From positions 29,946,001 through 30,010,000 of the forward strand of contig OZ231126.1 of the NCBI GenBank assembly GCA_965153355.1: 64,000 bases of DNA, in the 5' to 3' direction. The first letter of the stretch is position 1. Every line of letters starts with the position of its first letter. Shown one piece after another: positions 1 through 64,000 of the stretch. This stretch comes from Flaccisagitta enflata. Lineage: Eukaryota. Position numbers and translations under genes: made by a program. The notes beneath the pieces are model-generated. The model had not been told where the DNA came from. It made no database searches and worked only from the letters and a program-made list of their open reading frames with translations.

Positions 1-248
1 GCGTTTGTTCCCATTGAACGCATTTACAGCGTGAACACATATTTACAAATTTCACTGTCCCACATGGGAGTGAGCGAAGTGAGTGAGCTAGCCTGTGAAT
101 GGAGTGAGCAAGTGAAGTGAGCGCTGCGCGCTGCGGAGCGAGTAAGCAGAGTGAGCGGTGCGAGCGAACAAACGTAGCGAGCGACCGAGTTGCCCGTTTA
201 AAATGTGATTGTTTCTGACTAGAAACGCCCCCTGAATATATCTCAAAT

Positions 249-597
249 TGAATGCGTTCTCTTCCTGACATCTGCAGGTGTTCAACTATTGTCACATTAA
301 GTGGGAATTGTCACAATGTGAATGTTTTCTCTTCCTGACAACTGCAGGTGTTCAACTATTGTCACATTAAATGGGAATTGTCACAATTTGAATGCGTTCT
401 CTTCCTGACATCTGCAGGTGTTCAACTATTGTCATATTAAGTGAGAATTGTCACAAGATGAATGCGTTCTCTTCCTGACATCTGCAGGTGTTCAACTATT
501 GTCACGTTAAGTGGGAATTGTCACAAGTTGAATGCGTTCTCTTCCTGACATCTGCAGGTGTTCAACTATTGTCACGTTAAGTGGGAATTGCCACGAG
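249..597. repeat. 70-bp tandem repeat, ~5 copies
   Basis: Unit aatgcgttctcttcctgacatctgcaggtgttcaactattgtcacattaagtgggaattgtcacaa... recurs at 251, 321, 391, 461, 531. Confidence 0.95.
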
Positions 598-1291
598 ATG
601 ATGCGATCATGGCCAACGGTTGAATTTGATAGAGATTGGAGGGGAGCTGGTAGAGCGGGTTATGGGCAGAGGCATGGGAAATGAGGCGAAGGGTTTTTTG
701 ACTTAATCACTAATCAGGGAGGTGAGTGGGCTGGTTAGTTTAAATTCTTTTTGAATGCGTCCTCACATGCCTTTAAGAGGGTCTGTCCATCAGTCCGACG
801 GTCCGTCGGTACGTCCGACCATTGTTATCTCGGTCCGTTACGCCTCTTCATGCTTGTTAGTTGTTAATGTTTAATCAACTGTGGGTAGCGGCGAAAGGGG
901 GAGTGGAAGTTTTTTGATTGTAGGGGTGCGGGATGCCAAGACAGGATTTGCTATTGGTGGTATCTCTGACAAAGATTGATGACCTCGTTTGTCTTTTTCT
1001 TCACAGGAAGCACTTCACAAATGCTAATTTTGGGTAATCTTTTTGCCTGTTTAGAAACCAATATTTTTTGCTTTCTTCATTCTGATCAATTACTCATAAA
1101 CGGTTTAAACAAACTATAAAAAATCGGAGACCAAATTAAAGCTCCTCAAATTTCCAAGCCAGCTGTGCAATCTGCGTTTCTCTTACTTCATTGGTTTAGA
1201 AGCTATTTAGCTTTAAATGAAAGGCTTGCTTTTGAAGGTTTCTCAGCTTGACTTCATTATCCTTTTTGATTCAACAACAAAATGAGCTGCG

Positions 1292-1325
<34 letters not shown>

Positions 1326-2087
1326 AAGAAAAAAGAAAAAAGAAAAAAAAAGAGGTACAGGTGATCGGACAGACAGACAATCTTTAGAACAGAATTTGTC
1401 CAGGCAGATTTTCTTCTCCTGACTCCCTCCGCGGCTGCTGTCGACTTTTTTTCGCTTTGCCATACAAATCCGTGTAAACGATTGCTTTGTGGAGTTGTGA
1501 ACTAGTCGTTGACTGATGAGCAAAGACCATGGAAAGTAAACAAACCATGGTAAACAAAAACGGTTCAGTGAGTAGGTTTTCTTGTCGTTTTTTTTCTCTA
1601 TTGATTCATTGCTTTAAGGCGCCTATCCAAGGTCAGACATCCGGCATAAGCAGAGAGCTCGCATATAAAGATAATTTAGCACTTCTCGCATAATCAAACG
1701 GACATTCTCGTTTTCTTCAACCGACTGTAATTCAAATTTGTAAGAATAATCCAGTTAAGTTGTCATTTTGAACGGGGATGTCGCATGTATGAAATAACAT
1801 CAGCGTAAAATTTCAGTAAAATCGGATTATTTTTAAGTGAATTTTAAAGCCGTCTTACGTTTAATAGTTTGTCCGTTTGATTAAAGGTGAGAAATGTTAG
1901 ACAGATGGACAAGATATTGACTTATTTAGTCACGTGAAAGTGACTGATAAAGCCAAATGGGGAAAGGCGAAGTTCTTAGAAGGCATCGGCAGGAATGAAC
2001 CTCGATTTATGGCAACACTCGTCAAAAATCAATCAGAACTTTGAGCAGGAGTGAGAACAGGAAGCAGGAGTCTGACAGGAAGGAGCA

Positions 2088-2205
2088 GAAGAAGAAGAAG
2101 AAGGAGAGGAAGAAGAAGAAGAAGAAGAAGAAGAAGAAGAAGAAGAAGAAGAAGAAGAAGAAGAGAAGAAGAAGACAAAGAAAAAGAAAAAGAAGGAAAA
2201 GAAGA
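2088..2205. repeat. (GAA)n microsatellite
   Basis: Direct reading; explains the poly-K/R/F/L ORFs. Confidence 0.95.
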
Positions 2206-2378
2206 ATGGGAAGAAAAGTTAAAGCCCTCATAGTTGCGGATTGTTGGGCAGAGGTGAGAAACTTTGTCAAAGGCTTCTGTGACGGACGGACCAACTTTTA
2301 GACTCGCGCGTCCGCGACTAAGAAAGAAACAGAAAAGGACAAGAAAGAGAAATAAAAAGAGAGGACAAGGGGAAGAAT

Positions 2379-2696
2379 CAGGCCTGTATACAATTGAGTT
2401 TTCCCCTCCCCCCGGTGGGGGGAGGGAATCAAAGGGTTTGGAGATGGGGAAGGAAATCAAAGGGGAAAAAAAGAGAAAAAAAGAAAATTTGGGGAAAATA
2501 TAACTTTTGCCAGTACTATATCATAAAAACTAGTTAGTAAAACACAATTTAACACTATCTAAACCTTAACTACACTGTTTTTTTGCTTTATGGGGAAGAA
2601 AATTATGGAATTTAAAATGTGACGTGTCAGGTCACGGGAAAGAAAAATCAAGGCAGGGGGAAAAAATCAAAAGCTACTCAATTATAAACCCCCCTG
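2379..2696. mobile_element. hAT-like MITE (family with further copies at 30486-30670 and 37727-38044)
   Basis: Imperfect TIRs caggcctgtatacaattgagt...actcaattataaacccccctg; 8-bp flanks ggaagaat/ggaagaaa (7/8 match, TSD); internal sequence matches 37727-38044. Confidence 0.8.
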
Positions 2697-5475
2697 GGAA
2701 GAAAGGCTAGGGACAGGAGATGGAGTGATAAAACGCCGATAGAGACAGTCAAACTAATAAGGGCGATGAGATATTGACGCGGTATACGACAGACAAGGTA
2801 GGACAGACTCCCCAGTGGGGAGTCCCCACAGAAACTGAAAGAGTGAAATCACAAATTTGATTAGGAGTAAGGGGTCGAAGAGAGAGAGGCAGTGCCATAA
2901 CTGTCAATCCCTGCTTTACTCTTTCTGGATTCATTACTTACAATCGTCAAAACATTTTGAAAGGGGCGCCTCAAAGCCTTGGAGCCTCAAAGCCTCGGAG
3001 CTTCGAAGCCTCGGAGCCTCAAATTCAAAGCTTGGAAGCCTCGAAGCGTCAAACCCTAAATACGGCCAAGCCTCCAAGCCTCCAGGCCAAGCCTCCAAGT
3101 CTCCAAGCCTCGGACCCACGAAGCTTCAAAACCCTGTAAGCCTTGAGGCCTCTGTGTTTTAAGCCGATTTTTTTTGCGCCCAGTCAGCGAATTTACCGGA
3201 AACAAAAGACACTTGGATGGAATAATAAAGATCTGGTTTGGAGATGAAAGACAAAAGATTAAAGACAAAAGATTAAAGACAAGATACAAAGGAAAAAAGG
3301 GGTATGGTTCCAACAACGGTTGTCAGAGCTCGAGACTAAAGACAAAATACATTAAAGACAAAAGACATAAGACAAAAGATATAAGACAAAAGATAAATAA
3401 ATGACAAATGACTAATGACTATCAAAAAACGACAAACGAAAAATACTATAGACAAAGGACCAAGGAAAAAAGACAAAGTACCAAAGACAAAAAACAAAGA
3501 ACAAAAGAAAATGAAGAACAATGATTAAAACAAAATAGAGGGGACAAAAGACAAGAGACAAGAGACAAAAGACAAAAAAGGAAAGAACTAATGACAGAGA
3601 AAAAAGACGTAAGGTCAAAAAAATCCGATGGAAATATCGAGGTCAGAGTTGCCGATAAATTTCTTCGCGAGCTCAGATAACAGTCGTCAATTGTGAGATC
3701 GAGACAGAATAAACTATAAGACAAATTCCGTTTTCTGTTCTTCTCATATGGATGAAATAGATTTACACCCTCTCACCCTCGCACCCTGTCACCGTCTCAT
3801 TCTCTTACCATCTCAAACTTTCATTATCCCACATTCTCAACCTCTCAACTTCTCATTCTCTCACCATCTCACCCTCTTACTCTCTCATCCTCTGACAGTC
3901 CCACCGTCGCTTTTTCTCACCATCTCACCCTCTCACTTTCTAACACTCTCACCCTCCCGACGTCTCCTTCTGTCTCACCCTCTCACCCTCCAGCTACCTC
4001 AATTTCTGGAAAAGCAAGGGTAGGCACAGTGCAGTCCATGGTTTTTGGGACATTCAAAAGCGGTCTGTGCCCTTTACTACTTAAGCCCATCACAGGGACA
4101 AAATCCTTAATCAATGGTGTTTGATCCAGACCCATCATAACTACCTTTTAAAATAATAATAATACATTTTTTTGTCCTCTTTTCAAGGAAAATCTCACAA
4201 ATAAAGTAAGAATCCAATTTCTCAGTTAACTCAGTGCAGTGCTAGCCCTGAAAGAGACCAAATCTGATGGGTGTACTGAAACTGCTGAATCGCGCGCCTC
4301 CATTTCAACTCCTATCTGATCTTCCTACTGTAAAGAAGGTCACCCACATGTAACTAAAGAGAATTTCACTCGACAGCCGCAATTTGGAAATGAATCGGAT
4401 TTGCTGAGGCGTTGCAGCAGCTGGAGATTGCAGCCAATGCAATGACAGGAAATGAAGCGGAATGTTAAGATGTTCATCTCGATTTTGCCAGATGTGTCGT
4501 CAAATTCTCAAGTCTCAGCTTTTCATTCTCAGCCTTTCATTTTCAAGATATAAGCTGTCTCTAATTTCTTGTCTCAGACTATCAGCTGTCTCAGTCTTCC
4601 ATTCTCAAGAAATCAGCCTTCAGACTTCACAACTTTGCAGCCTGCAGGCATTCGGCGTTAAATGCCTCTAACATTAACAGCCTCTAAATTTCAGCCTTCT
4701 TTTTATTTAGCTTCATGAAGCCTCTGGTTTTCAACATTTTCGGCCATCGCGTGGTCTTACCCCTCCTTGGGTTTGTGGTTTCAGACATGGAAGTTTACTT
4801 GTAACCTTCCATCTTCAAGCATCTTTTCAAAAGCCGTTAAAAACTTTGAAGGGACGACCTTGCATGCAATAACGCGACGACCTGACACGTGCCTGTTCGG
4901 TTTACGGCTTTCTATATTCTGGAAACTGTCACGCGCACTCGGTATTCTTACGTAATTATGACATTTTTATTGCCTCCTTTTTCTTTCGGTTCTGAGGTTT
5001 TAACGGCCAAACATCGTCATTCCGACGGAGATGCCGGATTGTATTTAGTATTCGGCGACGGTTGCGTTTTTGCCGAAGAAGCGGTATTTTTGTATTACCG
5101 TATTTTCTCCATTCATCGCCCTTCCTCCAATTAACGCCCCCCTCTTTGTGCTTCCCAAAATAATAATTTGAGGATAGATGATGAAAAGAGCTTATTTCAG
5201 TGTTTTTTAGTCGCGTGCACGCGACTCTACAACCTGCTCTGTCCGTCTGTCGGTCGGTCCGTCTGTCGGCCCGTCCGTCATCCTTAGCTTTTTTTTGCGG
5301 CCCCTGCCCATCCGCACGCAACTAGGGCAGCCGTGTATACGGCCTTGTTTTTTTGAAGATCAAAAAAGAAGCAAGCAAAAATGATACTTTAATACATTTA
5401 TTGTTACATTTCCGATATCTTAGGTAAGATTCATTTTGAAAAATACAAGAGTCAAAAAGAGTGCTTACAAATGAA

Positions 5476-6020
5476 AAAGTCGCAAAAGCGTTAGATGGTC
5501 AGCGGTACCCGTTGCCCCTATGTGAGTGGTTATGGGTGTGAGGTGGTTAAAGGGGCAGCGGCCCTGAAGGGGCCAATGACCTATGCTGTTTTTATTTGAG
5601 CCTCAAGGCTGGAATTAGGCCCTGGAGGCTGGATTTAGGGCCTTGAGGCTGGGATTTGAGCCTCGAGGCTTGGATTTGGGCTTTGAGGCTGGGATTTGAG
5701 CCTTGAGGCTGGAATCTGAGCCTCAAGGCTGGGATTGGAGCCTCAAGATTGGGATTTGAGCCTCAAGACTAGGATTTAAGCTTTGAGGCTTGGGTTTGAG
5801 CCTCGAGGCTGGGACTTGAGCCTTGAGGCTGGATTTTGAGCCTCGAGGCTGGGATTTGAGCTTCAAAGCTAGGATTTGAGCCTCGAGGCAAGGATTTTGG
5901 CCTTAAGGGGGGGGGGGGACGGAGGAGAAGAAGGAGAAGGAGAAGGGAGAAGAAGAAGGAGAAATTTCCCCTATGTGTGAAAGCATAGGTCATCGGCCCG
6001 TTTGGGGCCGCTGCCCAAAA
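5476..6020 (+). mobile_element. Non-autonomous modular repeat family A (Helentron/DINE-1-like): conserved head, internal inverted repeats, central 20-bp tandem array
   Basis: Head aaaagcgttagatggtcagcggtacccgttgccc; IR gggcagcggccc...gacctatgct (~5553-5588) versus agcataggtc...gggccgctgccc (~5982-6016); central tttgagcctcgaggctggga array. Relatives near 12195-12415, 37005-37500, 44330-44555, 44710-45275, 46180-46375. Confidence 0.7.
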
Positions 6021-6289
6021 GGGGCGCAAATTAGAGGCTAAAATAACAATATATTGTTTTCAAATTCAAAAGAGCCCGGGGCGCTAATAAGATACAATAC
6101 AGAAAGCGATATTCTATTGGAGACAAATTTCAGTCTTCGGCGAAATTCTAACAGTGCAGTGACGCCATGATTTAGTAGTTGGGGATATTGCGCTCAAACT
6201 GCCGTGTTTGAATACTGTCGTCAGCGTACTAACGGTGACGTCGTATTATGGCGGTATTCTACTCCTGATTAATTATTCGCCGGATCACT

Positions 6290-7353
6290 CCGCCTGAGGA
6301 GCGAAATATCATTCTTTATGTCGTTCCGCCTGAAGGGTGAGATACCATTCTTTTTGACATTCCACCTGAGGGGTGAGATACCATTCTTTTTTTACACTCC
6401 ACCTGAGGGGTGAGATACCATTCTTTTTGTCATTCTGCCTGAGGGGTGAGATACCGTTTTTTTTGTCATTCCGCCTGAGGGGTGAGATACCATTCTTTTT
6501 GTCATTCTACCTGAGGGGTGAGATACCATTCTTTTTGTCATTCCGCCTGAGGGGTGAGATACCATTCTTTTTGTCATTCTGCCTGAGGGGTGAGATACCA
6601 TTCTTTTTGTCATTCTGCCTGAGGGGTGAGATACCATTCTTTTTGTCATTCTGCCTGAGGGGTGAGATACCATTCTTTTTGACATTCCACCTGAGGGGTG
6701 AGATACCATTCTTTTTGTCATTCTGCCTGAGGGGTGAGATACCATTCTTTTTGTCATTCCACCTGAGGGGTGAGATACCATTCTTTTTGTCATTCCACCT
6801 GAGGGGTGAGATACCATTCTTTTTGACATTCCACCTGAGGGGTGAGATACGATTCTTTTTGTCATTCTGCCTGAGGGGTGAGATACGATTCTTTTTGACA
6901 TTCCACCTGAAGGGTGAGATACCATTCTTTTTGACATTCCACCTGAGGGGTGAGATACCATTCTTTTTGTCATTCCGCCTGAGGGGTGAGATACCATTCT
7001 TTTTGTCATTCTGCCTGAGGAGTGAGATTCCATTCTTTTTGTCATTCTGCCTGAGGGGTGAGATACCATTCTTTTTGTCATTCCGCCTGAGAGGTGAGAT
7101 ACCATTCTTTTTGTCATTCTGCCTGAGGGGTGAGATACCATTCTTTTTGTCATTCTGCCTGAGGGGTGAAATACCATTCTTTTTGTCATTATGCCTGAGG
7201 GGTGAGATACCATTCTTTTTGTCATTCCACCTGAGGGGTGAGATGCCATTCTTTTTGTCATTCTGCCTGAGGGGTGAGATACCATTCTTTTTGTCATTCC
7301 ACCTGAGTGGTGACATACCATTCTTTTTGTCATTCTGCCTGAGGGGTGAGATA
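6290..7353. repeat. 36-bp minisatellite, left arm (~29 copies)
   Basis: Unit ccattctttttgtcattctgcctgaggggtgagata; 12-aa periodic ORFs on both strands; no spacers. Confidence 0.97.
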
Positions 7354-7970
7354 CAGTACCTTCCAAGCAAACCCGGCTAAAACTGGAGGATTAATTCTTG
7401 TTTCTTTAATTTCATTTCCCAAACTTCGTTTTTTGTACATAACTTAATTAAAAGATACTTAATTCCTTGAACATATGTGGCTGTCAAAAAAAATAACTCG
7501 TGAAATCAAAGTGCATGAAGACATCAATATTGAGTGTTCTAACCCAGACCATTGGATTTGGCAGAAAATTTTACCTGTCCTAGACTACAAGAACAGCTCA
7601 GTCAGATAATTACTTAGATTTTACAGCCATTTAAAGATTTTGAGGACAATTGTCTCAAAATGATTTAGGACAATTGTCCTTAAAAACTTTAATTGACCAT
7701 AAAATTTGAAATAATTGTCTGACTGAGCTGTTCTTGTAGTCTAGGATAGGTAAAATTTTCTGCCGAATCCAATAGTCTAGGTTAGAACACTCAATATTGA
7801 TGTCTTCATGCACTTTGATTTCTCGAGTTATTTTTTTTGACAGCCAAATATGTTCAAGGAATTAAGTATCTTTTAATTAAGTTTGATGCAAAAAATGAAG
7901 TTTGGGAAATGAAATTAAAGTAACAAAAATTAATCCTCCAGTTTTAACTGGGTTTGCTCGGAAGGTACTG
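7354..7970. mobile_element. Tc1/mariner-type foldback MITE (617 bp) inserted in the 36-bp array
   Basis: Ends cagtaccttcc...ggaaggtactg; TA duplicated (7352-7353, 7971-7972); neighbouring units show the empty site gagaTAccattc; the two ~295-bp halves are reverse complements. Confidence 0.95.
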
Positions 7971-8280
7971 TACCATTCTTTTTGTCATTCCATCTGAGGG
8001 GTGAGAAACCATTCTTTTTGTCATTCTGCCTGAGGGGTGAGATACCATTATTTTTGTCATTCCACCTGAGGGGTGAGATACCATTCTTTTTGTGATTCTG
8101 CCTGAGGGGTGAGATACCATTCTTTTTGTCATTCCACCTGAGGGGTGAGATACCATTCTTTTTGTGATTCTGCCTGAGGGGTGAGATACCATTATTTTTG
8201 TCATTCCACCTGAGGGGTGAGATACCATTCTTTTTGTGATTCTGCCTGAGGGGTGAGATACCATTCTTTTTGTCATTCCG
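7971..8280. repeat. 36-bp minisatellite, right arm (~8.5 copies)
   Basis: Same unit resumes in register after the MITE. Confidence 0.97.
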
Positions 8281-8504
8281 TCTCACACGCTTGACTGGTT
8301 GTGCAATCGATATCTCTGTTGCCAATTCGCGACCTCAGTAGAATAAAACAAGGCTGGGTACGCACACGGCCACCCTATCAGAGTGGGCAGGGGTTGTGAT
8401 GAAAATAATAATCAAGCCTTTAGATCAGGATTTGAAAGGCCCATTCACTCTGAAAAAGAAAAGTGTCTTGGACCAACAGGAAGAATCACCGACCAACTAA
8501 TTCT

Positions 8505-8515
8505 TATCTATCTGA

Positions 8516-8576
<61 letters not shown>

Positions 8577-8605
8577 AATCAATATATTTTCTTTCTTTCC
8601 TTTTT

Positions 8606-8676
<71 letters not shown>

Positions 8677-8697
8677 CTCTGTCTTTCTTTCTCTCTG

Positions 8698-8769
<72 letters not shown>

Positions 8770-8844
8770 TTTTTCTTTCTTTCTGTCTTTCTTTCTTTCT
8801 GCAGCACTGTGGTACTGTCGTCTCTATCTCTTTCTCTCTCTCTT

Positions 8845-8895
<51 letters not shown>

Positions 8896-8907
8896 TTCTC
8901 TTTCTCT

Positions 8908-8987
<80 letters not shown>
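8505..8987. repeat. Compound microsatellite (TATC)n-(TTTC)n-(TGTC)n-(TC)n
   Basis: Direct reading. Confidence 0.95.
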
Positions 8988-8990
<3 letters not shown>

Positions 8991-9738
8991 GCTTAATCCT
9001 TCTTGATAATGGTTCCATCACGAAGTTGCCCTGAATAAAATCGGTCAGCTTATAACAGAACAGATTTCATGCTCGGCTTCATTTGAGATTTACCCACCAA
9101 AGTGACAGTTCAGTCCAGTCCAGTGAGATGATCCGAACATCATCCAAAATCGATATTGGTTGCCAAAACCATTTAATATCAAAATGGTAACCAGCAAGGG
9201 CTCTTAATCAAACGCAATGAAATGTGTTCAGACCAGTCATAAGAGTGCCTTAATGCCATTGAAATACAACAAAGCACTGTGTCAGAATATTTCCCATCTA
9301 GATTGATAAGCTGTAGAAATGTAGATCGAAAGATAAATCGATAGATAGAAAGATCGATAAATAGAGTCATAGAAAGACTAATGGATAGACAGAGATGGAG
9401 TCACAGAGATACAGTGGTCACGCTTTAATTATTTTGCAACTGCAGAATTATTTCACAAGGCCGGGTACACTTTTGTAGAGTGCAGGTGCAGTGGACAGGG
9501 GCACTACTTGAGGTTATGAGAGCATTTTGGCAGGGAAATTGAGGCAAAAAACTTATGAACGCCGAAAAATTGACTGACTGACGGACGGAGCAACAGAGCC
9601 AGGTGACTGAAAGGCACTCTTTCCTTATGTTTTTGTTGGTTCCAGACAATCACAGGATTAAAAAAGAAAAAAAAAAATAACAGCTGAGCCCTGCCTCCAC
9701 TCCCAAGGTCTTAAGTAAAAAAATTCAAAGCGACTTAC

Positions 9739-9803
9739 TTGAAGGAGACATTGCTGGTGTCGTTTTGTGGGTAAGATTCGACGAGTTTATCTAAGATCGC
9801 CAT
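9739..9803 (-). CDS. Candidate first coding exon of an unidentified gene (MAILDKLVESYPQNDTSNVSF..)
   Basis: aaaATGG start context at 9803; consensus donor gtaagt after 9739; TATAAAA at 9873-9867 about 65 nt upstream; no recognisable homology. Confidence 0.35.
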
Positions 9804-10729
9804 TTTCGATGCCAGGTCGTGAAAAGCGAAAGGAAATCGAGAAATCCGCCAGTAGCGTAGCCGTCGTTTTATAAAATGTAGAGAATACCGCGAGTAACGA
9901 GAGAATTCCACAATAAGACGGAGATGTTGAGTTAAGCGTATCCGTGAATAGCGGAGAAAATCAACAAGGAAAGAAAGAGAAATCCATGAGGAACGGATCG
10001 AGGGTTAGTTAATGAGCAGGCATGAATTTTGAGCGAATTTTTTTTTCTCGAATCATCCGAGAAGCGGAGCGAAGTTGATTTCATTTGTGATTATGTGAGC
10101 ACCAATAGTTCAAGTCGAAGAATTGAGCATGGCACAAAAAAAAGCACAAGAAACGCAAAGAATGGAAGGGAGAAAAATAATCGTTATTTACTTCATGGTA
10201 GAAAAAGAAAAGAATGATTATTCATTTCACATCTCACACTGAGAGAGAGTAAGGATCTCGTGATCTGGTTTCCTTTCCATATCCTCCTTCATATTTATAC
10301 ATGTACAAGTTTCATTTCCCCCATCGTGGAGCCGCGTCTGCCGTGAGTTCGCGTTTGGAAAAGCCTTTTTTTTCTTCTTCTTTTTATTACCCCAATTCCC
10401 GAATTGTCTCTCCTCCTTTTATATATTACGAGTTTTTCGTTTGCCCCTTCCTTTCCTTTTTTTCTTCCTGCCTTCTTGACGTGCACAGTTTTATTCGATT
10501 TTTATGCTGAGTATGTTTTTTTTCCAACCTTTTTTTCTCTAATACAATTTCTTTTTTTATCCCTGAGCGTAATTACGAATATTGTTTTCTTTCAGCAATG
10601 GATATTTCGGCATATATTGGTTGTTCTGAGTTTATTTAGATTAATATCCTTTCTTCTAAGAGGAAAAAGAGAGTTGTGGCTGCCTAGGATCAAACGTGAG
10701 CAGAAGATGAATTAGAAACTCATGAGAAA

Positions 10730-10855
10730 AAGTGAAAGATGAAAAAAAAAGAAAGAAATAGAGAAGGAGAGAGAAAAATGGAGAATGTAAGGAAATAACA
10801 CAAAAGAGTGAGAGAGAAAGAAAAAAAAAGAAATAATGAAAGAAGAAATTGACGA

Positions 10856-10903
<48 letters not shown>

Positions 10904-11035
10904 AAAAAAGAAAGAAAGAGAAAAAAAGAGAAAGAAAGAAAGAAAGAAAAGAAAAAAGTGGAGAAAGAAGTGGAGAAAGAGACGAAGACAAAAAAGACAG
11001 AAAGAAGGAAGGAAAGAAGAAAGGAAGGAAGGAAA

Positions 11036-11111
<76 letters not shown>

Positions 11112-11195
11112 GAAGAAAGAAAGAAAGAATAAGTAAGAAAGAGAGAAGGAAAAAAGAAGAAAGGAAGGAAGGAAAGAAGAAAGGAAGGAAGGAAA

Positions 11196-11232
<37 letters not shown>

Positions 11233-11253
11233 AAGAAAGAAAGAAAGAAAGAT

Positions 11254-11323
<70 letters not shown>

Positions 11324-11406
11324 GAAGAAAGAAAGAAAGAATAAGTAAGAAAGAGAGAAGGAAAAAAGGAAGCAGGAAAGAGGGAAGGAAAAAGAAAGAA
11401 AGATGG

Positions 11407-11457
<51 letters not shown>

Positions 11458-11505
11458 AAAAGAAAGAAGGAAAGAAGGAAAGAAGGAAAGAAAGAGGGAT
11501 ATATG

Positions 11506-11539
<34 letters not shown>

Positions 11540-11605
11540 AAGAAAGAAAGAAAGAAAGACAGAAAGAAAGACGAAAAAGAAACAAGAAAGAAAAAGAGAA
11601 AGAAA
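10730..11605. repeat. Long (GAAA)n-rich purine tract
   Basis: Direct reading; source of the KERK/SFFL ORFs. Confidence 0.95.
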
Positions 11606-14600
11606 GGTTTGACATACGTTTCCGTGAGGTTTGCCGCTGCTACTCGGATCACGAAAGAAAATATTTTGCCAGAATATTTCCGACAATTTTTTTCTCCTAA
11701 CTTGGTTAATGTTTGAATCACTAATTGAATCTTCGCAAAAGAAGACACAATTGGTTCCTACTTTCTTCTCAGAGACTGTATTCAAGTCGGGAATGAAAGA
11801 CCTCGAAAGAAAAGAAGACCCTTGCAGCCCATCTCCCCCTGTCATCCACTCCCCCTCCCCTCCCCATAGACTTTTGTATCGTCCTCACGACGTCCCTGCC
11901 ATATCACTTCATTTGTTTTGCCTCATCTAACGGAAACCAAAGGACGGAAGATTTGACGGACGGACGGTTGGCTGGACAGGAAGATGGATGGTCGGAAGGA
12001 CGGGTAGAGGAACAAATGGCCAGATAGATGGAAAGATGTTCATAGAGTCGATTAAAACGGGCAACAAAACCACAAATGGCAAAAAAGAAAAAAAAAACAC
12101 CAAAGAACCAGGAAGCTGAAAGGAAGCACCATTGATAATTGGAGACACGGGATGTGTCAAAGAAATGGTAAATGAAGAAAAAGAAGAAAGACCAAAAGCG
12201 TTAGATGGTCAGCAGTACCCGTGCCCTGCCTAGGTAGGTTGTGCGTGAAGTTGGAGGGGGAAGCAGGGCAGCGGCCGTGTAAAGGGAAATATCTCCTTCT
12301 TCTCCTTCTTCTTCTCCTTCTTCTTTTCCTTCTTCTTCTCCTCCTCCTCCATCCCCCCCTCAAATCCCAGTCTCGAGGTCCATTTCCCAGCCCCTTTTGG
12401 GGCCGCTGCCCAAAAAGGAAAATGAATGATCCCCTCTTCATAGAAAATTTAATCTGGAAGATTTCCTTCGGGTCCTCTTCCCGTCCCAGGTTGTTGATAC
12501 GCCCCCCCTCCTCTTTTCGATCCATTCTCTTCTCCTACCCTCCCCTCTCTTTCCCATCTGTTCTCTTCCCCCCTCCTGTCCTCATCTTCTACTCCTCACC
12601 ACCATAGGCACCATCGGCGCTCATCTCCTACCCCCCTTATTCTCATTAATTTTCACCCCCCTTCTCCAGGCTTCCAGCTATTTTCATCTCCCCTCCCCAC
12701 TTTTCTGTTCCACCTCCCCATCCCAGACCTTTTGGTACTTTAAAATGTCTTTTGATATATGGCGGCTTCATCGGAAACATTTTGAATTTCGATCTAATTT
12801 CCAAAAGTAGAAGAAGAGAAAAATTGAAGAGAAAAATTGAATAGAAAAAAAAAAGAAAAAAAAAAGAAATCAGTTTTCTCATTGCTGATATTTTTCTTTT
12901 CCTTTGAATAAGCGAGAGAGCCACAATTGCGTTTTTTTTTCTCATTTTTCTTTTTGTTGTGCTGTGTTTTTGCGCGCGCGCGATTTTGCTTGAGCTATTT
13001 CTTTGACGCGCGCACGATCGTTTTCCCTTTTAACGGCGCCTCTACATGCGCGCCTCTACATGCGCGCATCTTCATGCGCGATTTTACGTAAGCGCTTTTA
13101 CTTGCGCGCTATTACATGCGATCCACTACATGCGCGCCACTTCATAAACGCTTTTATATGCGCGCCACAACATGCGCGCTACAAGTGTGCGCCCTACACG
13201 TGTGCCTAAACATATGCGCTCTAAAGCTTTCATATGCGTGCTCTGCATGCGCTCCTTTACTGTTTTAGAGAAAAACATCATCAGCTTTGGAAGAGCATTG
13301 CCTCTAAACGGATTAAGCTACAGGTGCCTTAGTTCAAACAACTTTTTGAAATACGACCAATCTGATTGTTGTAGCTTTTTTCGTTGATGAGCAGTGCTTT
13401 TCGACAGTTGATCCATGTTTTCACTTTTCATGGATGAAAGATGATTTTTTAAGTCGCGTGCTACGCAACTCTACACCCCGCTATGTCGGTCGGTCGGTCA
13501 GTCCGTGGTCCCCTTTTTACTTTTTCGGCGTTTTTGAGCTTTTTCAGCGTTTTTGGTTTTTCAGCCTATTGCTCCTGCCCAAATGCTCCAGTCACCTTCT
13601 CCAGCACTGCTCCTGCCAAGCCGCACGCGACTAGGGTGCCCGTGTATCCGGCCTTGTTTTAATTAGTGTTGCAGATCTAATTAGAAAGCACTTCAAGCTC
13701 TCCACGATAATGCGGTTCGCGTCTGCAAGCTGTCTCATCGTACGCTGTTTGCTACGCAGCCATGCCCGCCTACGCGCGTCACCCCATCTGAGCTGACGCA
13801 TTCAAAGTTGGCGGTTTCAAGAAGAACGCGCCTATCGACGCGCCTGCCGTGCACGCTTGCAACCAATCTTATACCCCCAACGCATGCCCAACCCTCAAAT
13901 CTACCCCTTTCTCTTCTCGGGTGCCCCCCTCCAACCAACCTCACCCTCAGCCCACACGTACCCATCACCTCGTATCTCTTTCCCCCTTGCCCAACTCAAA
14001 CGTATCATACCACCGCGAAACGACTAAGACATCTCAAATCCCCTCCCTCTTCTCAGGTCCCCATTCTTTACCAACATCCCCCTCACCACCCATCCATTGG
14101 TCTCTCTTTCCTTCACCCCCTTCCCCCATCCCCAGCTCATAACTCAAACGTATCAAACCACCGCGAAAAGAGTGAAGGATCTCAAATGACCCTTGAAGGC
14201 AGAAAGAGTTGGACTTTGGCCGAGGTCCTTTTTGAAATGAGGTGCCAACTGTCATGTCAAAAACCAGAAGTCCTTCAAAAAAAATGAGTGGACACAAAAT
14301 GGCTGCTGGCAGTTGGGCTGTGTGCAGACTTATGAATACAAATTGGCTAATTGAACAGTAACCAGAAGTCCTTGAAACAAAAAAGAGTGGACACAAAATG
14401 AGTGCGGGCAGTTGAACTGTGTTCACACTTGTATATACTAATGGTAGCCCTCTATGACCTCCTTAGAAGTCACTATCCGTGTCTTTTGTTTTGTTTCAAA
14501 GCGGGTAATGAATTAGGGCTCGGGGTTGTTTCTGGAAAGGTAAATGGTGCATAGCGACTTTTGACCATAATACGATCTCATCGTCGTAAGGGATGAGGCC

Positions 14601-15789
14601 CGATGCAATGGGGTTCGGGATGGGTCTAGGGCTTATTGGTTAGGGCTAGGGATGCGTTAGGTTTTCCTTTTGGCTCGAGTGTGTTTGAATCAAAGCTTCG
14701 CCCTGGCGGGGATTTCGAGAAATAAAATGTACATGGGATTGACTTAGTCAAGATTGCCTGCTTTACAGCACCCATAAAAGAAATTATAGACCAAATGGAC
14801 GAGAACAACCTAAAGTATTTGAAAAAAAAGAGAGGGGATCAAATGGATAAAGTTAGTTGGGTTCCATTCACACTTTCCTACATATATTGACTCAATTTAC
14901 AGCAGCCAGGGACACATTAAACTTAAAGAGAGCGACTGAGCAATCAATATGTGCTTACAAGTTTTTTGTCACGGACACGCGACTCTACACCTTGCCGTGT
15001 CGCTCGGTAGGTCGGTAGGTCCGTCGGTCCGTCAGTCCGTCACATTTTTGAATTCCGAGCGGTTTTCGCACCACCCCTGCCAAACCATCCGCGACCGTGT
15101 ATCCGGCCTTGTTTTTAGTTGTATAAAGACCCATTCCAGCTAGCAGAATCAAGAGTGCCCAAAAATTAAACAAACTGGCGACCACAACAGTCCGTTTCCT
15201 TCACTCACTCAAAATGGCTCTTTATCCACCATTTTCCAGGAACCATGTGCTTATGAAAATAGTGGGTATTAGAAATGGGTGTGGAAATGGATTCACAAAC
15301 TCAATGTCAAAAGCGTTTAATTGTCAGCAACCAAATCTAGTCTTATTCTAAAGATGAATTTGCGAGATACGCGACCTTGATGGAGGAAATTTTCCTATTT
15401 AGTGAAAACGAGTGATTAGGGAAAACATAACATGAGCTGAAATGCGCACAGTTGCGCACACGGCCTTGGATGGTCCACGAAGAGGAAGAATTTTGAGGAT
15501 GAGGAAGAGGATGGGGATGGGTAGGAGGATATGGATGAGAATGAAATGGAGACGAGGATGAGGGTATGAATGGGTTTTCAGGGTGAGGATGGGAATGAGG
15601 GTGAACGAGAATGTGGATGGGAATTAGGATGAGGATGAGGATGAAGACGAGGATGAAGATGTGGATGAAGACAAGGATGAAGATGTGGATAAGAATGAAA
15701 TGAAGACGAGGATAAGGATGAGGATGAGAAAGAAATGAAGATGAGGATGAGGATGACAAAGAATTTTGGGGTGAGGATGGAAATGAGGA

Positions 15790-18100
15790 TGAGAGGGTTA
15801 ATGAGAATGAGGATGAGGATGAGGCTGGGAATGAGAACGAGGGTGATCGGTGAAAATGGGTTTTGGGATGAGGATGAAAGGGTTAATGAGAATGTGGATG
15901 AGGATGAGGCTGGGAATGCGAACGAGGGTGATCAATGAAAATGGGTTTTGGGATGAGGATGAAAAGTTAAATGAGAATGTGAATGAGGATGAGGCTGGGA
16001 ATGAAAACGAGGGTGATTGGTGAAAATGGGTTTTGGGGTGAGGATGAGGAGGTCAATGAGAATGTGAATGAGGATGAGGCTGGGAATGAGAACGAGGGTG
16101 AAAATGGGTTTTGGGATGAGGATGAGGAGGTCAATGAGAATGTGAATGAGGATGAGGCTGGGAATGAGAACGAGGGTGAAAATGGGTTTTCGGATGAGGG
16201 TGAGGAGGTCAATGAGAATGTGGATGAGGTTGAGGCTGGGAAAGGGAACGAGGGTGAAAATGGGTTTTTGGGGTGAGGATGAGGAGGTCAATGAGAATGT
16301 GGATGAGGATGAGGCTGGGAAAGGGAATGAGGGTGCAAATGGGTTTTGGGATGAGGATGAGGAGGTCAATGAGAATGTGAATGAGGATGAAGCTGGGAAT
16401 GAGAACGAGGGTGAAAATGGGTTTTGGGGTGAGGATGAGGAGGTCAATGAGAATGTGAATGAGGATGAGGCTGGGAAAGAGAACGAGGGAGAAAATGGGT
16501 TTTGGGGTGAGGATGAGGAGGTCAATGAGAATGTGAATGAGGATGAGGCTGGGAATGAGAACGAGGGTGAAAATGGGTTTTGGGGTGAGGATGAGGAGGT
16601 CAATGAGAATGTGAATGAGGATGAGGCTGGGAAGAGAACGAGGGTGAAAATGGGTTTTGGGGTGAGGATGAGGAGGTCAATGAGAATGTGAATGAGGATG
16701 AGGCTGGGAATGAGAACGAGGGTGAAAATGGGTTTTGGGGTGAGGATGAGGAGGTCAATGAGAATGTGAATGAGGATGAGGCTGGGAATAGAGAACGAGG
16801 TGAAAATGGGTTTTGGGGTGAGGATGAGGAGGTCAATGAGAATGTGAATGAGGATGAGGCTGGGAATGAGAACAAGGGTGAAAATGGGTTTTGGGATGAG
16901 GATGAGGAGGTCAATGAGAATGTGAGGATGAGGATGAGGATGAGAAAGAGAGATGATGAATGAAAAGGTTTTGGGGTGAGTGGATGAGGAGGTCAATGAG
17001 AATGTGAATGAGGATGAGGCTGGGAATGAGAACGAGGGTGAAAATGGGTTTTGGGGTGAGGATGAGGAGGTCAATGAGAATGTGAATGAGGATGAGGCTG
17101 GGAATGAGAACAAGGGTGATCGATGAAAATGGGTTTTGGGATGAGGATGAGGAGGTCAATGAGAATGTGAATGAGGATGAGGCTGGGAAAGAGAACGAGG
17201 GTGAAAATGGGTTTTGGGGTGAGGATGAGGAGGTCAATGAGAATGTGAATGAGGATGAGGCTGGGAATGAGGGTGAAAATGGGTTTTGGGGTGAGGATGA
17301 GGAGGTCAATGAGAATGTGAATGAGGATGAGGCTGGGAATGAGAACGAGGGTGAAAATGGGTTTTGGGGTGAGGATGAGGAGGTCAATGAGAATGTGAAT
17401 GAGGATGAGGCTGGGAATGAGGGTGAAAATGGGTTTTGGGGTGAGGATGAGGAGGTCAATGAGAAGGTGAATGAGGATGAGGCTGGGAATGAGAACAAGG
17501 GTGATCGATGAAAATGGGTTTTGGGATGAGGATGAGGAGGTCAATGAGAATGTGAATGAGGATGAGGCTGGGAAAGAGAACGAGGGTGAAAATGGGTTTT
17601 GGGGTGAGGATGAGGAGGTCAATGAGAATGTGAATGAGGATGAGGCTGGGAATGAGAACGAGGGTGAAAATGGGTTTTGGGGTGAGGATGAGGAGGTCAA
17701 TGAGAATGTGAATGAGGATGAGGCTGGGAATGAGAACAAGGGTGATCGATGAAAATGGGTTTTGGGATGAGGATGAGGAGGTCAATGAGAATGTGAATGA
17801 GGATGAGGCTGGGAAAGAGAACGAGGGTGAAAATGGGTTTTGGGGTGAGGATGAGGAGGTCAATGAGAATGTGAATGAGGATGAGGCTGGGAATGAGGGT
17901 GAAAATGGGGTGAGGATGAGGAGGTCAATGAGAATGTGAATGAGAATGAGGCTGGGAATGAGGGTGAAAATGGGTTTTGGGGTGAGGATGAGGAGGTCAA
18001 TGAGAATGTGAATGAGGATGAGGCTGGGAATGAGAACGAGGGTGAAAATGGGTTTTGGGGTGAGGATGAGGAGGACAATGAGAATGTGGATGAGGATGAG
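15790..18100. repeat. 78-bp minisatellite (~28 copies) grading into (GAGGAT)n-like simple repeat
   Basis: Unit gaggatgaggaggtcaatgagaatgtgaatgaggatgaggctgggaatgagaacgagggtgaaaatgggttttggggt; 26-aa periodic ORFs repeatedly broken by indels. Confidence 0.95.
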
Positions 18101-21100
18101 GAATATTGAGGGTAAGGATGAAAATCAAGATGAGGTCGAGAAAGGAAATGAAGATACAAAAAAAAAAAAAAAAACACAGCGGAAATGGCACTTCTTCGAC
18201 AACACACTTAAGTCTCAAAACAGCGAAGTACTGAAGAAGTCATATCAATGATAAAAAGACCCTTACCATGAACATCGCAAAATTAGTAGACAAGTATGTG
18301 TTTGCCGTAGGGAGGTATACAAGCTGGTGATATAAACCAGATCTGTATGGGATAGATGAAAATTCATATATACGGACGGACGAGCATAAAATTCACGAAC
18401 AGAACGGAATAACCTAACGATGAAGTGGCATCTGGAGAACTTTTGTTGTTACGCGGTTGTTTCTTGAACAAACCGAAAATTTGCCATGCAAACAATAAAA
18501 AATAGAAGAACAAACACTTAAACAGCGATAAACGTTGCTCAGGCCGATGTTTATTCTCTTAACAGTGTGACAATGTCATCGTGTAAGCTCTGCTCAAGAT
18601 AACACAGTAAAGATAAAGTTTAATAACTATTTATCTCATCCACCTTTCTGGGTATTGCCAATAATGATTAATGAGCCATGGGAAACGTGGCACCTTCAAT
18701 TCACAGCTATACCTTGTTATGGTACTGCGGTGGAAATAGACTGTTTAGAATAAAAAGTCGTCGAATTTTTCAACCTCCTGACTAACCAAATTACCGATGG
18801 ACGGATCGATGGGCAGTTGAAATCAAGGCATATATAGTACGATGCATAAAAAAATTTAAATTAACGATGGACGGATCGATGGACAGTTGAAAATAAGGCA
18901 AAAAGGGGATATATAGTGCGACGCATAAAAAAAGATACAAACTTTCTATTCAAGATCTCAATGCTCAAAACTGAATTATCAAACCTTATATCATGGTTAA
19001 TCAAAAAAGTTGGAAAAAATGAAGTAATTGCCGCTGATACTAAACATTTTTGTTGATTTGTGAAGATTTTATAATCAGTTGAAGATAAGGTGTTTAACAG
19101 TTTAAGATCGATGTAAGATCTTCAAATAACTCTTAAAGTCATCTTTGATTATATCTAATTTCTTTGAAGTGAGTTTAAACTCATGAAAATCCATGACATT
19201 TGGAAAGCCCTTCAAAATATCTTCAATTTGAGTTGTTTCTGGCATCTGTAGCTCAATTCGTTTAGAAGTTATGTTTGATTGAATATAAATAGTCATTTTC
19301 TAAAAACAGCAAAGAAAGGTCACAATTTTCATTGCTGTTTTTGATACTTTATCTTTGTTTTATTATAAAATTGGGGGCTTGCTGGCAATTTCTTTATTTT
19401 TGAAACATAAAAGAATTGATTTTAAGTCACCTGAAACAGAAACTTGTATCTTGTAACTTGTATCTTGTAACTTGTATCTTGTAACTTGTATCTTGTATCT
19501 TGTATCTTGTATCTTGTATCTTTTTTCATGCAGCGCACTGTAATGTGTGAAGTATTGTAAACAACCCAGACGTGATTTTAATTTGACTTTCCTCAGACGA
19601 CAATTCCATGATTCCCTTTCCTTCGTCAAATAAGAAGTAAGACCGTAGAAAATAAGGTACTTAGTTCTGTCAAGAATCGTCGTAGAATTGTCACACAACT
19701 GTCTCCCAGTGAGTCTTTTGAGAGTTTGTTGTCATGATCTTATTACCAATAAAGGCGGCTCTCGCCGTAGGAAAAAAGTCGTAAATGCGAGGTTTGGAAT
19801 TTTTTGAGATTGTGTTTTGTCTAGTTGATTGTCTCTTTTTCTTTTTCTCTCTCTCTAGCTCTCTCCCATTCTCATTTTCTCTTTCCCCTTCTCTCTCTCT
19901 CCCTGTCCCCTGCTTTCATGTAACACGGGGTTACAATATTGTTGCAGACAGGTGGACAGAGGCATCCAACCCCCATCCACACTCCAACCCCAACCCCCAC
20001 ACACAAGCATCTAGACCGCTTGTTTTTCCACTTTTCCACTTGGACGGACAGATGGACTAACAGACCGATGGATGGACTGACAGACAAAGCCTCTCATAGA
20101 GCCCAGAGTTGAAATGAGAGAGAGAATGTGTTGCCAGGATGCACAATCATTTATCTGGGACATTTCTAAGTTCATATAGACTTCAACTAACTTGATTCCT
20201 CTTTTAGGGAAAATTAAAAAAATGCAAAGAAATAAAAAAAGATTTAAAAAATCATAGCTCCAAAACTATTGATCGCAGAGAATTCTGCTTGGCGTCATCT
20301 GAAAGAGGAGAATTAGCTCTTTCTTAGCTATTAATTTCATGCGTAGTCCCATTCTGCCCCCAAAATGCAGCAACTTTCTCAAACGCTTCATAAAACAAAT
20401 GGAAATCCGTTTTTCTCTGCAGGACTCAAAAAGACCGAAGGGACTTTGTCTCTTCGACTTTTTTCCAAATAAATAGAGGTCCGTGCTTCCGTGTTTGAGC
20501 GACGTTTTGCACTTATTGACAAAATAGCGTAGATGTGGAGCAGGGGATCAACTAAGTGGGTGAATAGATGAGCAAAAACTTGAATGACGAGCGAACGTTT
20601 GAATAAAATGTAAACTCGTCTTAACAAAATGATTCATATCATCGCATAATTTCGTATAGAATGAAAAGAGAAATTTTGGGCGACGGATAATAAACAAGGC
20701 CGGAAACACGGCTACCCAAGTCGCTTGCGGGTGGGCAGGGACAGTGATGAAAAATTCTAATCGCGCCTCTTGGCAGGAGCAGCAGTGCAAAAACCGCCCG
20801 TAAACTCCAAGAAAACTAAGCGTTATCAACCGACGGACCGACCGACGGACAGAACGGGTTATAGATTCGCGTGCATGCGACTAGAAATAATCCATTCTGG
20901 TGCAATTTCAGCATTCTTGCAAGCGGATATGATTATGCGCCCATGAACATGGCGTTTGTTCAACTTTTTTTCTATTTGGCAAATGCAGAAGTCACACAGA
21001 AGGTCCGCCTGACTTGGGATGGTTTCAATTCAAAACAACCCATAATGGGGGGTAATTTTTTACTAATGAATTTTCGTTAATTTTCATTGAAAATAGATTT

Positions 21101-21560
21101 AATGCAAAGTTGCAATTTTGAGTTTTTTTTTACAAGATAAAAAAAAAAACAACTTAAATTTTCTTAAAGAACGTGAAGAGATCTCCTGAGGATAAAAAGA
21201 ATAAAAAAACATTTTTTTTTTTTGCATTTCCGTCATTATCAACAGTCAAGTGAAGCAGCTTTGCTACTCAACTTCAGGCTATAAGCACTCAACAAATGAA
21301 AAGGAAAAGGCGGAAGGAAGGAAAAAGACCGAAGAAGCAAAGATACGATTACAACTATAAACACTTGCCTCAGTTTCAAAACTCGTACTTTAATATTTGA
21401 AGGAAGCAAGTCCTTCTAATTCCTTCGTTGGTTTGATGGCCCGTCTGTCTGTTTATCTACACGCTAGAGTAATAGTAATAGTAAGGCGTCAGAACATTAG
21501 TTTTGTTTCTTTATCAAAAAGTAATGAGTCAATTGTATTGTCGGTTAATTAAACAGTGAC

Positions 21561-22474
21561 TGTTAGAAATGTATGTCCGTCCGTTTCTTAAGTATGTGTG
21601 CTTTTGTTTCTTTTGCGTGCTTTGGCTTTTTTTCTTTCTCTATTGTTCAATGCCAGCGTCTTTTGTTTCTCGCCACTTTTTATATTGAACGCTAGATGGG
21701 TAACCATATGGTTGCGCCTTGTATTTTGTGCCATTTGTTTTTATTACGTAGGCATACATACGTAACTCGTCTTTCGTATCATCCAATTTTTGGATTGATT
21801 GATTTTATTTATTTGCGGCATTGCTTCCTAAAGTGATTGATTGATTTTTCGTGATTGATTGAATGTGCCCTTGGAATTTACTAATTTCAATAATCTCTCA
21901 TCTTTTTATTGCAGATAAACTTATGAACGGACAATTAACGTTAATTTGACTTCGACAGACTGTGGGTTGAAACCAACGAAAGTGGGCCTAAAAGTAAGTT
22001 TTTTAGACGCGTCTTTGCTTTTATTAACGTTGTTTTTATCTTGTCTTCCGGTCTGTTATTTTTGTCTTTTGCATTTTGCATTTTTATCGCCGGATTTTAG
22101 TATGGTTTTTATCGCTTGCCCGATCAGCTTACTATGGGGATGATATGGATGAATCTAATGGGATAGGCCGGGGCAGGGGCAGGTATTATCAGGTGGCATG
22201 GGCTCTGAAGAAGATGAACATGTTGTCATGTGCTGTTTCTGTCCTTTATTGTGTCCTGTCTCGATTTCATGTTATCTTTTGCGTTTGCTGATCAAAATTA
22301 ACGCCCACTTTCCCTTTCATTTTTCCCCCTCTCTTCAGTTGTTGAAATTTTTATGGAATAAACGAGACGATCGCCTTCCTATTTTCCAATCGGCCAACTT
22401 TCTTTCACCACAAGTCGTCAGTCAGATAGACGCTCATAGACAGTGCCAGTTGAAACTCGTGGGCGTAATTTATA
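21561..22474 (+). repeat. 5' LTR (914 bp shared part; may extend to ...tttcaaca at 22482)
   Basis: Starts tgttagaaatg; matches 29141-30053 apart from a small cluster of differences near 22070-22100; AATAAA at 22357-22362. Confidence 0.95.
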
Positions 22475-22536
22475 TTTCAACAATTTAAAAACGACTCGAC
22501 TCGTTACATCTTGACCTCCGAAAACGAAATTGGACA

Positions 22537-23716
22537 ATGGCGGCCGCGCGTAACGACGACACCGTCTCGACTGCTTCAACGTCATCTCGTGTATCCCACT
22601 TCGGTTTGAATCAGTGTCCGAGGTCGGATCGTTTGCGCGCAATGAGGAACGACATCACTGCGGAAATGGAAGGATGCCGGCGCCTTTTCGACGCCGTCGC
22701 CACTTGCACCGAAGGGACGAACGACTTCGACGACGCCGCCTGTGAATCAGATGGCGCTCGACACGGCCTTCGGGATATGGTGTACGACTTTATATCATAC
22801 GCAAGGCAGATGGCGCGACTCGATGCCCGGCGACCCTCTTCGATTCGCGGCGTCCACTCTGCGTCGAACCGGCGCGAATGGGATTCCATGCGTTTCTTCG
22901 ATCGTGAAAACTATCCAGAGGGTTTTCCTTCCAACGCCGACATCGTCAACGCAGTGAATAACGACATCGGGAATCGTAAAAGACCCGTCAATGAATTCTC
23001 ATGGAACAGTCTCCCAACTGACACTCACGCCGCCCGTGACAATGTTAATGGCGCTCCAACTCCAAGGATGCGAACGTCGTCGCCAAACCCCGACGGATCC
23101 GAGTACTTGCCACTTCCGGCCCCTCGACATGGTGCGCAATCTCCAACTGGCGGTCAATTCTTAAATCTGCCGCCGATCCAAAGAGGAGATGCCGTCAATC
23201 AGTGGGTCTCAGATTTGGTCTCGGAAATCGAACCTGCGCGTGCGTCTCCGACGGAGCAAGCTGACGACATGCTTGCGGATCTCGACGACGCCGATGCTCT
23301 CGCAAGAGGTCGTGGGGTCATCAACGGATTGACGCCGCAGGAGAGGGCGAGGCGACGCTTTATCAACAGGAGTGCGGAGAGAGACAGATGGGGTAGACAG
23401 CTGGAGGAGGAAATGCGACAAGGCCGTCGGCTAATAGACGATATGCAGCAGCAACAACGGGAGGAGGAGCAGCGACAGCAACAGGAGCAACAGCAGCAGC
23501 ATCAATTGCAGATGCAGCAGCAACAACTCCAACAGCAACGTCAAATCCACCGACCACAGGAGCAGCAGCAAACGATGGCTCAACGGCAGCAGCAAGAGCT
23601 GTTGCAGCAGCAGCAGTTGCAGCAACTCCAACAATTTCGTCAACAAGATCAACATCAGATCCTGCAGCCGGCGCCACAACATGTGGCTCAACAACAGCAA
23701 CAAGACGATCAACAGC

Positions 23717-23747
<31 letters not shown>

Positions 23748-26276
23748 ACAACAAGAGCTGCAACAACGTCAACCGGCAACGCAGCCGCAGGAACAACAAC
23801 AACAGCGGAAAAATGATGCAGGAGAACGTATGCAACAGCAACTGCAGCAACAACAGCAACCTTCCGCCGCGATCCCAGCGGTGGTAGTGGATCCTCCAGC
23901 GTCAAATGATCATCCTGTCGAAAGCATGAATGTTAGTGAGGAGACAGAAGAAGCGAGACAGCAACGCCTTGCAGAACAACGACTGCGCATGATGGCTGAA
24001 GGTGAAGGTGGTGGTGCAGCAACAGCCCCAAAGGTGCCGATCGCGGTGCCATTGGGATTCCAACAGCGGAGCTCATCACAAGAAGACAAAGAGTTATACG
24101 ACAGAATGTGTAACTTTCGCCAGCAGCAGCAGCGAGATGAAGATAGAAGGGCAGGAGTGTTCAACAATGCGGCAGAGATGCAACGAAGACATTGGAATAG
24201 CCTGAACGACGGCGGCATTGGTGGAGCTTTAGAGCAGCGAGATGTGAAGCTTAGACAACTGTCTGAGCTGGACAAGCAGCAGCCGCAGCATCCGTCAAAG
24301 GACCGTCGATCTATTTTCAATTTGAACTTGCAGCAACGTCATGTGCAGCCAGTGGAAACATCCGTCAAGCAGCCGATGCAGCAGCAGCAACATGTGGAGC
24401 AGCAGCAGCAGCAAGGACAGCGACAGCATCAACTGCAGCAGCAGAATGAGCAGCAACAGCATCCTGACCAGCAGCAGCAGCTTCAACATCAACAGTGGCA
24501 GCAGCAACGGTTTCAACAACAGCAACAGCATCAGTATCAGCATCATCAAACTCCAGCAGCAACGATTCTCCCTACCGCACCGGAAGTGATCTTCGAGAAG
24601 CAGATTGGTTCTGCTAGAAGGGAGACTGGTCTTCCCCATCAAGAGGAAAAGGTCTTCAACACAGCCGGAAGCGGAGGTGATGCAACGGAGGCGATGCGCA
24701 GGAGGCAGAGGCAGGAGGCCGCTGACGCGAAGTTGGCACAGCAGCTGCAAGATAAGGAGAGAAGAAAAGTCGCTCCCAAGAAGACAACGAGTGGATTGCA
24801 GCCGAAGGCGCCAAAAGTAGCGCAAGCGCCTCTAGCAACGCCTCAAGCGGAAGTCATCCAGCAGAATCAACGTTTGCAGCAAGAAGTGGATAGTTTGAAG
24901 ATGCAGATTCAGCAGAGAGACTTTGACCTTGCCGCAGCGAGAGCAGAAGAAAAACAACGAAAGAGGAACAACAACAGCGACAGTACGTCCGCCAAGATTT
25001 TGATGCTCCCGATTCCATCAAGATGATCGTCAACAACAAATGAATCAGCAAGAAGAAGTTGGGTGGAGTATAAAAACCACCAAAAAGAGATCTCCGGTAA
25101 AGTCGGGGGTCAATACGCTTTGCCCAACAACCCCAGCGTATCATCAGGTGGAGCTTCATCAAGTAGCTCGTCAACCGGAAGTCCACGTTCAGATGCCCAA
25201 TAATCCGGCTCTGGATATGTTCTTGGAGAGGGCGGCGTACAACGATTATATGCGAGCAAGGGAGGTCGGCCTCAAAGCATTGGAGAGAGCAAGACCTGAG
25301 AAGCCTCTGCAGGAGCTTTCATCCACCGATTTCATGATGTGGAAGAGGAAGTTCAAAGATGCTGAAAAGTATGAAGGCTTGACGCAAATGGACATTTTAT
25401 CGGAATTGCCTAAGTGGTTTGCTGGTCCGGCAAAGGAGATCATTGAAACTGCGACGATTGATGCAACTGAAGCGACAGCAAGAGGAGAGATTGACGACGC
25501 CTTCGCAAAATGGACGTCGTCTTTATGGCAAGGCGCTGCAACATTGCGGCGCTGTTCAACGAAATCGTCGCGGAGGCAAGATCCAGTCGGCCGACCATGC
25601 AAGGCATTTCAATTTGTCTGCAAGGTTGCAAAAGGCAAAGAAGATTGCGAGGACCTGTGGAGAAGTGCAACACTGCTATCGTGACGAGCTGCTGCAGGAA
25701 ATCCTCAATAAGAGGGTCCCTCATCTTGCAGATAAATTCTGGGAAAAGCAACATGAAGCAGCCCAAAATGGACAATTATTTTCATTCGACAACTTGGTCA
25801 ACATGATCGAGACATGGGCGGTGATTCAGCGCAACAAAGGCGCAAGCTGCAAAACAGCATCAGTGGCAGCAGTCGCAACTACAGAAAAAGAAGCGCCATC
25901 ATCATATGGGGATGCTTTGACCAATGGCAAGCAAAAGATGCAGTCGACGGACCGCTGCAACGTCTGCAGTGGAATGCATCAAACAGAAGAGTGTCATCAG
26001 CTGTTAGAGTTGGAAGTGGACGCGAGAGTTCAGAAGATCATGTCTCGTCGTCTGTGCTTCCACTGCCTCGCGCCAGGACACAACGCCAAAGGATGTGCGA
26101 ACAGACCAACTTGCCAGATCTGCAAGAAGCGGCATGCCACGATTCTCCACGGGCGCACCTACAAGAAAGAAGAAATCAACAAGTCAGAGGATGCGGCTGC
26201 AGCAGCACCAACAGCTCCGTCGACGGCGGAGACAGCCAATCCTACGGAAGTGATCTCTTCTAACGTCACGGCATGA
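22537..26276 (+). CDS. gag: BEL/Pao Gag, glutamine-rich, ~1250 aa if four apparent 1-nt deletions are repaired
   Basis: ORFs 22537-25026, 25040-25684, 25510-25806 and 25419-26276 can be joined by adding one base at ~24961, ~25009, ~25508 and ~25571; C-terminus has CNVCSGMHQTEEC, CFHCLAPGHNAKGC and CQICKKRHATILH knuckles typical of BEL Gag. Confidence 0.85.
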
Positions 26277-28061
26277 CTGGCGGCGACGGCAACGTCGCGG
26301 TCCGTCTCTTCATTCGACGACGTTGTCCGTCCGATTGTTCCAGTGACTATCATAAACAATTCTTCGGGTGCGCAGAGGACGATTTACGCTATGATCGACT
26401 CAGGCGCTGATCGCGACGTGATCAGTACCAATGTCATTCGCAGTCTTCTGATTCCAACAAAAACAGTGCAAATGACGGTGATTACCGTGGGAAGTCATGT
26501 TGTTGAGGATCGTTTCATCGCATCATTCACTATGCAATCGGTCGACGAGGAATATGTCGTCGACGTCAACGACGCATTGGTGGGTGATTTGTTAACGAGT
26601 GAACGCGACATTCCTCCTTTTCTCCGCGACCTATCTGACCAACCTCACGTCGAAAGCATAAAATTTCCAGAAGCTGAAGGCGGTGTGATGATGATCATCG
26701 GAGCGGCGCATGCGGATGCCGCCGTCGCTCAAGAAATCCGCCGAGGGCCTTCAGGATCTTTGACTTGCTTCAGATGTCTATTCGGTTGGACTGTATGTGG
26801 AAAAACGGGCAAGAGAGGACGAGATATTGCATCGATCAACGCTATCGCGACGGATGACCGTGTCCTCAACGACAACATCGATCGCATCCTCGACAATCGC
26901 GTCCTCAACAGCAACATTGACCGCATCTTCTACCATGACTTTGCATCATCAATCGTCTCGCAAGAGGAGATGGGTGATTCCCTTGAAAATGTCAGAGCGT
27001 GCAAAATGTTAGAGGAAAAGACATATTTTTGCCCAATTGCAGCAGAGGATCTTCTTCCTAAACCGGAAGTGGCGCAAGACGTCTTGGAGGAGGCGCGCAA
27101 ACAGCTCGTCAAGTCAATGCAGCGGCAACATTGTTCCGACGTTTTCGAACAATTGGAGTTGGGAAAAGCCTTTAAACCAAAAGGCCGTCGTGACTTCGTC
27201 ATCAAGGGTGAGGATGTGCTAAAGTTGAACCCTTTCGTCGATGACGACGGCGTCCTTCGCGTCGGCAGCCGATTGGAGAATGCCGACATCACACGTGACG
27301 CTAAATTTCCCTTCATCCTTCCGCCAAAAGACGAGAATGTGAAATCATTAATTCGCCATTATCATCATAATGATTTTCACGTGGGTGCAGAGCATACATT
27401 GTGCCAATTACGCCAATTTGTGTGGATTACAAAAGGTCTTCAGGCTGTCAAGAGCGTCGTCAACACGTGCTTCAGATGCCAGAAGAACTTGAAAAAGAAC
27501 GCGAATCAGCGAATGGCCAAGCTTCCGTCAAAGCGTCATCTTGCTTCCATCTCTATTGGCGCCATCCTCCACGTCGATGCCTTCAACACTGCTGTCGTCG
27601 AAGGTGAAGGAATTCTCAATCGCCGTCCTCTAACAGCGCTCAGCGGTGATCCAAATGATTCTGAGGCCCTCACACCGAATCATATCCTCAATCCATCAAC
27701 ATCCGGTCACGCCCCTCTGGATCTGGCGCAACAAGGCGTCAACTCTGACGCCGACTCAGCGAAGATTCAATGGAGGCGTGCGCAATCGCGGGTGGATGTG
27801 TTTTGGAAATCGTGGAGGGTCGAATATTTGGCGCTTCTTCACGCGCAAAGCAAATGGTCGAGATCCGAGAGAGACTTTGCGGTCGATAACATGGTCGTCG
27901 TCATGGACGAAACGCTGCCTCGTCACAATTGGAGTTTAGGACGCGTCATGGGTGTCGAAGGTTCATCAGCTCATGTCCGGAGAGCTTATCCTCGACGCCA
28001 AGATGAAAAGATCGTGACGAAAGACCGCACAAGGCGTCTGCGGCTGGAATTGGATTCATAA
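26277..28061 (+). CDS. pol: Truncated BEL Pol: aspartic protease + integrase zinc finger + C-terminal domain; no RT, RNase H or DDE core
   Basis: VVRPIVPVTI...IYAMIDSGADRDVI (protease); LNPFVDDDGVLRVGSRL..K.PFILP; H..DFHVG...WI...CFRC (HHCC); ILNRRPL..LTPNHIL; QWRRAQ..FWKSWRVEYL..W.LGRV (DUF5641-like). Same frame as gag, after a TGA. Confidence 0.9.
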   Translation: MAATATSRSVSSFDDVVRPIVPVTIINNSSGAQRTIYAMIDSGADRDVISTNVIRSLLIPTKTVQMTVITVGSHVVEDRFIASFTMQSVDEEYVVDVNDALVGDLLTSERDIPPFLRDLSDQPHVESIKFPEAEGGVMMIIGAAHADAAVAQEIRRGPSGSLTCFRCLFGWTVCGKTGKRGRDIASINAIATDDRVLNDNIDRILDNRVLNSNIDRIFYHDFASSIVSQEEMGDSLENVRACKMLEEKTYFCPIAAEDLLPKPEVAQDVLEEARKQLVKSMQRQHCSDVFEQLELGKAFKPKGRRDFVIKGEDVLKLNPFVDDDGVLRVGSRLENADITRDAKFPFILPPKDENVKSLIRHYHHNDFHVGAEHTLCQLRQFVWITKGLQAVKSVVNTCFRCQKNLKKNANQRMAKLPSKRHLASISIGAILHVDAFNTAVVEGEGILNRRPLTALSGDPNDSEALTPNHILNPSTSGHAPLDLAQQGVNSDADSAKIQWRRAQSRVDVFWKSWRVEYLALLHAQSKWSRSERDFAVDNMVVVMDETLPRHNWSLGRVMGVEGSSAHVRRAYPRRQDEKIVTKDRTRRLRLELDS

Positions 28062-29125
28062 AAAACGCTAAGTTTTGAGAGAGAGAGAGAAAAGGCGCAT
28101 GGGCCTGTCCATTAGTAACTATAGATATGAGTGATTGAAACTCTGACTTGTTATATTTACAAAGAGTTGTTATTATTCATATTTGGTTCTGATTATCCAT
28201 GCTTTCATCTTTCCTCTTGTCAATTATGTTATCCATTTCCACTCACACATCAAAACACTGATTCATTCGCTCTGTCTATATGTACATATTATTGTGCCAA
28301 AATCCGTTCTTACCATTATCAGTTCGCGATAACGAACATTTCAAGCTTCCGCTGACAACGTTATTCCATCTACGAAGTCAGTCTACATCTTGAAGTCGCT
28401 CGTCGGAGTCAAGATGTCACGTCAGCATCCGGCTCCTCCTGCGCCTTTCGATGCGGTCGCCGTTGACGACATCATTTATCGCCTTTCGCCCACGGATTGA
28501 CGAGGTGTTGGAGCTTCCGGAATGACCCGCTCGTCTCTGTAATGGAGAAGGCGCAGGTGATGTGGTCGTTCCATGATGCTTACTAATTTTTTTTTTTTTT
28601 TGCTTTTACTGATTCGTTTTTATATATAGTTAGTAATTTATTTAATTTTATCTTGTTTTGTTTGGTTCCTTGGAACATGTAAATTTTGTTGTGTTTGTTT
28701 TAGACATGGTCTTTTTAGTCATTATTACGAATACTTTCGTATGACATGTTTTAGTAGTATGCCCCTACTCATTATTTTCCACTCTTAAGTCAAATCCCAG
28801 GCTTGAGTGCTCCAAGGCCCGTTCCTTTTCCCCCTCTTCCTTAACTTTTACAGAACAGGTGCCTCAACTCGTCGCCGCCTGTCTCCATCCGCGTCATCGT
28901 GATCGAAAATTTGCTGGTGGTGGATCCTTTCCGGACGGGAATCATCTCTCGTGCAGACGTCGATCTGTTGATAGTTAGGGTGGGGATGTAAGAGGCGGTG
29001 GACGGGGGGGAGGGGCGGGGGCTGTGTCTATGTAAATTTTTTTTTAAGGAAGGTAGTATCGGTTTTTTAGTAGGGTTTCCCCGACTGGAAACTAGGTGTC
29101 GGATTTTTGAAATTCGTGAAATTCC

Positions 29126-29140
29126 AAAAATGGGGCAGAA
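29126..29140 (+). promoter_or_regulatory. Polypurine tract
   Basis: aaaaatggggcagaa immediately before the TG of the 3' LTR. Confidence 0.8.
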
Positions 29141-30053
29141 TGTTAGAAATGTATGTCCGTCCGTTTCTTAAGTATGTGTGCTTTTGTTTCTTTTGCGTGC
29201 TTTGGCTTTTTTTCTTTCTCTATTGTTCAATGCCAGCGTCTTTTGTTTCTCGCCACTTTTTATATTGAACGCTAGATGGGTAACCATATGGTTGCGCCTT
29301 GTATTTTGTGCCATTTGTTTTTATTACGTAGGCATACATACGTAACTCGTCTTTCGTATCATCCAATTTTTGGATTGATTGATTTTATTTATTTGCGGCA
29401 TTGCTTCCTAAAGTGATTGATTGATTTTTCGTGATTGATTGAATGTGCCCTTGGAATTTACTAATTTCAATAATCTCTCATCTTTTTATTGCAGATAAAC
29501 TTATGAACGGACAATTAACGTTAATTTGACTTCGACAGACTGTGGGTTGAAACCAACGAAAGTGGGCCTAAAAGTAAGTTTTTAGACGCGTCTTTGCTTT
29601 TATTAACGTTGTTTTTATCTTGTCTTCCGGTCTGTTATTTTTGTCTTTTGCCCTTTTGCATTTTTATCGCCGGATTTAGTATGGTTTTTATCGCTTGCCC
29701 GATCAGCTTACTATGGGGATGATATGGATGAATCTAATGGGATAGGCCGGGGCAGGGGCAGGTATTATCAGGTGGCATGGGCTCTGAAGAAGATGAACAT
29801 GTTGTCATGTGCTGTTTCTGTCCTTTATTGTGTCCTGTCTCGATTTCATGTTATCTTTTGCGTTTGCTGATCAAAATTAACGCCCACTTTCCCTTTCATT
29901 TTTCCCCCTCTCTTCAGTTGTTGAAATTTTTATGGAATAAACGAGACGATCGCCTTCCTATTTTCCAATCGGCCAACTTTCTTTCACCACAAGTCGTCAG
30001 TCAGATAGACGCTCATAGACAGTGCCAGTTGAAACTCGTGGGCGTAATTTATA
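29141..30053 (+). repeat. 3' LTR (913 bp)
   Basis: Direct repeat of 21561-22474, followed by TSD gtgac. Confidence 0.95.
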
Positions 30054-31044
30054 GTGACGTTTCAGACCAGTAGTTGTTTTATCAGTTAGTAATGCGTCGG
30101 ACCATTAGTTTGTTTATCAAGTAATAATGCATCAGACCATGAGCTGGTAAATCAAATAATAATAACACGCTGTTGTACAAGTTGAACGGACTAATTGGAT
30201 TGATTTTCATATCACGTGTTTACTTGTTTACATATCATTACAAAATCGTAAATATGCTCATTTTTTTAATTGAAGAGGGAAATTCGTCTTTTGTAATTTG
30301 TTCCTTGATATCAACTTCACGTGACTCTTTTACTCGCTGTGTCAGGCGGTCCGTCAGTTTATCCTTTAGGCCCGTCTATCTTTTTCTTTTTTTAACATAA
30401 TAGCGTTAAGGGTGTTTTATTTTTAGGGGATATAGGTAGTTTATTCTTTGCCACAGTGCACCTACCCTTTTTTAAAGTTCTTTTTCAGGGGTGTATATAA
30501 TTGAGTCGCCTTTGATTTTTTTTCCCTGTTTTGCGTCGTGTCGCATTTTAAAATCTATGATTATCTTCCCCAGAGTGAAACAGTGAAACAGTGTAGTTAA
30601 GGTTTCAATAGAGTTGAATTGTCTTTTACTAATCATTATTTATGATTTGGTACTGCCAAAAGATATATCTTCTTTTTTGCCCGGCCACCCGCACGCGATC
30701 GAGGCATCCAAAAATCCGTCCATGCTGTTTAAACACATTTCATTTTCTGAGGAGACTCTTTCTATTCCAAAGATGGCGTACGTGTACTTTGTGTTGATTG
30801 AATAGGCCCAGCATTTACGAGCCTTCCTCCTTTTAACATCCTTCCATCATCCTTTTATAGCTCGTCGAGGAATCATTCTCTTTACAATTCCCCCCCCCCC
30901 TTCCCCGCCCTCTTTTATTTCAAATCCCAAAAATAGTCTTCCATAATGCACAGCAAATTATTCTGCTATACTACATAAACACATCATCTCCTTAGTCCTT
31001 CCATTCCAAAACTATTCTGCATTGCCTTCAATGGGCACGCATCT

Positions 31045-31122
<78 letters not shown>

Positions 31123-32602
31123 CCAATTCTAAATATAACATGCATTTGCATTCAGGGAGGCGTCTTCTGTCCTCCACTAACAGTTCAGATACTTCACACA
31201 GTGTTCCTATTCAAAACTTCAAAGAACTTTATTAGAAAAAGTATCTAGAACCGTGCCTACCTGCCCACTTGATCATTTCCACAAATGATACATCAAGATG
31301 TTCATGAGTGCTCCACCCTCTGTTTAGCCCCCCCACCTTCACTCCACAATTCACAAATGATCTGCACTGAAGCCTTTTATGTTTGTTCCAGATTTCATGG
31401 CATCCTGCCAGAGCCTGCGCCCATTGGACCTCATGGAATCGTCACCCAGCACTCTCTACCTCCGTCCCAAACCCACTCACCCTAATCTAAACATAGTATG
31501 CATTGATGTTCATGAAGGCATCAACACATACTCTTTCTCTCTCAACTTCGCTCAGCCTTAAAACTAATTCTAAATTCCTATTCATTGGGGCGTCACCTCC
31601 GCATTCTTTACATCATTCTACCCTTACCACATACCCTTATCTACACATGTTCATAAGGGTATCCCCACAGCATTCCTCCCATTCTCACTCACCCTTATCT
31701 AAACATGGGGGCGTCATCTTGCGCCCTTCCCGGAAGAGAATGGCGCCATTTCTCCTGATCACGTGATCGAGAAACAAAGCGAAAGCACGTTTCAAATAAT
31801 CTTCCGAATAACATGAGCACGCAATTGTGCATGAGCTTAATACTAAATAGGTATTTGTGTCTGTGCGATCTTTGTGTTTGTGATTTTGATTGTCTTCGTG
31901 TTTGTGATTGTTTTTCATTAATGTTTCTGTTTGTGTTAAAGACTGTTTCATCTGTGGGTGTGTGACAGTGTTATTGTGTGCGTCAGATTTATGCCAGTCT
32001 TGAGAGAGTGCAGAGCGAGCTCCCCATGTCAGAACAAAGGATTCCAAATTGTTTACTGCTCAGTCCAAGGCAAAGGACACCCGCTATCAATGATGTTCGT
32101 GAGCGGTCTTATGTCTTAACTTAAACACGGAATCTTCTTCCCACAAATAGCTCAAAGAGGTGATAAAGGGGCAACCAAAGCACAGAAAGATGAATTTGAC
32201 AAAAATGGCGCAAAAACCAAATGTGCCCGTATCTTAAATTTCATGTATGCATAAATGATTGATTCATTCTATAGAAAACAAGGCCAATAAGGTGCGCCAT
32301 GTGATACATCAAATGTTTGCATTACTGACAGACCAACGACCAACCAACTGATCGATAGACACAGTCAGTTATACAGGTGAGTTGGCGCACTTCAAAAATC
32401 GTTGTAAGCGTTTAATTGAAATGCTCCTTACAAATTTCAACGAGATTTGATATGTCTTCACATTCATCATCTTTGGAACTGCCTCATAAAAGAATGTTTT
32501 CATTTCCCTGAATAGACTTATTGTCAAATCAACCTTGTTTCGGCATAATGAGATTATCGTGGACGGTTGGGCAGGCTGGGCTGCCCAACCCCCCTTACAC
32601 AC

Positions 32603-32684
<82 letters not shown>

Positions 32685-34054
32685 GCAACGATGGTATCTA
32701 AGATGCATATTTTCACAGTTCACACTTTCCGACTCATGACTAATGGATCAACAGACTGACTAACGGACTGACCCACAAATAGGTGGACCAACAGATGGCC
32801 CAATAGTAGTCATGAAATTTTCAGCTAAAAACGCATAGCACCAGTGAAAGAAACAGATAAGTGAATGAGGGGCTGACTTTACTTGCTGTGTGCAGGAGGG
32901 CAATACTCAGTTCCATGTGAAACGTCAAGCGCTTTTGAGTTTTAAATAAGTACTATTATCATAAACTCCTCAACAATCAAGAAACAGCAGCTTGTTATCC
33001 TCTGCAGCTGCCCCTAACGCTGCTGTCGCAATAATTCCCGATGTTCATATGTTTTTTTGTGTTTTCTGCCTTGTTCCTATAGAGGGCTGCTAAGACAGAG
33101 AGCAAGAGGAAAGCTAAAGAACACTTTTTGCTAGTAATTTTTTTGTTGATGATAACTAACACAAAAAAGACCCAGGCACTTGGCGATTTTCGATATAACA
33201 AGGTCAAATGGACGTCTAAACCAAAAGTTAAGACAGCTTGTGACACCTTGAGGTGGCCTGTAACCTGGAATTCTTGCTATATTGGATGCCAACCAATAGA
33301 CAGACAAAGCCTCTTATAAAGTCACCAGTACGCGCTTAAAAAGGGATGAGCGACAGTCTACAGATTGTTATCACAAAGTGAAACGGCGTTGACTCCGAGA
33401 CGTTATGGGATCGTGACCCAGATTCCACCTCCCGCGTCTCACATTCAACGCCACGGGACCGACATTTAGGACCACGTGACCCGAATTCCACGCCATATGA
33501 CGCAGACTCCATGTTTTTTGGCGCAGATTTGAAGCCATGGGACCGAGATTTAGTTCTACCTGACCCGAATTCCACGTCATACTATGACGCAGATGCAATA
33601 TACTATATGCTATGGTAAGTATTCTATGCACGTCAATGTGAAAAGAAGACATTCACTGCCTTAACAAATGTTCACAGTTTTTAGCGTGGCACAGTCTTGG
33701 GCCTTTTAAGGCTTAACGGTGAAGACACCATGATTTTAAACATAATTAAGGTCTAGCAGGGAACCAATATCGTCAATCTCATAACCACTGTTTATTAAAG
33801 TAAAATGAGGTTTATGTGTGAAACGTTGCGCCAATTGTCAAGTACGTCGTTCAAGCGCCTATCTTATTCACTGCCTCTACCTGACTGCTTCTCTGCGCTA
33901 CATTTGAGCGAGTTATTCAGTTGCAAATGGAATCGAGACGTTGAACTGTAACAGTGACTTAATTTCTTTTACTGCGCAATTTTGGCAAAACGTTTGTGAT
34001 TACATGTACAATTCAAATTTAAGCTTCGTATTCTGATGAGGCCGGCAAGGCGTT

Positions 34055-34904
34055 TTAATGTCCGCAAGCCATCCAGTAGACCATAGCGTAGGTCTTTGCA
34101 TGAACTTTGAGGTTGGTCGGTCGGAGCAAATAGGACATTCTGAAGCCTTTGTTGGTAACTTGCTCGTACCAAACATGCGCCCAAATTGGCTGAAGGGACG
34201 CATCATCAACAGCTTTGCGCACTCCAATCACCATAGTCGGAGTTCCAACGAATGGCCTGGAAAAGTAAATATTGATTTCATTGAATTTCAGCCCCTCCCA
34301 CGACAAAAAAAAAAAAGAAAAAAAAATCAAAAAGAAAATCAACAACAACAATGAACGCTGGGCAGTCGTATTGATGTGGCAGTAGGGATGAGGAAGCGGT
34401 CGATTTTAGTACCGCTTCCACCGCTTCCGCTTCCATTTTGCAGTACAAATACTAGTAGCTATCCCATCCTCCAAAATGGAAGCGGTCAATCGCTTCCACA
34501 TCCCTATTTGGCAGGCAGTCAAGCACGGGCCATTTTGGAAAGTTGAATAAACCCTCACTGCGAAAACCTGCACTGCAACCTGCACCTTAACAACCTTACT
34601 TTACAAATGGAAGAATGGGCCAACAGACTGACTTAACCAGTAAAACCACAGTCACATTGGCTCATTAAGTCAGGTGCATGCGCCGACAGGGGGGGGAAGA
34701 ACAAAGGAAGAACACGAGTGTTGCTACTTACTTTTTGAAGTTGACTCTGCGGAAGGTGTAGGACTTGACCTGGCCCCAAATTCCGTTGGGAGACTTTGTC
34801 ACTTCCAGTCCACTTTCGCACCGAATCATTTCTGATTTACTTGAGAATAAAATGGATGGTAACATTTGTCCATGATAGGCTGTCTGTCTGTCTATCTGTG
34901 TGTA

Positions 34905-34936
<32 letters not shown>

Positions 34937-36164
34937 GGGCTGTCTGTCCGTCTGCCTGTCTGTCTGTCTGTTGTTCTTTGTGTCTGTCTGTTTCTCTATC
35001 TCAGTGCCTGTCTGTTTCAAATCACAAAATACGATGCTTTCTCATCTAAAGAACAGCACCAATCTAGTTTTACATTCATTTTTTTTTATTCAATCATTCA
35101 TTCATTCATTCGTTCATTCATTCATTCATTCATTCATTCATTCATTCATTCATTCATTCATTCATTCATTCATTCATTCATTCATTCATTCATTCATTCA
35201 GTCAGTCAGTCATGCCCAAATCGGGGATTGAAAAACGATCACTTCGTAAAAACCCAGGGGCGACCTAGTCTATCACGATCTGAAACTGCTTACGGCTCTT
35301 CAATTTTTTGATTTCGGCTTCGGCATTGTTGAGGCGCTCTTCGTTCTTGAGGAAGTAATTTTTGAGCACGTCAGCTGATCGATCTTCAAAGTCGAGTTCT
35401 TCGTCCATTTCCTCCTCAACGTTATCGTCAACTTCCTCGGATCGTGCTTCGACCTCCTCAACATTTTCTTCAACGACTTCGTCGACGTTTTCCGCTCGTT
35501 CTTCGACTTTCTCGTCAGCTCCTTCGGATCGTTCTTCGACCTTCTCGTCAGCTTCTGCAGCTCGATCGTTGACGTCGACTTCCGGTTCGGCGACGGCCAA
35601 ATATTCTTCCGCTTCCGATTTCTCGGTCAATTCCAAGTTGGAGTCGTCGTTGGCGATGTTCGAGTCGACCGCCGATTCCTCTCCCAAAACGCCTGAACAT
35701 TTTTAAAATACAATCATACAAATAAAAAACAAGGCCATATACACTACCCCTCATGGCGAAAAAACGCTCTCATTTTGTTTTGGTCACCGACGGACCGACG
35801 GACCGACCGACCGACACAGCAAGTTCTAGAGTCGCGTGTCCGCGACTAAAAATCACGGCTGTAAATGATATGACGCTAACAATCCATTTTGAATTCATGA
35901 TCCATCATAATCCATCATATTCACCGCAACCAAAACCGCGACAAAACATTTACACGCGTCAAAGCACCTCTACAACTATAACTGTAAGAAGCTTTCTTCG
36001 TCTGTCCGTCTATCTGATGGTTTGGTGTTCGGAAAGAGAGCAGCATATATTTGACCATCCATCCCGCGCAGGTGTTGGCCTTGTTGGTCTCGTTTCTTTA
36101 TCGTTATGCACTTACCGAGTCCCACCTGGAGAAGGAGGAGAAGACAAAGACCGCGAGCCAACAT
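34055..36164 (-). CDS. Four-exon gene: secreted acidic/coiled-coil protein with C-terminal H-type lectin domain (249 aa); join complement(36116-36164, 35294-35692, 34732-34831, 34055-34256)
   Basis: All three introns gtaag...cag with consistent phases (49+399+100+202=750 nt). Signal peptide MLARGLCLLLLLQVGLGVLG; Glu-rich region; heptad-like LKNYFLKNEERLNNAEAEIKKLKSQ; RCESG...RRVNFKKPFVGTPTMVIG...VTNKGF...VYWMACGH matches the H-type lectin pattern. Confidence 0.9.
34383..34506. mobile_element. hAT-like MITE in intron 3 of the lectin gene
   Basis: TIR tagggatg.ggaagcg...cgcttccacatcccta; 8-bp flanks tgtggcag/tttggcag; second copy at 58245-58380. Confidence 0.85.
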
Positions 36165-36247
36165 ATTGTCAGTTAGATGGAGGCAAAATCTCGGAAATTG
36201 GTCCAATAGAATTTAACAAATGAGGTCACAACTAAAAACGAGGAGAG

Positions 36248-36255
36248 TTTTTATA
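36248..36255 (-). promoter_or_regulatory. TATA box of the lectin gene
   Basis: TATAAAAA on the minus strand ~90 nt upstream of the ATG; Inr-like TCATTT at 36223-36218; candidate AATAAA at 33796-33791. Confidence 0.6.
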
Positions 36256-37726
36256 CCGGCTTTTGATTCTATTTGTTGTCATTTAAGAAGATTAACGCAG
36301 AAAAACTGAATCAGAATAAGAGAATATACGCCTTTCATGGTCCGAAGATTGACGTAATCGCCAAAACGCGAATATTTCTTCTCCATTCTCCAATCATTTG
36401 ACTTTTTTCTTCAAAAGAACCAACGACAATTGTACGGATAAACAGAACAAAAGAAATGATGAACGATATTTGTTATAAAGTTATCAAAACCCAACGAGAT
36501 GCATGGGGCTTTATTCTTTGACGACTGCCTGTCTGTCTGTCTGTCTGAATGTTTCGAATCACGAAATACGACGCTTTTTCATCTGAAGAACAGAACCAAT
36601 CTAGTTTTACGTTCAATATTTTTATATCCATTCATTCATTCATTCATTCATTGATTCATTCATTCATTCATTCATTCATTCATTCATTCATTCATTCATT
36701 CATACATTCATACATTCATTCATTCATTCATTCATTCATTCATTCATTCATTCATTCATTCATTCATTCATTCATTCATACATTCATTTGATAAAAAAGT
36801 CTCATGGATGATTGCCTTCTTTGAGGCCGATGTCTGGAAAGACTGTAATTTGAGGAGAGACAATCTATCAGATTTCAATTTCATAAGTCATTTTACTTTT
36901 GTATTCTGCAAATCGAATTCCCCCACAAAATCAAGTTTCATTTCAATTAGTATTAGCGAAACCTGACACCCGACTATGTACCTCATTTTACGTCCTTTTT
37001 GGGCAGCGACCCCAGAGGAGCCGATGACCTATGATTCCGCATGGGGCAATATTTCCCCACCCCCAGCCTCAAACCAGATCTCCCAAGCCATAAGTCATGC
37101 CCATCAGACCCAAAATCAGGCCACGTGAACCCAAAATTAACCCCCTCAGACTTCAAATCAGGCCTTTCAGACCCCAAATCAAGCTTCTCAGAGCATAAAT
37201 TGGGTCTCTCAGACTCCAAAATCAGGCCTATTATACCCCTAATCAGCCTATTGAGACTAATTACAAGTCAGTCCTTCAAGACTGCAAATCAGGCCCCCCA
37301 GAAGCTAAATGACATCAGGCTTCTCAAACTCAAAGTCAGGCCCTTCAGACCCCAAATCAGGACTTCCGCACCCTAAATCAAGGCTGTCAAACTCTAAGTC
37401 AAACCTCTCAGGTCCTTTATCAGACCATCGTATCAACACCACTATGTTTTTAACATCAGTGGGGCATCGGGAACCGCTGACCATAATGACGCTTGAGCGG
37501 CCTGTTTTAAAATCCCCACTCGCGTGGCGAATTAGTCTTTCTCACCAAGTTGCATCTGTAACTGACCACGTGTCCGTCCGTTCGTCCGTCTGTCTGCCTG
37601 TCTACTCGTGGTTTGTTGTCCGTTGTATAGTCGCTTATTTTCCGCCCCTGTCTCCGGTAGACGTTGAAACAACGCAAATGAGCAAAACTATGCTCTGAAA
37701 GATCAGAAAACAAGTACTCAATTTTA

Positions 37727-38044
37727 CAGGCCTGTATATTCTTGAGTTTTCCCCCCCCCCGGTGGGGGGGGGGAAAAATCAAAGGGTCTGGAGATGGGGA
37801 AGGAAATGAAAGGGGGAAAAAAGAGAAAAAAAGGAAATTTGGGGAAAATATAACTTTTTACAGTACCAAATCATAAAACTCATTTAGTAAAACACAATTT
37901 AACACTATTTAAACCTTAACTACATAGTTTTATTGCTATATGGGGAAGAAAATCATGGATATAAAAATGCGACGCGACGCGTCGCGGGGAAGAAAATCAA
38001 AGGCAGGGGGGGGGAAAAAAAATCAAAAGCGACTCAAGAATATA
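37727..38044. mobile_element. hAT-like MITE with right TIR interrupted by the LINE 3' end
   Basis: Homologous to 2379-2696; right TIR stops at actcaagaatata. Confidence 0.8.
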
Positions 38045-38297
38045 TATGTTCTTTTAATTCGTCATCAAATAAGAGACAGAATCATACAGATCAGCACATA
38101 ACTATAAACTACGATGTAGCCAAGAAAAAAAAATAAATAAACAGAATCACAGGAATAAGCGGGAAAGTACGCGATCTTCATTGCACTGACTCAAAAGGCA
38201 AAAAGATTCATTCTAAAGGCAGCAAAAAGTCGATGAGCGAGAGAAAAATAAAAACAAAAACAAAAACAAAAACAAAAACGAAACAAATTCGGAGGAG

Positions 38298-41141
38298 CTA
38301 CTCGTTTTCAAGCACTAGATTGCGCGCAATATGAGATACGATCGGATTGTGATGTGAAAGAACAGAGCATTCAAATTTTCTTTTAGCCCTTTCGAAAAGT
38401 TCAATCAGAGACTTGTAGCCAAAGGATTCGCGTAATGTGCGTACACTTTCCCACCGATTGTAACCGAATATCAGTCGGAGAGCGTCGTTGATGGCAGTAC
38501 AACAGTCCTGCATTTGACGTGATGGATACTCCTTGACTGCCGCTGCGTATGAAAGGATAGGGACGCAGCATGAGTAGAGAAGTTGGAGTAATACCTCCTC
38601 GCTTGGTTTATTTACCGCTCTGAGTATGGAGTTGGATGCTCGGTAGAACTTTGAAAGTTCATTAGATGCGGAGAAAGTGAGACCTTTATTGCTAGCAATT
38701 GATGTGCCAAGGTAAGTGATTTTTTCCACGTACTCAATTTCGCGACCATTCAGCGTGACTGGATGTAGATTAGTGTAGTCTATTCTAGACTTTGAGAACA
38801 CTATTATCTTAGACTTGCTTGCATTGAATGACAGACCGTATTCATTGCAATAACTCGCGCATAACTGCACCATTTTGTCCAAAGCGTTTCTTGTGGGAGC
38901 CATAAGAACAAGGTCATCCGCAAATAAGATCATTGCAAGGAAAATACCAAACAAATGGCATCCTATATTTGCATCACGTAATATGGAGCATAAGTCGTCT
39001 ATGTAGCATCCAAAATAGTCCGGGGAATTTATCCCGCCTTGTTTAATGCCCAATGGCACGCGAAAATCTCTGCTGACTTCATTTGCCCATTTCACATTCG
39101 ACGTCATGTTGAGATACCAATAGACAAGGCAAATGAGAATGCATAATGGAATGTTCCTTTGGATAAGCTTAATGAAAAGACCGTAATGCGATATGCGATC
39201 GAAAGCCTTTGTGCAATCGAGAAATGCCACATAAACATTTGAGTTTTTCTCGGTAAAATGATTTACAGTGTTTTTCAAAGAGTAAAGTGCATGATCAGTG
39301 CTGGTTTTTCGCTTAAATCCGAATTGGAGATTATCTGTTTGCAGTAAATGTGACGTTTTAAGTTGTAATGCAAACTCAAATAATTTGGCAGGAAGGCAGC
39401 TGAGCGTGATGCCTCTGTAGTTGGCGGGATCTGAGAGATCACCCTGTGAATTCTTTACAATGGGCGTAATTGATCCTTTTAGAAAATCTGTAGGCACATA
39501 CCCATGTTGAATTAGACCGTTGAATAACAGGTGTAAATGACATATGAGAGTGGGACTGCCATAGAGAATGTGTTCAGGCCTGCAAACACCCGACGATGAT
39601 TTACCAAGTTTAACTTTTGAAACAACTTCTGTCATTTCAGACCATGAGAGAAGGTATGGCATAATGGTAGCATCCATATGTTGTGCTGAATAACGAGAGT
39701 AGAGCTCCTCGAATTTAGTCTTAAGTGCTATGTGTTCAGGTGTGTCATGATTGCTGTAGACGGACTCAAAATAAGTAGCAAATGTCTCCGCAATACCTTT
39801 GGGATCTGTAACCCCATTTATTCGAGTTGCCACGGTGTCTCGAGAATGATTTAGTTTCTTCCATGTCTTCCAAAAAGAGACTCCGTCCTTATTTAGAAGT
39901 TCTGTGTGCATTGCGTCATTATGTTCTTTTTCAGTCTGTCTTTTCTTCCTGCGTAATTGTATTTTGTACTGATAGTGACAATTTTTGCGACATTCGTAAA
40001 CAGGTCCACTTTTTGGGCAACCCAGAGCCTTCCAATGGTCATTGCACTCAATGGATTTTTCTTTAAGGTCAGAAAGCTCTTCATCCCAGAACGATCGTTC
40101 ATATTTTGGATTTGTCTTTGGCAGTATTGACTCTGCATTCACCAAAGCTGCCATGATGTCACAGTAATAGCGCTCCAAATCAATCTTATGGGAATCATCA
40201 ATACAACACTTATTGTCATGGAGAATTGAATGATATGGAACTTTGATATTTGACAATTGATTTTCCATAGTCTCCTGAAAGCGTGTGATGTGGTCATCTG
40301 ACAATTTCTTCCAGTTGACATATGCTGGAGTTTTGATATTTACGTGAGTAGATTCTGAGAGTGAAACTTTTAAATCCAGTTCCACTGGGCAGTGGTCCGA
40401 AAGATTGTCACCATGGGTTGAGATACGCACATTGCTCACTGAGTCCCAAAGATCATTACTCACAAGAATACCGTCTATCAAGGTATATGAATTAGTTTTG
40501 GCGTCAAAGCGTGTAAACGAAGATTTTTCATCAAAATTCACCATTTTGTCAAAGCACAAAAACAGGTCATGCTTTGCCATGAATTCGCGTATCAACTTTG
40601 AGTAAGGGTGATTCTCGCTATAAATGTTGCAATTAAGATCAGCGAGAATGATGCGTTTGCAATCTGGATATTGTTCAATAACGCTTTCCACGAAACCAAT
40701 TGTGTCACGATACAGGGACATGTATGTTTGCAAGTCCTTTGTGTTATAGAATGGAAAATAAACGTTGATAAGTAATATGGGAAATGAACTTGTTTCAAGA
40801 CGCATTATTGTGACTCGATCGTGTATATGGGTGAGGATTGGTTTGATGGCATTTGAATATTTTTTGTTGTATATAAACGCTGTGCCTCCAAACGGTCGTC
40901 CTTTTACTATGCGTGTTTGAACTGCGTCCTTCATTGCTGATGTGCCGAAGCTATCAAAATTTGTATGGAGAGATCTAATTTGGTTCACACCACTATGGTT
41001 TTTATAGGGAGGCTTTAGCCAATGTTCCTGAATGGCACGAATGGAATTGGGATTATGTTCACACTGAGAGTGAAGAAAGTTTTTGTTTCGCGAAAAGCCA
41101 TTAATGTTTTGAGTGGAAATAGTAATATTAACTGGATCCAT
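38298..41141 (-). CDS. LINE ORF2: apurinic-like endonuclease + reverse transcriptase (947 aa)
   Basis: APE motifs QNINGF, IQEHWL, GRPFGG, ADLN, IDGIL, SDHCPV; RT motifs NYRGITL, QFGFK, FLDCTKAFD, GIKQGG, LFADD, YLG. Confidence 0.97.
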   Translation of the reverse strand: MDPVNITISTQNINGFSRNKNFLHSQCEHNPNSIRAIQEHWLKPPYKNHSGVNQIRSLHTNFDSFGTSAMKDAVQTRIVKGRPFGGTAFIYNKKYSNAIKPILTHIHDRVTIMRLETSSFPILLINVYFPFYNTKDLQTYMSLYRDTIGFVESVIEQYPDCKRIILADLNCNIYSENHPYSKLIREFMAKHDLFLCFDKMVNFDEKSSFTRFDAKTNSYTLIDGILVSNDLWDSVSNVRISTHGDNLSDHCPVELDLKVSLSESTHVNIKTPAYVNWKKLSDDHITRFQETMENQLSNIKVPYHSILHDNKCCIDDSHKIDLERYYCDIMAALVNAESILPKTNPKYERSFWDEELSDLKEKSIECNDHWKALGCPKSGPVYECRKNCHYQYKIQLRRKKRQTEKEHNDAMHTELLNKDGVSFWKTWKKLNHSRDTVATRINGVTDPKGIAETFATYFESVYSNHDTPEHIALKTKFEELYSRYSAQHMDATIMPYLLSWSEMTEVVSKVKLGKSSSGVCRPEHILYGSPTLICHLHLLFNGLIQHGYVPTDFLKGSITPIVKNSQGDLSDPANYRGITLSCLPAKLFEFALQLKTSHLLQTDNLQFGFKRKTSTDHALYSLKNTVNHFTEKNSNVYVAFLDCTKAFDRISHYGLFIKLIQRNIPLCILICLVYWYLNMTSNVKWANEVSRDFRVPLGIKQGGINSPDYFGCYIDDLCSILRDANIGCHLFGIFLAMILFADDLVLMAPTRNALDKMVQLCASYCNEYGLSFNASKSKIIVFSKSRIDYTNLHPVTLNGREIEYVEKITYLGTSIASNKGLTFSASNELSKFYRASNSILRAVNKPSEEVLLQLLYSCCVPILSYAAAVKEYPSRQMQDCCTAINDALRLIFGYNRWESVRTLRESFGYKSLIELFERAKRKFECSVLSHHNPIVSHIARNLVLENE

Positions 41142-41604
41142 TGTTTCCGTTTGAGTTCATGGGCACACCATCACGAATTTTTGGAGCATAAAATCTCCTT
41201 ACTACAACGCCTTCTGGTAGCTCGAAGCTATCACTTTTCAAAGTATCCAAGTCTTTCTTTCGTATGCACACTTTGAAGCTCTTAAAACGATTATGAGGCA
41301 TATTCAGTTCCTCGGCCTCAACCACAGGCACTCCTTGGTCTTCAATGTTGAACTTAACGACATCAACACTCGTACTAGTATCAAAATATCCGAGGTACAG
41401 ATTTGTGGTTAAATCTGCCCCTCGCCACAATCTCAGTCCATCCGAAACTTTTTTCCCAATGACTATATCGGGTGATTTTCGATTTGGCCGAGAAGTCGAT
41501 TGACCATTTCCAGCTGAACGCGCAGTGATACCATTGTTTCTGCCGTTACGACCACTGTTGTTGTTATGAATGCGACCATCGCGGTTGAGACTGCCGACGC
41601 CGCG

Positions 41605-41683
<79 letters not shown>

Positions 41684-41689
41684 ATACGC

Positions 41690-41729
<40 letters not shown>

Positions 41730-41767
41730 GACGCTGTTGTTGTTGTTGACGCTGTTGTTGTTGACCC

Positions 41768-41810
<43 letters not shown>

Positions 41811-41815
41811 GACGC

Positions 41816-41862
<47 letters not shown>

Positions 41863-42936
41863 CTTAGCCGCGTCTCCGACTGTCGACGGCGATGGTGATG
41901 AAACAGCTATCGTAGCTGTCGTTGAGGTTGTTGTTGTCGACGGTGATGAAACACCACCCGTCATTAGGGCCGTCATCAACGCTGAAGGCGCCACTGACGT
42001 AGATGATAGGGAAGTAGCAGTTGTAACCACTGTCGAGAAAGTCGCTGTTGCAGCAGGGTGAGCAGCGGCTCCTAAATGACTCAAATCTTTGTCATCGTCG
42101 CCGCCAGACTCACCACCACCACCAATTCCGCCGGCGTCGTCCGTATTGTCGACTCCGCTTTTGCTGTTGTTGACACTATTGAGCGTAGGCCCGTCGCCGC
42201 CGTCAACAATGCCAATGTTTATTTCCGCGCCGCCGCCAGCCTCGCCGCCGATGTCGCCGCTAATGACGCCGCCGGCAGCGCCGCTGATAACGCCGTCGCC
42301 GTCGCCGCCGATAACGCCGCCACCAGCGCCGCGGATTACGTGCCGGTCGGTGACGTCACTGCGATCGTTGTCGTCATATCGCGGAAGCGCCAAATCTTTG
42401 GACGGATGTCGTGAAGGCGTTGGCATCACTCTCCGACTTGGCGATGAGAAAGGAGACGCAGATATAGCAGGTCTCGAGATGAGATTTGACATCAGCTTCA
42501 AAGCTGTCATAATTTCACTTTTGAATGAGTCTAACTGATCGCGTGTAACAAAGCAGTCTTTGCGCATATTAAGTAGAGTTCCATGAATTTGAGAGTTAGA
42601 AATCGAGCCATCTTCAGAGTGCGGAATGTTACTGTATTCCATAGCGACGCAAACTGGTTGCCAATCACCTCTGCCATCGCGCGTTTCCATCTCAAGTAAT
42701 ATGTCATGTAAGTCTTTGACTTTTTTGTCGGCAACACGCCGTTTCATAGCGGTTTTCCCGATGGCCATAAAATAGATTTCCTTTTGACGCCAAACATATT
42801 CGTCATCATGGTAAAACTTGTCGCAGTTTTTTATTATGTCATCATGTGGAATCGTTTGGAGTTTATTTTGCATATAGAACAATAGGTCCGAAACGACTAT
42901 TTTGTCCGTTTCCTTCACATATATATTCTTTTCCAT
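41128..42936 (-). CDS. LINE ORF1 (602 aa) with Gly-rich, Ser/Thr-rich and poly-Q linker and RRM-like C-terminus
   Basis: N-terminal DLLFYMQNKL..IIKNCDKFY..KRR..KDLHDIL motif and C-terminal LYLG..T..SFKV..LPEGVVVRRF motif, both familiar from ORF1 of invertebrate LINEs; 14-nt overlap with ORF2. Confidence 0.9.
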
Positions 42937-44641
42937 CGTGTCATATCAAAATTCAGTGGCCCACTGGCCAGGATAGATTTCTGCCGTTAATGACCGGTGA
43001 GATCCTCGTGGTTTAGGATTATCCGTAGGGAAAAAAAAAATCGAGAAAATATTCTTGCTTGGAGCGGAGAGGTCTTTCTCTCACGAAGTCGATGGTTTAG
43101 ATTTTAAACAAGTGAAGTAGTAGAAATTAGCTTGCAATTTTAAAAAACGTAACACCGGTAATTCGCATGTTGGCGTTAGCTTATTCTTTACTTAGTCTCC
43201 ACTTTCCCCATTATTGAGCTCGTGTAAGGGCAAATTTTTTTCCTTCATACTTCGTTAGTCATTCATTTTTCATGTTTTCTTGCTCGGCCTATATACTCTT
43301 TCCTGTTTGCTGCCGTCTTCGTCTTCATCAAAAATGTGGGTCCTCTATGCTTCACACATGTGGAAATTTCTCCTTCTTCTCTTTCTCCATCTACGTCCAT
43401 CCCCCCTCCACTTCATGACCCAAATTTGATCAAATTCTGCCAAATCCCGCCAAATCTGGTCGAATTTGGCCAAATTTGGCCAAATTCAGAAAAAATTCTG
43501 CCAAATTCTGCCCAAATATACCTAAATTCCAAACTCAAAGCCAGGGCTGCAGAAAATTTTTTTGCTTCCTACGAGCGCAATTTGCCCCTGTCTACATTCC
43601 TATTGCATGGCGTCCAGGAACAAACCCTAGGTCTAAAAAAATGGTCAAGACTCCTGACCTAGGGAAATGTTTTTTTGGATGCACTAGCTACAAATTAATG
43701 ATAAAAATAAAAAGATCTGCTTAGAAATATAGAATTGATGGTCAAATGATAGCCAAAAATTTTTTAGGCATATCTTTGATTAAAAATTGTATTCATGGCT
43801 TTTAAAAGTATGTAGAAATGCATGAAAAGTTTGGCTACAGTGGTTGCACTAATGCTGTTACCTACTTCAGTTAGTTTAGAGTGATAATCCAAAAATAAAA
43901 ACCAAAAAATGCCAAAAACTGTTGTAAAATGACTATTTTATGTTATTTTTTTTGCTATTTTTAAGCTTTAATCCATCAAATATTTCTCAAAACTAGCTGG
44001 ATTATATACCAGCATGTGTATCTCAACAATGTTTATACACTTTTCATAGTCTTTAAGAATTTTAAAGAAGTAATAATGGAAATAGGCTGAAAAAAATCAA
44101 TTTGATAGTTTGAAATAGTTTTTTTTAGTTTTTATCTATAAAACAACCCTCTAAACTTACTAGATAGGTAAAAGCATTATTGCAGCAACTATTGCCACAC
44201 TTTTCAGATATTTTGTAAACAGCTTGAAGCTACAATCATAATTTCTGATACAAAAAATATATAAAAATGTTTCATTTTTACTATCTTTAAGCTTTGAATT
44301 CTATATTTCCAAACAATCCAGCTCTGTGGCCCAGATCCCAGCCCCAACACTCAAAACCCCAGCCCAAAGGCCTAAATCTCAGCCCGAAGGCCAAAATCCC
44401 AACCAATAGAAAAAGAAGGAGAAATTTCCTCATGTGTGAAAGCATAGGTCACCGGCCCCTTCGAGGCCGCTGCCCTGCTCCCCTCAACTTCAATTATAAC
44501 TTACTAAAGTAGGGCATGGATACCGCGGACCATCAAACGTTTTTGCGACTATTTGACCTATTTTGCGCATGTTCTTCCTCCATTCTTTCTTGTTCTTTCC
44601 ACCATTTTTGTCTCCCTTTACCCATTTAGATTCACGTCTTT

Positions 44642-45379
44642 TTTAATCGCGTGCACGCAACTCTACACCCCGCTTTGTTCGTCGGTCGGTTGGTCCGTCA
44701 CACTTTACTTTTTTGGGCAGCGGCCCCGAAGGGGACAAAGTCCTGTAGAACACAGGGGGACTTTTGTTCGTCCGTTCGTTCGTTCGTCCGTCCCCCCCCT
44801 CATCAGGCCCCTCAGGCCTCAAATCTGACCTCTGAGACCTCAAATCTGGCCTCTCAGGCCTCAAATCCAGCCTCTTAGGCCTCAAATTCAGCCTCTCAAG
44901 CCTCAAATCCGGCTTCTCAGGCCTCAAATCCAACCTCTCAGGCCTCAAATGCAAATTCTCAGGCCTCAAACCTGGCCTCTCAGGCCTCAAATTAGGCCTC
45001 TCAGGCCTCAAATCAGCTATCAGCTTCCGATTTGCATTCTGAGGCCTTGCATCAGCCTTCTTAGACCTCAGTTTAGGCTCTTGAAGACCTTCAGTAGGCC
45101 CTCTATAGCATCTCATCCACTCCTTCAGGCAGGACGAACGAAAGTCCCCCTGTGTTCTACAGGACTTCGTCCCCTTTGGGGCCGCTGCCCTGCTTCCCCT
45201 CACTCCATTTCACAATCACTCAGAGCAGGGCAACGGGTATCGCTGACCACATATTGCCCTTGGGCGACCTGTTTATGATTTTTATCCTCACTGCTCCTGT
45301 CCAAATGGTCTGGTGACCTCAAATATGGCCCCTGCCCACCCGTTCGCGACTTCGGTAGCCGTGTATCCGGCCTTGTTTT
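44642..45379 (-). mobile_element. Family B element with nested family A element (44710-45275, 21-bp central array)
   Basis: Outer ends match family B (hairpin end; gccgtgtatccggccttgtt end); inner IR gggcagcggccccgaaggggac...gtcccctttggggccgctgccc. Confidence 0.75.
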
Positions 45380-45919
45380 ACGTACAAGCGGCAATAATTG
45401 AGAATTGAGGGTTTGTCAGTCTGCAAGCCTCATCAATTTCCAGCGTTCGGCTGCCACCTCTCAATCTCGAAGCTTTCCATACGAGACCTAGACCTAGACC
45501 AAACGGGGCAGTGTCTTATGGACTCTGTCCATCCATATGCCGGTTTGTTGGTCCGTTTTTTTAGTTCGTAATTTTCTTTACCTCTTTTCTTCATTTTCTT
45601 TTTTGTATTTTTTATCTCCTAACTTTCAATCTTCTTCTTCCTCCTCTTTCTCTTTTTCTTTTTCTTTTTCATTTTCTCTTTCTTTTTCTTTTTTTTCTTT
45701 TTCGTATTCTTTTTCTTTTTCTTCCTCTTTATCTCCTCCTTTGCTCTATCCCCATCGATTCTTTAGCCCCCGACCATTTTCCTCTGTTTCCTTTAAGACT
45801 GAGCGAAGCTGAACTAAATGTTCTTTTTTTTTCTCTTCAAGAATTATGTAAGCCACAAAAAGCGGAAAGGGGAAAAGAATCAAACAAGGTCAATTATTCC
45901 CATGAGGCGTTCACGTCCG

Positions 45920-46033
<114 letters not shown>

Positions 46034-46409
46034 AGAAAGAAAAAGAGAAAGATAAAGAGAAAGAGGGAAAGAGACAGAGACAGAGAGAGAGTTTTCGCGC
46101 AATTTCGTAAGACTAAAATGGAGTTTTACACAAATGCAGACTCTGCACTGTCGAGGGAGAAAATGTGGCCAAAAAAGCAAAGACGTTAGATGGTTAGCGG
46201 TATCCGTTGCCCCAATGTCACTAAGGAAGGGGGGCAGCAGCCCAAAAGGGGCTGGTTACTTATGCTTGTGCTTCGAGGCTTGGGTTTGGGCTCAGGGTTT
46301 AGGGTTAGGGCCTCAAGACTAGTATCTCGGTACAACTTGCGTTAAGATCTTGAGGCTAGGATTTGGGCCTCCAAGTTAAGATTGTGTGAGATTGTGTTTG
46401 TGTGTGCGT

Positions 46410-46473
<64 letters not shown>

Positions 46474-46691
46474 GTTTCCTTTCCTTGAGTGAATGATATG
46501 TTAAAACTCACTCGAGTGAGTTCTGATGAATCTGCTGGATTTATCATACTGAAAAAAATCGTTGGCTTTTTTGCTTCAGTTGAGATTAATCTGTGCAGTC
46601 ATTTTTACGGACGAACTGCATGTCAGTACGATGATGTGACAAAAAACAAATTCAGATATCCAGATAACAGAGTTGCAAATTTTCACATCCT

Positions 46692-47094
<403 letters not shown>

Positions 47095-47239
47095 CTACAC
47101 AAGCTCCGTTTTGAAATGACGCAATTCTTGTTGAATCTCATTATCATAATGAAAGAAAAATCCATCCGTATCTCACGAGCAACAATGCAGAAAAAAAAGG
47201 CTTAGGGGAAACGAGACGGCGCCAGAGGGCTGTAGAGTG

Positions 47240-47455
47240 GCAGGTGGTAAACTTGAGTTTGCTAACAGATTTAACCACGAAAGGGCTGCCTAGTGGCTTG
47301 TGGGGAAACTGAGATTGCTAACAGATTTATCCACGAAAGGGCTGCCTAGTGGCTTGTGGGGAAACTGAGATTGCTAACATATTTAACCACGAAAGGGTTG
47401 CCTAGTAGCATGTGGGGAAACTGAGATTGCATACAGATTTGACCACTAAAGGGCA
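47240..47455. repeat. 56-bp tandem repeat, ~4 copies
   Basis: gctaacagatttaaccacgaaagggctgcctagtggcttgtggggaaactgagatt at 47261, 47317, 47373. Confidence 0.9.
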
Positions 47456-48824
47456 AATCTCTTGACAACGGTAACGGTTTCTATCACAAAACAGATGCCC
47501 AGTGGCGTGTGGGGAATCTGAGTTTGTTAACCGACTTTATCACCATAAGGCTGGCCAGTGCAGGGGCGTGTTTGAAAATATCCTACCACAAAATGGCTGC
47601 ATAGCGGCATGCGGGTTAAATGAGTTTGTAAACCGTTTCTTTCACAAAACGGCTCCCTTGTTGCGCAGTAGCTTCTCTCGGAGTAGATTGAACCATTAGG
47701 CATTACCACAAAATGGCCACCTTCAGGTGCATCAGGAAACCGATTGCTGAATGTCGACTGAATAAACAGAGTTGAGATTCGATATAAACCTGATCTTCCG
47801 TACACTGAAGAACAAACGGACCGACTGATCGACTTACTATCTAGGAAAAAAGTTTTGCAACACATATGGAGTTATGGTTGATGGTGTGCTTTTCTCCTCA
47901 TGTGCTCAAAACTGATGTTCTTGATTGTTTTTGGTTATTTTTGTATTGATACTAACCACAACAAAAGAGAACAAGGCCGGATACACGGCTACCCCAGTTG
48001 CGTGCGGGTGGGCAGGGGCCATAATTGAGGTCAGTGGAACATTTGGGCAGGAGCAATAAGGCCAAAAACCTCATTAAGGCCGAAAAAGTAAAGTGTGACG
48101 GACCGACGGACCGACGGACCGACTGACCAACGGACCGACGGACCGACAGACCGACGGACCGACCGACAAAGCCGGGTAGCACGCGACTAAAAACCATCTT
48201 CAATCCAATTTAAAGGACAAGAGGTTGCCAATCTGAACTTACTGAGACAGCTTTATTTGGCCCGGGCGGTGCTTATGATATCCAATGAGCACAAAAATTG
48301 AGTAACTGACACTGCTAACAGCTTCCAACACCTACTCACAACATAGAAAAAATAAGCAAAATCATGTCCTCAGATCGGTACATATTCTGACGACCCTGGA
48401 CCATAAAAATCTGAGAAAAAATTAGACTTCTGGGTAAAGTAGATGCGTACTAATGACTGTGCGATTTCAAATGTTCACTGGAAGCCATTTTAAGTAGGTT
48501 AATCAAATCGAGTCAAATGTGAAGATAGCAAGAAATGGGTAAATCTCAAAAATCAAATCGGGTGGCCCTTCACTACCCCTGTCCGATATCACATATAAAA
48601 TTCTATGCCTTTTTGAGATCAGGAACATGTAAAAAACGTACCGCTAATTTCCACTACCCCAACTTGATTAGTACTGATTTGAATTGGGTAACATGTGTTT
48701 CAATTGATTCAGCCTTTGTTGTTGTTGTTTCTGGCCAGTAGCTTGGTAACTCGTTGCTAGGAAAACACACAACTTCGCATTTCAGTGCAGCATGCTTCCT
48801 AATGTAGAGTGATGCGATGACTAT

Positions 48825-49128
48825 TAGCTTAACAATGATTCATGCAATGTCATAGAAAAGTTCTCTATCAGAGGGATATGGCCCAAAATCATGTTTACAG
48901 ATGGTCCATGGAAAAAAATTTGGCCCTGAAACCCCTGTAAATTGGCGCCCCCACCGCCCCCCTTTCCCATGATAAAACATAGGCAAAAATCCTTCCTGTA
49001 CATTTTCAATGGGATATGAGGGGGGTGGCGGCGGTAATTTTTAGAGGATCATCTGTGTACATGATTTTGAGTCATATCCCTTTGATAGAGAACTTTCCTA
49101 TGACTTTGCCTGAACCCTTGTTATGCTA
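48825..49128. mobile_element. hAT-like MITE with ~85-bp TIRs
   Basis: Ends tagcttaacaa...ttgttatgcta; perfect 8-bp TSD atgactat at 48817-48824 and 49129-49136. Confidence 0.85.
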
Positions 49129-52035
49129 ATGACTATTTCGGTTATGTAATGCTATATTAATAGTGATTCAATCATAGAGACTTGAGCACCTCGAAATATG
49201 TTGCTTGTACATCATGTTAATCACCAGAAACTTAATTATTGATTTTTCTCACGTGAGACAACTTGAAGCCCTTAATTCGTTTACCACAACTCGAAGGACT
49301 TATGAGGTAGCTGCGGTAAAAATAGTAGATTTCGGTAATTTTGGCTGCAAAATTGGCCTACTTCTCTTTGCAAATCTGACTAAAAATCCATGCGATTATA
49401 GAACTAAAGCTCAAGAGCTAACAAGTGGTGCAATCCGCATGTTTCTTTATGAAATTTGAGAGCATTTCTAAGATGAAAAGTTAGGAAAAAATAAAATTCC
49501 TATTTTTCTCCCATTTTTGAAAGTACATGATCAACTTCAAACGGTTTGATGCACAGCGACGAGATTTCACTCAGGTTGTAGTTTTTGTTGTCATGGATTA
49601 AAATGCTTATGAATTTTATCTATCTATTTAATCAAGAGGTTGAGATATCTCTCTTTAAAGGTGTTGCCAAACATATTTCCTAGATAGTAAGAAGTCGCGG
49701 GTCGAATAATAAGGCGGGTTTGAAGATGTCAATCACCGCGCATTGGAATTGATACATTGTGCTTCTCGAGGAAAATGAGTTGAAAAGATTGTAAACGAGA
49801 TAAATGTAGGATGTTTAAGCTCAGCCTTAGTGTTTTGAGGTAGAGTGGTAAGAGGAGGCGGGGGCTGGAGCATTGCCCCCTTCCGCCAAGAGGCCACTCT
49901 TTTTTATTGCAGTTTTCCTTCATACTGCCCCTGTCCACTCGCATTGCTGCCCCTTCTCACCCGCAAGCGACTACTTATCGGCCGTGTATCCGGCCTTGTT
50001 TCTTTTACAGACCATTTTGCCGCCTTTATGAAAATTTGCTTTGCCCTCCAAGGTTCCATATTATTGCGTCTTCATGGGTTTTGATTTGGTCTCATCGAAA
50101 TCAGAGCTGAGAGGAAATTTGACCTTCCTGACGGAAAGGAAGTAACAAAGAAACACATGCTGCCACACGGTTCCTTTTCACCCCCCTCCCCCACCCTTTC
50201 CGCAGGATAACGGCAAAGAAACACCTGCTGGCGTATGGCAACTGTTTACCCCCCCCCCCCCTTCCGAAGGATAACGAGATAAAGAGGGATGATTTGGAAG
50301 GGCAACAAGGTCGGATTTACGGCAAACAAAGTCGCGTGCGGGTGGACAAAAGCATTGGAAACAATGTTCAGTTAAATCCTACAGACGGATTTCAAGGAAC
50401 CAACAAGGTCTATCTGTTATAGATGGAATTCTGTCAATGCCAACACGAAATTAAAGAAAACATGTTGAAAGGACCACGAATTTTCATCTGTTAAGGGAGG
50501 AATTTCGTTGGTGGCGGGCCTGGTGGAGTGGGTGAAATTGAGTTCAACCAACCGACCAAATAGTTGCGTTAAGAGTAGCGTAGCAGGCGACTAAAAATAG
50601 AAAGAAATGAAATGAAGACGGGAACGATTGTTTGGGAAGGAGAAGAAAGTTGAGAATGGAGGCAGGCAAGTTTAGGACATTAAAGAAAGGAAAATATTTA
50701 ATTCAATCCAAATGCCGACGTTAGAAAAGGGAAAGAAAAGAGAGGACGCAAGAAGAGAAAGGAAAGAAAAGAAAAGACAGACCGTGGATAAGGGAAGACA
50801 GATAGAAAAAAGACGGGAGGGGAAAAGACTGAAAAAAAGAAAAGACAGGTAGAGAAACCACCAAAGAAAGGACAACATAAAAGACAAAAGAGAAAGAGAA
50901 GAAAAACAAGGTCATTAGGCTAACGTCGGGTGCGTTGGCACTTTCAGAAAAAGTCAGATAGAAACTTCACTATATCTTTTTCTTTTTTTAAAACTTTCCT
51001 ACCCATTTTAACATGTCCTAACACTGAAACTACCTATAAAATGATCTTTTAAAAAAAATGAACAACTGCAGACGCACAGATGGACCGACGCGACGGATGG
51101 ACCGACGGACCAAGAAGTGGCCTATAGAGACACGTAGCGCGTAGCAAGCGACTGAAAAAAACACAGCAGAGAAAAGTGAAGACAAAAGGCAAACGATAAA
51201 AGAAAAGATTAAAAAACCAAATATCCAATCCAAACATTAAAACTAGTTTTTATTGGGTCGCCGACGGAAAGACAAAGATGAGAAACACAAATTCCATTCT
51301 ATATTCTGCTTCGCTTGATCCGCTTTTCTTTCTTTCATTGTTCATGTCACTGCTACAGTCCTACTACTCTATCTCCAGTTCTATCTCAATTCTCCATCGT
51401 TACTATGCAGAATTTGTTAAAAGAAGCACATTGAATTAAAAGAAGAAAAGATAGCGGCGAAGTTGGAAAGAAAGAAAGAAACAAAGAAAGAAAGAAAGAA
51501 ACTAAGAAGGAAACCAAGAAGGAAACAAAGAAAAAACAAAGAAGGAAACAAACAAGAAAAGAGAAAAAGAGAGAAAGTCAAAATCGGAGAATAAAGCAAG
51601 ATGGAAAAACAAGTAACACAGGGTTGAAATATCGTCGCGGACACATTCATACACAAAAACTGCATCTAATACGCGCGTTTCCAAACTTTTATACCCATGG
51701 AAACGCAAGACGGACAGACTGACGGACAGACAGATTGACGGACAGAGAAAAGAAAATGAAACAAGCGCATCAACATGCAAAGAAAACAAAGAAACATAGA
51801 AAATATTTGAGATTCAAGAAACAAATCTCAGCGAAGGTGATAACAACCTCTAACTAGAAACGAGCTGAGAATAAATTGTTTCATTTATGCGACGGACGAC
51901 GTCCCCAGGAAATAAGAAAGACAAAGAAGACTTAGGGTCGACCCTCTAACCTCGTTATCTATCTTCATGAAGAGGGCGTTGCTACATGTTGTTTTCTGCT
52001 AGAATAGAAAAGGATACTATTTATAACGTTATCCG

Positions 52036-52140
<105 letters not shown>

Positions 52141-53069
52141 TTGGTTGGTTGGTTGGTTGGTTGGTTGGTCGGTTGGTTGGATGGTTGGTTGGTTTAACAT
52201 GAATGTATGAGCGATCTGTTGTTTTTTGTAACCGGTTTTTTTTCATTATTTTTTTAAAAATTTTTTCTCATCTATTTATTTAGATCCTATTAATTCACTA
52301 ATGGCAACAAATGCAAAACGAGTAACGCAAAACTAAAACATGCCGTCTTCGTTGTTTTGTTTTGTTTTTATTTTTTTCCTTTTTTTGCTAGTTTTTCTTT
52401 TCATTCTTGTTTTTGTTTTTGTTCAGCGAGTCTTCTCGCGAATTGTCAACAATGATTCCATTCTTTGTTGTCCCTTTGTACACATTCGGGATTCTGTGAC
52501 AGGTTTGATTTGAAAGCAAATACGAAGAAACATGAAAACTTTTGATTGAAAAGCTTCTTTGTTTCTATTTTCCAACTCAAAAAAATCACATCGTCATTAC
52601 CGCCTGATAAGGCCTGGAGGCTGATTCAGGCATTCATGATTGATAGATCTCCAAGGTCTGTTTGCTGTTTTGAGAAGACATGAACGGCAAATGATTGAGT
52701 AGGAGGTGAAGTTTGATGCTTTTATGATGAATGATAAGATGAGTAAGAAGGCCGCTTATGAAAGGGTCATTAGTTGTTTGATCGATCGACGGACTGACCG
52801 ACTGCGCTGCAAAAGGGTCACGTGAACTCGAATTGAATAGAAAAAAACCTCAATGTAGAATTATTTTACTTCGTATCTTTGTCTAGATTTATCTGGCAGG
52901 TGACAGTTTCACGGGTTGTGATTCCACATCAACTATCGATGATTCACCGCGCAGCTGGATCTGTCATGACTCTGTCCATTTTTCTTTTCATTCTTTCGTT
53001 CGTCTATTCATTCATTCATTCATTCATTCATTCATTCATTCATTCATTCATTCATTCATTCATTCATTC

Positions 53070-53109
<40 letters not shown>

Positions 53110-53389
53110 TTTCTTCTATTCATTCTCTCATTCAAACAGTCATTCGAATTGCTATTCATTGACATTTCTCCACAAAAGTAAAATTTCATTTTTTTACACA
53201 TTACGCGTATATCATGACGATGGCGCATGATATATATAAGACTATGACGCAATCACTTTCACATACTGTTCTCCTGAGACCCAGCCACCCTTGTATCTAC
53301 CCTTTGCTCTCCTCTCTTGAAGGATGAAGACGAGCTCAGTTACAAAGTCATTTGCGTCAAAAACTGCCTACCGATGGATGGTGGAACCA

Positions 53390-53514
<125 letters not shown>

Positions 53515-55033
53515 TAGAGAGTCAAAGAGAGAGAGTCAGAGAGAGAGAGAGAGTCAGAGAGAAACAAGAGAGATTTACAATAGCTGTAACTCAGTGACGC
53601 AAACATAATTCAGACGTAATAAAAGGTTATAACGTTGGAAGTAATGAGCAGAAAACTCCTTCGGATCCTCTTCTTATTTTGGGTGGCGTCTTCGACAGAA
53701 TTATTTCCTCCTTCCTCATCTGATTCACCTTTTTCGCAGCCCCTCGGCCCTCCCCAGTTCCCTCGCCAGTTCCCTCTCTGGTTTCCTCCCCACCCTCTCC
53801 CCGGGTCACCTTCCCAGTCCCCTTTAAAAAAGCATCTCTTTCTCTGTTCTCCGTCCCTCCCCTTTTCCCGCTCCAGTGCTCTCCCCGCTCTTCTTCCCAG
53901 TCCGCTCTCTATCAGCTGTGTCACCATCTCTTCCCTTGTCTGTCTCCATCCTTCCCCCTCCCCTTCTGTTCAGTCCCGACCTCAGTGCTCTCCTCGGTTT
54001 CCTACCCGATCGATGATCGATTGATTAGTGATCATTCTGTAATGATGCCTAATAGATGATTTGTCAGTTCCAACAATAGCGTTTGGTCCAAAATAATGGA
54101 CGAGTTATTAAATGGACTGATGAATGGATTGATTGATGGATGAATGGATGGATGAATAAATGGATGGATAGATACATGGATGGATGAATTGATGATTGGG
54201 TGGATGGATGGATTGAACGATGAGGAAAAGTAAGAAGGACGAATCTTTGCTCTCAATAACTTCTTGTATCCATTACTATTTTATGATTCTTTGAGATAAA
54301 TATTTTCCACTTTAATAATTTTCCTTTAGGCTCTGCTTAAACAGCAAATGGCAAGAGATAATTGCAGCCTTTGCAGTCTTTTTTTTCGCGTGTTTTAGAC
54401 TTAATCATCTTCTATCTCACCAGTCAAATCTGTCAAAAACACTCGGCTAAGCTTCGGGCGAAGCTGCCATTTCAGTCTTCCCTTCAGATCCATTTCATTC
54501 GTAATTTCGACGATCCACTATCAACATTGCCATGAACGCAATCTAAGGTTCTCGCCCTTTACTTGTATATCCTAGGTCTGAATATTACAATCAAATGATA
54601 TCACTTGATCTAAGCTTCTTTGGCTTCACGGCTCCACGAATCCAAGTGTATATCTTCCCCACTGTTTTATTCCCCCCCCCCCTCTCTCTCTCTCGCCGTC
54701 ATCCAGCACCATTTCCAATATCTACCTAGGTCTCATCCATTTACCGTTCTGCAGAACAAACTTGATATTCAAACGTTGGTTTGTTCGTTTTTAAAGCTCT
54801 TATTACATCAACAATTCGATGTACAAGTAACTACCGCAACAACGAGTACGAGAGTAATGGAAATCTACCAACACATTAGGGAAAAAAATATAGTAAGTCT
54901 TTAAACAAATTTCTTTTTCATAATAGTAGATACAGAGTTAATATTCATTGGTTGTTCGAGGTCCGTTATTGCGGAGGATAACTGTATCAAATTTGTGCTG
55001 AAGAATATATGATAACAATATATCATTTGTATA

Positions 55034-55208
55034 CAGTTGAACCCCGCTCTAATGGACCCGCTACCAACGGAATTCTGTTATAACAGATGCAAATTCATAC
55101 TCTCTTCCAGTTAATTTCATTTATTTTCTTTGTTGGCAATAACATAAGTTGCCCATAACAGAGGAAAATTGTTAGTCCCCTGAAATCCGTTAAAGCGGGG
55201 TTCAACTG
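55034..55208. mobile_element. pogo/Tigger-like MITE
   Basis: TIR cagttgaaccccgct...agcggggttcaactg flanked by TA; degraded relative near 50369-50550. Confidence 0.85.
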
Positions 55209-55689
55209 TATCCTCATTTTATCCGACTATTGTATTGCTACTGTCGTCAAATTAGACGCTTTATTTTATCCAACGCACTTATTTAATTGAGGAGAAAAAA
55301 ATGAAGAGAAACAAGAAAAAAAAAAGACACAGCCTCGATATGATAACGAGGCTCTTAGAGGGCTTTGAAGGGCTTCAAAGTGTTTAAAAAAGAGGTACTC
55401 ACATCCCTGCAGATAAAGCGTCATTGCGAAGCTTCACAAGTTTTTTTTAACGTCGTTGAGAAGCGCAGTTTTCCTCTTTTTCCCTCTCTGTGCTGTCACT
55501 CGAATCTGTCAATGAAATGGTTTAATGAATATTTAATGAATCCATGTTGATATATGACGAGCAATTAAGATGGTTGAATAACCAAAGGGGGCGGGGGGAG
55601 GAGGAGGAACGGCGGAACGACAACAATAATTACGTTTTAAGAAAATGATGATGTTGATGAAAATAAGTACAGCGTAAGTAAATTAAGGA

Positions 55690-55778
55690 ATGAATTTATG
55701 AATGAATGAATGAATGAATGAATGAATGAATGAATGAATGAATGAATGAATGAATGAATGAATGAATAAATAAATAGA

Positions 55779-55809
<31 letters not shown>

Positions 55810-55834
55810 AGAAAGAAATAAATAAATAGATAGA

Positions 55835-55885
<51 letters not shown>

Positions 55886-55910
55886 ATGAATGAGTGAATA
55901 AATGAATGAC
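55690..55910. repeat. (GAAT)n-(AAAT)n microsatellite
   Basis: Direct reading. Confidence 0.95.
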
Positions 55911-56351
55911 CAAATAGATACATTATTGAACTTAAGTTTACGCTGGTCGAACAATGGCGAAAAAATACACAAGCATGAAAGGAATGAAATTGAAAAGCGT
56001 ATTTGAATCATAATTCGCAAAAAATGGGCACACTTTGAATACAATTTGATCTCTCTGGGCCAACTGAAACTGGTCTTCATGATTATCATACTAAAGAGTT
56101 TCTTACGCCAAATTGTTTGACATGTGCTAGCGTTAAGTTCAGCGCATCGTGTATATGTTGTCATGGTGGCTCCGATAACAAGGAAAAATCTACTTGTTAA
56201 TGAAAGGCAATAATGGGTGTAAACAACTTCACCGACCAAAAGAAGAGGCATGGCAATTAATCTCGAGGATGACAGAAGCAAGCGATAAAGAAGACTAACG
56301 ATGGTCGCACTGCCGCGCCATTGTTCAACCGCGGGAGTTGAATCAAACGGG

Positions 56352-56582
56352 AACAAGGCCGGATACACGGCTACCCCAGTCCGTGCGGGTGGGCAGGGGC
56401 TGTATTGGAGGTCACTTAATCATTTGGGCAGGAGCAGTTAGGCCATAGACCGCAAAAAGAAAAAGTAAAGTGTGACGGACGGACGGACGGACTGACGGAC
56501 CGACGGACGGACGGACGGACCGACGTACCGACGGATGGACCGACAAAGCGGGGTGTAGAGTCGCGTAGCACGCGACTAAAAA
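56352..56582 (+). mobile_element. Non-autonomous repeat family B (Helentron/DINE-1-like), representative copy
   Basis: Head aacaaggccggatacacggctacccc..gcgggtgggcagggg; (GACG/GACC)n tract; terminal hairpin agtcgcgt-agc-acgcgact (56559-56577) then A-run. Copies near 5205-5350, 13450-13660, 14965-15115, 20693-20885, 35728-35852, 47970-48192, 50325-50595, 56818-57003, 59208-59405. Confidence 0.8.
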
Positions 56583-58009
56583 ACAAGGAAAGGAAAAAGA
56601 GCAACGATCGGTGCCTTAAGTTTCATGTTAATTGCTTAATCAAATTTTCTTTTTATTGTTCATATCGTTGTTAATTTGTTCAGTTCATATGAAAAGAAAG
56701 AAGAGACTTTCTTTAGTTAATACAAAGGCTTTGTCTTATTTATTACTTATCTTTCAGTTTCATGTACAGCCATTATAGGTTTTAAAAACGTTTGTTTGGA
56801 TATATATCCATGGATAAACAAGACCAGATTCACGGCTACCAAAGTTGCGGGTGGGTGGGCAATGCAGTAATGAAATAGGCTAACCAAGCAATAGGGCAGG
56901 GGCAGAGATGGAAAAACCGCTCATAAATGCCGAAAAAGCTTAGTGTGGACGACCAACGGAACGACAGACATAGCGGGTTATAGAGTCGCGTTCACGCAAC
57001 TGAAACACATCCCCTTATATAGGAACTCAATGCAGTATTGGTGGCGCCAAAGTGTGTTTTTGTAAAATACATCAATTGTTCAAATTGCATCAGAGTTTTC
57101 ATTCAATTTGGCAAACTAGAGAATGGAAACAAGATGAGGGTCGTTTTTTTTAAAGAGTTTGGTTGTTCAACTCGCTTTTGTTATCATCTAATAAAAAAGA
57201 AATAATAAAAAAAAGAACAGTGGCCGTCTAGACAGGTGAACAAATTGGGAGAAAAAAAATAAAAAGTGCACAAGATGGGAGAAAAAACAGATGTGTCAGA
57301 AAATTGAAATCAATGGAAGAAAAAAAAGCAAATGATAAGGTCAATATAAAATCAGGAAACAAATTATTGAACTAAAATAGCACAGGGAGAGTGTAATATA
57401 AGAAGCACCAAGCACCAACCCTACCATGCGGAGAAGATTAGTAACGACTGTCTACAACTCAGTGGTAGGGACTAGACACTATTCACTATTACGATCAAAT
57501 AAGTCATGCAGGTAATGTTAGAACATGATTATGAAATTCATTAGTGTCTAAGGACAATAGTTATCTTACCTTTTTGTGTTTGAAGACGTAGAAGATGTCA
57601 GGACCTTGCCTGATGCCTATCTTGATACAATAGTTTCCTTTTTTGTTTTCATTTCATTCTCAAGTTCGGGTAATATTCAAATGCTTTCTCCTGTGGTATT
57701 CTTTGTACCAAATCAATTCTTTTTCCAGTTTTCAAATTTGTTTCCTCATTTGCGTCATAGTTGATGATGCTGATACACGGTTTTTAATCCACAATCGATG
57801 GGACTATACTTGTTGCATTACAAGGTCGTATTGGTTAATTTGTTTTTAGCAAATTCCTTCTTCACAGAACAAAAAACAAAAGTTTTGTGGATGGAAATTG
57901 TTCATCGTATTTCCCTGATCCATTGATCCCTTGTGAATAATATGAATGATTTCTTTTAACGTTAATGATGTCAATGATGTAGCATTGAATGTAGAAGCAG
58001 TGACATGGA

Positions 58010-58464
58010 CAGTCAGCGGACAAAACGTGATAAGTATATATATCATACCATTGACTTTGATCCAACTCACTGGTTATAAACAAAATGATGTATGTAACAA
58101 TCAGTAATTGAAATTACAGCCAGCTGGAATGAAGAAAATGTTGTTTGCAATAATTGGTTGTTTGAATTACAGCCGGCTGTATTACTCCAATTTTATAAGA
58201 TTATAGCCAGCTATGATTTTAACAACCAGTTATTGCATACAAAATAGGGATGTGGAAGTGATTGACCGCTTCCGTTTTGGAGGATGGGATAGCTACTAGT
58301 ATTTGTACTACAAAATGGAAGCGGAAGCGGAAGCGGAAGCGGTGGAAGCGGCACTAAAATCGACCGCTTCCACATCCCTAATACAAAATTTTGTTTATTT
58401 TCAGTAAATTAGATAAAAGCTAATGGAATGATATATATACCTATCATGTTTTGTCCACTGACTG
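58010..58464. mobile_element. Older Tc1-like foldback MITE containing a nested hAT MITE (58245-58380)
   Basis: cagtcagcggacaaaacgtgataagtatatatatc... is the reverse complement of ...gatatatatacctatcatgttttgtccactgactg; the inner MITE has a perfect TSD atacaaaa. Confidence 0.8.
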
Positions 58465-58731
58465 TTGATAGACGAATCTGATCATTATAATGTAAAGAAT
58501 TCAAATGAATGATTTTAACGTATAGATGTAAAGATACAACTCATGAATGGCATAATGAATGGCTAAATGAATGGTTGAATACTAAAATCTATTGTTCTAA
58601 AGAAAAAACTTTTGAATGGCATAATGGCTGGTGATTTCTATCGTCTAATGGATGATGTTGATGATGTTTCGAGTGATGATCTTTGATAAAGAACAAACCG
58701 TCCTCAGAAATTATCATCCAGAATTCACATA

Positions 58732-59689
58732 CACTGTCTTTAAATCGAATTGAGTTACGTAAAACCTTTATAAATCCCAAACTACTTGGCAAAAAGTCTT
58801 CAAATTTTCAGAGAATGTTGGCAACATACTACGGTTTTGTTATACAAAACCTCAAAGTGGAGTATTAGACAGTTGAGGATTGGCTAAACATCAAATAAAA
58901 TTCACTTTTGAAGCAGTGACAATTCTTCCATATTTTCTTCCGCAAAAAAGCTTTCTTTATTTGCACGCTATTTCTAAAGAAATAAAGCTATAGCCCCAGG
59001 AAGGTTCTCAAATGGCAGACAATTTATTATAGATTTCAGTTCTGTCAAAAAGATTAAAAAAGTTAGAATGTGTCAAAAGGTTACAATTGATTTGAGAAAA
59101 AATTCTGCTGTCATGCAGACTTCAAATTCTGGAAAACTGATCAAAATCTTCATTAATGTAAAAAAATGGTCGAAAATTTTGCCAAAACTAAAAAATATGA
59201 TCGTTTTTTTAGTCCCGGACACGCGACTCTAGAACCTGCCGTGTTGGTCGGTCGGTCTGTCGGTTGGTTTGTCGGTCCGTAACATTTTTGATTTGCGAGT
59301 GATTTTGGCATTTCTGCCCCTGCCAAACAAAATGTGAGTGTATTTTTTGCTATACCACTCCTGCCCACCCATCCGCGACTGGGGGGGAGTGTATACGGCC
59401 CTGTTTCATTTGAAACCAGTCTCAGGGTTCCAGCTCATTGTATTTTGAAATGGTAAGTTTTTAATAATAACTTCTTTCAAAAAACCATATGAAATAAGTG
59501 ATTTTGCCCCTAAAAATCCACTTTTTTCAATGATTTGCTGATCCTCACCTTTCCATGTTCAAAAATTGAGGTTATGCTTAACAAAACCGTAGTATATTAC
59601 CAACATTCTCTGAAAATTTGAAGACTTTTTGCCAAGTAGTTTAGGATTTATAAAGGTTTAACATAACTCAATTCGATTTAAAGACGGTG
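58732..59689. mobile_element. Tc1/mariner-type non-autonomous element with ~125-bp TIRs and a nested family B copy
   Basis: ta|cactgtctttaaatcgaattgagtt...aactcaattcgatttaaagacggtg|ta. Confidence 0.88.
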
Positions 59690-60073
59690 TAATGACTCAC
59701 TGCAAAAGAAAGAGAAAAAACAAAATATTCAGAGCTCTCATCAATGCCAAACAATACAAAAAGGTCAATTTTCCCTTCCCATTTCGTTCAGTGTGAACTT
59801 GGTACATTACTCTCTCTCGTAGAATGCTACAGTAAATAACTAATCAGAAGGGGGTGCGGCCCAATCACAAAACCTGACAAATCTTGAAATTCTCCTCCTT
59901 AATAAGAACGACGGCTATTACTATCTTGCAAAAAAGTATAAACCACAAGATAGAATACAGTTCATTCATACATTCATCAACTGGTACGTTAAACATTTGC
60001 AAAATATAACTATGACTTTGTATGACTTCCCTGGGCAATAACTATAGCTTTTGTTAGCCTCGGTTTTCTTCCA

Positions 60074-60175
60074 TTAAGTGATAGAGGGTAAAGTGGTGTG
60101 ATGCTCTTCCACACCTTGAGAGCGATTCTCTTGAGCCTGCACCTGCAGCTCCAACTGCAGCTTTTTCATCTCTCT
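60074..60175 (-). CDS. Candidate terminal coding exon (REMKKLQLELQVQAQENRSQGVEEHHTTLPSIT*) of a gene extending beyond the window
   Basis: Acceptor ttgttatag; 102-nt phase-0 open frame to TAA; coiled-coil-like composition; no upstream exon identified. Confidence 0.45.
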   Translation of the reverse strand, partial: REMKKLQLELQVQAQENRSQGVEEHHTTLPSIT

Positions 60176-60534
60176 CTATAACAATACGATCAAATTAAGG
60201 CCTGTACTATTTCCAGGTCAACTTGACGCCAAATTTACACCAGAATGGCTCTATAGTCTTGGCAAAAAAAAAAAAAACGCATTTGTCTCTGCGAAATTGC
60301 GCATGGAGTGATGAAATTCGAAACGGCAATTTTTTCGCCATTTTCTACTTGAGGTAGCAATTTTTTTTGGTTGTCATTTCTGAACAACTGAATTTAGAGT
60401 GATGCGGTTTGCGCCATTAGATTGGAAATTCGATGAAGTTTCCTGGTATCACCAATTTTTCTATATTTGCATCATTCTTTAGGTAGTTATGCTTCATAAT
60501 GCTTGTGGTTACATATATTGGCAAGATAGTATTA

Positions 60535-60885
60535 AGGAGGGGAAAGTGGTAAAAAAGAAGCTATGCTTGAAGTGGAAAGGGCACATTTAGAAGTTCGCCG
60601 CAAATTTTTCTCCATTCGAGCGGCGAAAGAATGGAATGAACTTCCAAAAGAAACAAAAAAGTGCACGTCAATCAACGGCTTTAAGGATTCGTACGATAGA
60701 TAGATGGAGGAACAAAAACAATCGCTCTGAGGGGGCTGATATGACGACCGTTGCGGAGAACCAAATGAAAACGCGCTCTGAACGCGCAGACCAAGCCCTT
60801 CTCGATGATGATGGAACAATGTCCCCGCCATGTCGGCCAAAGGTGACCTAGGGGATGTATCTAATAAAATTAAATCAAATTAAAC
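60535..60885 (+). mobile_element. 5'-truncated CR1-clade LINE (ORF2 C-terminus + 3' UTR)
   Basis: 60563-60703 translates MLEVERAHLEVRRKFFSIRAAKEWNELPKETKKCTSINGFKDSYDR*, the CR1/L2-group R..FFS.R....WN.LP......S...FK terminal motif; A-rich tail at ~60863-60884. Confidence 0.85.
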
Positions 60886-60892
60886 CCCGTAA

Positions 60893-61120
60893 TCAGATTA
60901 AACCCCGGGGGTTGCTCGGGGTTGCTCGGGGTTGAACCCCGAGTAAACCCCAAGCAACCCAAGCTCTGGGTCGCTCGGGATCAGCTCGGGGTTGCTTTGT
61001 TAGAAACAATGACTACACTATGACAAAGAATACCATCAACCCCAGGCAACCCCGAGCAACCCCGAGTAACCCCGAGCAGAACCCGAGCGATTCCAAGCAA
61101 CCTCGGGATTTAATCTCACT
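60893..61120. mobile_element. Small inverted-repeat element with (gttgctcggg)n / (caaccccgag)n arms
   Basis: gattaaaccccggggg ttgctcgggg... mirrored by ...caacctcgggatttaatc. Confidence 0.65.
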
Positions 61121-61409
61121 GTTTTACGTTACACTTACATATTACCTAGTGCGTTTGATGCGATGAATGTCAGCAAATCGTAGAAGGGGTAGGTTTGCTT
61201 GTCAACCCGTCGGTCTGTCTGTCAGTCCGTCATACTTCATTCGAAACAAGGTTTTCTATCAGATATTGACTTCTATTGTGCACATTGTATGAGTCTTTAC
61301 AACTGCTGTAACAAGCGTTTCTCCTCAGATGTTTCAGAAGAGTTTTAGCTTGAAGACTCTCACGGTATTGTCAGTTATTAAGCCAACGAGAAAAAAACGT
61401 CAAACGAAT

Positions 61410-61677
61410 ACACAGACCACCAAATCCCCCTCTGATGGGAAATAAGCCCCTAGCAACACTTTATCCCGCTCAAGCCACCTGCACAGACCACCAAATCCCC
61501 CTCTGATGGGAAATAAGCCCCTAGCACCTACACCTACACAGACCACCGAATCCCACCCTGATGGGAAATAAGCCCCTAGCAACACTTTATCCCGCTCAAG
61601 CCACCTGCACAGACCACCAAATCCCCCTCTGATGGGAAATAAGCCCCTAGCAACACTTTATCCCGCTCAAGCCACCT
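61410..61677. repeat. ~71-bp tandem repeat, ~4 copies
   Basis: acagaccaccaaatccccctctgatgggaaataagcccctagcaacactttatcccgctcaagccacct repeated, one unit shortened. Confidence 0.9.
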
Positions 61678-61756
61678 CGAATATCGATAAACAAGAATCG
61701 ATGTTTGATCAGTAGATGGCCGATGAAGCGTTTGTAAAAAAGAGAGAGAGAGAGAA

Positions 61757-61883
<127 letters not shown>

Positions 61884-62099
61884 AATAAGAAAAACCCTCA
61901 TTACAAAAACAAGCAACCCCCGGCGATAATATCTCTAACGCGCGTTTCCACACATTAATCAACTTGAGCGTGACAGACGAACGAATGGAATAACGGACAA
62001 ATGGATCATTTAACGAAAGCACGTCTTAGAGAAAACGTCTTATGGACAAAACATTTTTTAGAGTTGCGTATCTGCAACTCATAACCGAGACAAACGCAG

Positions 62100-62227
62100 C
62101 AACAACAACCACCACCACCACCATCACTACCACCACCACCACCACCACCACCACCACCACCACCACCACCACCACCACCACCACCACCACCACCACCACC
62201 ATAACAACCACAATAACAACCACAACC

Positions 62228-62312
<85 letters not shown>

Positions 62313-62315
62313 CCA
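62100..62315. repeat. (CCA)n-(CAA)n compound microsatellite
   Basis: Direct reading. Confidence 0.95.
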
Positions 62316-64000
62316 AAGTGACAAGAAGACAAACAGAAAGACAATCCAAGGAAAAGTGGTCCTTGAGCCGGGAATAAAGAAGAAGTGTCTTCAAATTCGA
62401 TTTGTAGCGGCAAAAATGGTGAACGTTGATGACACTCAAAAGCCGTCTTAAGAGTGCTTTAAACTTCTTTACGTTTGGTAGAGACGACTTGACTAAGACC
62501 ACATGCAAGGTCTTGGGAATAACATTGCGTGCGAACTTTTAAGCGACAAAGACGACAAAAATTGCAAAAATGACAGAAAATGCAAGAAACGATGAAACAG
62601 ACACTGTGCCGCTTTTATGCTCCCGCACGTTCACGACGGTCACAATCGGATTCATGCTTTCATACTCCATTTACGATTCACGATCGCAGTTTTAGAAGTC
62701 TGTACAGTTCATATAGCTGCTCAGTATACAGTTTTGCATGGAGTGGCATTTTTTTCATGGCTTGAGGAAACGATGCAACAGATTGTGAGCGCGCAATGGT
62801 AACGCCCTTCGCGGGACCATCCTTCCGTTTCCTGTGGTCCAACCCATTAACAGGTGTTTTCACTGATTAATTGTACTACGCGAATCAATAAAAAAGCCGC
62901 ACTTTTAAATGACAATTTACCATATTGAATTTCAAAATAATCAGATAAAATTTTTGACCATTTTACAGCTCTCAAAGAGAACTTTCATTTGGCTCCAATC
63001 TGGTATTTCTAGCTTTATTCGTTTAGAAATGGCATAAAAAGAGTGAAAACATTGCCATTTTCAGTTTTGCAATCCTATTGAAAAATAAGCATTTTTACAA
63101 AAAAGTGGTTAACTTGGACAAACTCTAACTTCTAAACGGGTTGAGATATAGACCTGGGATTGGTCTAGAGTGAAAGAAAATTTGAAAATCTTCAAAATCA
63201 GTCCAACAAAAAAAGTTTAAAATAACTTTTTCTACCTCTTCCACTCACCTATAATAGGTGCGGCTTTTTTTTTCATTTGCGTAGTATACTCTCCCCCACC
63301 CCCAAACGAGTGGTTTAGCCGGTGGTGCCTTCATCCTTCCCTTGTGGATGGTTTTCCCAATTTTGGTGTCCTTTTTTACATTTAATTGGTTTGACTGATT
63401 GTCGATTCATTCCTCCCATGCAATTTTATCCTTCCCACATGAGTCATTGACATGGTTGCATTCTCATGTGGATGATTTCCCAGATTGTCATGTGTTTTCC
63501 CCAATTGCGGTGTCACCCTACTGATTCAACTTCATTCATGTGGTATTACAAATAGAAGAAGATTTATCCTCCCATAAACGTGGACTCCTAGATAGATGAT
63601 TTATCCCTGCTGGGCATGCAGTTCAATGTGACTTTTTTCTTTGTAGATTATAGATTTATCCTTTCCCTGCAAGTGATTTTACTCATTGTGGTTTCCTCTT
63701 CTTCTTCCTGACGCTGATGGTTTCATAGAATAAAAATACTTTCCAAAATGTGGTTTTACTTTTCCCGTGATATTGGTTTCCCCAATTGAGGGTTCAGTTT
63801 TTCCATATATTGAAAACGAAGAAACCATCCTCATGGTAAGGATGTTATTAAATTGGCGTGCAGTGAAATTATCTATGACGTTTAAGTGTTACCTTGATAC
63901 TAAAGGTAACACTTAAATGTCATAGATGATTTTACCCCAAGTCGATTTAATAACATCCTTCCCATGAGGATGGTTTCTTCTTTTCCCCTTTTAAAAAAGA

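Follow-up and report, generated by a model that had tools for sequence, protein, structure and literature searches.

The window (the whole 64,000-nt stretch of DNA analysed here) contains an 8.5-kb LTR retrotransposon of the BEL/Pao (Belpaoviridae) type, which occupies positions 21561-30053 (Table 1). Its two LTRs lie within a 5-bp duplication and are 99.5% identical over 918 aligned columns, with five differences between them (blastn). The Pfam matches of the window pol are DUF5641 (5.8e-16) and Integrase_H2C2, and an autonomous relative that is 94% identical (P0004) matches Peptidase_A17 (5e-29), rve and DUF5641, with a weak, sub-threshold match to RVT_1. Counting P0004, both the hallmark domains of BEL/Pao elements (Peptidase_A17 and DUF5641) and the order protease, RT, RNase H, integrase were found. 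In agreement with this assignment, the ESM Atlas places the protease with those of BEL/Pao type (DUF1758 clusters). No significant Pfam family was detected in the gag pieces or in the glutamine-rich ORF, and no notable ORF lies between the end of pol and the 3' LTR (28062-29140). A tblastn search with seven relatives as queries found no second BEL/Pao copy in the window. In a blastn comparison of the element with the window, the matches were confined to the LTR pair and to simple repeats of the CAG type, and a tRNA scan of the window detected no tRNA.

Table 1. Features of the BEL/Pao element, in window coordinates.
Feature	Position	Strand	Basis
Target-site duplication GTGAC, 5' copy	21556..21560	+	By eye; abuts the outer LTR end
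5' LTR, starting TGTTAG and ending TTTATA	21561..22474	+	blastn; ends refined by eye
gag, N-terminal glutamine-rich part, frame 1, an ORF of its own in the window copy	22537..25026	+	ORF list, tblastn
gag, middle part, with frame changes near 25026-25040, 25510 and 25578	25040..25578	+	tblastn
gag, C-terminal part; its linker ends ...SSNVTA, and it has two Cys/His zinc knuckles	25575..26273	+	ORF, tblastn
gag stop TGA, in the pol frame, context GCA-TGA-CTG-G	26274..26276	+	Sequence
Small hairpin: 3 bp, G.G mismatch, 6 bp, GCAA loop (predicted)	26279..26302	+	Folding
Alternative long hairpin: 16 bp, two 1-nt bulges, 13-nt loop, 8-nt spacer from the stop (predicted)	26285..26331	+	Folding
pol remnant ORF, 594 aa, ending in TAA	26277..28061	+	ORF, Pfam
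RPIV codons, conserved first protease strand, 5' of any ATG	26328..26339	+	Alignment
First pol-frame ATG (26391-26393), Ile, catalytic DSGA (26397-26408)	26391..26408	+	Sequence, model
Purine-rich tract beside the 3' LTR, polypurine-tract-like	29126..29140	+	By eye; function inferred from position only
3' LTR	29141..30053	+	blastn; ends by eye
Target-site duplication GTGAC, 3' copy	30054..30058	+	By eye

The window copy is a deletion derivative and is defective. Its pol retains the protease, the integrase zinc-binding domain and DUF5641 but no RT, RNase H or integrase core; the two deletion joints are near 27036-27044 and 27528-27536. The gag, which the first-pass annotation had taken as intact, is broken upstream of the stop by three frame changes and has in addition an in-frame gap in its linker. 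In the relatives P0007 (874 aa) and P0009 (902 aa) gag is one ORF, with a tblastn match at 22552-23103, and tblastn with P0162 and P0007 follows the window gag through frame 2 (25040-25510), frame 1 (25510-25581) and frame 3 (from 25575). Because gag is frameshifted upstream, few or no ribosomes would reach the TGA in this copy. It probably no longer uses the readthrough signal discussed below, which it would have inherited from its family.

As originally annotated, the TGA that ends gag is followed directly by CTG (26277-26279), and the gag frame continues into pol, reading LAATATSRSVSSFDDVVRPIVPVTI.... This frame stays open to 28061. There is no ATG in the pol frame between 26277 and 26390, and the first one sits two codons ahead of the catalytic Asp in DSGA. 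The remaining two frames are closed just upstream of the TGA, by stops at 26251 and 26261. Thus, a single in-frame stop separates gag from pol in the window and the frameshift route is closed. Programmed -1 or +1 ribosomal frameshifting was rejected for the window on these grounds, and a zero-frame pol with both other frames closed therefore favours readthrough of the stop, which is conserved in relatives (see below). The context is also a leaky one, UGA followed by C. In PMC12233894, UGA is described as having the lowest termination efficiency, C at +4 as promoting readthrough, and UGA CUA G as the high-readthrough motif. The window UGA-CUG-G differs from this best motif at +6.

Coding conservation runs on directly past the stop and calls for no start codon. 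In an alignment of 20 sequences, we found a conserved motif x-R-S-x-x-x-D-D-x-I-R-P-I-V beyond the stop, in which the R and P of RPIV are invariant and the I and V are present in at least 90% of rows. RPIV aligns with RPLV, residues 10-13 of the Rous sarcoma virus protease (E 0.013). In the AlphaFold model (pLDDT 81.8), strands 20-26 and 33-40 lie before or across the first Met (residue 39), RPIV borders strand 20-26, and Foldseek assigned the model a retropepsin fold (HTLV-1 protease, probability 1.00). The alignment and the model therefore bear out the initial observation that the conserved first strand of the protease lies upstream of any Met. Since the stretch from the stop to the first Met is conserved and forms, in the model, the first retropepsin strands, it must be translated.

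The gag proteins of five relatives, drawn from different 90%-identity clusters, have their C-termini at the stop residue of the window. P0161, P0162 and P0166 end in ...SPNATA, P0012 in ...SPNVTA and P0006 in ...TPPVEA; the window gag ends in ...SSNVTA. None of the 18 proteins retrieved by two close-range searches (6 and 12) spans the stop. A wider set of 157 relatives was sorted into 47 gag-only, 47 pol-only and 63 fused (spanning) proteins. Not one of the 47 pol-only proteins reaches upstream of query position 202, the stop being position 199. In the protease tree all 43 split rows fall on one side of a branch (1 change, SH-aLRT 98), a result that was the same without the N-terminal columns and under a mixture model (99), and in the gag tree a single set with a support of 99 holds 45 of the 46 split rows. 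All fused relatives (n = 63, 21-32% identity) lie outside the clade that contains the window. When we searched for longer relatives, the one match was P0010, which is distant (26%) and fused. A pattern search of genome contigs for related loci matched 50 stretches, 0 of which were confirmed. At the protein level, then, the position of the stop is conserved across one clade of diverged relatives, and the abutting ORF ends suggest that gag and pol share a frame in these relatives too.

We consider programmed UGA readthrough the best explanation for the gag-pol layout of this family, and probably the correct one. Throughout the lineage, gag and pol would be held in one frame and parted by a single stop where gag meets the protease. 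Most ribosomes translating a functional family member would terminate at the UGA and release Gag, and a minority would insert an amino acid there and continue, as happens in murine leukaemia virus. The resulting Gag-Pol fusion would bring the protease, RT and integrase into particles. Readthrough is likely to be signalled by the weak UGA, by the C after it (UGA-CUG-G) and by a stable RNA hairpin predicted to start 2-8 nt downstream. The first-pass annotation had also attributed Pol to programmed readthrough; the conserved in-frame stop, the split clade and the protease sequence past the stop speak for that part of its claim, whereas the role it gave to a hairpin is only proposed. Both readthrough as the means of bypassing the stop and either hairpin as its stimulator are what we infer from these data.

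The hairpin first noticed at this site (GCGACG 26283-26288, GCAA 26289-26292, CGTCGC 26293-26298) is present 6 nt past the stop. Upon folding, its 16-nt core was more stable than 200 of 200 dinucleotide shuffles (z -4.16), though a longer alternative hairpin competes with it. An extended 29-nt version (26279-26302) has a predicted energy of -15.9 kcal/mol (z -2.67) and was equalled by 2 of 200 shuffles. The small hairpin starts 2-6 nt from the stop, compared with the 7-9 nt given as typical of known stimulators in PMC3159437. The long hairpin pairs 26285-26300 with 26314-26331 and is the minimum-energy fold of stretches of 59-84 nt (-23.5 kcal/mol for 26277-26335, z -1.36). It shares its 5' bases with the GCAA hairpin, so the two are mutually exclusive, and its 3' arm falls in the DDVVRP codons. 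The junction has no Rfam match.

Readthrough could also be brought about by the stop context alone (xxA-UGA-C...), with both hairpins incidental to the CG-rich linker and the conserved DDVVRP codons. We take this possibility seriously, although we do not lean towards it. Because the region is CG-rich, part of the stability of the junction comes from composition: 17 of 200 shuffles folded as well as the long hairpin and 11 of 200 equalled the 72-nt fold. Moreover, the two structures compete, and the 3' arm of the long hairpin is constrained in any case by conserved amino acids. Of the 47 gag C-termini, 39 have L, A, I or V as the last residue, perhaps a sign of constraint upstream of the stop. 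However, the core of the small hairpin outdid every shuffle, and in a scan of 6632 30-nt windows of the internal region only two other loci folded better. Directly 3' of the stop, exactly where stimulators act, thus lies one of the three loci that fold best in the 6.6-kb internal region. In alphavirus constructs, according to PMC3159437, context alone gave only 0.2-2% readthrough and the stem added a further 3- to 14-fold.

A different possibility is that, despite a conserved stop, Pol arises by a route other than readthrough: by reinitiation, from a non-AUG start (CTG 26277 or the starts of the relatives), from an internal promoter or subgenomic RNA, or by splicing. We think this unlikely, though it deserves some weight. 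CTG, the best non-AUG start codon, stands directly 3' of the window stop. In 29 of the 47 pol-only relatives the called start lies no more than about 25 codons from the stop position, and all pol-only proteins begin with M, which is probably the ATG, GTG or TTG start chosen by the gene caller. Yet these called starts are scattered over positions 202-227, with no single fixed codon, and the near-identical P0005 and P0167 have different ones, which suggests choices of the gene caller, not conserved AUGs. The window itself has no ATG before residue 39, and a free Pol would miss the Gag tether on which packaging in retroelements usually relies. A precedent on the other side is Tca2 of Candida albicans, which has the same layout. 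In a reporter its junction, as described in PMC2194720, failed to promote readthrough and showed a minor internal promoter instead, but Pol was still assigned to the gag-pol RNA.

In principle, the TGA could be a nonsense mutation that arose in this copy alone, or an error in base calling, in a family that is fused like most BEL/Pao elements. The window copy is indeed decayed, with its gag frame changes, linker gap, pol deletions and LTR differences, and 63 of the 157 relatives are fused. However, the sense codon that sister copies should then carry, as the first-pass annotation pointed out, is contradicted at the protein level: the gags of relatives end at the stop residue and their pol begins just after it. 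The shared end residue of five close-family gags from different clusters and the absence of any spanning protein among the 18 close matches indicate that the stop is not private, and the fused relatives all fall outside the clade of the window. With both gag ends and trees against it, this explanation was rejected as very improbable. That the UGA is read as selenocysteine, or as a sense codon under the genetic code of the host, is hardly credible: beyond the in-frame UGA itself nothing favours it, no SECIS match was found in 21000-30500 (Rfam at E<=1 gave two weak unrelated hits, in a CAG-rich region), the gag proteins of relatives were called as ending at the stop, and the 845-aa and 594-aa ORFs have no other in-frame TGA.

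Retroelements need far more Gag than Pol, which they are known to achieve by frameshifting, by readthrough, or with a fused ORF that is regulated later. Of these, readthrough has been documented in gamma- and epsilonretroviruses and is only suspected in a few LTR retrotransposons. The literature that we searched contained no report of it in BEL/Pao elements. BEL elements that carry a stop may, however, already be listed in the main survey of gag/pol recoding in LTR retrotransposons, Gao et al. 2003 (RNA 9:1422). A BEL/Pao survey (PMC3118150) uses none of the terms stop codon, frameshift and readthrough, and a 2026 review of readthrough in animal viruses does not mention retrotransposons. If our reading is correct, an in-frame stop conserved throughout a clade would represent a third, independent origin of the readthrough strategy, and would offer many natural variants in which to find contexts and structures that favour readthrough in the cells of invertebrates or other metazoans. 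Annotation should then join the gag-only and pol-only ORFs of the clade as one readthrough unit instead of being treated as broken copies. We suggest only tentatively that an old and diverse BEL/Pao clade lost the fused ORF and evolved UGA readthrough independently of gammaretroviruses, with A-UGA-C and a stem about 8 nt downstream setting the ratio of Gag to Gag-Pol, and with the biased last gag residue reflecting a conserved 5' context.

Among known systems, murine leukaemia virus resembles the window in having gag and pol in one frame with one stop at the gag/protease boundary. It also has an RNA structure a few nucleotides downstream, behind an 8-nt spacer according to PMC3159437 and PMC4178896, and the predicted long hairpin of the window has an 8-nt spacer as well. 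The virus differs in belonging to the Retroviridae and in using UAG-G and a compact pseudoknot, whereas the BEL/Pao element of the window has UGA-C and a simple hairpin. A signal of the gammaretrovirus type (UAG-G with a pseudoknot) was therefore rejected, as the stop here is UGA followed by C and the predicted folds are hairpins.

The type II signals, as set out in PMC3159437, consist of UGA-CGG or UGA-CUA with A before the stop and a stem of at least 12 bp located 7-9 nt downstream. Examples are alphavirus nsP3/nsP4, tobraviruses, furoviruses and a coltivirus, with an extended 3' stem-loop. The window is similar in its GCA-UGA-CUG-G and in its predicted 16-bp stem 8 nt downstream, but its codon is CUG and not CUA or CGG, and its stem closes a 13-nt loop, whereas theirs spans about 100-150 nt. 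In addition, type II stems are backed by covariation, and that of the window is predicted from thermodynamics.

A parallel in layout among retrotransposons is Tca2 (Ty1/copia), an LTR element with an in-frame gag-UGA-pol and a predicted 3' structure, which is a pseudoknot according to PMC2194720. It belongs to a different superfamily and a different host kingdom and, because its junction alone failed to direct readthrough, the shared layout is no proof of mechanism. Finally, typical fused BEL/Pao elements have in common with the lineage of the window the domain order, the zinc-knuckle gag, the DSG protease and, as seen in P0004, Peptidase_A17 and DUF5641; this lineage differs from them in its stop at the gag/protease boundary and in its unusually long, glutamine-rich gag.

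The TGA between gag and pol (26274-26276) lies in the context GCA-UGA-CUG-G, and its frame continues past the stop as LAATATSRSVSSFDDVVRPIVPVTI... until a TAA at 28059-28061. As the first-pass annotation had described, the TGA is followed by CTG and by a stem GCGACG/CGTCGC around a GCAA loop (26283-26298), and the same frame runs on into the protease without an ATG: none occurs across 26277-26390, and the earliest, at 26391, lies two codons ahead of the catalytic Asp (DSGA). The interpretation built on these features is partly supported: the conserved in-frame stop is borne out by the gag ends of relatives and by the trees, and readthrough, the proposed means of making Pol, is in our judgement the most likely one, a view we hold with moderate confidence; the GCAA hairpin is a candidate stimulator. 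The conserved stop is a well-supported comparative lead, with readthrough as the proposed mechanism.

Relatives were searched with the junction as query and the stop read as X. In the close family, five gag C-termini (...SPNATA in P0161, P0162 and P0166, ...SPNVTA in P0012 and ...TPPVEA in P0006) all finish at the residue where the window's ...SSNVTA meets the stop, and the pol fragments P0163-P0167 and P0017 start with MSS[F/S]D[D/G]VVRPIV, ten codons past the stop position. The junction was spanned by none of the 18 proteins from two close-range searches (6 and 12). An exhaustive search returned 8738 relatives at E<=0.001; the best 150 of these and seven earlier matches, 157 in all, comprised 47 gag-only, 47 pol-only and 63 spanning (fused gag-pol) proteins, with identity to the query of 21-32% for spanning versus 31-96% for split proteins. 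No pol-only protein extends upstream of query position 202, the stop being position 199; 29 of the 47 start at positions 205-227, and 15 at a conserved Met directly before DSG. In gag-only proteins the median distance from the zinc knuckle's final His motif to the C-terminus is 51 residues. Among 47 relatives, 39 have L (17), A (10), I (9) or V (3) as their final gag residue, and ...NPTI, ...NPVL and ...ESVL are frequent endings; this bias may stem from a protease cleavage site or from a 5' context for readthrough in which the codon ends in A.

We placed the two organisations on quick, unrooted trees built without bootstraps. The protease tree has 106 rows, made up of the window, all 63 spanning proteins and 42 pol-only proteins; the other five pol-only rows had fewer than 120 residues or failed to cover the core. 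A single branch sets all 43 split rows apart from the rest (SH-aLRT 98, one state change), and the same division came back (support 99) when the tree was rebuilt under a site-mixture model from the columns starting at RPIV. In the gag tree, whose 107 rows comprise the window together with 45 gag-only proteins (of 47) and 61 spanning ones (of 63), 45 of 46 split rows form one set (support 99), and one split row lies elsewhere. These sequence comparisons clearly point to split gag/pol as an old, inherited trait of a diverse lineage, with the fused elements as outgroups.

The region after the stop was aligned between the window and 19 pol-only relatives. In it R18 and P19 never vary, and I20 and V21 hardly do; RPIV is preceded by a conserved acidic motif, and both lie upstream of the first Met (residue 39). 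The profile of this 20-row alignment matches Rous sarcoma virus protease (E 0.013), with RPIV over RPLV (residues 10-13) and AllDsGad over the active site. In an AlphaFold model (mean pLDDT 81.8) residues 1-13 are disordered and confident strands occupy 20-26 and 33-40, in keeping with the earlier statement that the first protease strand lies upstream of any Met. Retroviral proteases were matched by Foldseek, e.g. HTLV-1 protease (probability 1.00, TM 0.57). Conservation, profile match and modelled fold are three lines of evidence that the segment between stop and first Met is translated, and a protease begun at the first AUG would be missing strand one and half of strand two. The stop therefore lies within ~15 residues of the protease N-terminus. 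The MuLV amber codon stands at a comparable place.

The serious alternative is that Pol is made by a bypass other than readthrough, namely splicing, an internal promoter, reinitiation or initiation at the CTG that abuts the stop. The same layout is found in Tca2, whose junction failed to direct readthrough in a reporter (PMC2194720). Every pol-only protein begins with M; P0005 and P0167, two near-identical pol proteins, were called with different starts, which points to these Met starts probably being gene-caller choices, including GTG/TTG, rather than conserved AUGs. Frameshifting is excluded in the window copy, since a -1 or +1 shift cannot reach pol with the remaining two frames closed by stops at 26251 and 26261. 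Selenocysteine recoding was rejected, there being no SECIS match in 21000-30500 at E<=1. A private nonsense mutation in the window is contradicted by the relatives' gag ends and the clade trees.

Returning to readthrough of the conserved stop, PMC12233894 describes UGA as the least efficient terminator, a +4 C as favouring near-cognate decoding, and UGA CUA G as the strongest known motif, from which the window's UGA-CUG-G differs at +6. In type II viral signals, UGA-CGG or UGA-CUA is joined by a stem at least 11 bp long located 7-9 nt downstream, and in human SEPN1 a 6-nt spacer precedes a stem of 16 bp (PMC3159437). In the window, folding supported the core of the hairpin first noticed there, with which a longer one competes. 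The two are mutually exclusive, and the minimum-energy fold alternates between them with the length of folded sequence; their locus ranks among the top three folding loci of the whole internal region (30-nt and 60-nt windows). The long hairpin, equalled by 17 of 200 shuffles, is spaced as in textbook cases, but the DDVVRP codons would fix its 3' arm anyway; the small one is less likely by chance, yet very near the stop. Either may be a stimulator, and so may neither.

Coordinates and properties of features in the window
Feature	Position	Energy (kcal/mol)	z-score	Details
5' LTR	21561-22474			
3' LTR	29141-30053			
Small hairpin (first-noticed stem, extended)	26279-26302	-15.9	-2.67; core -4.16	spacer 2-6 nt
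Long hairpin	26285-26331	-23.5	-1.36	16 bp, two bulges, 13-nt loop; spacer 8 nt
Minisatellite	16019-18101			78-bp unit, 26.8 copies, 90% matches, purine-rich
36-bp tandem repeat, array 1	6285-7354			29.7 copies
36-bp tandem repeat, array 2	7971-8280			8.6 copies; ~600 bp from array 1
(AGAA)n	10811-11606			~200 copies
(GTT)n	41604-41861			
(AAC)n	62102-62313			
Direct repeats	33414-33581			adjacent 84-nt pair, 74% identical

The stop lies within an LTR retrotransposon, whose two LTRs are 99.5% identical over 918 aligned columns and flanked by a 5-bp duplication, GTGAC. The 5' LTR ends in TA, versus the usual CA. The stretch after it (22475-22536) reads TTTCAACAATTT..., in which a tRNA primer-binding site is not obvious; a comparison with tRNA genes of the window was precluded, as it has none. 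Pfam matches in the 594-aa pol ORF were DUF5641, an integrase zinc-binding domain and weak aspartyl-protease hits. The nearest relative, P0004 (1312 aa; 85-94% identity over three aligned blocks), has Peptidase_A17, rve and DUF5641 as well as a weak RVT_1 match, together the BEL/Pao signature. Compared with P0004, window pol lacks, in frame, approximately residues 224-839 (RT, RNase H; joint at 27036-27044) and 1006-1136 (integrase core; joint at 27528-27536). Despite both deletions the ORF is still open, with protease, integrase zinc domain and DUF5641.

Gag is a single long ORF in relatives (874 aa in P0007 and 902 aa in P0009), whose glutamine-rich N-terminal half brings it to ~870-900 aa; gag is longer in the window. 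There, compared with intact P0162 and P0007, gag is spread over three frames with breaks near 25026-25040, 25510 and 25578, and because of these upstream frame changes the ORF ending at the stop comprises only the last 297 codons. A 21-residue in-frame gap follows the zinc knuckles, near 26175-26190; the missing linker residues, lysine/glutamate-rich, are kept in P0161, P0162 and P0012. The N-terminal half (22537-25026) is very long, glutamine-rich and CAG-repeat-rich, without a Pfam family match; conservation with P0007 covers its first ~120 residues (48% identity), and ~190 are matched by P0009 at 26%. With its pol deletions and broken gag, this copy is a defective, non-autonomous derivative, though a young one; any role of the stop falls to working family members.

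Elsewhere, the purine-rich minisatellite explains an extreme GC skew of 0.84 in 16001-18000, and the weak blastn hits of the CAG-rich part of gag fall in (GTT)n and (AAC)n.

Full-text literature searches found neither readthrough nor a gag stop in frame with pol reported for BEL/Pao, and the same holds for the Sinbad paper (PMC554778), a 2016 recoding review (PMC5009743) and a 2026 readthrough review (PMC13517186); terms for stop codons, frameshifts and readthrough are absent from a BEL/Pao survey (PMC3118150), and Gao et al. 2003 and Repbase may already record such a case. The arrangement would work in the same way as the gag-stop-pol of gammaretroviruses; its likely signal more closely resembles the UGA-C plus stem signals.

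Follow-up and report, generated by a model that had tools for sequence, protein, structure and literature searches.

A recently inserted BEL/Pao retrotransposon copy from Flaccisagitta enflata that lost its reverse transcriptase and integrase core regions through two in-frame pol deletions

LTR retrotransposons that have lost internal sequence and ride on their full-length relatives are well known, and the copy described here adds another case. Among plants, the LARD, TRIM and TR-GAG elements carry neither reverse transcriptase (RT) nor integrase and rely on autonomous families, with TR-GAG retaining gag alone. In the mouse, a 1.9-kb internal deletion gives the IAP I-delta-1 element a gag-pol fusion frame; although non-autonomous, this element is the principal source of new insertions, and the fusion protein has been shown to work in cis (PMC6466679). 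ETn/MusD and VL30/MLV are further mouse systems in which non-autonomous LTR elements are amplified by the proteins of a coding-competent partner (PMC6466679).

Here, we analyzed a 64,000-nucleotide stretch of DNA from Flaccisagitta enflata (hereafter the window), following up an earlier note on a BEL element within it. The closest analogue of the window copy is mouse IAP I-delta-1, which is likewise an internally deleted LTR element with an open frame and dependence on full-length relatives. As expected of such a non-autonomous deletion derivative, the window copy has kept its LTRs and polypurine tract and is missing RT and the integrase core. However, IAP I-delta-1 is described as a class II ERV with gag fused to pol, whereas the window copy is of BEL/Pao type, carries two deletions within pol and has a frame-broken gag. 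ETn and VL30 have lost essentially all of their coding sequence, whereas the window copy keeps gag, protease and integrase remnants with 85-94% identity to the partner; LARD, TRIM and TR-GAG of plants are Ty1/Ty3 derivatives, mostly old and without recognisable pol, whereas the window copy is recent, BEL/Pao and marine. Autonomous BEL/Pao elements (Belpaoviridae) are represented in our comparison by the protein P0001, with Peptidase_A17, H2C2, rve and DUF5641 in the usual order. Like them, the window copy has three Cys/His knuckles in Gag and a 5-bp target duplication; unlike them, it is without RT, RNase H region and integrase core, and its LTRs end in TA. Its Gag spans about 1250 codons, in contrast to 782-935 in the relatives listed. 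Among the papers listed in the literature searches, none described a BEL/Pao lineage with these two deletions.

A single LTR retrotransposon occupies positions 21561-30053 of the window (Table 1). The young insertion with near-identical LTRs proposed in the earlier note was borne out: global alignment of the full-length LTR pair (914 and 913 nt) showed four differences, comprising one substitution and three one-letter indels, and GTGAC immediately flanks the element on both sides. A perfect 5-bp target duplication of this kind is what an integrase-made insertion leaves behind. The 3' LTR is adjoined by a purine-rich tract, and the open frames inside the element are one of 845 codons from stop to stop (22489-25026), two gag frames that overlap each other (25004-25684 and 25383-26276), and the 594-codon pol frame (26277-28061). 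The LTRs start with TG and end in TA instead of CA (21561-21566, 22469-22500, 30048-30053). Reading of the sequence after the 5' LTR revealed no primer-binding site of the usual TGG type, and the tRNA and Rfam scans of the window returned no match, so no primer-binding site was assigned.

Table 1. Positions of the parts of the element, in window coordinates
Feature	Position	Strand	Basis
Left target-site duplication, GTGAC	21556..21560	+	Read directly; identical 5 letters after 3' LTR
5' LTR, 914 nt, TG start, TA end	21561..22474	+	BLAST and MAFFT against 3' LTR
N-terminal part of long Gag (ORF1, 829 codons, Q-rich middle), frame 1	22537..25026	+	ORF list, hhalign
Gag middle part, frame 2; break from ORF1 within ~25004-25026	25022..25506	+	tblastn of P0104, P0109, P0113
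Short Gag stretch, frame 1, between breaks at ~25506 and ~25577	25507..25577	+	tblastn of P0097
Gag C-terminal part, three Cys/His knuckles, in-frame TGA (26274-26276) at end	25578..26276	+	Translations
Protease segment of pol, aa 39-254, DSGA motif	26391..27038	+	94% identical to P0001 1-215
Junction 1, RT/Peptidase_A17/RNase H region missing (~624 codons)	27038..27039	+	BLASTP, contig ends
Pre-integrase linker and H2C2 zinc finger (Pfam aa 353-404 = 27333-27488)	27039..27532	+	85% identical to P0001 840-1005
Junction 2, integrase DDE core missing (133 codons)	27531..27533	+	2 letters common to both sides
Integrase C-terminal part, DUF5641 (aa 498-575), stop codon	27533..28061	+	91% identical to P0001 1137-1312
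Non-coding 3' region, purine-rich tract (29126-29140) at end	28062..29140	+	Three-frame translation without long frame
3' LTR, 913 nt	29141..30053	+	BLAST and MAFFT against 5' LTR
Right target-site duplication, GTGAC	30054..30058	+	Sequence read

The pol frame is open over all 594 codons. Pfam recognized in it Integrase_H2C2 (aa 353-404), DUF5641 (aa 498-575) and, beyond these, weak aspartyl-protease matches only, with no match to RVT_1, Peptidase_A17 or rve, in line with the earlier reading of this frame. A search for longer relatives identified 75 proteins among 7,999 candidates, of which the best was P0001 (1312 aa, cluster of 113 sequences). BLASTP aligned the two proteins in three collinear blocks: window aa 39-253 with P0001 1-215 (94% identical), aa 255-420 with 840-1005 (85%) and aa 419-594 with 1137-1312 (91%). 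Hence approximately 624 and 133 residues are absent from the window pol. The absent parts of P0001 hold RVT_1 (337-472, weak), Peptidase_A17 (525-696, E 5e-29) and rve (1022-1123, weak), and P0001 has H2C2 and DUF5641 as well, all in the usual BEL/Pao order; of this Pao-type set the window copy has DUF5641 and H2C2 alone. The two in-frame deletions claimed beforehand were therefore confirmed, one having taken the RT/Peptidase_A17/RNase H region and the other the DDE core, and the BEL/Pao type named in the earlier note was supported. Moreover, tblastn of P0001 over all 64 kb gave nothing beyond the three pol blocks, so no RT or rve remnant lies elsewhere in the window.

Our preferred explanation, to which we give a probability of about 0.72, is that this is a non-autonomous, decaying, pol-deleted BEL/Pao copy, mobilised in trans and not itself a protein donor, whose open frame is owed mostly to its youth. 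Two internal deletions would have taken out RT/RNase H and the catalytic core of integrase, most likely by template switching in reverse transcription or by end joining, since there are just 0-2 shared letters at the junctions. The copy, or at least an ancestor already deleted for the integrase core, would have been transcribed, packaged, reverse-transcribed and integrated by proteins presumably supplied in trans by full-length relatives, an integration that left the 5-bp duplication and the near-identical LTRs observed here. With a Gag broken in about three places, a TGA before pol and a drifting integrase remnant, the copy would have no protein-donor role.

The Gag of the family is unusually long, at about 1250 codons (22537-26276), with a conserved N-terminal domain and a long glutamine-rich, coiled-coil-like middle; in the window copy its first 829 codons form an open frame of their own. 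In hhalign, residues 5-188 of ORF1 matched residues 12-187 of four Gag relatives of 869-905 aa (probability 96.7%, E 3.3e-10), and on this profile alignment the 845-codon upstream frame is read as the N-terminal portion of this Gag. Pfam assigned no family to the gag pieces and ORF1, DUF1759 being unmatched at E<=0.1; more distant relatives from the pol search carry PF03564. The three Cys/His motifs lie within 25900-26150. The gag C-terminal query, run against 1.84 billion representatives, obtained 6,673 matches at E<=0.001, several of them Gag proteins of 782-935 aa in a single frame with the query at their C-terminal end.

The frames of gag were mapped by tblastn of six Gag relatives onto the element. 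Homology runs in the frame mod3=2 from 25022/25238 to ~25549, in mod3=1 over 25510-25581 and in mod3=0 over 25572-26189, and P0097 (63% identical) is continuous across these changes. Among the run contigs, one-letter length differences between copies fall at exactly 25506 and 25577; a length difference at 25007 alone fails to join ORF1 to the next gag frame. The window state accounts for 0.60 of the summed depth at 25506 and 0.78 at 25577 in the run X1 and is thus private at neither place. Two RNA runs are mostly in the other state, which the X15 contigs show at both places, and an X17 contig has the window state at 25506. We infer that the gag breaks are older than the insertion and that copies with a broken gag are common within the family.

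Gag and pol share one frame and are parted by a single TGA (26274-26276) followed by C. This TGA and its surroundings are unchanged (around 618-623) in L001, a 96%-identical metagenome contig, and the stop codon is therefore probably the normal read-through site of the family, which suggests that Gag-Pol may be made by stop-codon read-through. Compared with the window at 26175/26176, L001 is also longer by 54 letters (18 codons, in frame; its positions 466-519) in the gag C-terminal tail. Ribosomes that start on gag cannot reach the pol remnant in this copy, given the roughly three frame breaks on the way. The earlier proposal that the copy supplies Gag, protease, the zinc finger and the C-terminal domain was not supported, as gag lies in three frames, pol is preceded by a TGA and constraint on the integrase remnant is relaxed.

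Constraint on the retained pol segments was assessed in an alignment of the window pol with P0076, P0001, P0002, P0003, P0078 and P0094, with sites identical in three full-length proteins taken as invariant. None of the 96 invariant sites of the protease segment was changed in the window, as was also the case in P0094. Past junction 1, the window pol had changes at 13 of 178 invariant sites, compared with 2 of 178 in P0076 (Fisher p=0.006), and within the window the protease segment differed from the part downstream of junction 1 as well (p=0.005). About 34 residues are new in the window in this downstream part, at 21 of 162 variable versus 13 of 178 invariant sites (p=0.10). Eight of the nine private nucleotide differences in pol listed among the best 40 of 495 places, a non-random sample, are non-synonymous. 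Over the protease part, the window and L001 differ at 15 positions, too few to weigh, of which seven are third, six first and two second codon positions, with five of the first-position differences in one cluster. The integrase remnant has drifted, and the protease part is as good as in full-length copies. The test for purifying selection on the integrase remnant came out negative, and the protease segment alone looks conserved. These results fit a mosaic history, in which an old and unconstrained lineage with deletion 2 was joined by a recent deletion 1 to a well-kept 5' part; conservation of the protease could also reflect constraint on the protease alone.

Both deletions preserve the frame, and the junction positions given in the earlier note (~27035 and ~27535) were right within a few bases: junction 1 falls between two codons, at 27038|27039, with 0-1 shared letters, and junction 2 is at 27531-27533. 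Contigs from four public runs were compared with 21000-30600 of the window. An RNA-library contig of 1608 nt matches 26391-27037 and then diverges from the window, another RNA contig of 1519 nt matches only 27039-27532 and has 452 and 573 extra letters at its sides, and loose contig ends occur before 27039 in X1 (DNA) and X17 (RNA) and behind 27532 in X3 (DNA). The contigs that depart at 27037, 27039 and 27532 are the full-length form, which is present in the organism's DNA, in one marine metagenome and in RNA libraries. A full-length partner, as anticipated beforehand, therefore exists, both as the 85-94% identical P0001 and as RNA contigs running on into the missing parts; it is likely expressed, with the reservation that RNA libraries can contain DNA. 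Splicing was considered as a source of deletion 1 and rejected, the sequence of the full-length contigs before 27039 having no AG end. Among the contigs listed, none bridges junction 1 or junction 2, and short joints in X1, with sides of 20-24 letters, were left out of the junction evidence.

Of the two junctions, junction 2 recurs in the independent protein P0076, and junction 1 was found in none of the other sequences searched. A search for proteins of similar length gave 18 matches among 7,998 candidates, none covering more than 57% of the query. Among the five of these 18 that were inspected, P0076 has exactly the junction-2 peptide (…MAKLPSKRHLASISIG…), residue for residue, and it shares with the window the derived residues R412, K415 and I427 flanking junction 2, which P0001 does not have. 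P0076 extends upstream into RNase H-side sequence and, as recorded, is without deletion 1. Its source label points to a protein-level assembly of marine eukaryotic transcript reads, from an RNA-derived marine catalogue; if so, junction 2 is real, but the link to the upstream part could be chimeric. A search for shorter proteins, centered on junction 1, yielded three matches among 53 candidates, two of which run on into RT-side sequence, with the third ending there in another frame, fitting the full-length form. Junction 1 was accordingly found in 0 of 18 similar-length and 0 of 3 shorter matches (0 of 21 together). The scan of viral contigs with the pol protein produced 34 pattern matches and no relatives, and the scan of metagenome contigs 323 pattern matches and one relative, the 1165-nt L001, which spans the gag C-terminus and protease only and includes neither junction. 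Judging from these sequences, deletion 2 appears to mark more than the window copy, and deletion 1 has so far turned up in this copy alone; the older of the two is probably deletion 2, common to a sub-lineage, and deletion 1 is probably recent and possibly private.

Given that no independent sequence carries junction 1, deletion 1 may postdate the insertion. According to this alternative, a full-length copy or one with deletion 2 only was inserted, deletion 1 arose later in place, and the double-deleted form never transposed. Junction 1 is seen in no other sequence searched, as this would predict, and an intact protease next to a more decayed 3' part fits a recent join of two histories. However, LTRs that differ by one substitution and three indels leave little time in place, the clean codon-boundary junction is equally typical of template switching, and the searches that missed junction 1 were shallow, with 53 candidates in the junction-centred one. 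We therefore regard a deletion in place as unlikely.

Next comes the meaning of the open frame. On the decaying-copy explanation that we prefer, the 594 codons stayed open mainly because the copy is young and because the two deletions happened to be multiples of three. The chance that two deletions are both in frame is 1 in 9. Among the 5,346 possible substitutions in the pol frame, 198 (3.7%) make a stop, and the frame stays open with a probability of 0.71 after 9 random substitutions and 0.18 after 46. Taken alone, the open frame is mildly unlikely. Since the family is huge and this copy was noticed for its open frame, we did not take the frame as evidence of function.

A rival account holds that the copy belongs to a selected non-autonomous lineage, in which a protein made of protease, zinc finger and C-terminal domain either helps its own RNA in cis, like the IAP I-delta-1 fusion protein, or acts as an interfering or dominant-negative partner of the full-length element. 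It is favoured by two deletions that are both in frame, by 594 codons without stop or frameshift despite the ~34 new residues, and by a protease segment as free of changes at its invariant sites as that of a full-length copy; these points also count against the decaying-copy explanation, as do the lack of a recognised primer-binding site, the absence of junction-bridging contigs among those listed and the sister-family protein P0082. The recurrence of junction 2 in P0076, the RT-less open frame of P0082 as a parallel case and the somewhat rarer change at invariant than at variable sites downstream of junction 1 lend this account further support. However, normal gag-pol translation cannot reach the frame through about three gag frame changes and the TGA, and the earlier suggestion of a dominant-negative or defective-interfering partner is unsupported. 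In addition, the integrase remnant has 13 conserved residues exchanged, compared with 2 in P0076, the private changes listed among the best 40 of 495 places are non-synonymous in eight of nine cases, junction 1 recurs in neither set of database matches, and the parallel with P0082 is biased because protein databases hold open frames only. A selected lineage is accordingly also improbable in our judgment.

The sister-family protein P0082 itself is an RT-less open frame of 555 aa (cluster of 31 sequences) from a family about 52% identical (P0003). Its left break is 4 residues from junction 1 of the window, and its protease part is better kept (79%) than its integrase remnants (44-64%). A bolder reading would be that derivatives without RT and integrase core, but with protease and the integrase ends kept, arise repeatedly in this clade, that the frame-preserving ones are favoured and that the window copy is a decayed member of them; an open frame might then help the RNA by sparing it nonsense-mediated decay or by yielding a fusion protein that acts in cis, as IAP I-delta-1 does. 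We consider this reading quite doubtful. Finally, an assembly artefact, that is, mis-joins in a very high-copy repeat, is highly improbable: the summed contig depth of the family in X1 exceeds the flanks by 3-4 orders of magnitude and neither junction is bridged among the contigs listed, but junction 2 occurs independently in P0076, the 0-2 letters shared at the junctions fall far short of the long repeats on which assembly collapses depend, and the LTRs are matched and the target duplication perfect.

The summed depth of the family in X1 over 21642-29987 amounts to 1.6e5-8.1e5 per bin, compared with 58-104 for the flank contigs, values that are not copy numbers. Parts of the element were detected in runs of 11 studies, mostly marine metagenomes, 6 of them RNA libraries. 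These data point to a very abundant and probably expressed family. Elsewhere in the window, the minus strand at 38298-42945 contains two long overlapping frames of 952 and 605 codons, the first with RVT_1 (E 4e-25) and without integrase, which probably represent another retroelement, of non-LTR type. Tandem or satellite arrays and simple repeats were observed at 6285-7354, 7971-8280, 8501-9000, 10725-11606, 46690-47100, 52038-52138, 53390-53573 and 61741-61882; the unit of the array at 6285-8280 is about 36 nt, and some arrays are mutually inverted.

As it stands, the window copy is a case of ordinary transposon decay, and it would become weightier only if frame-preserving deleted forms proved to be over-represented or translated. 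Its exact junctions document a very high-copy marine BEL/Pao family that sheds its enzyme cores yet is still inserting, and junction 2 provides a marker with which the non-autonomous sub-lineage can be tracked in ocean metagenomes.
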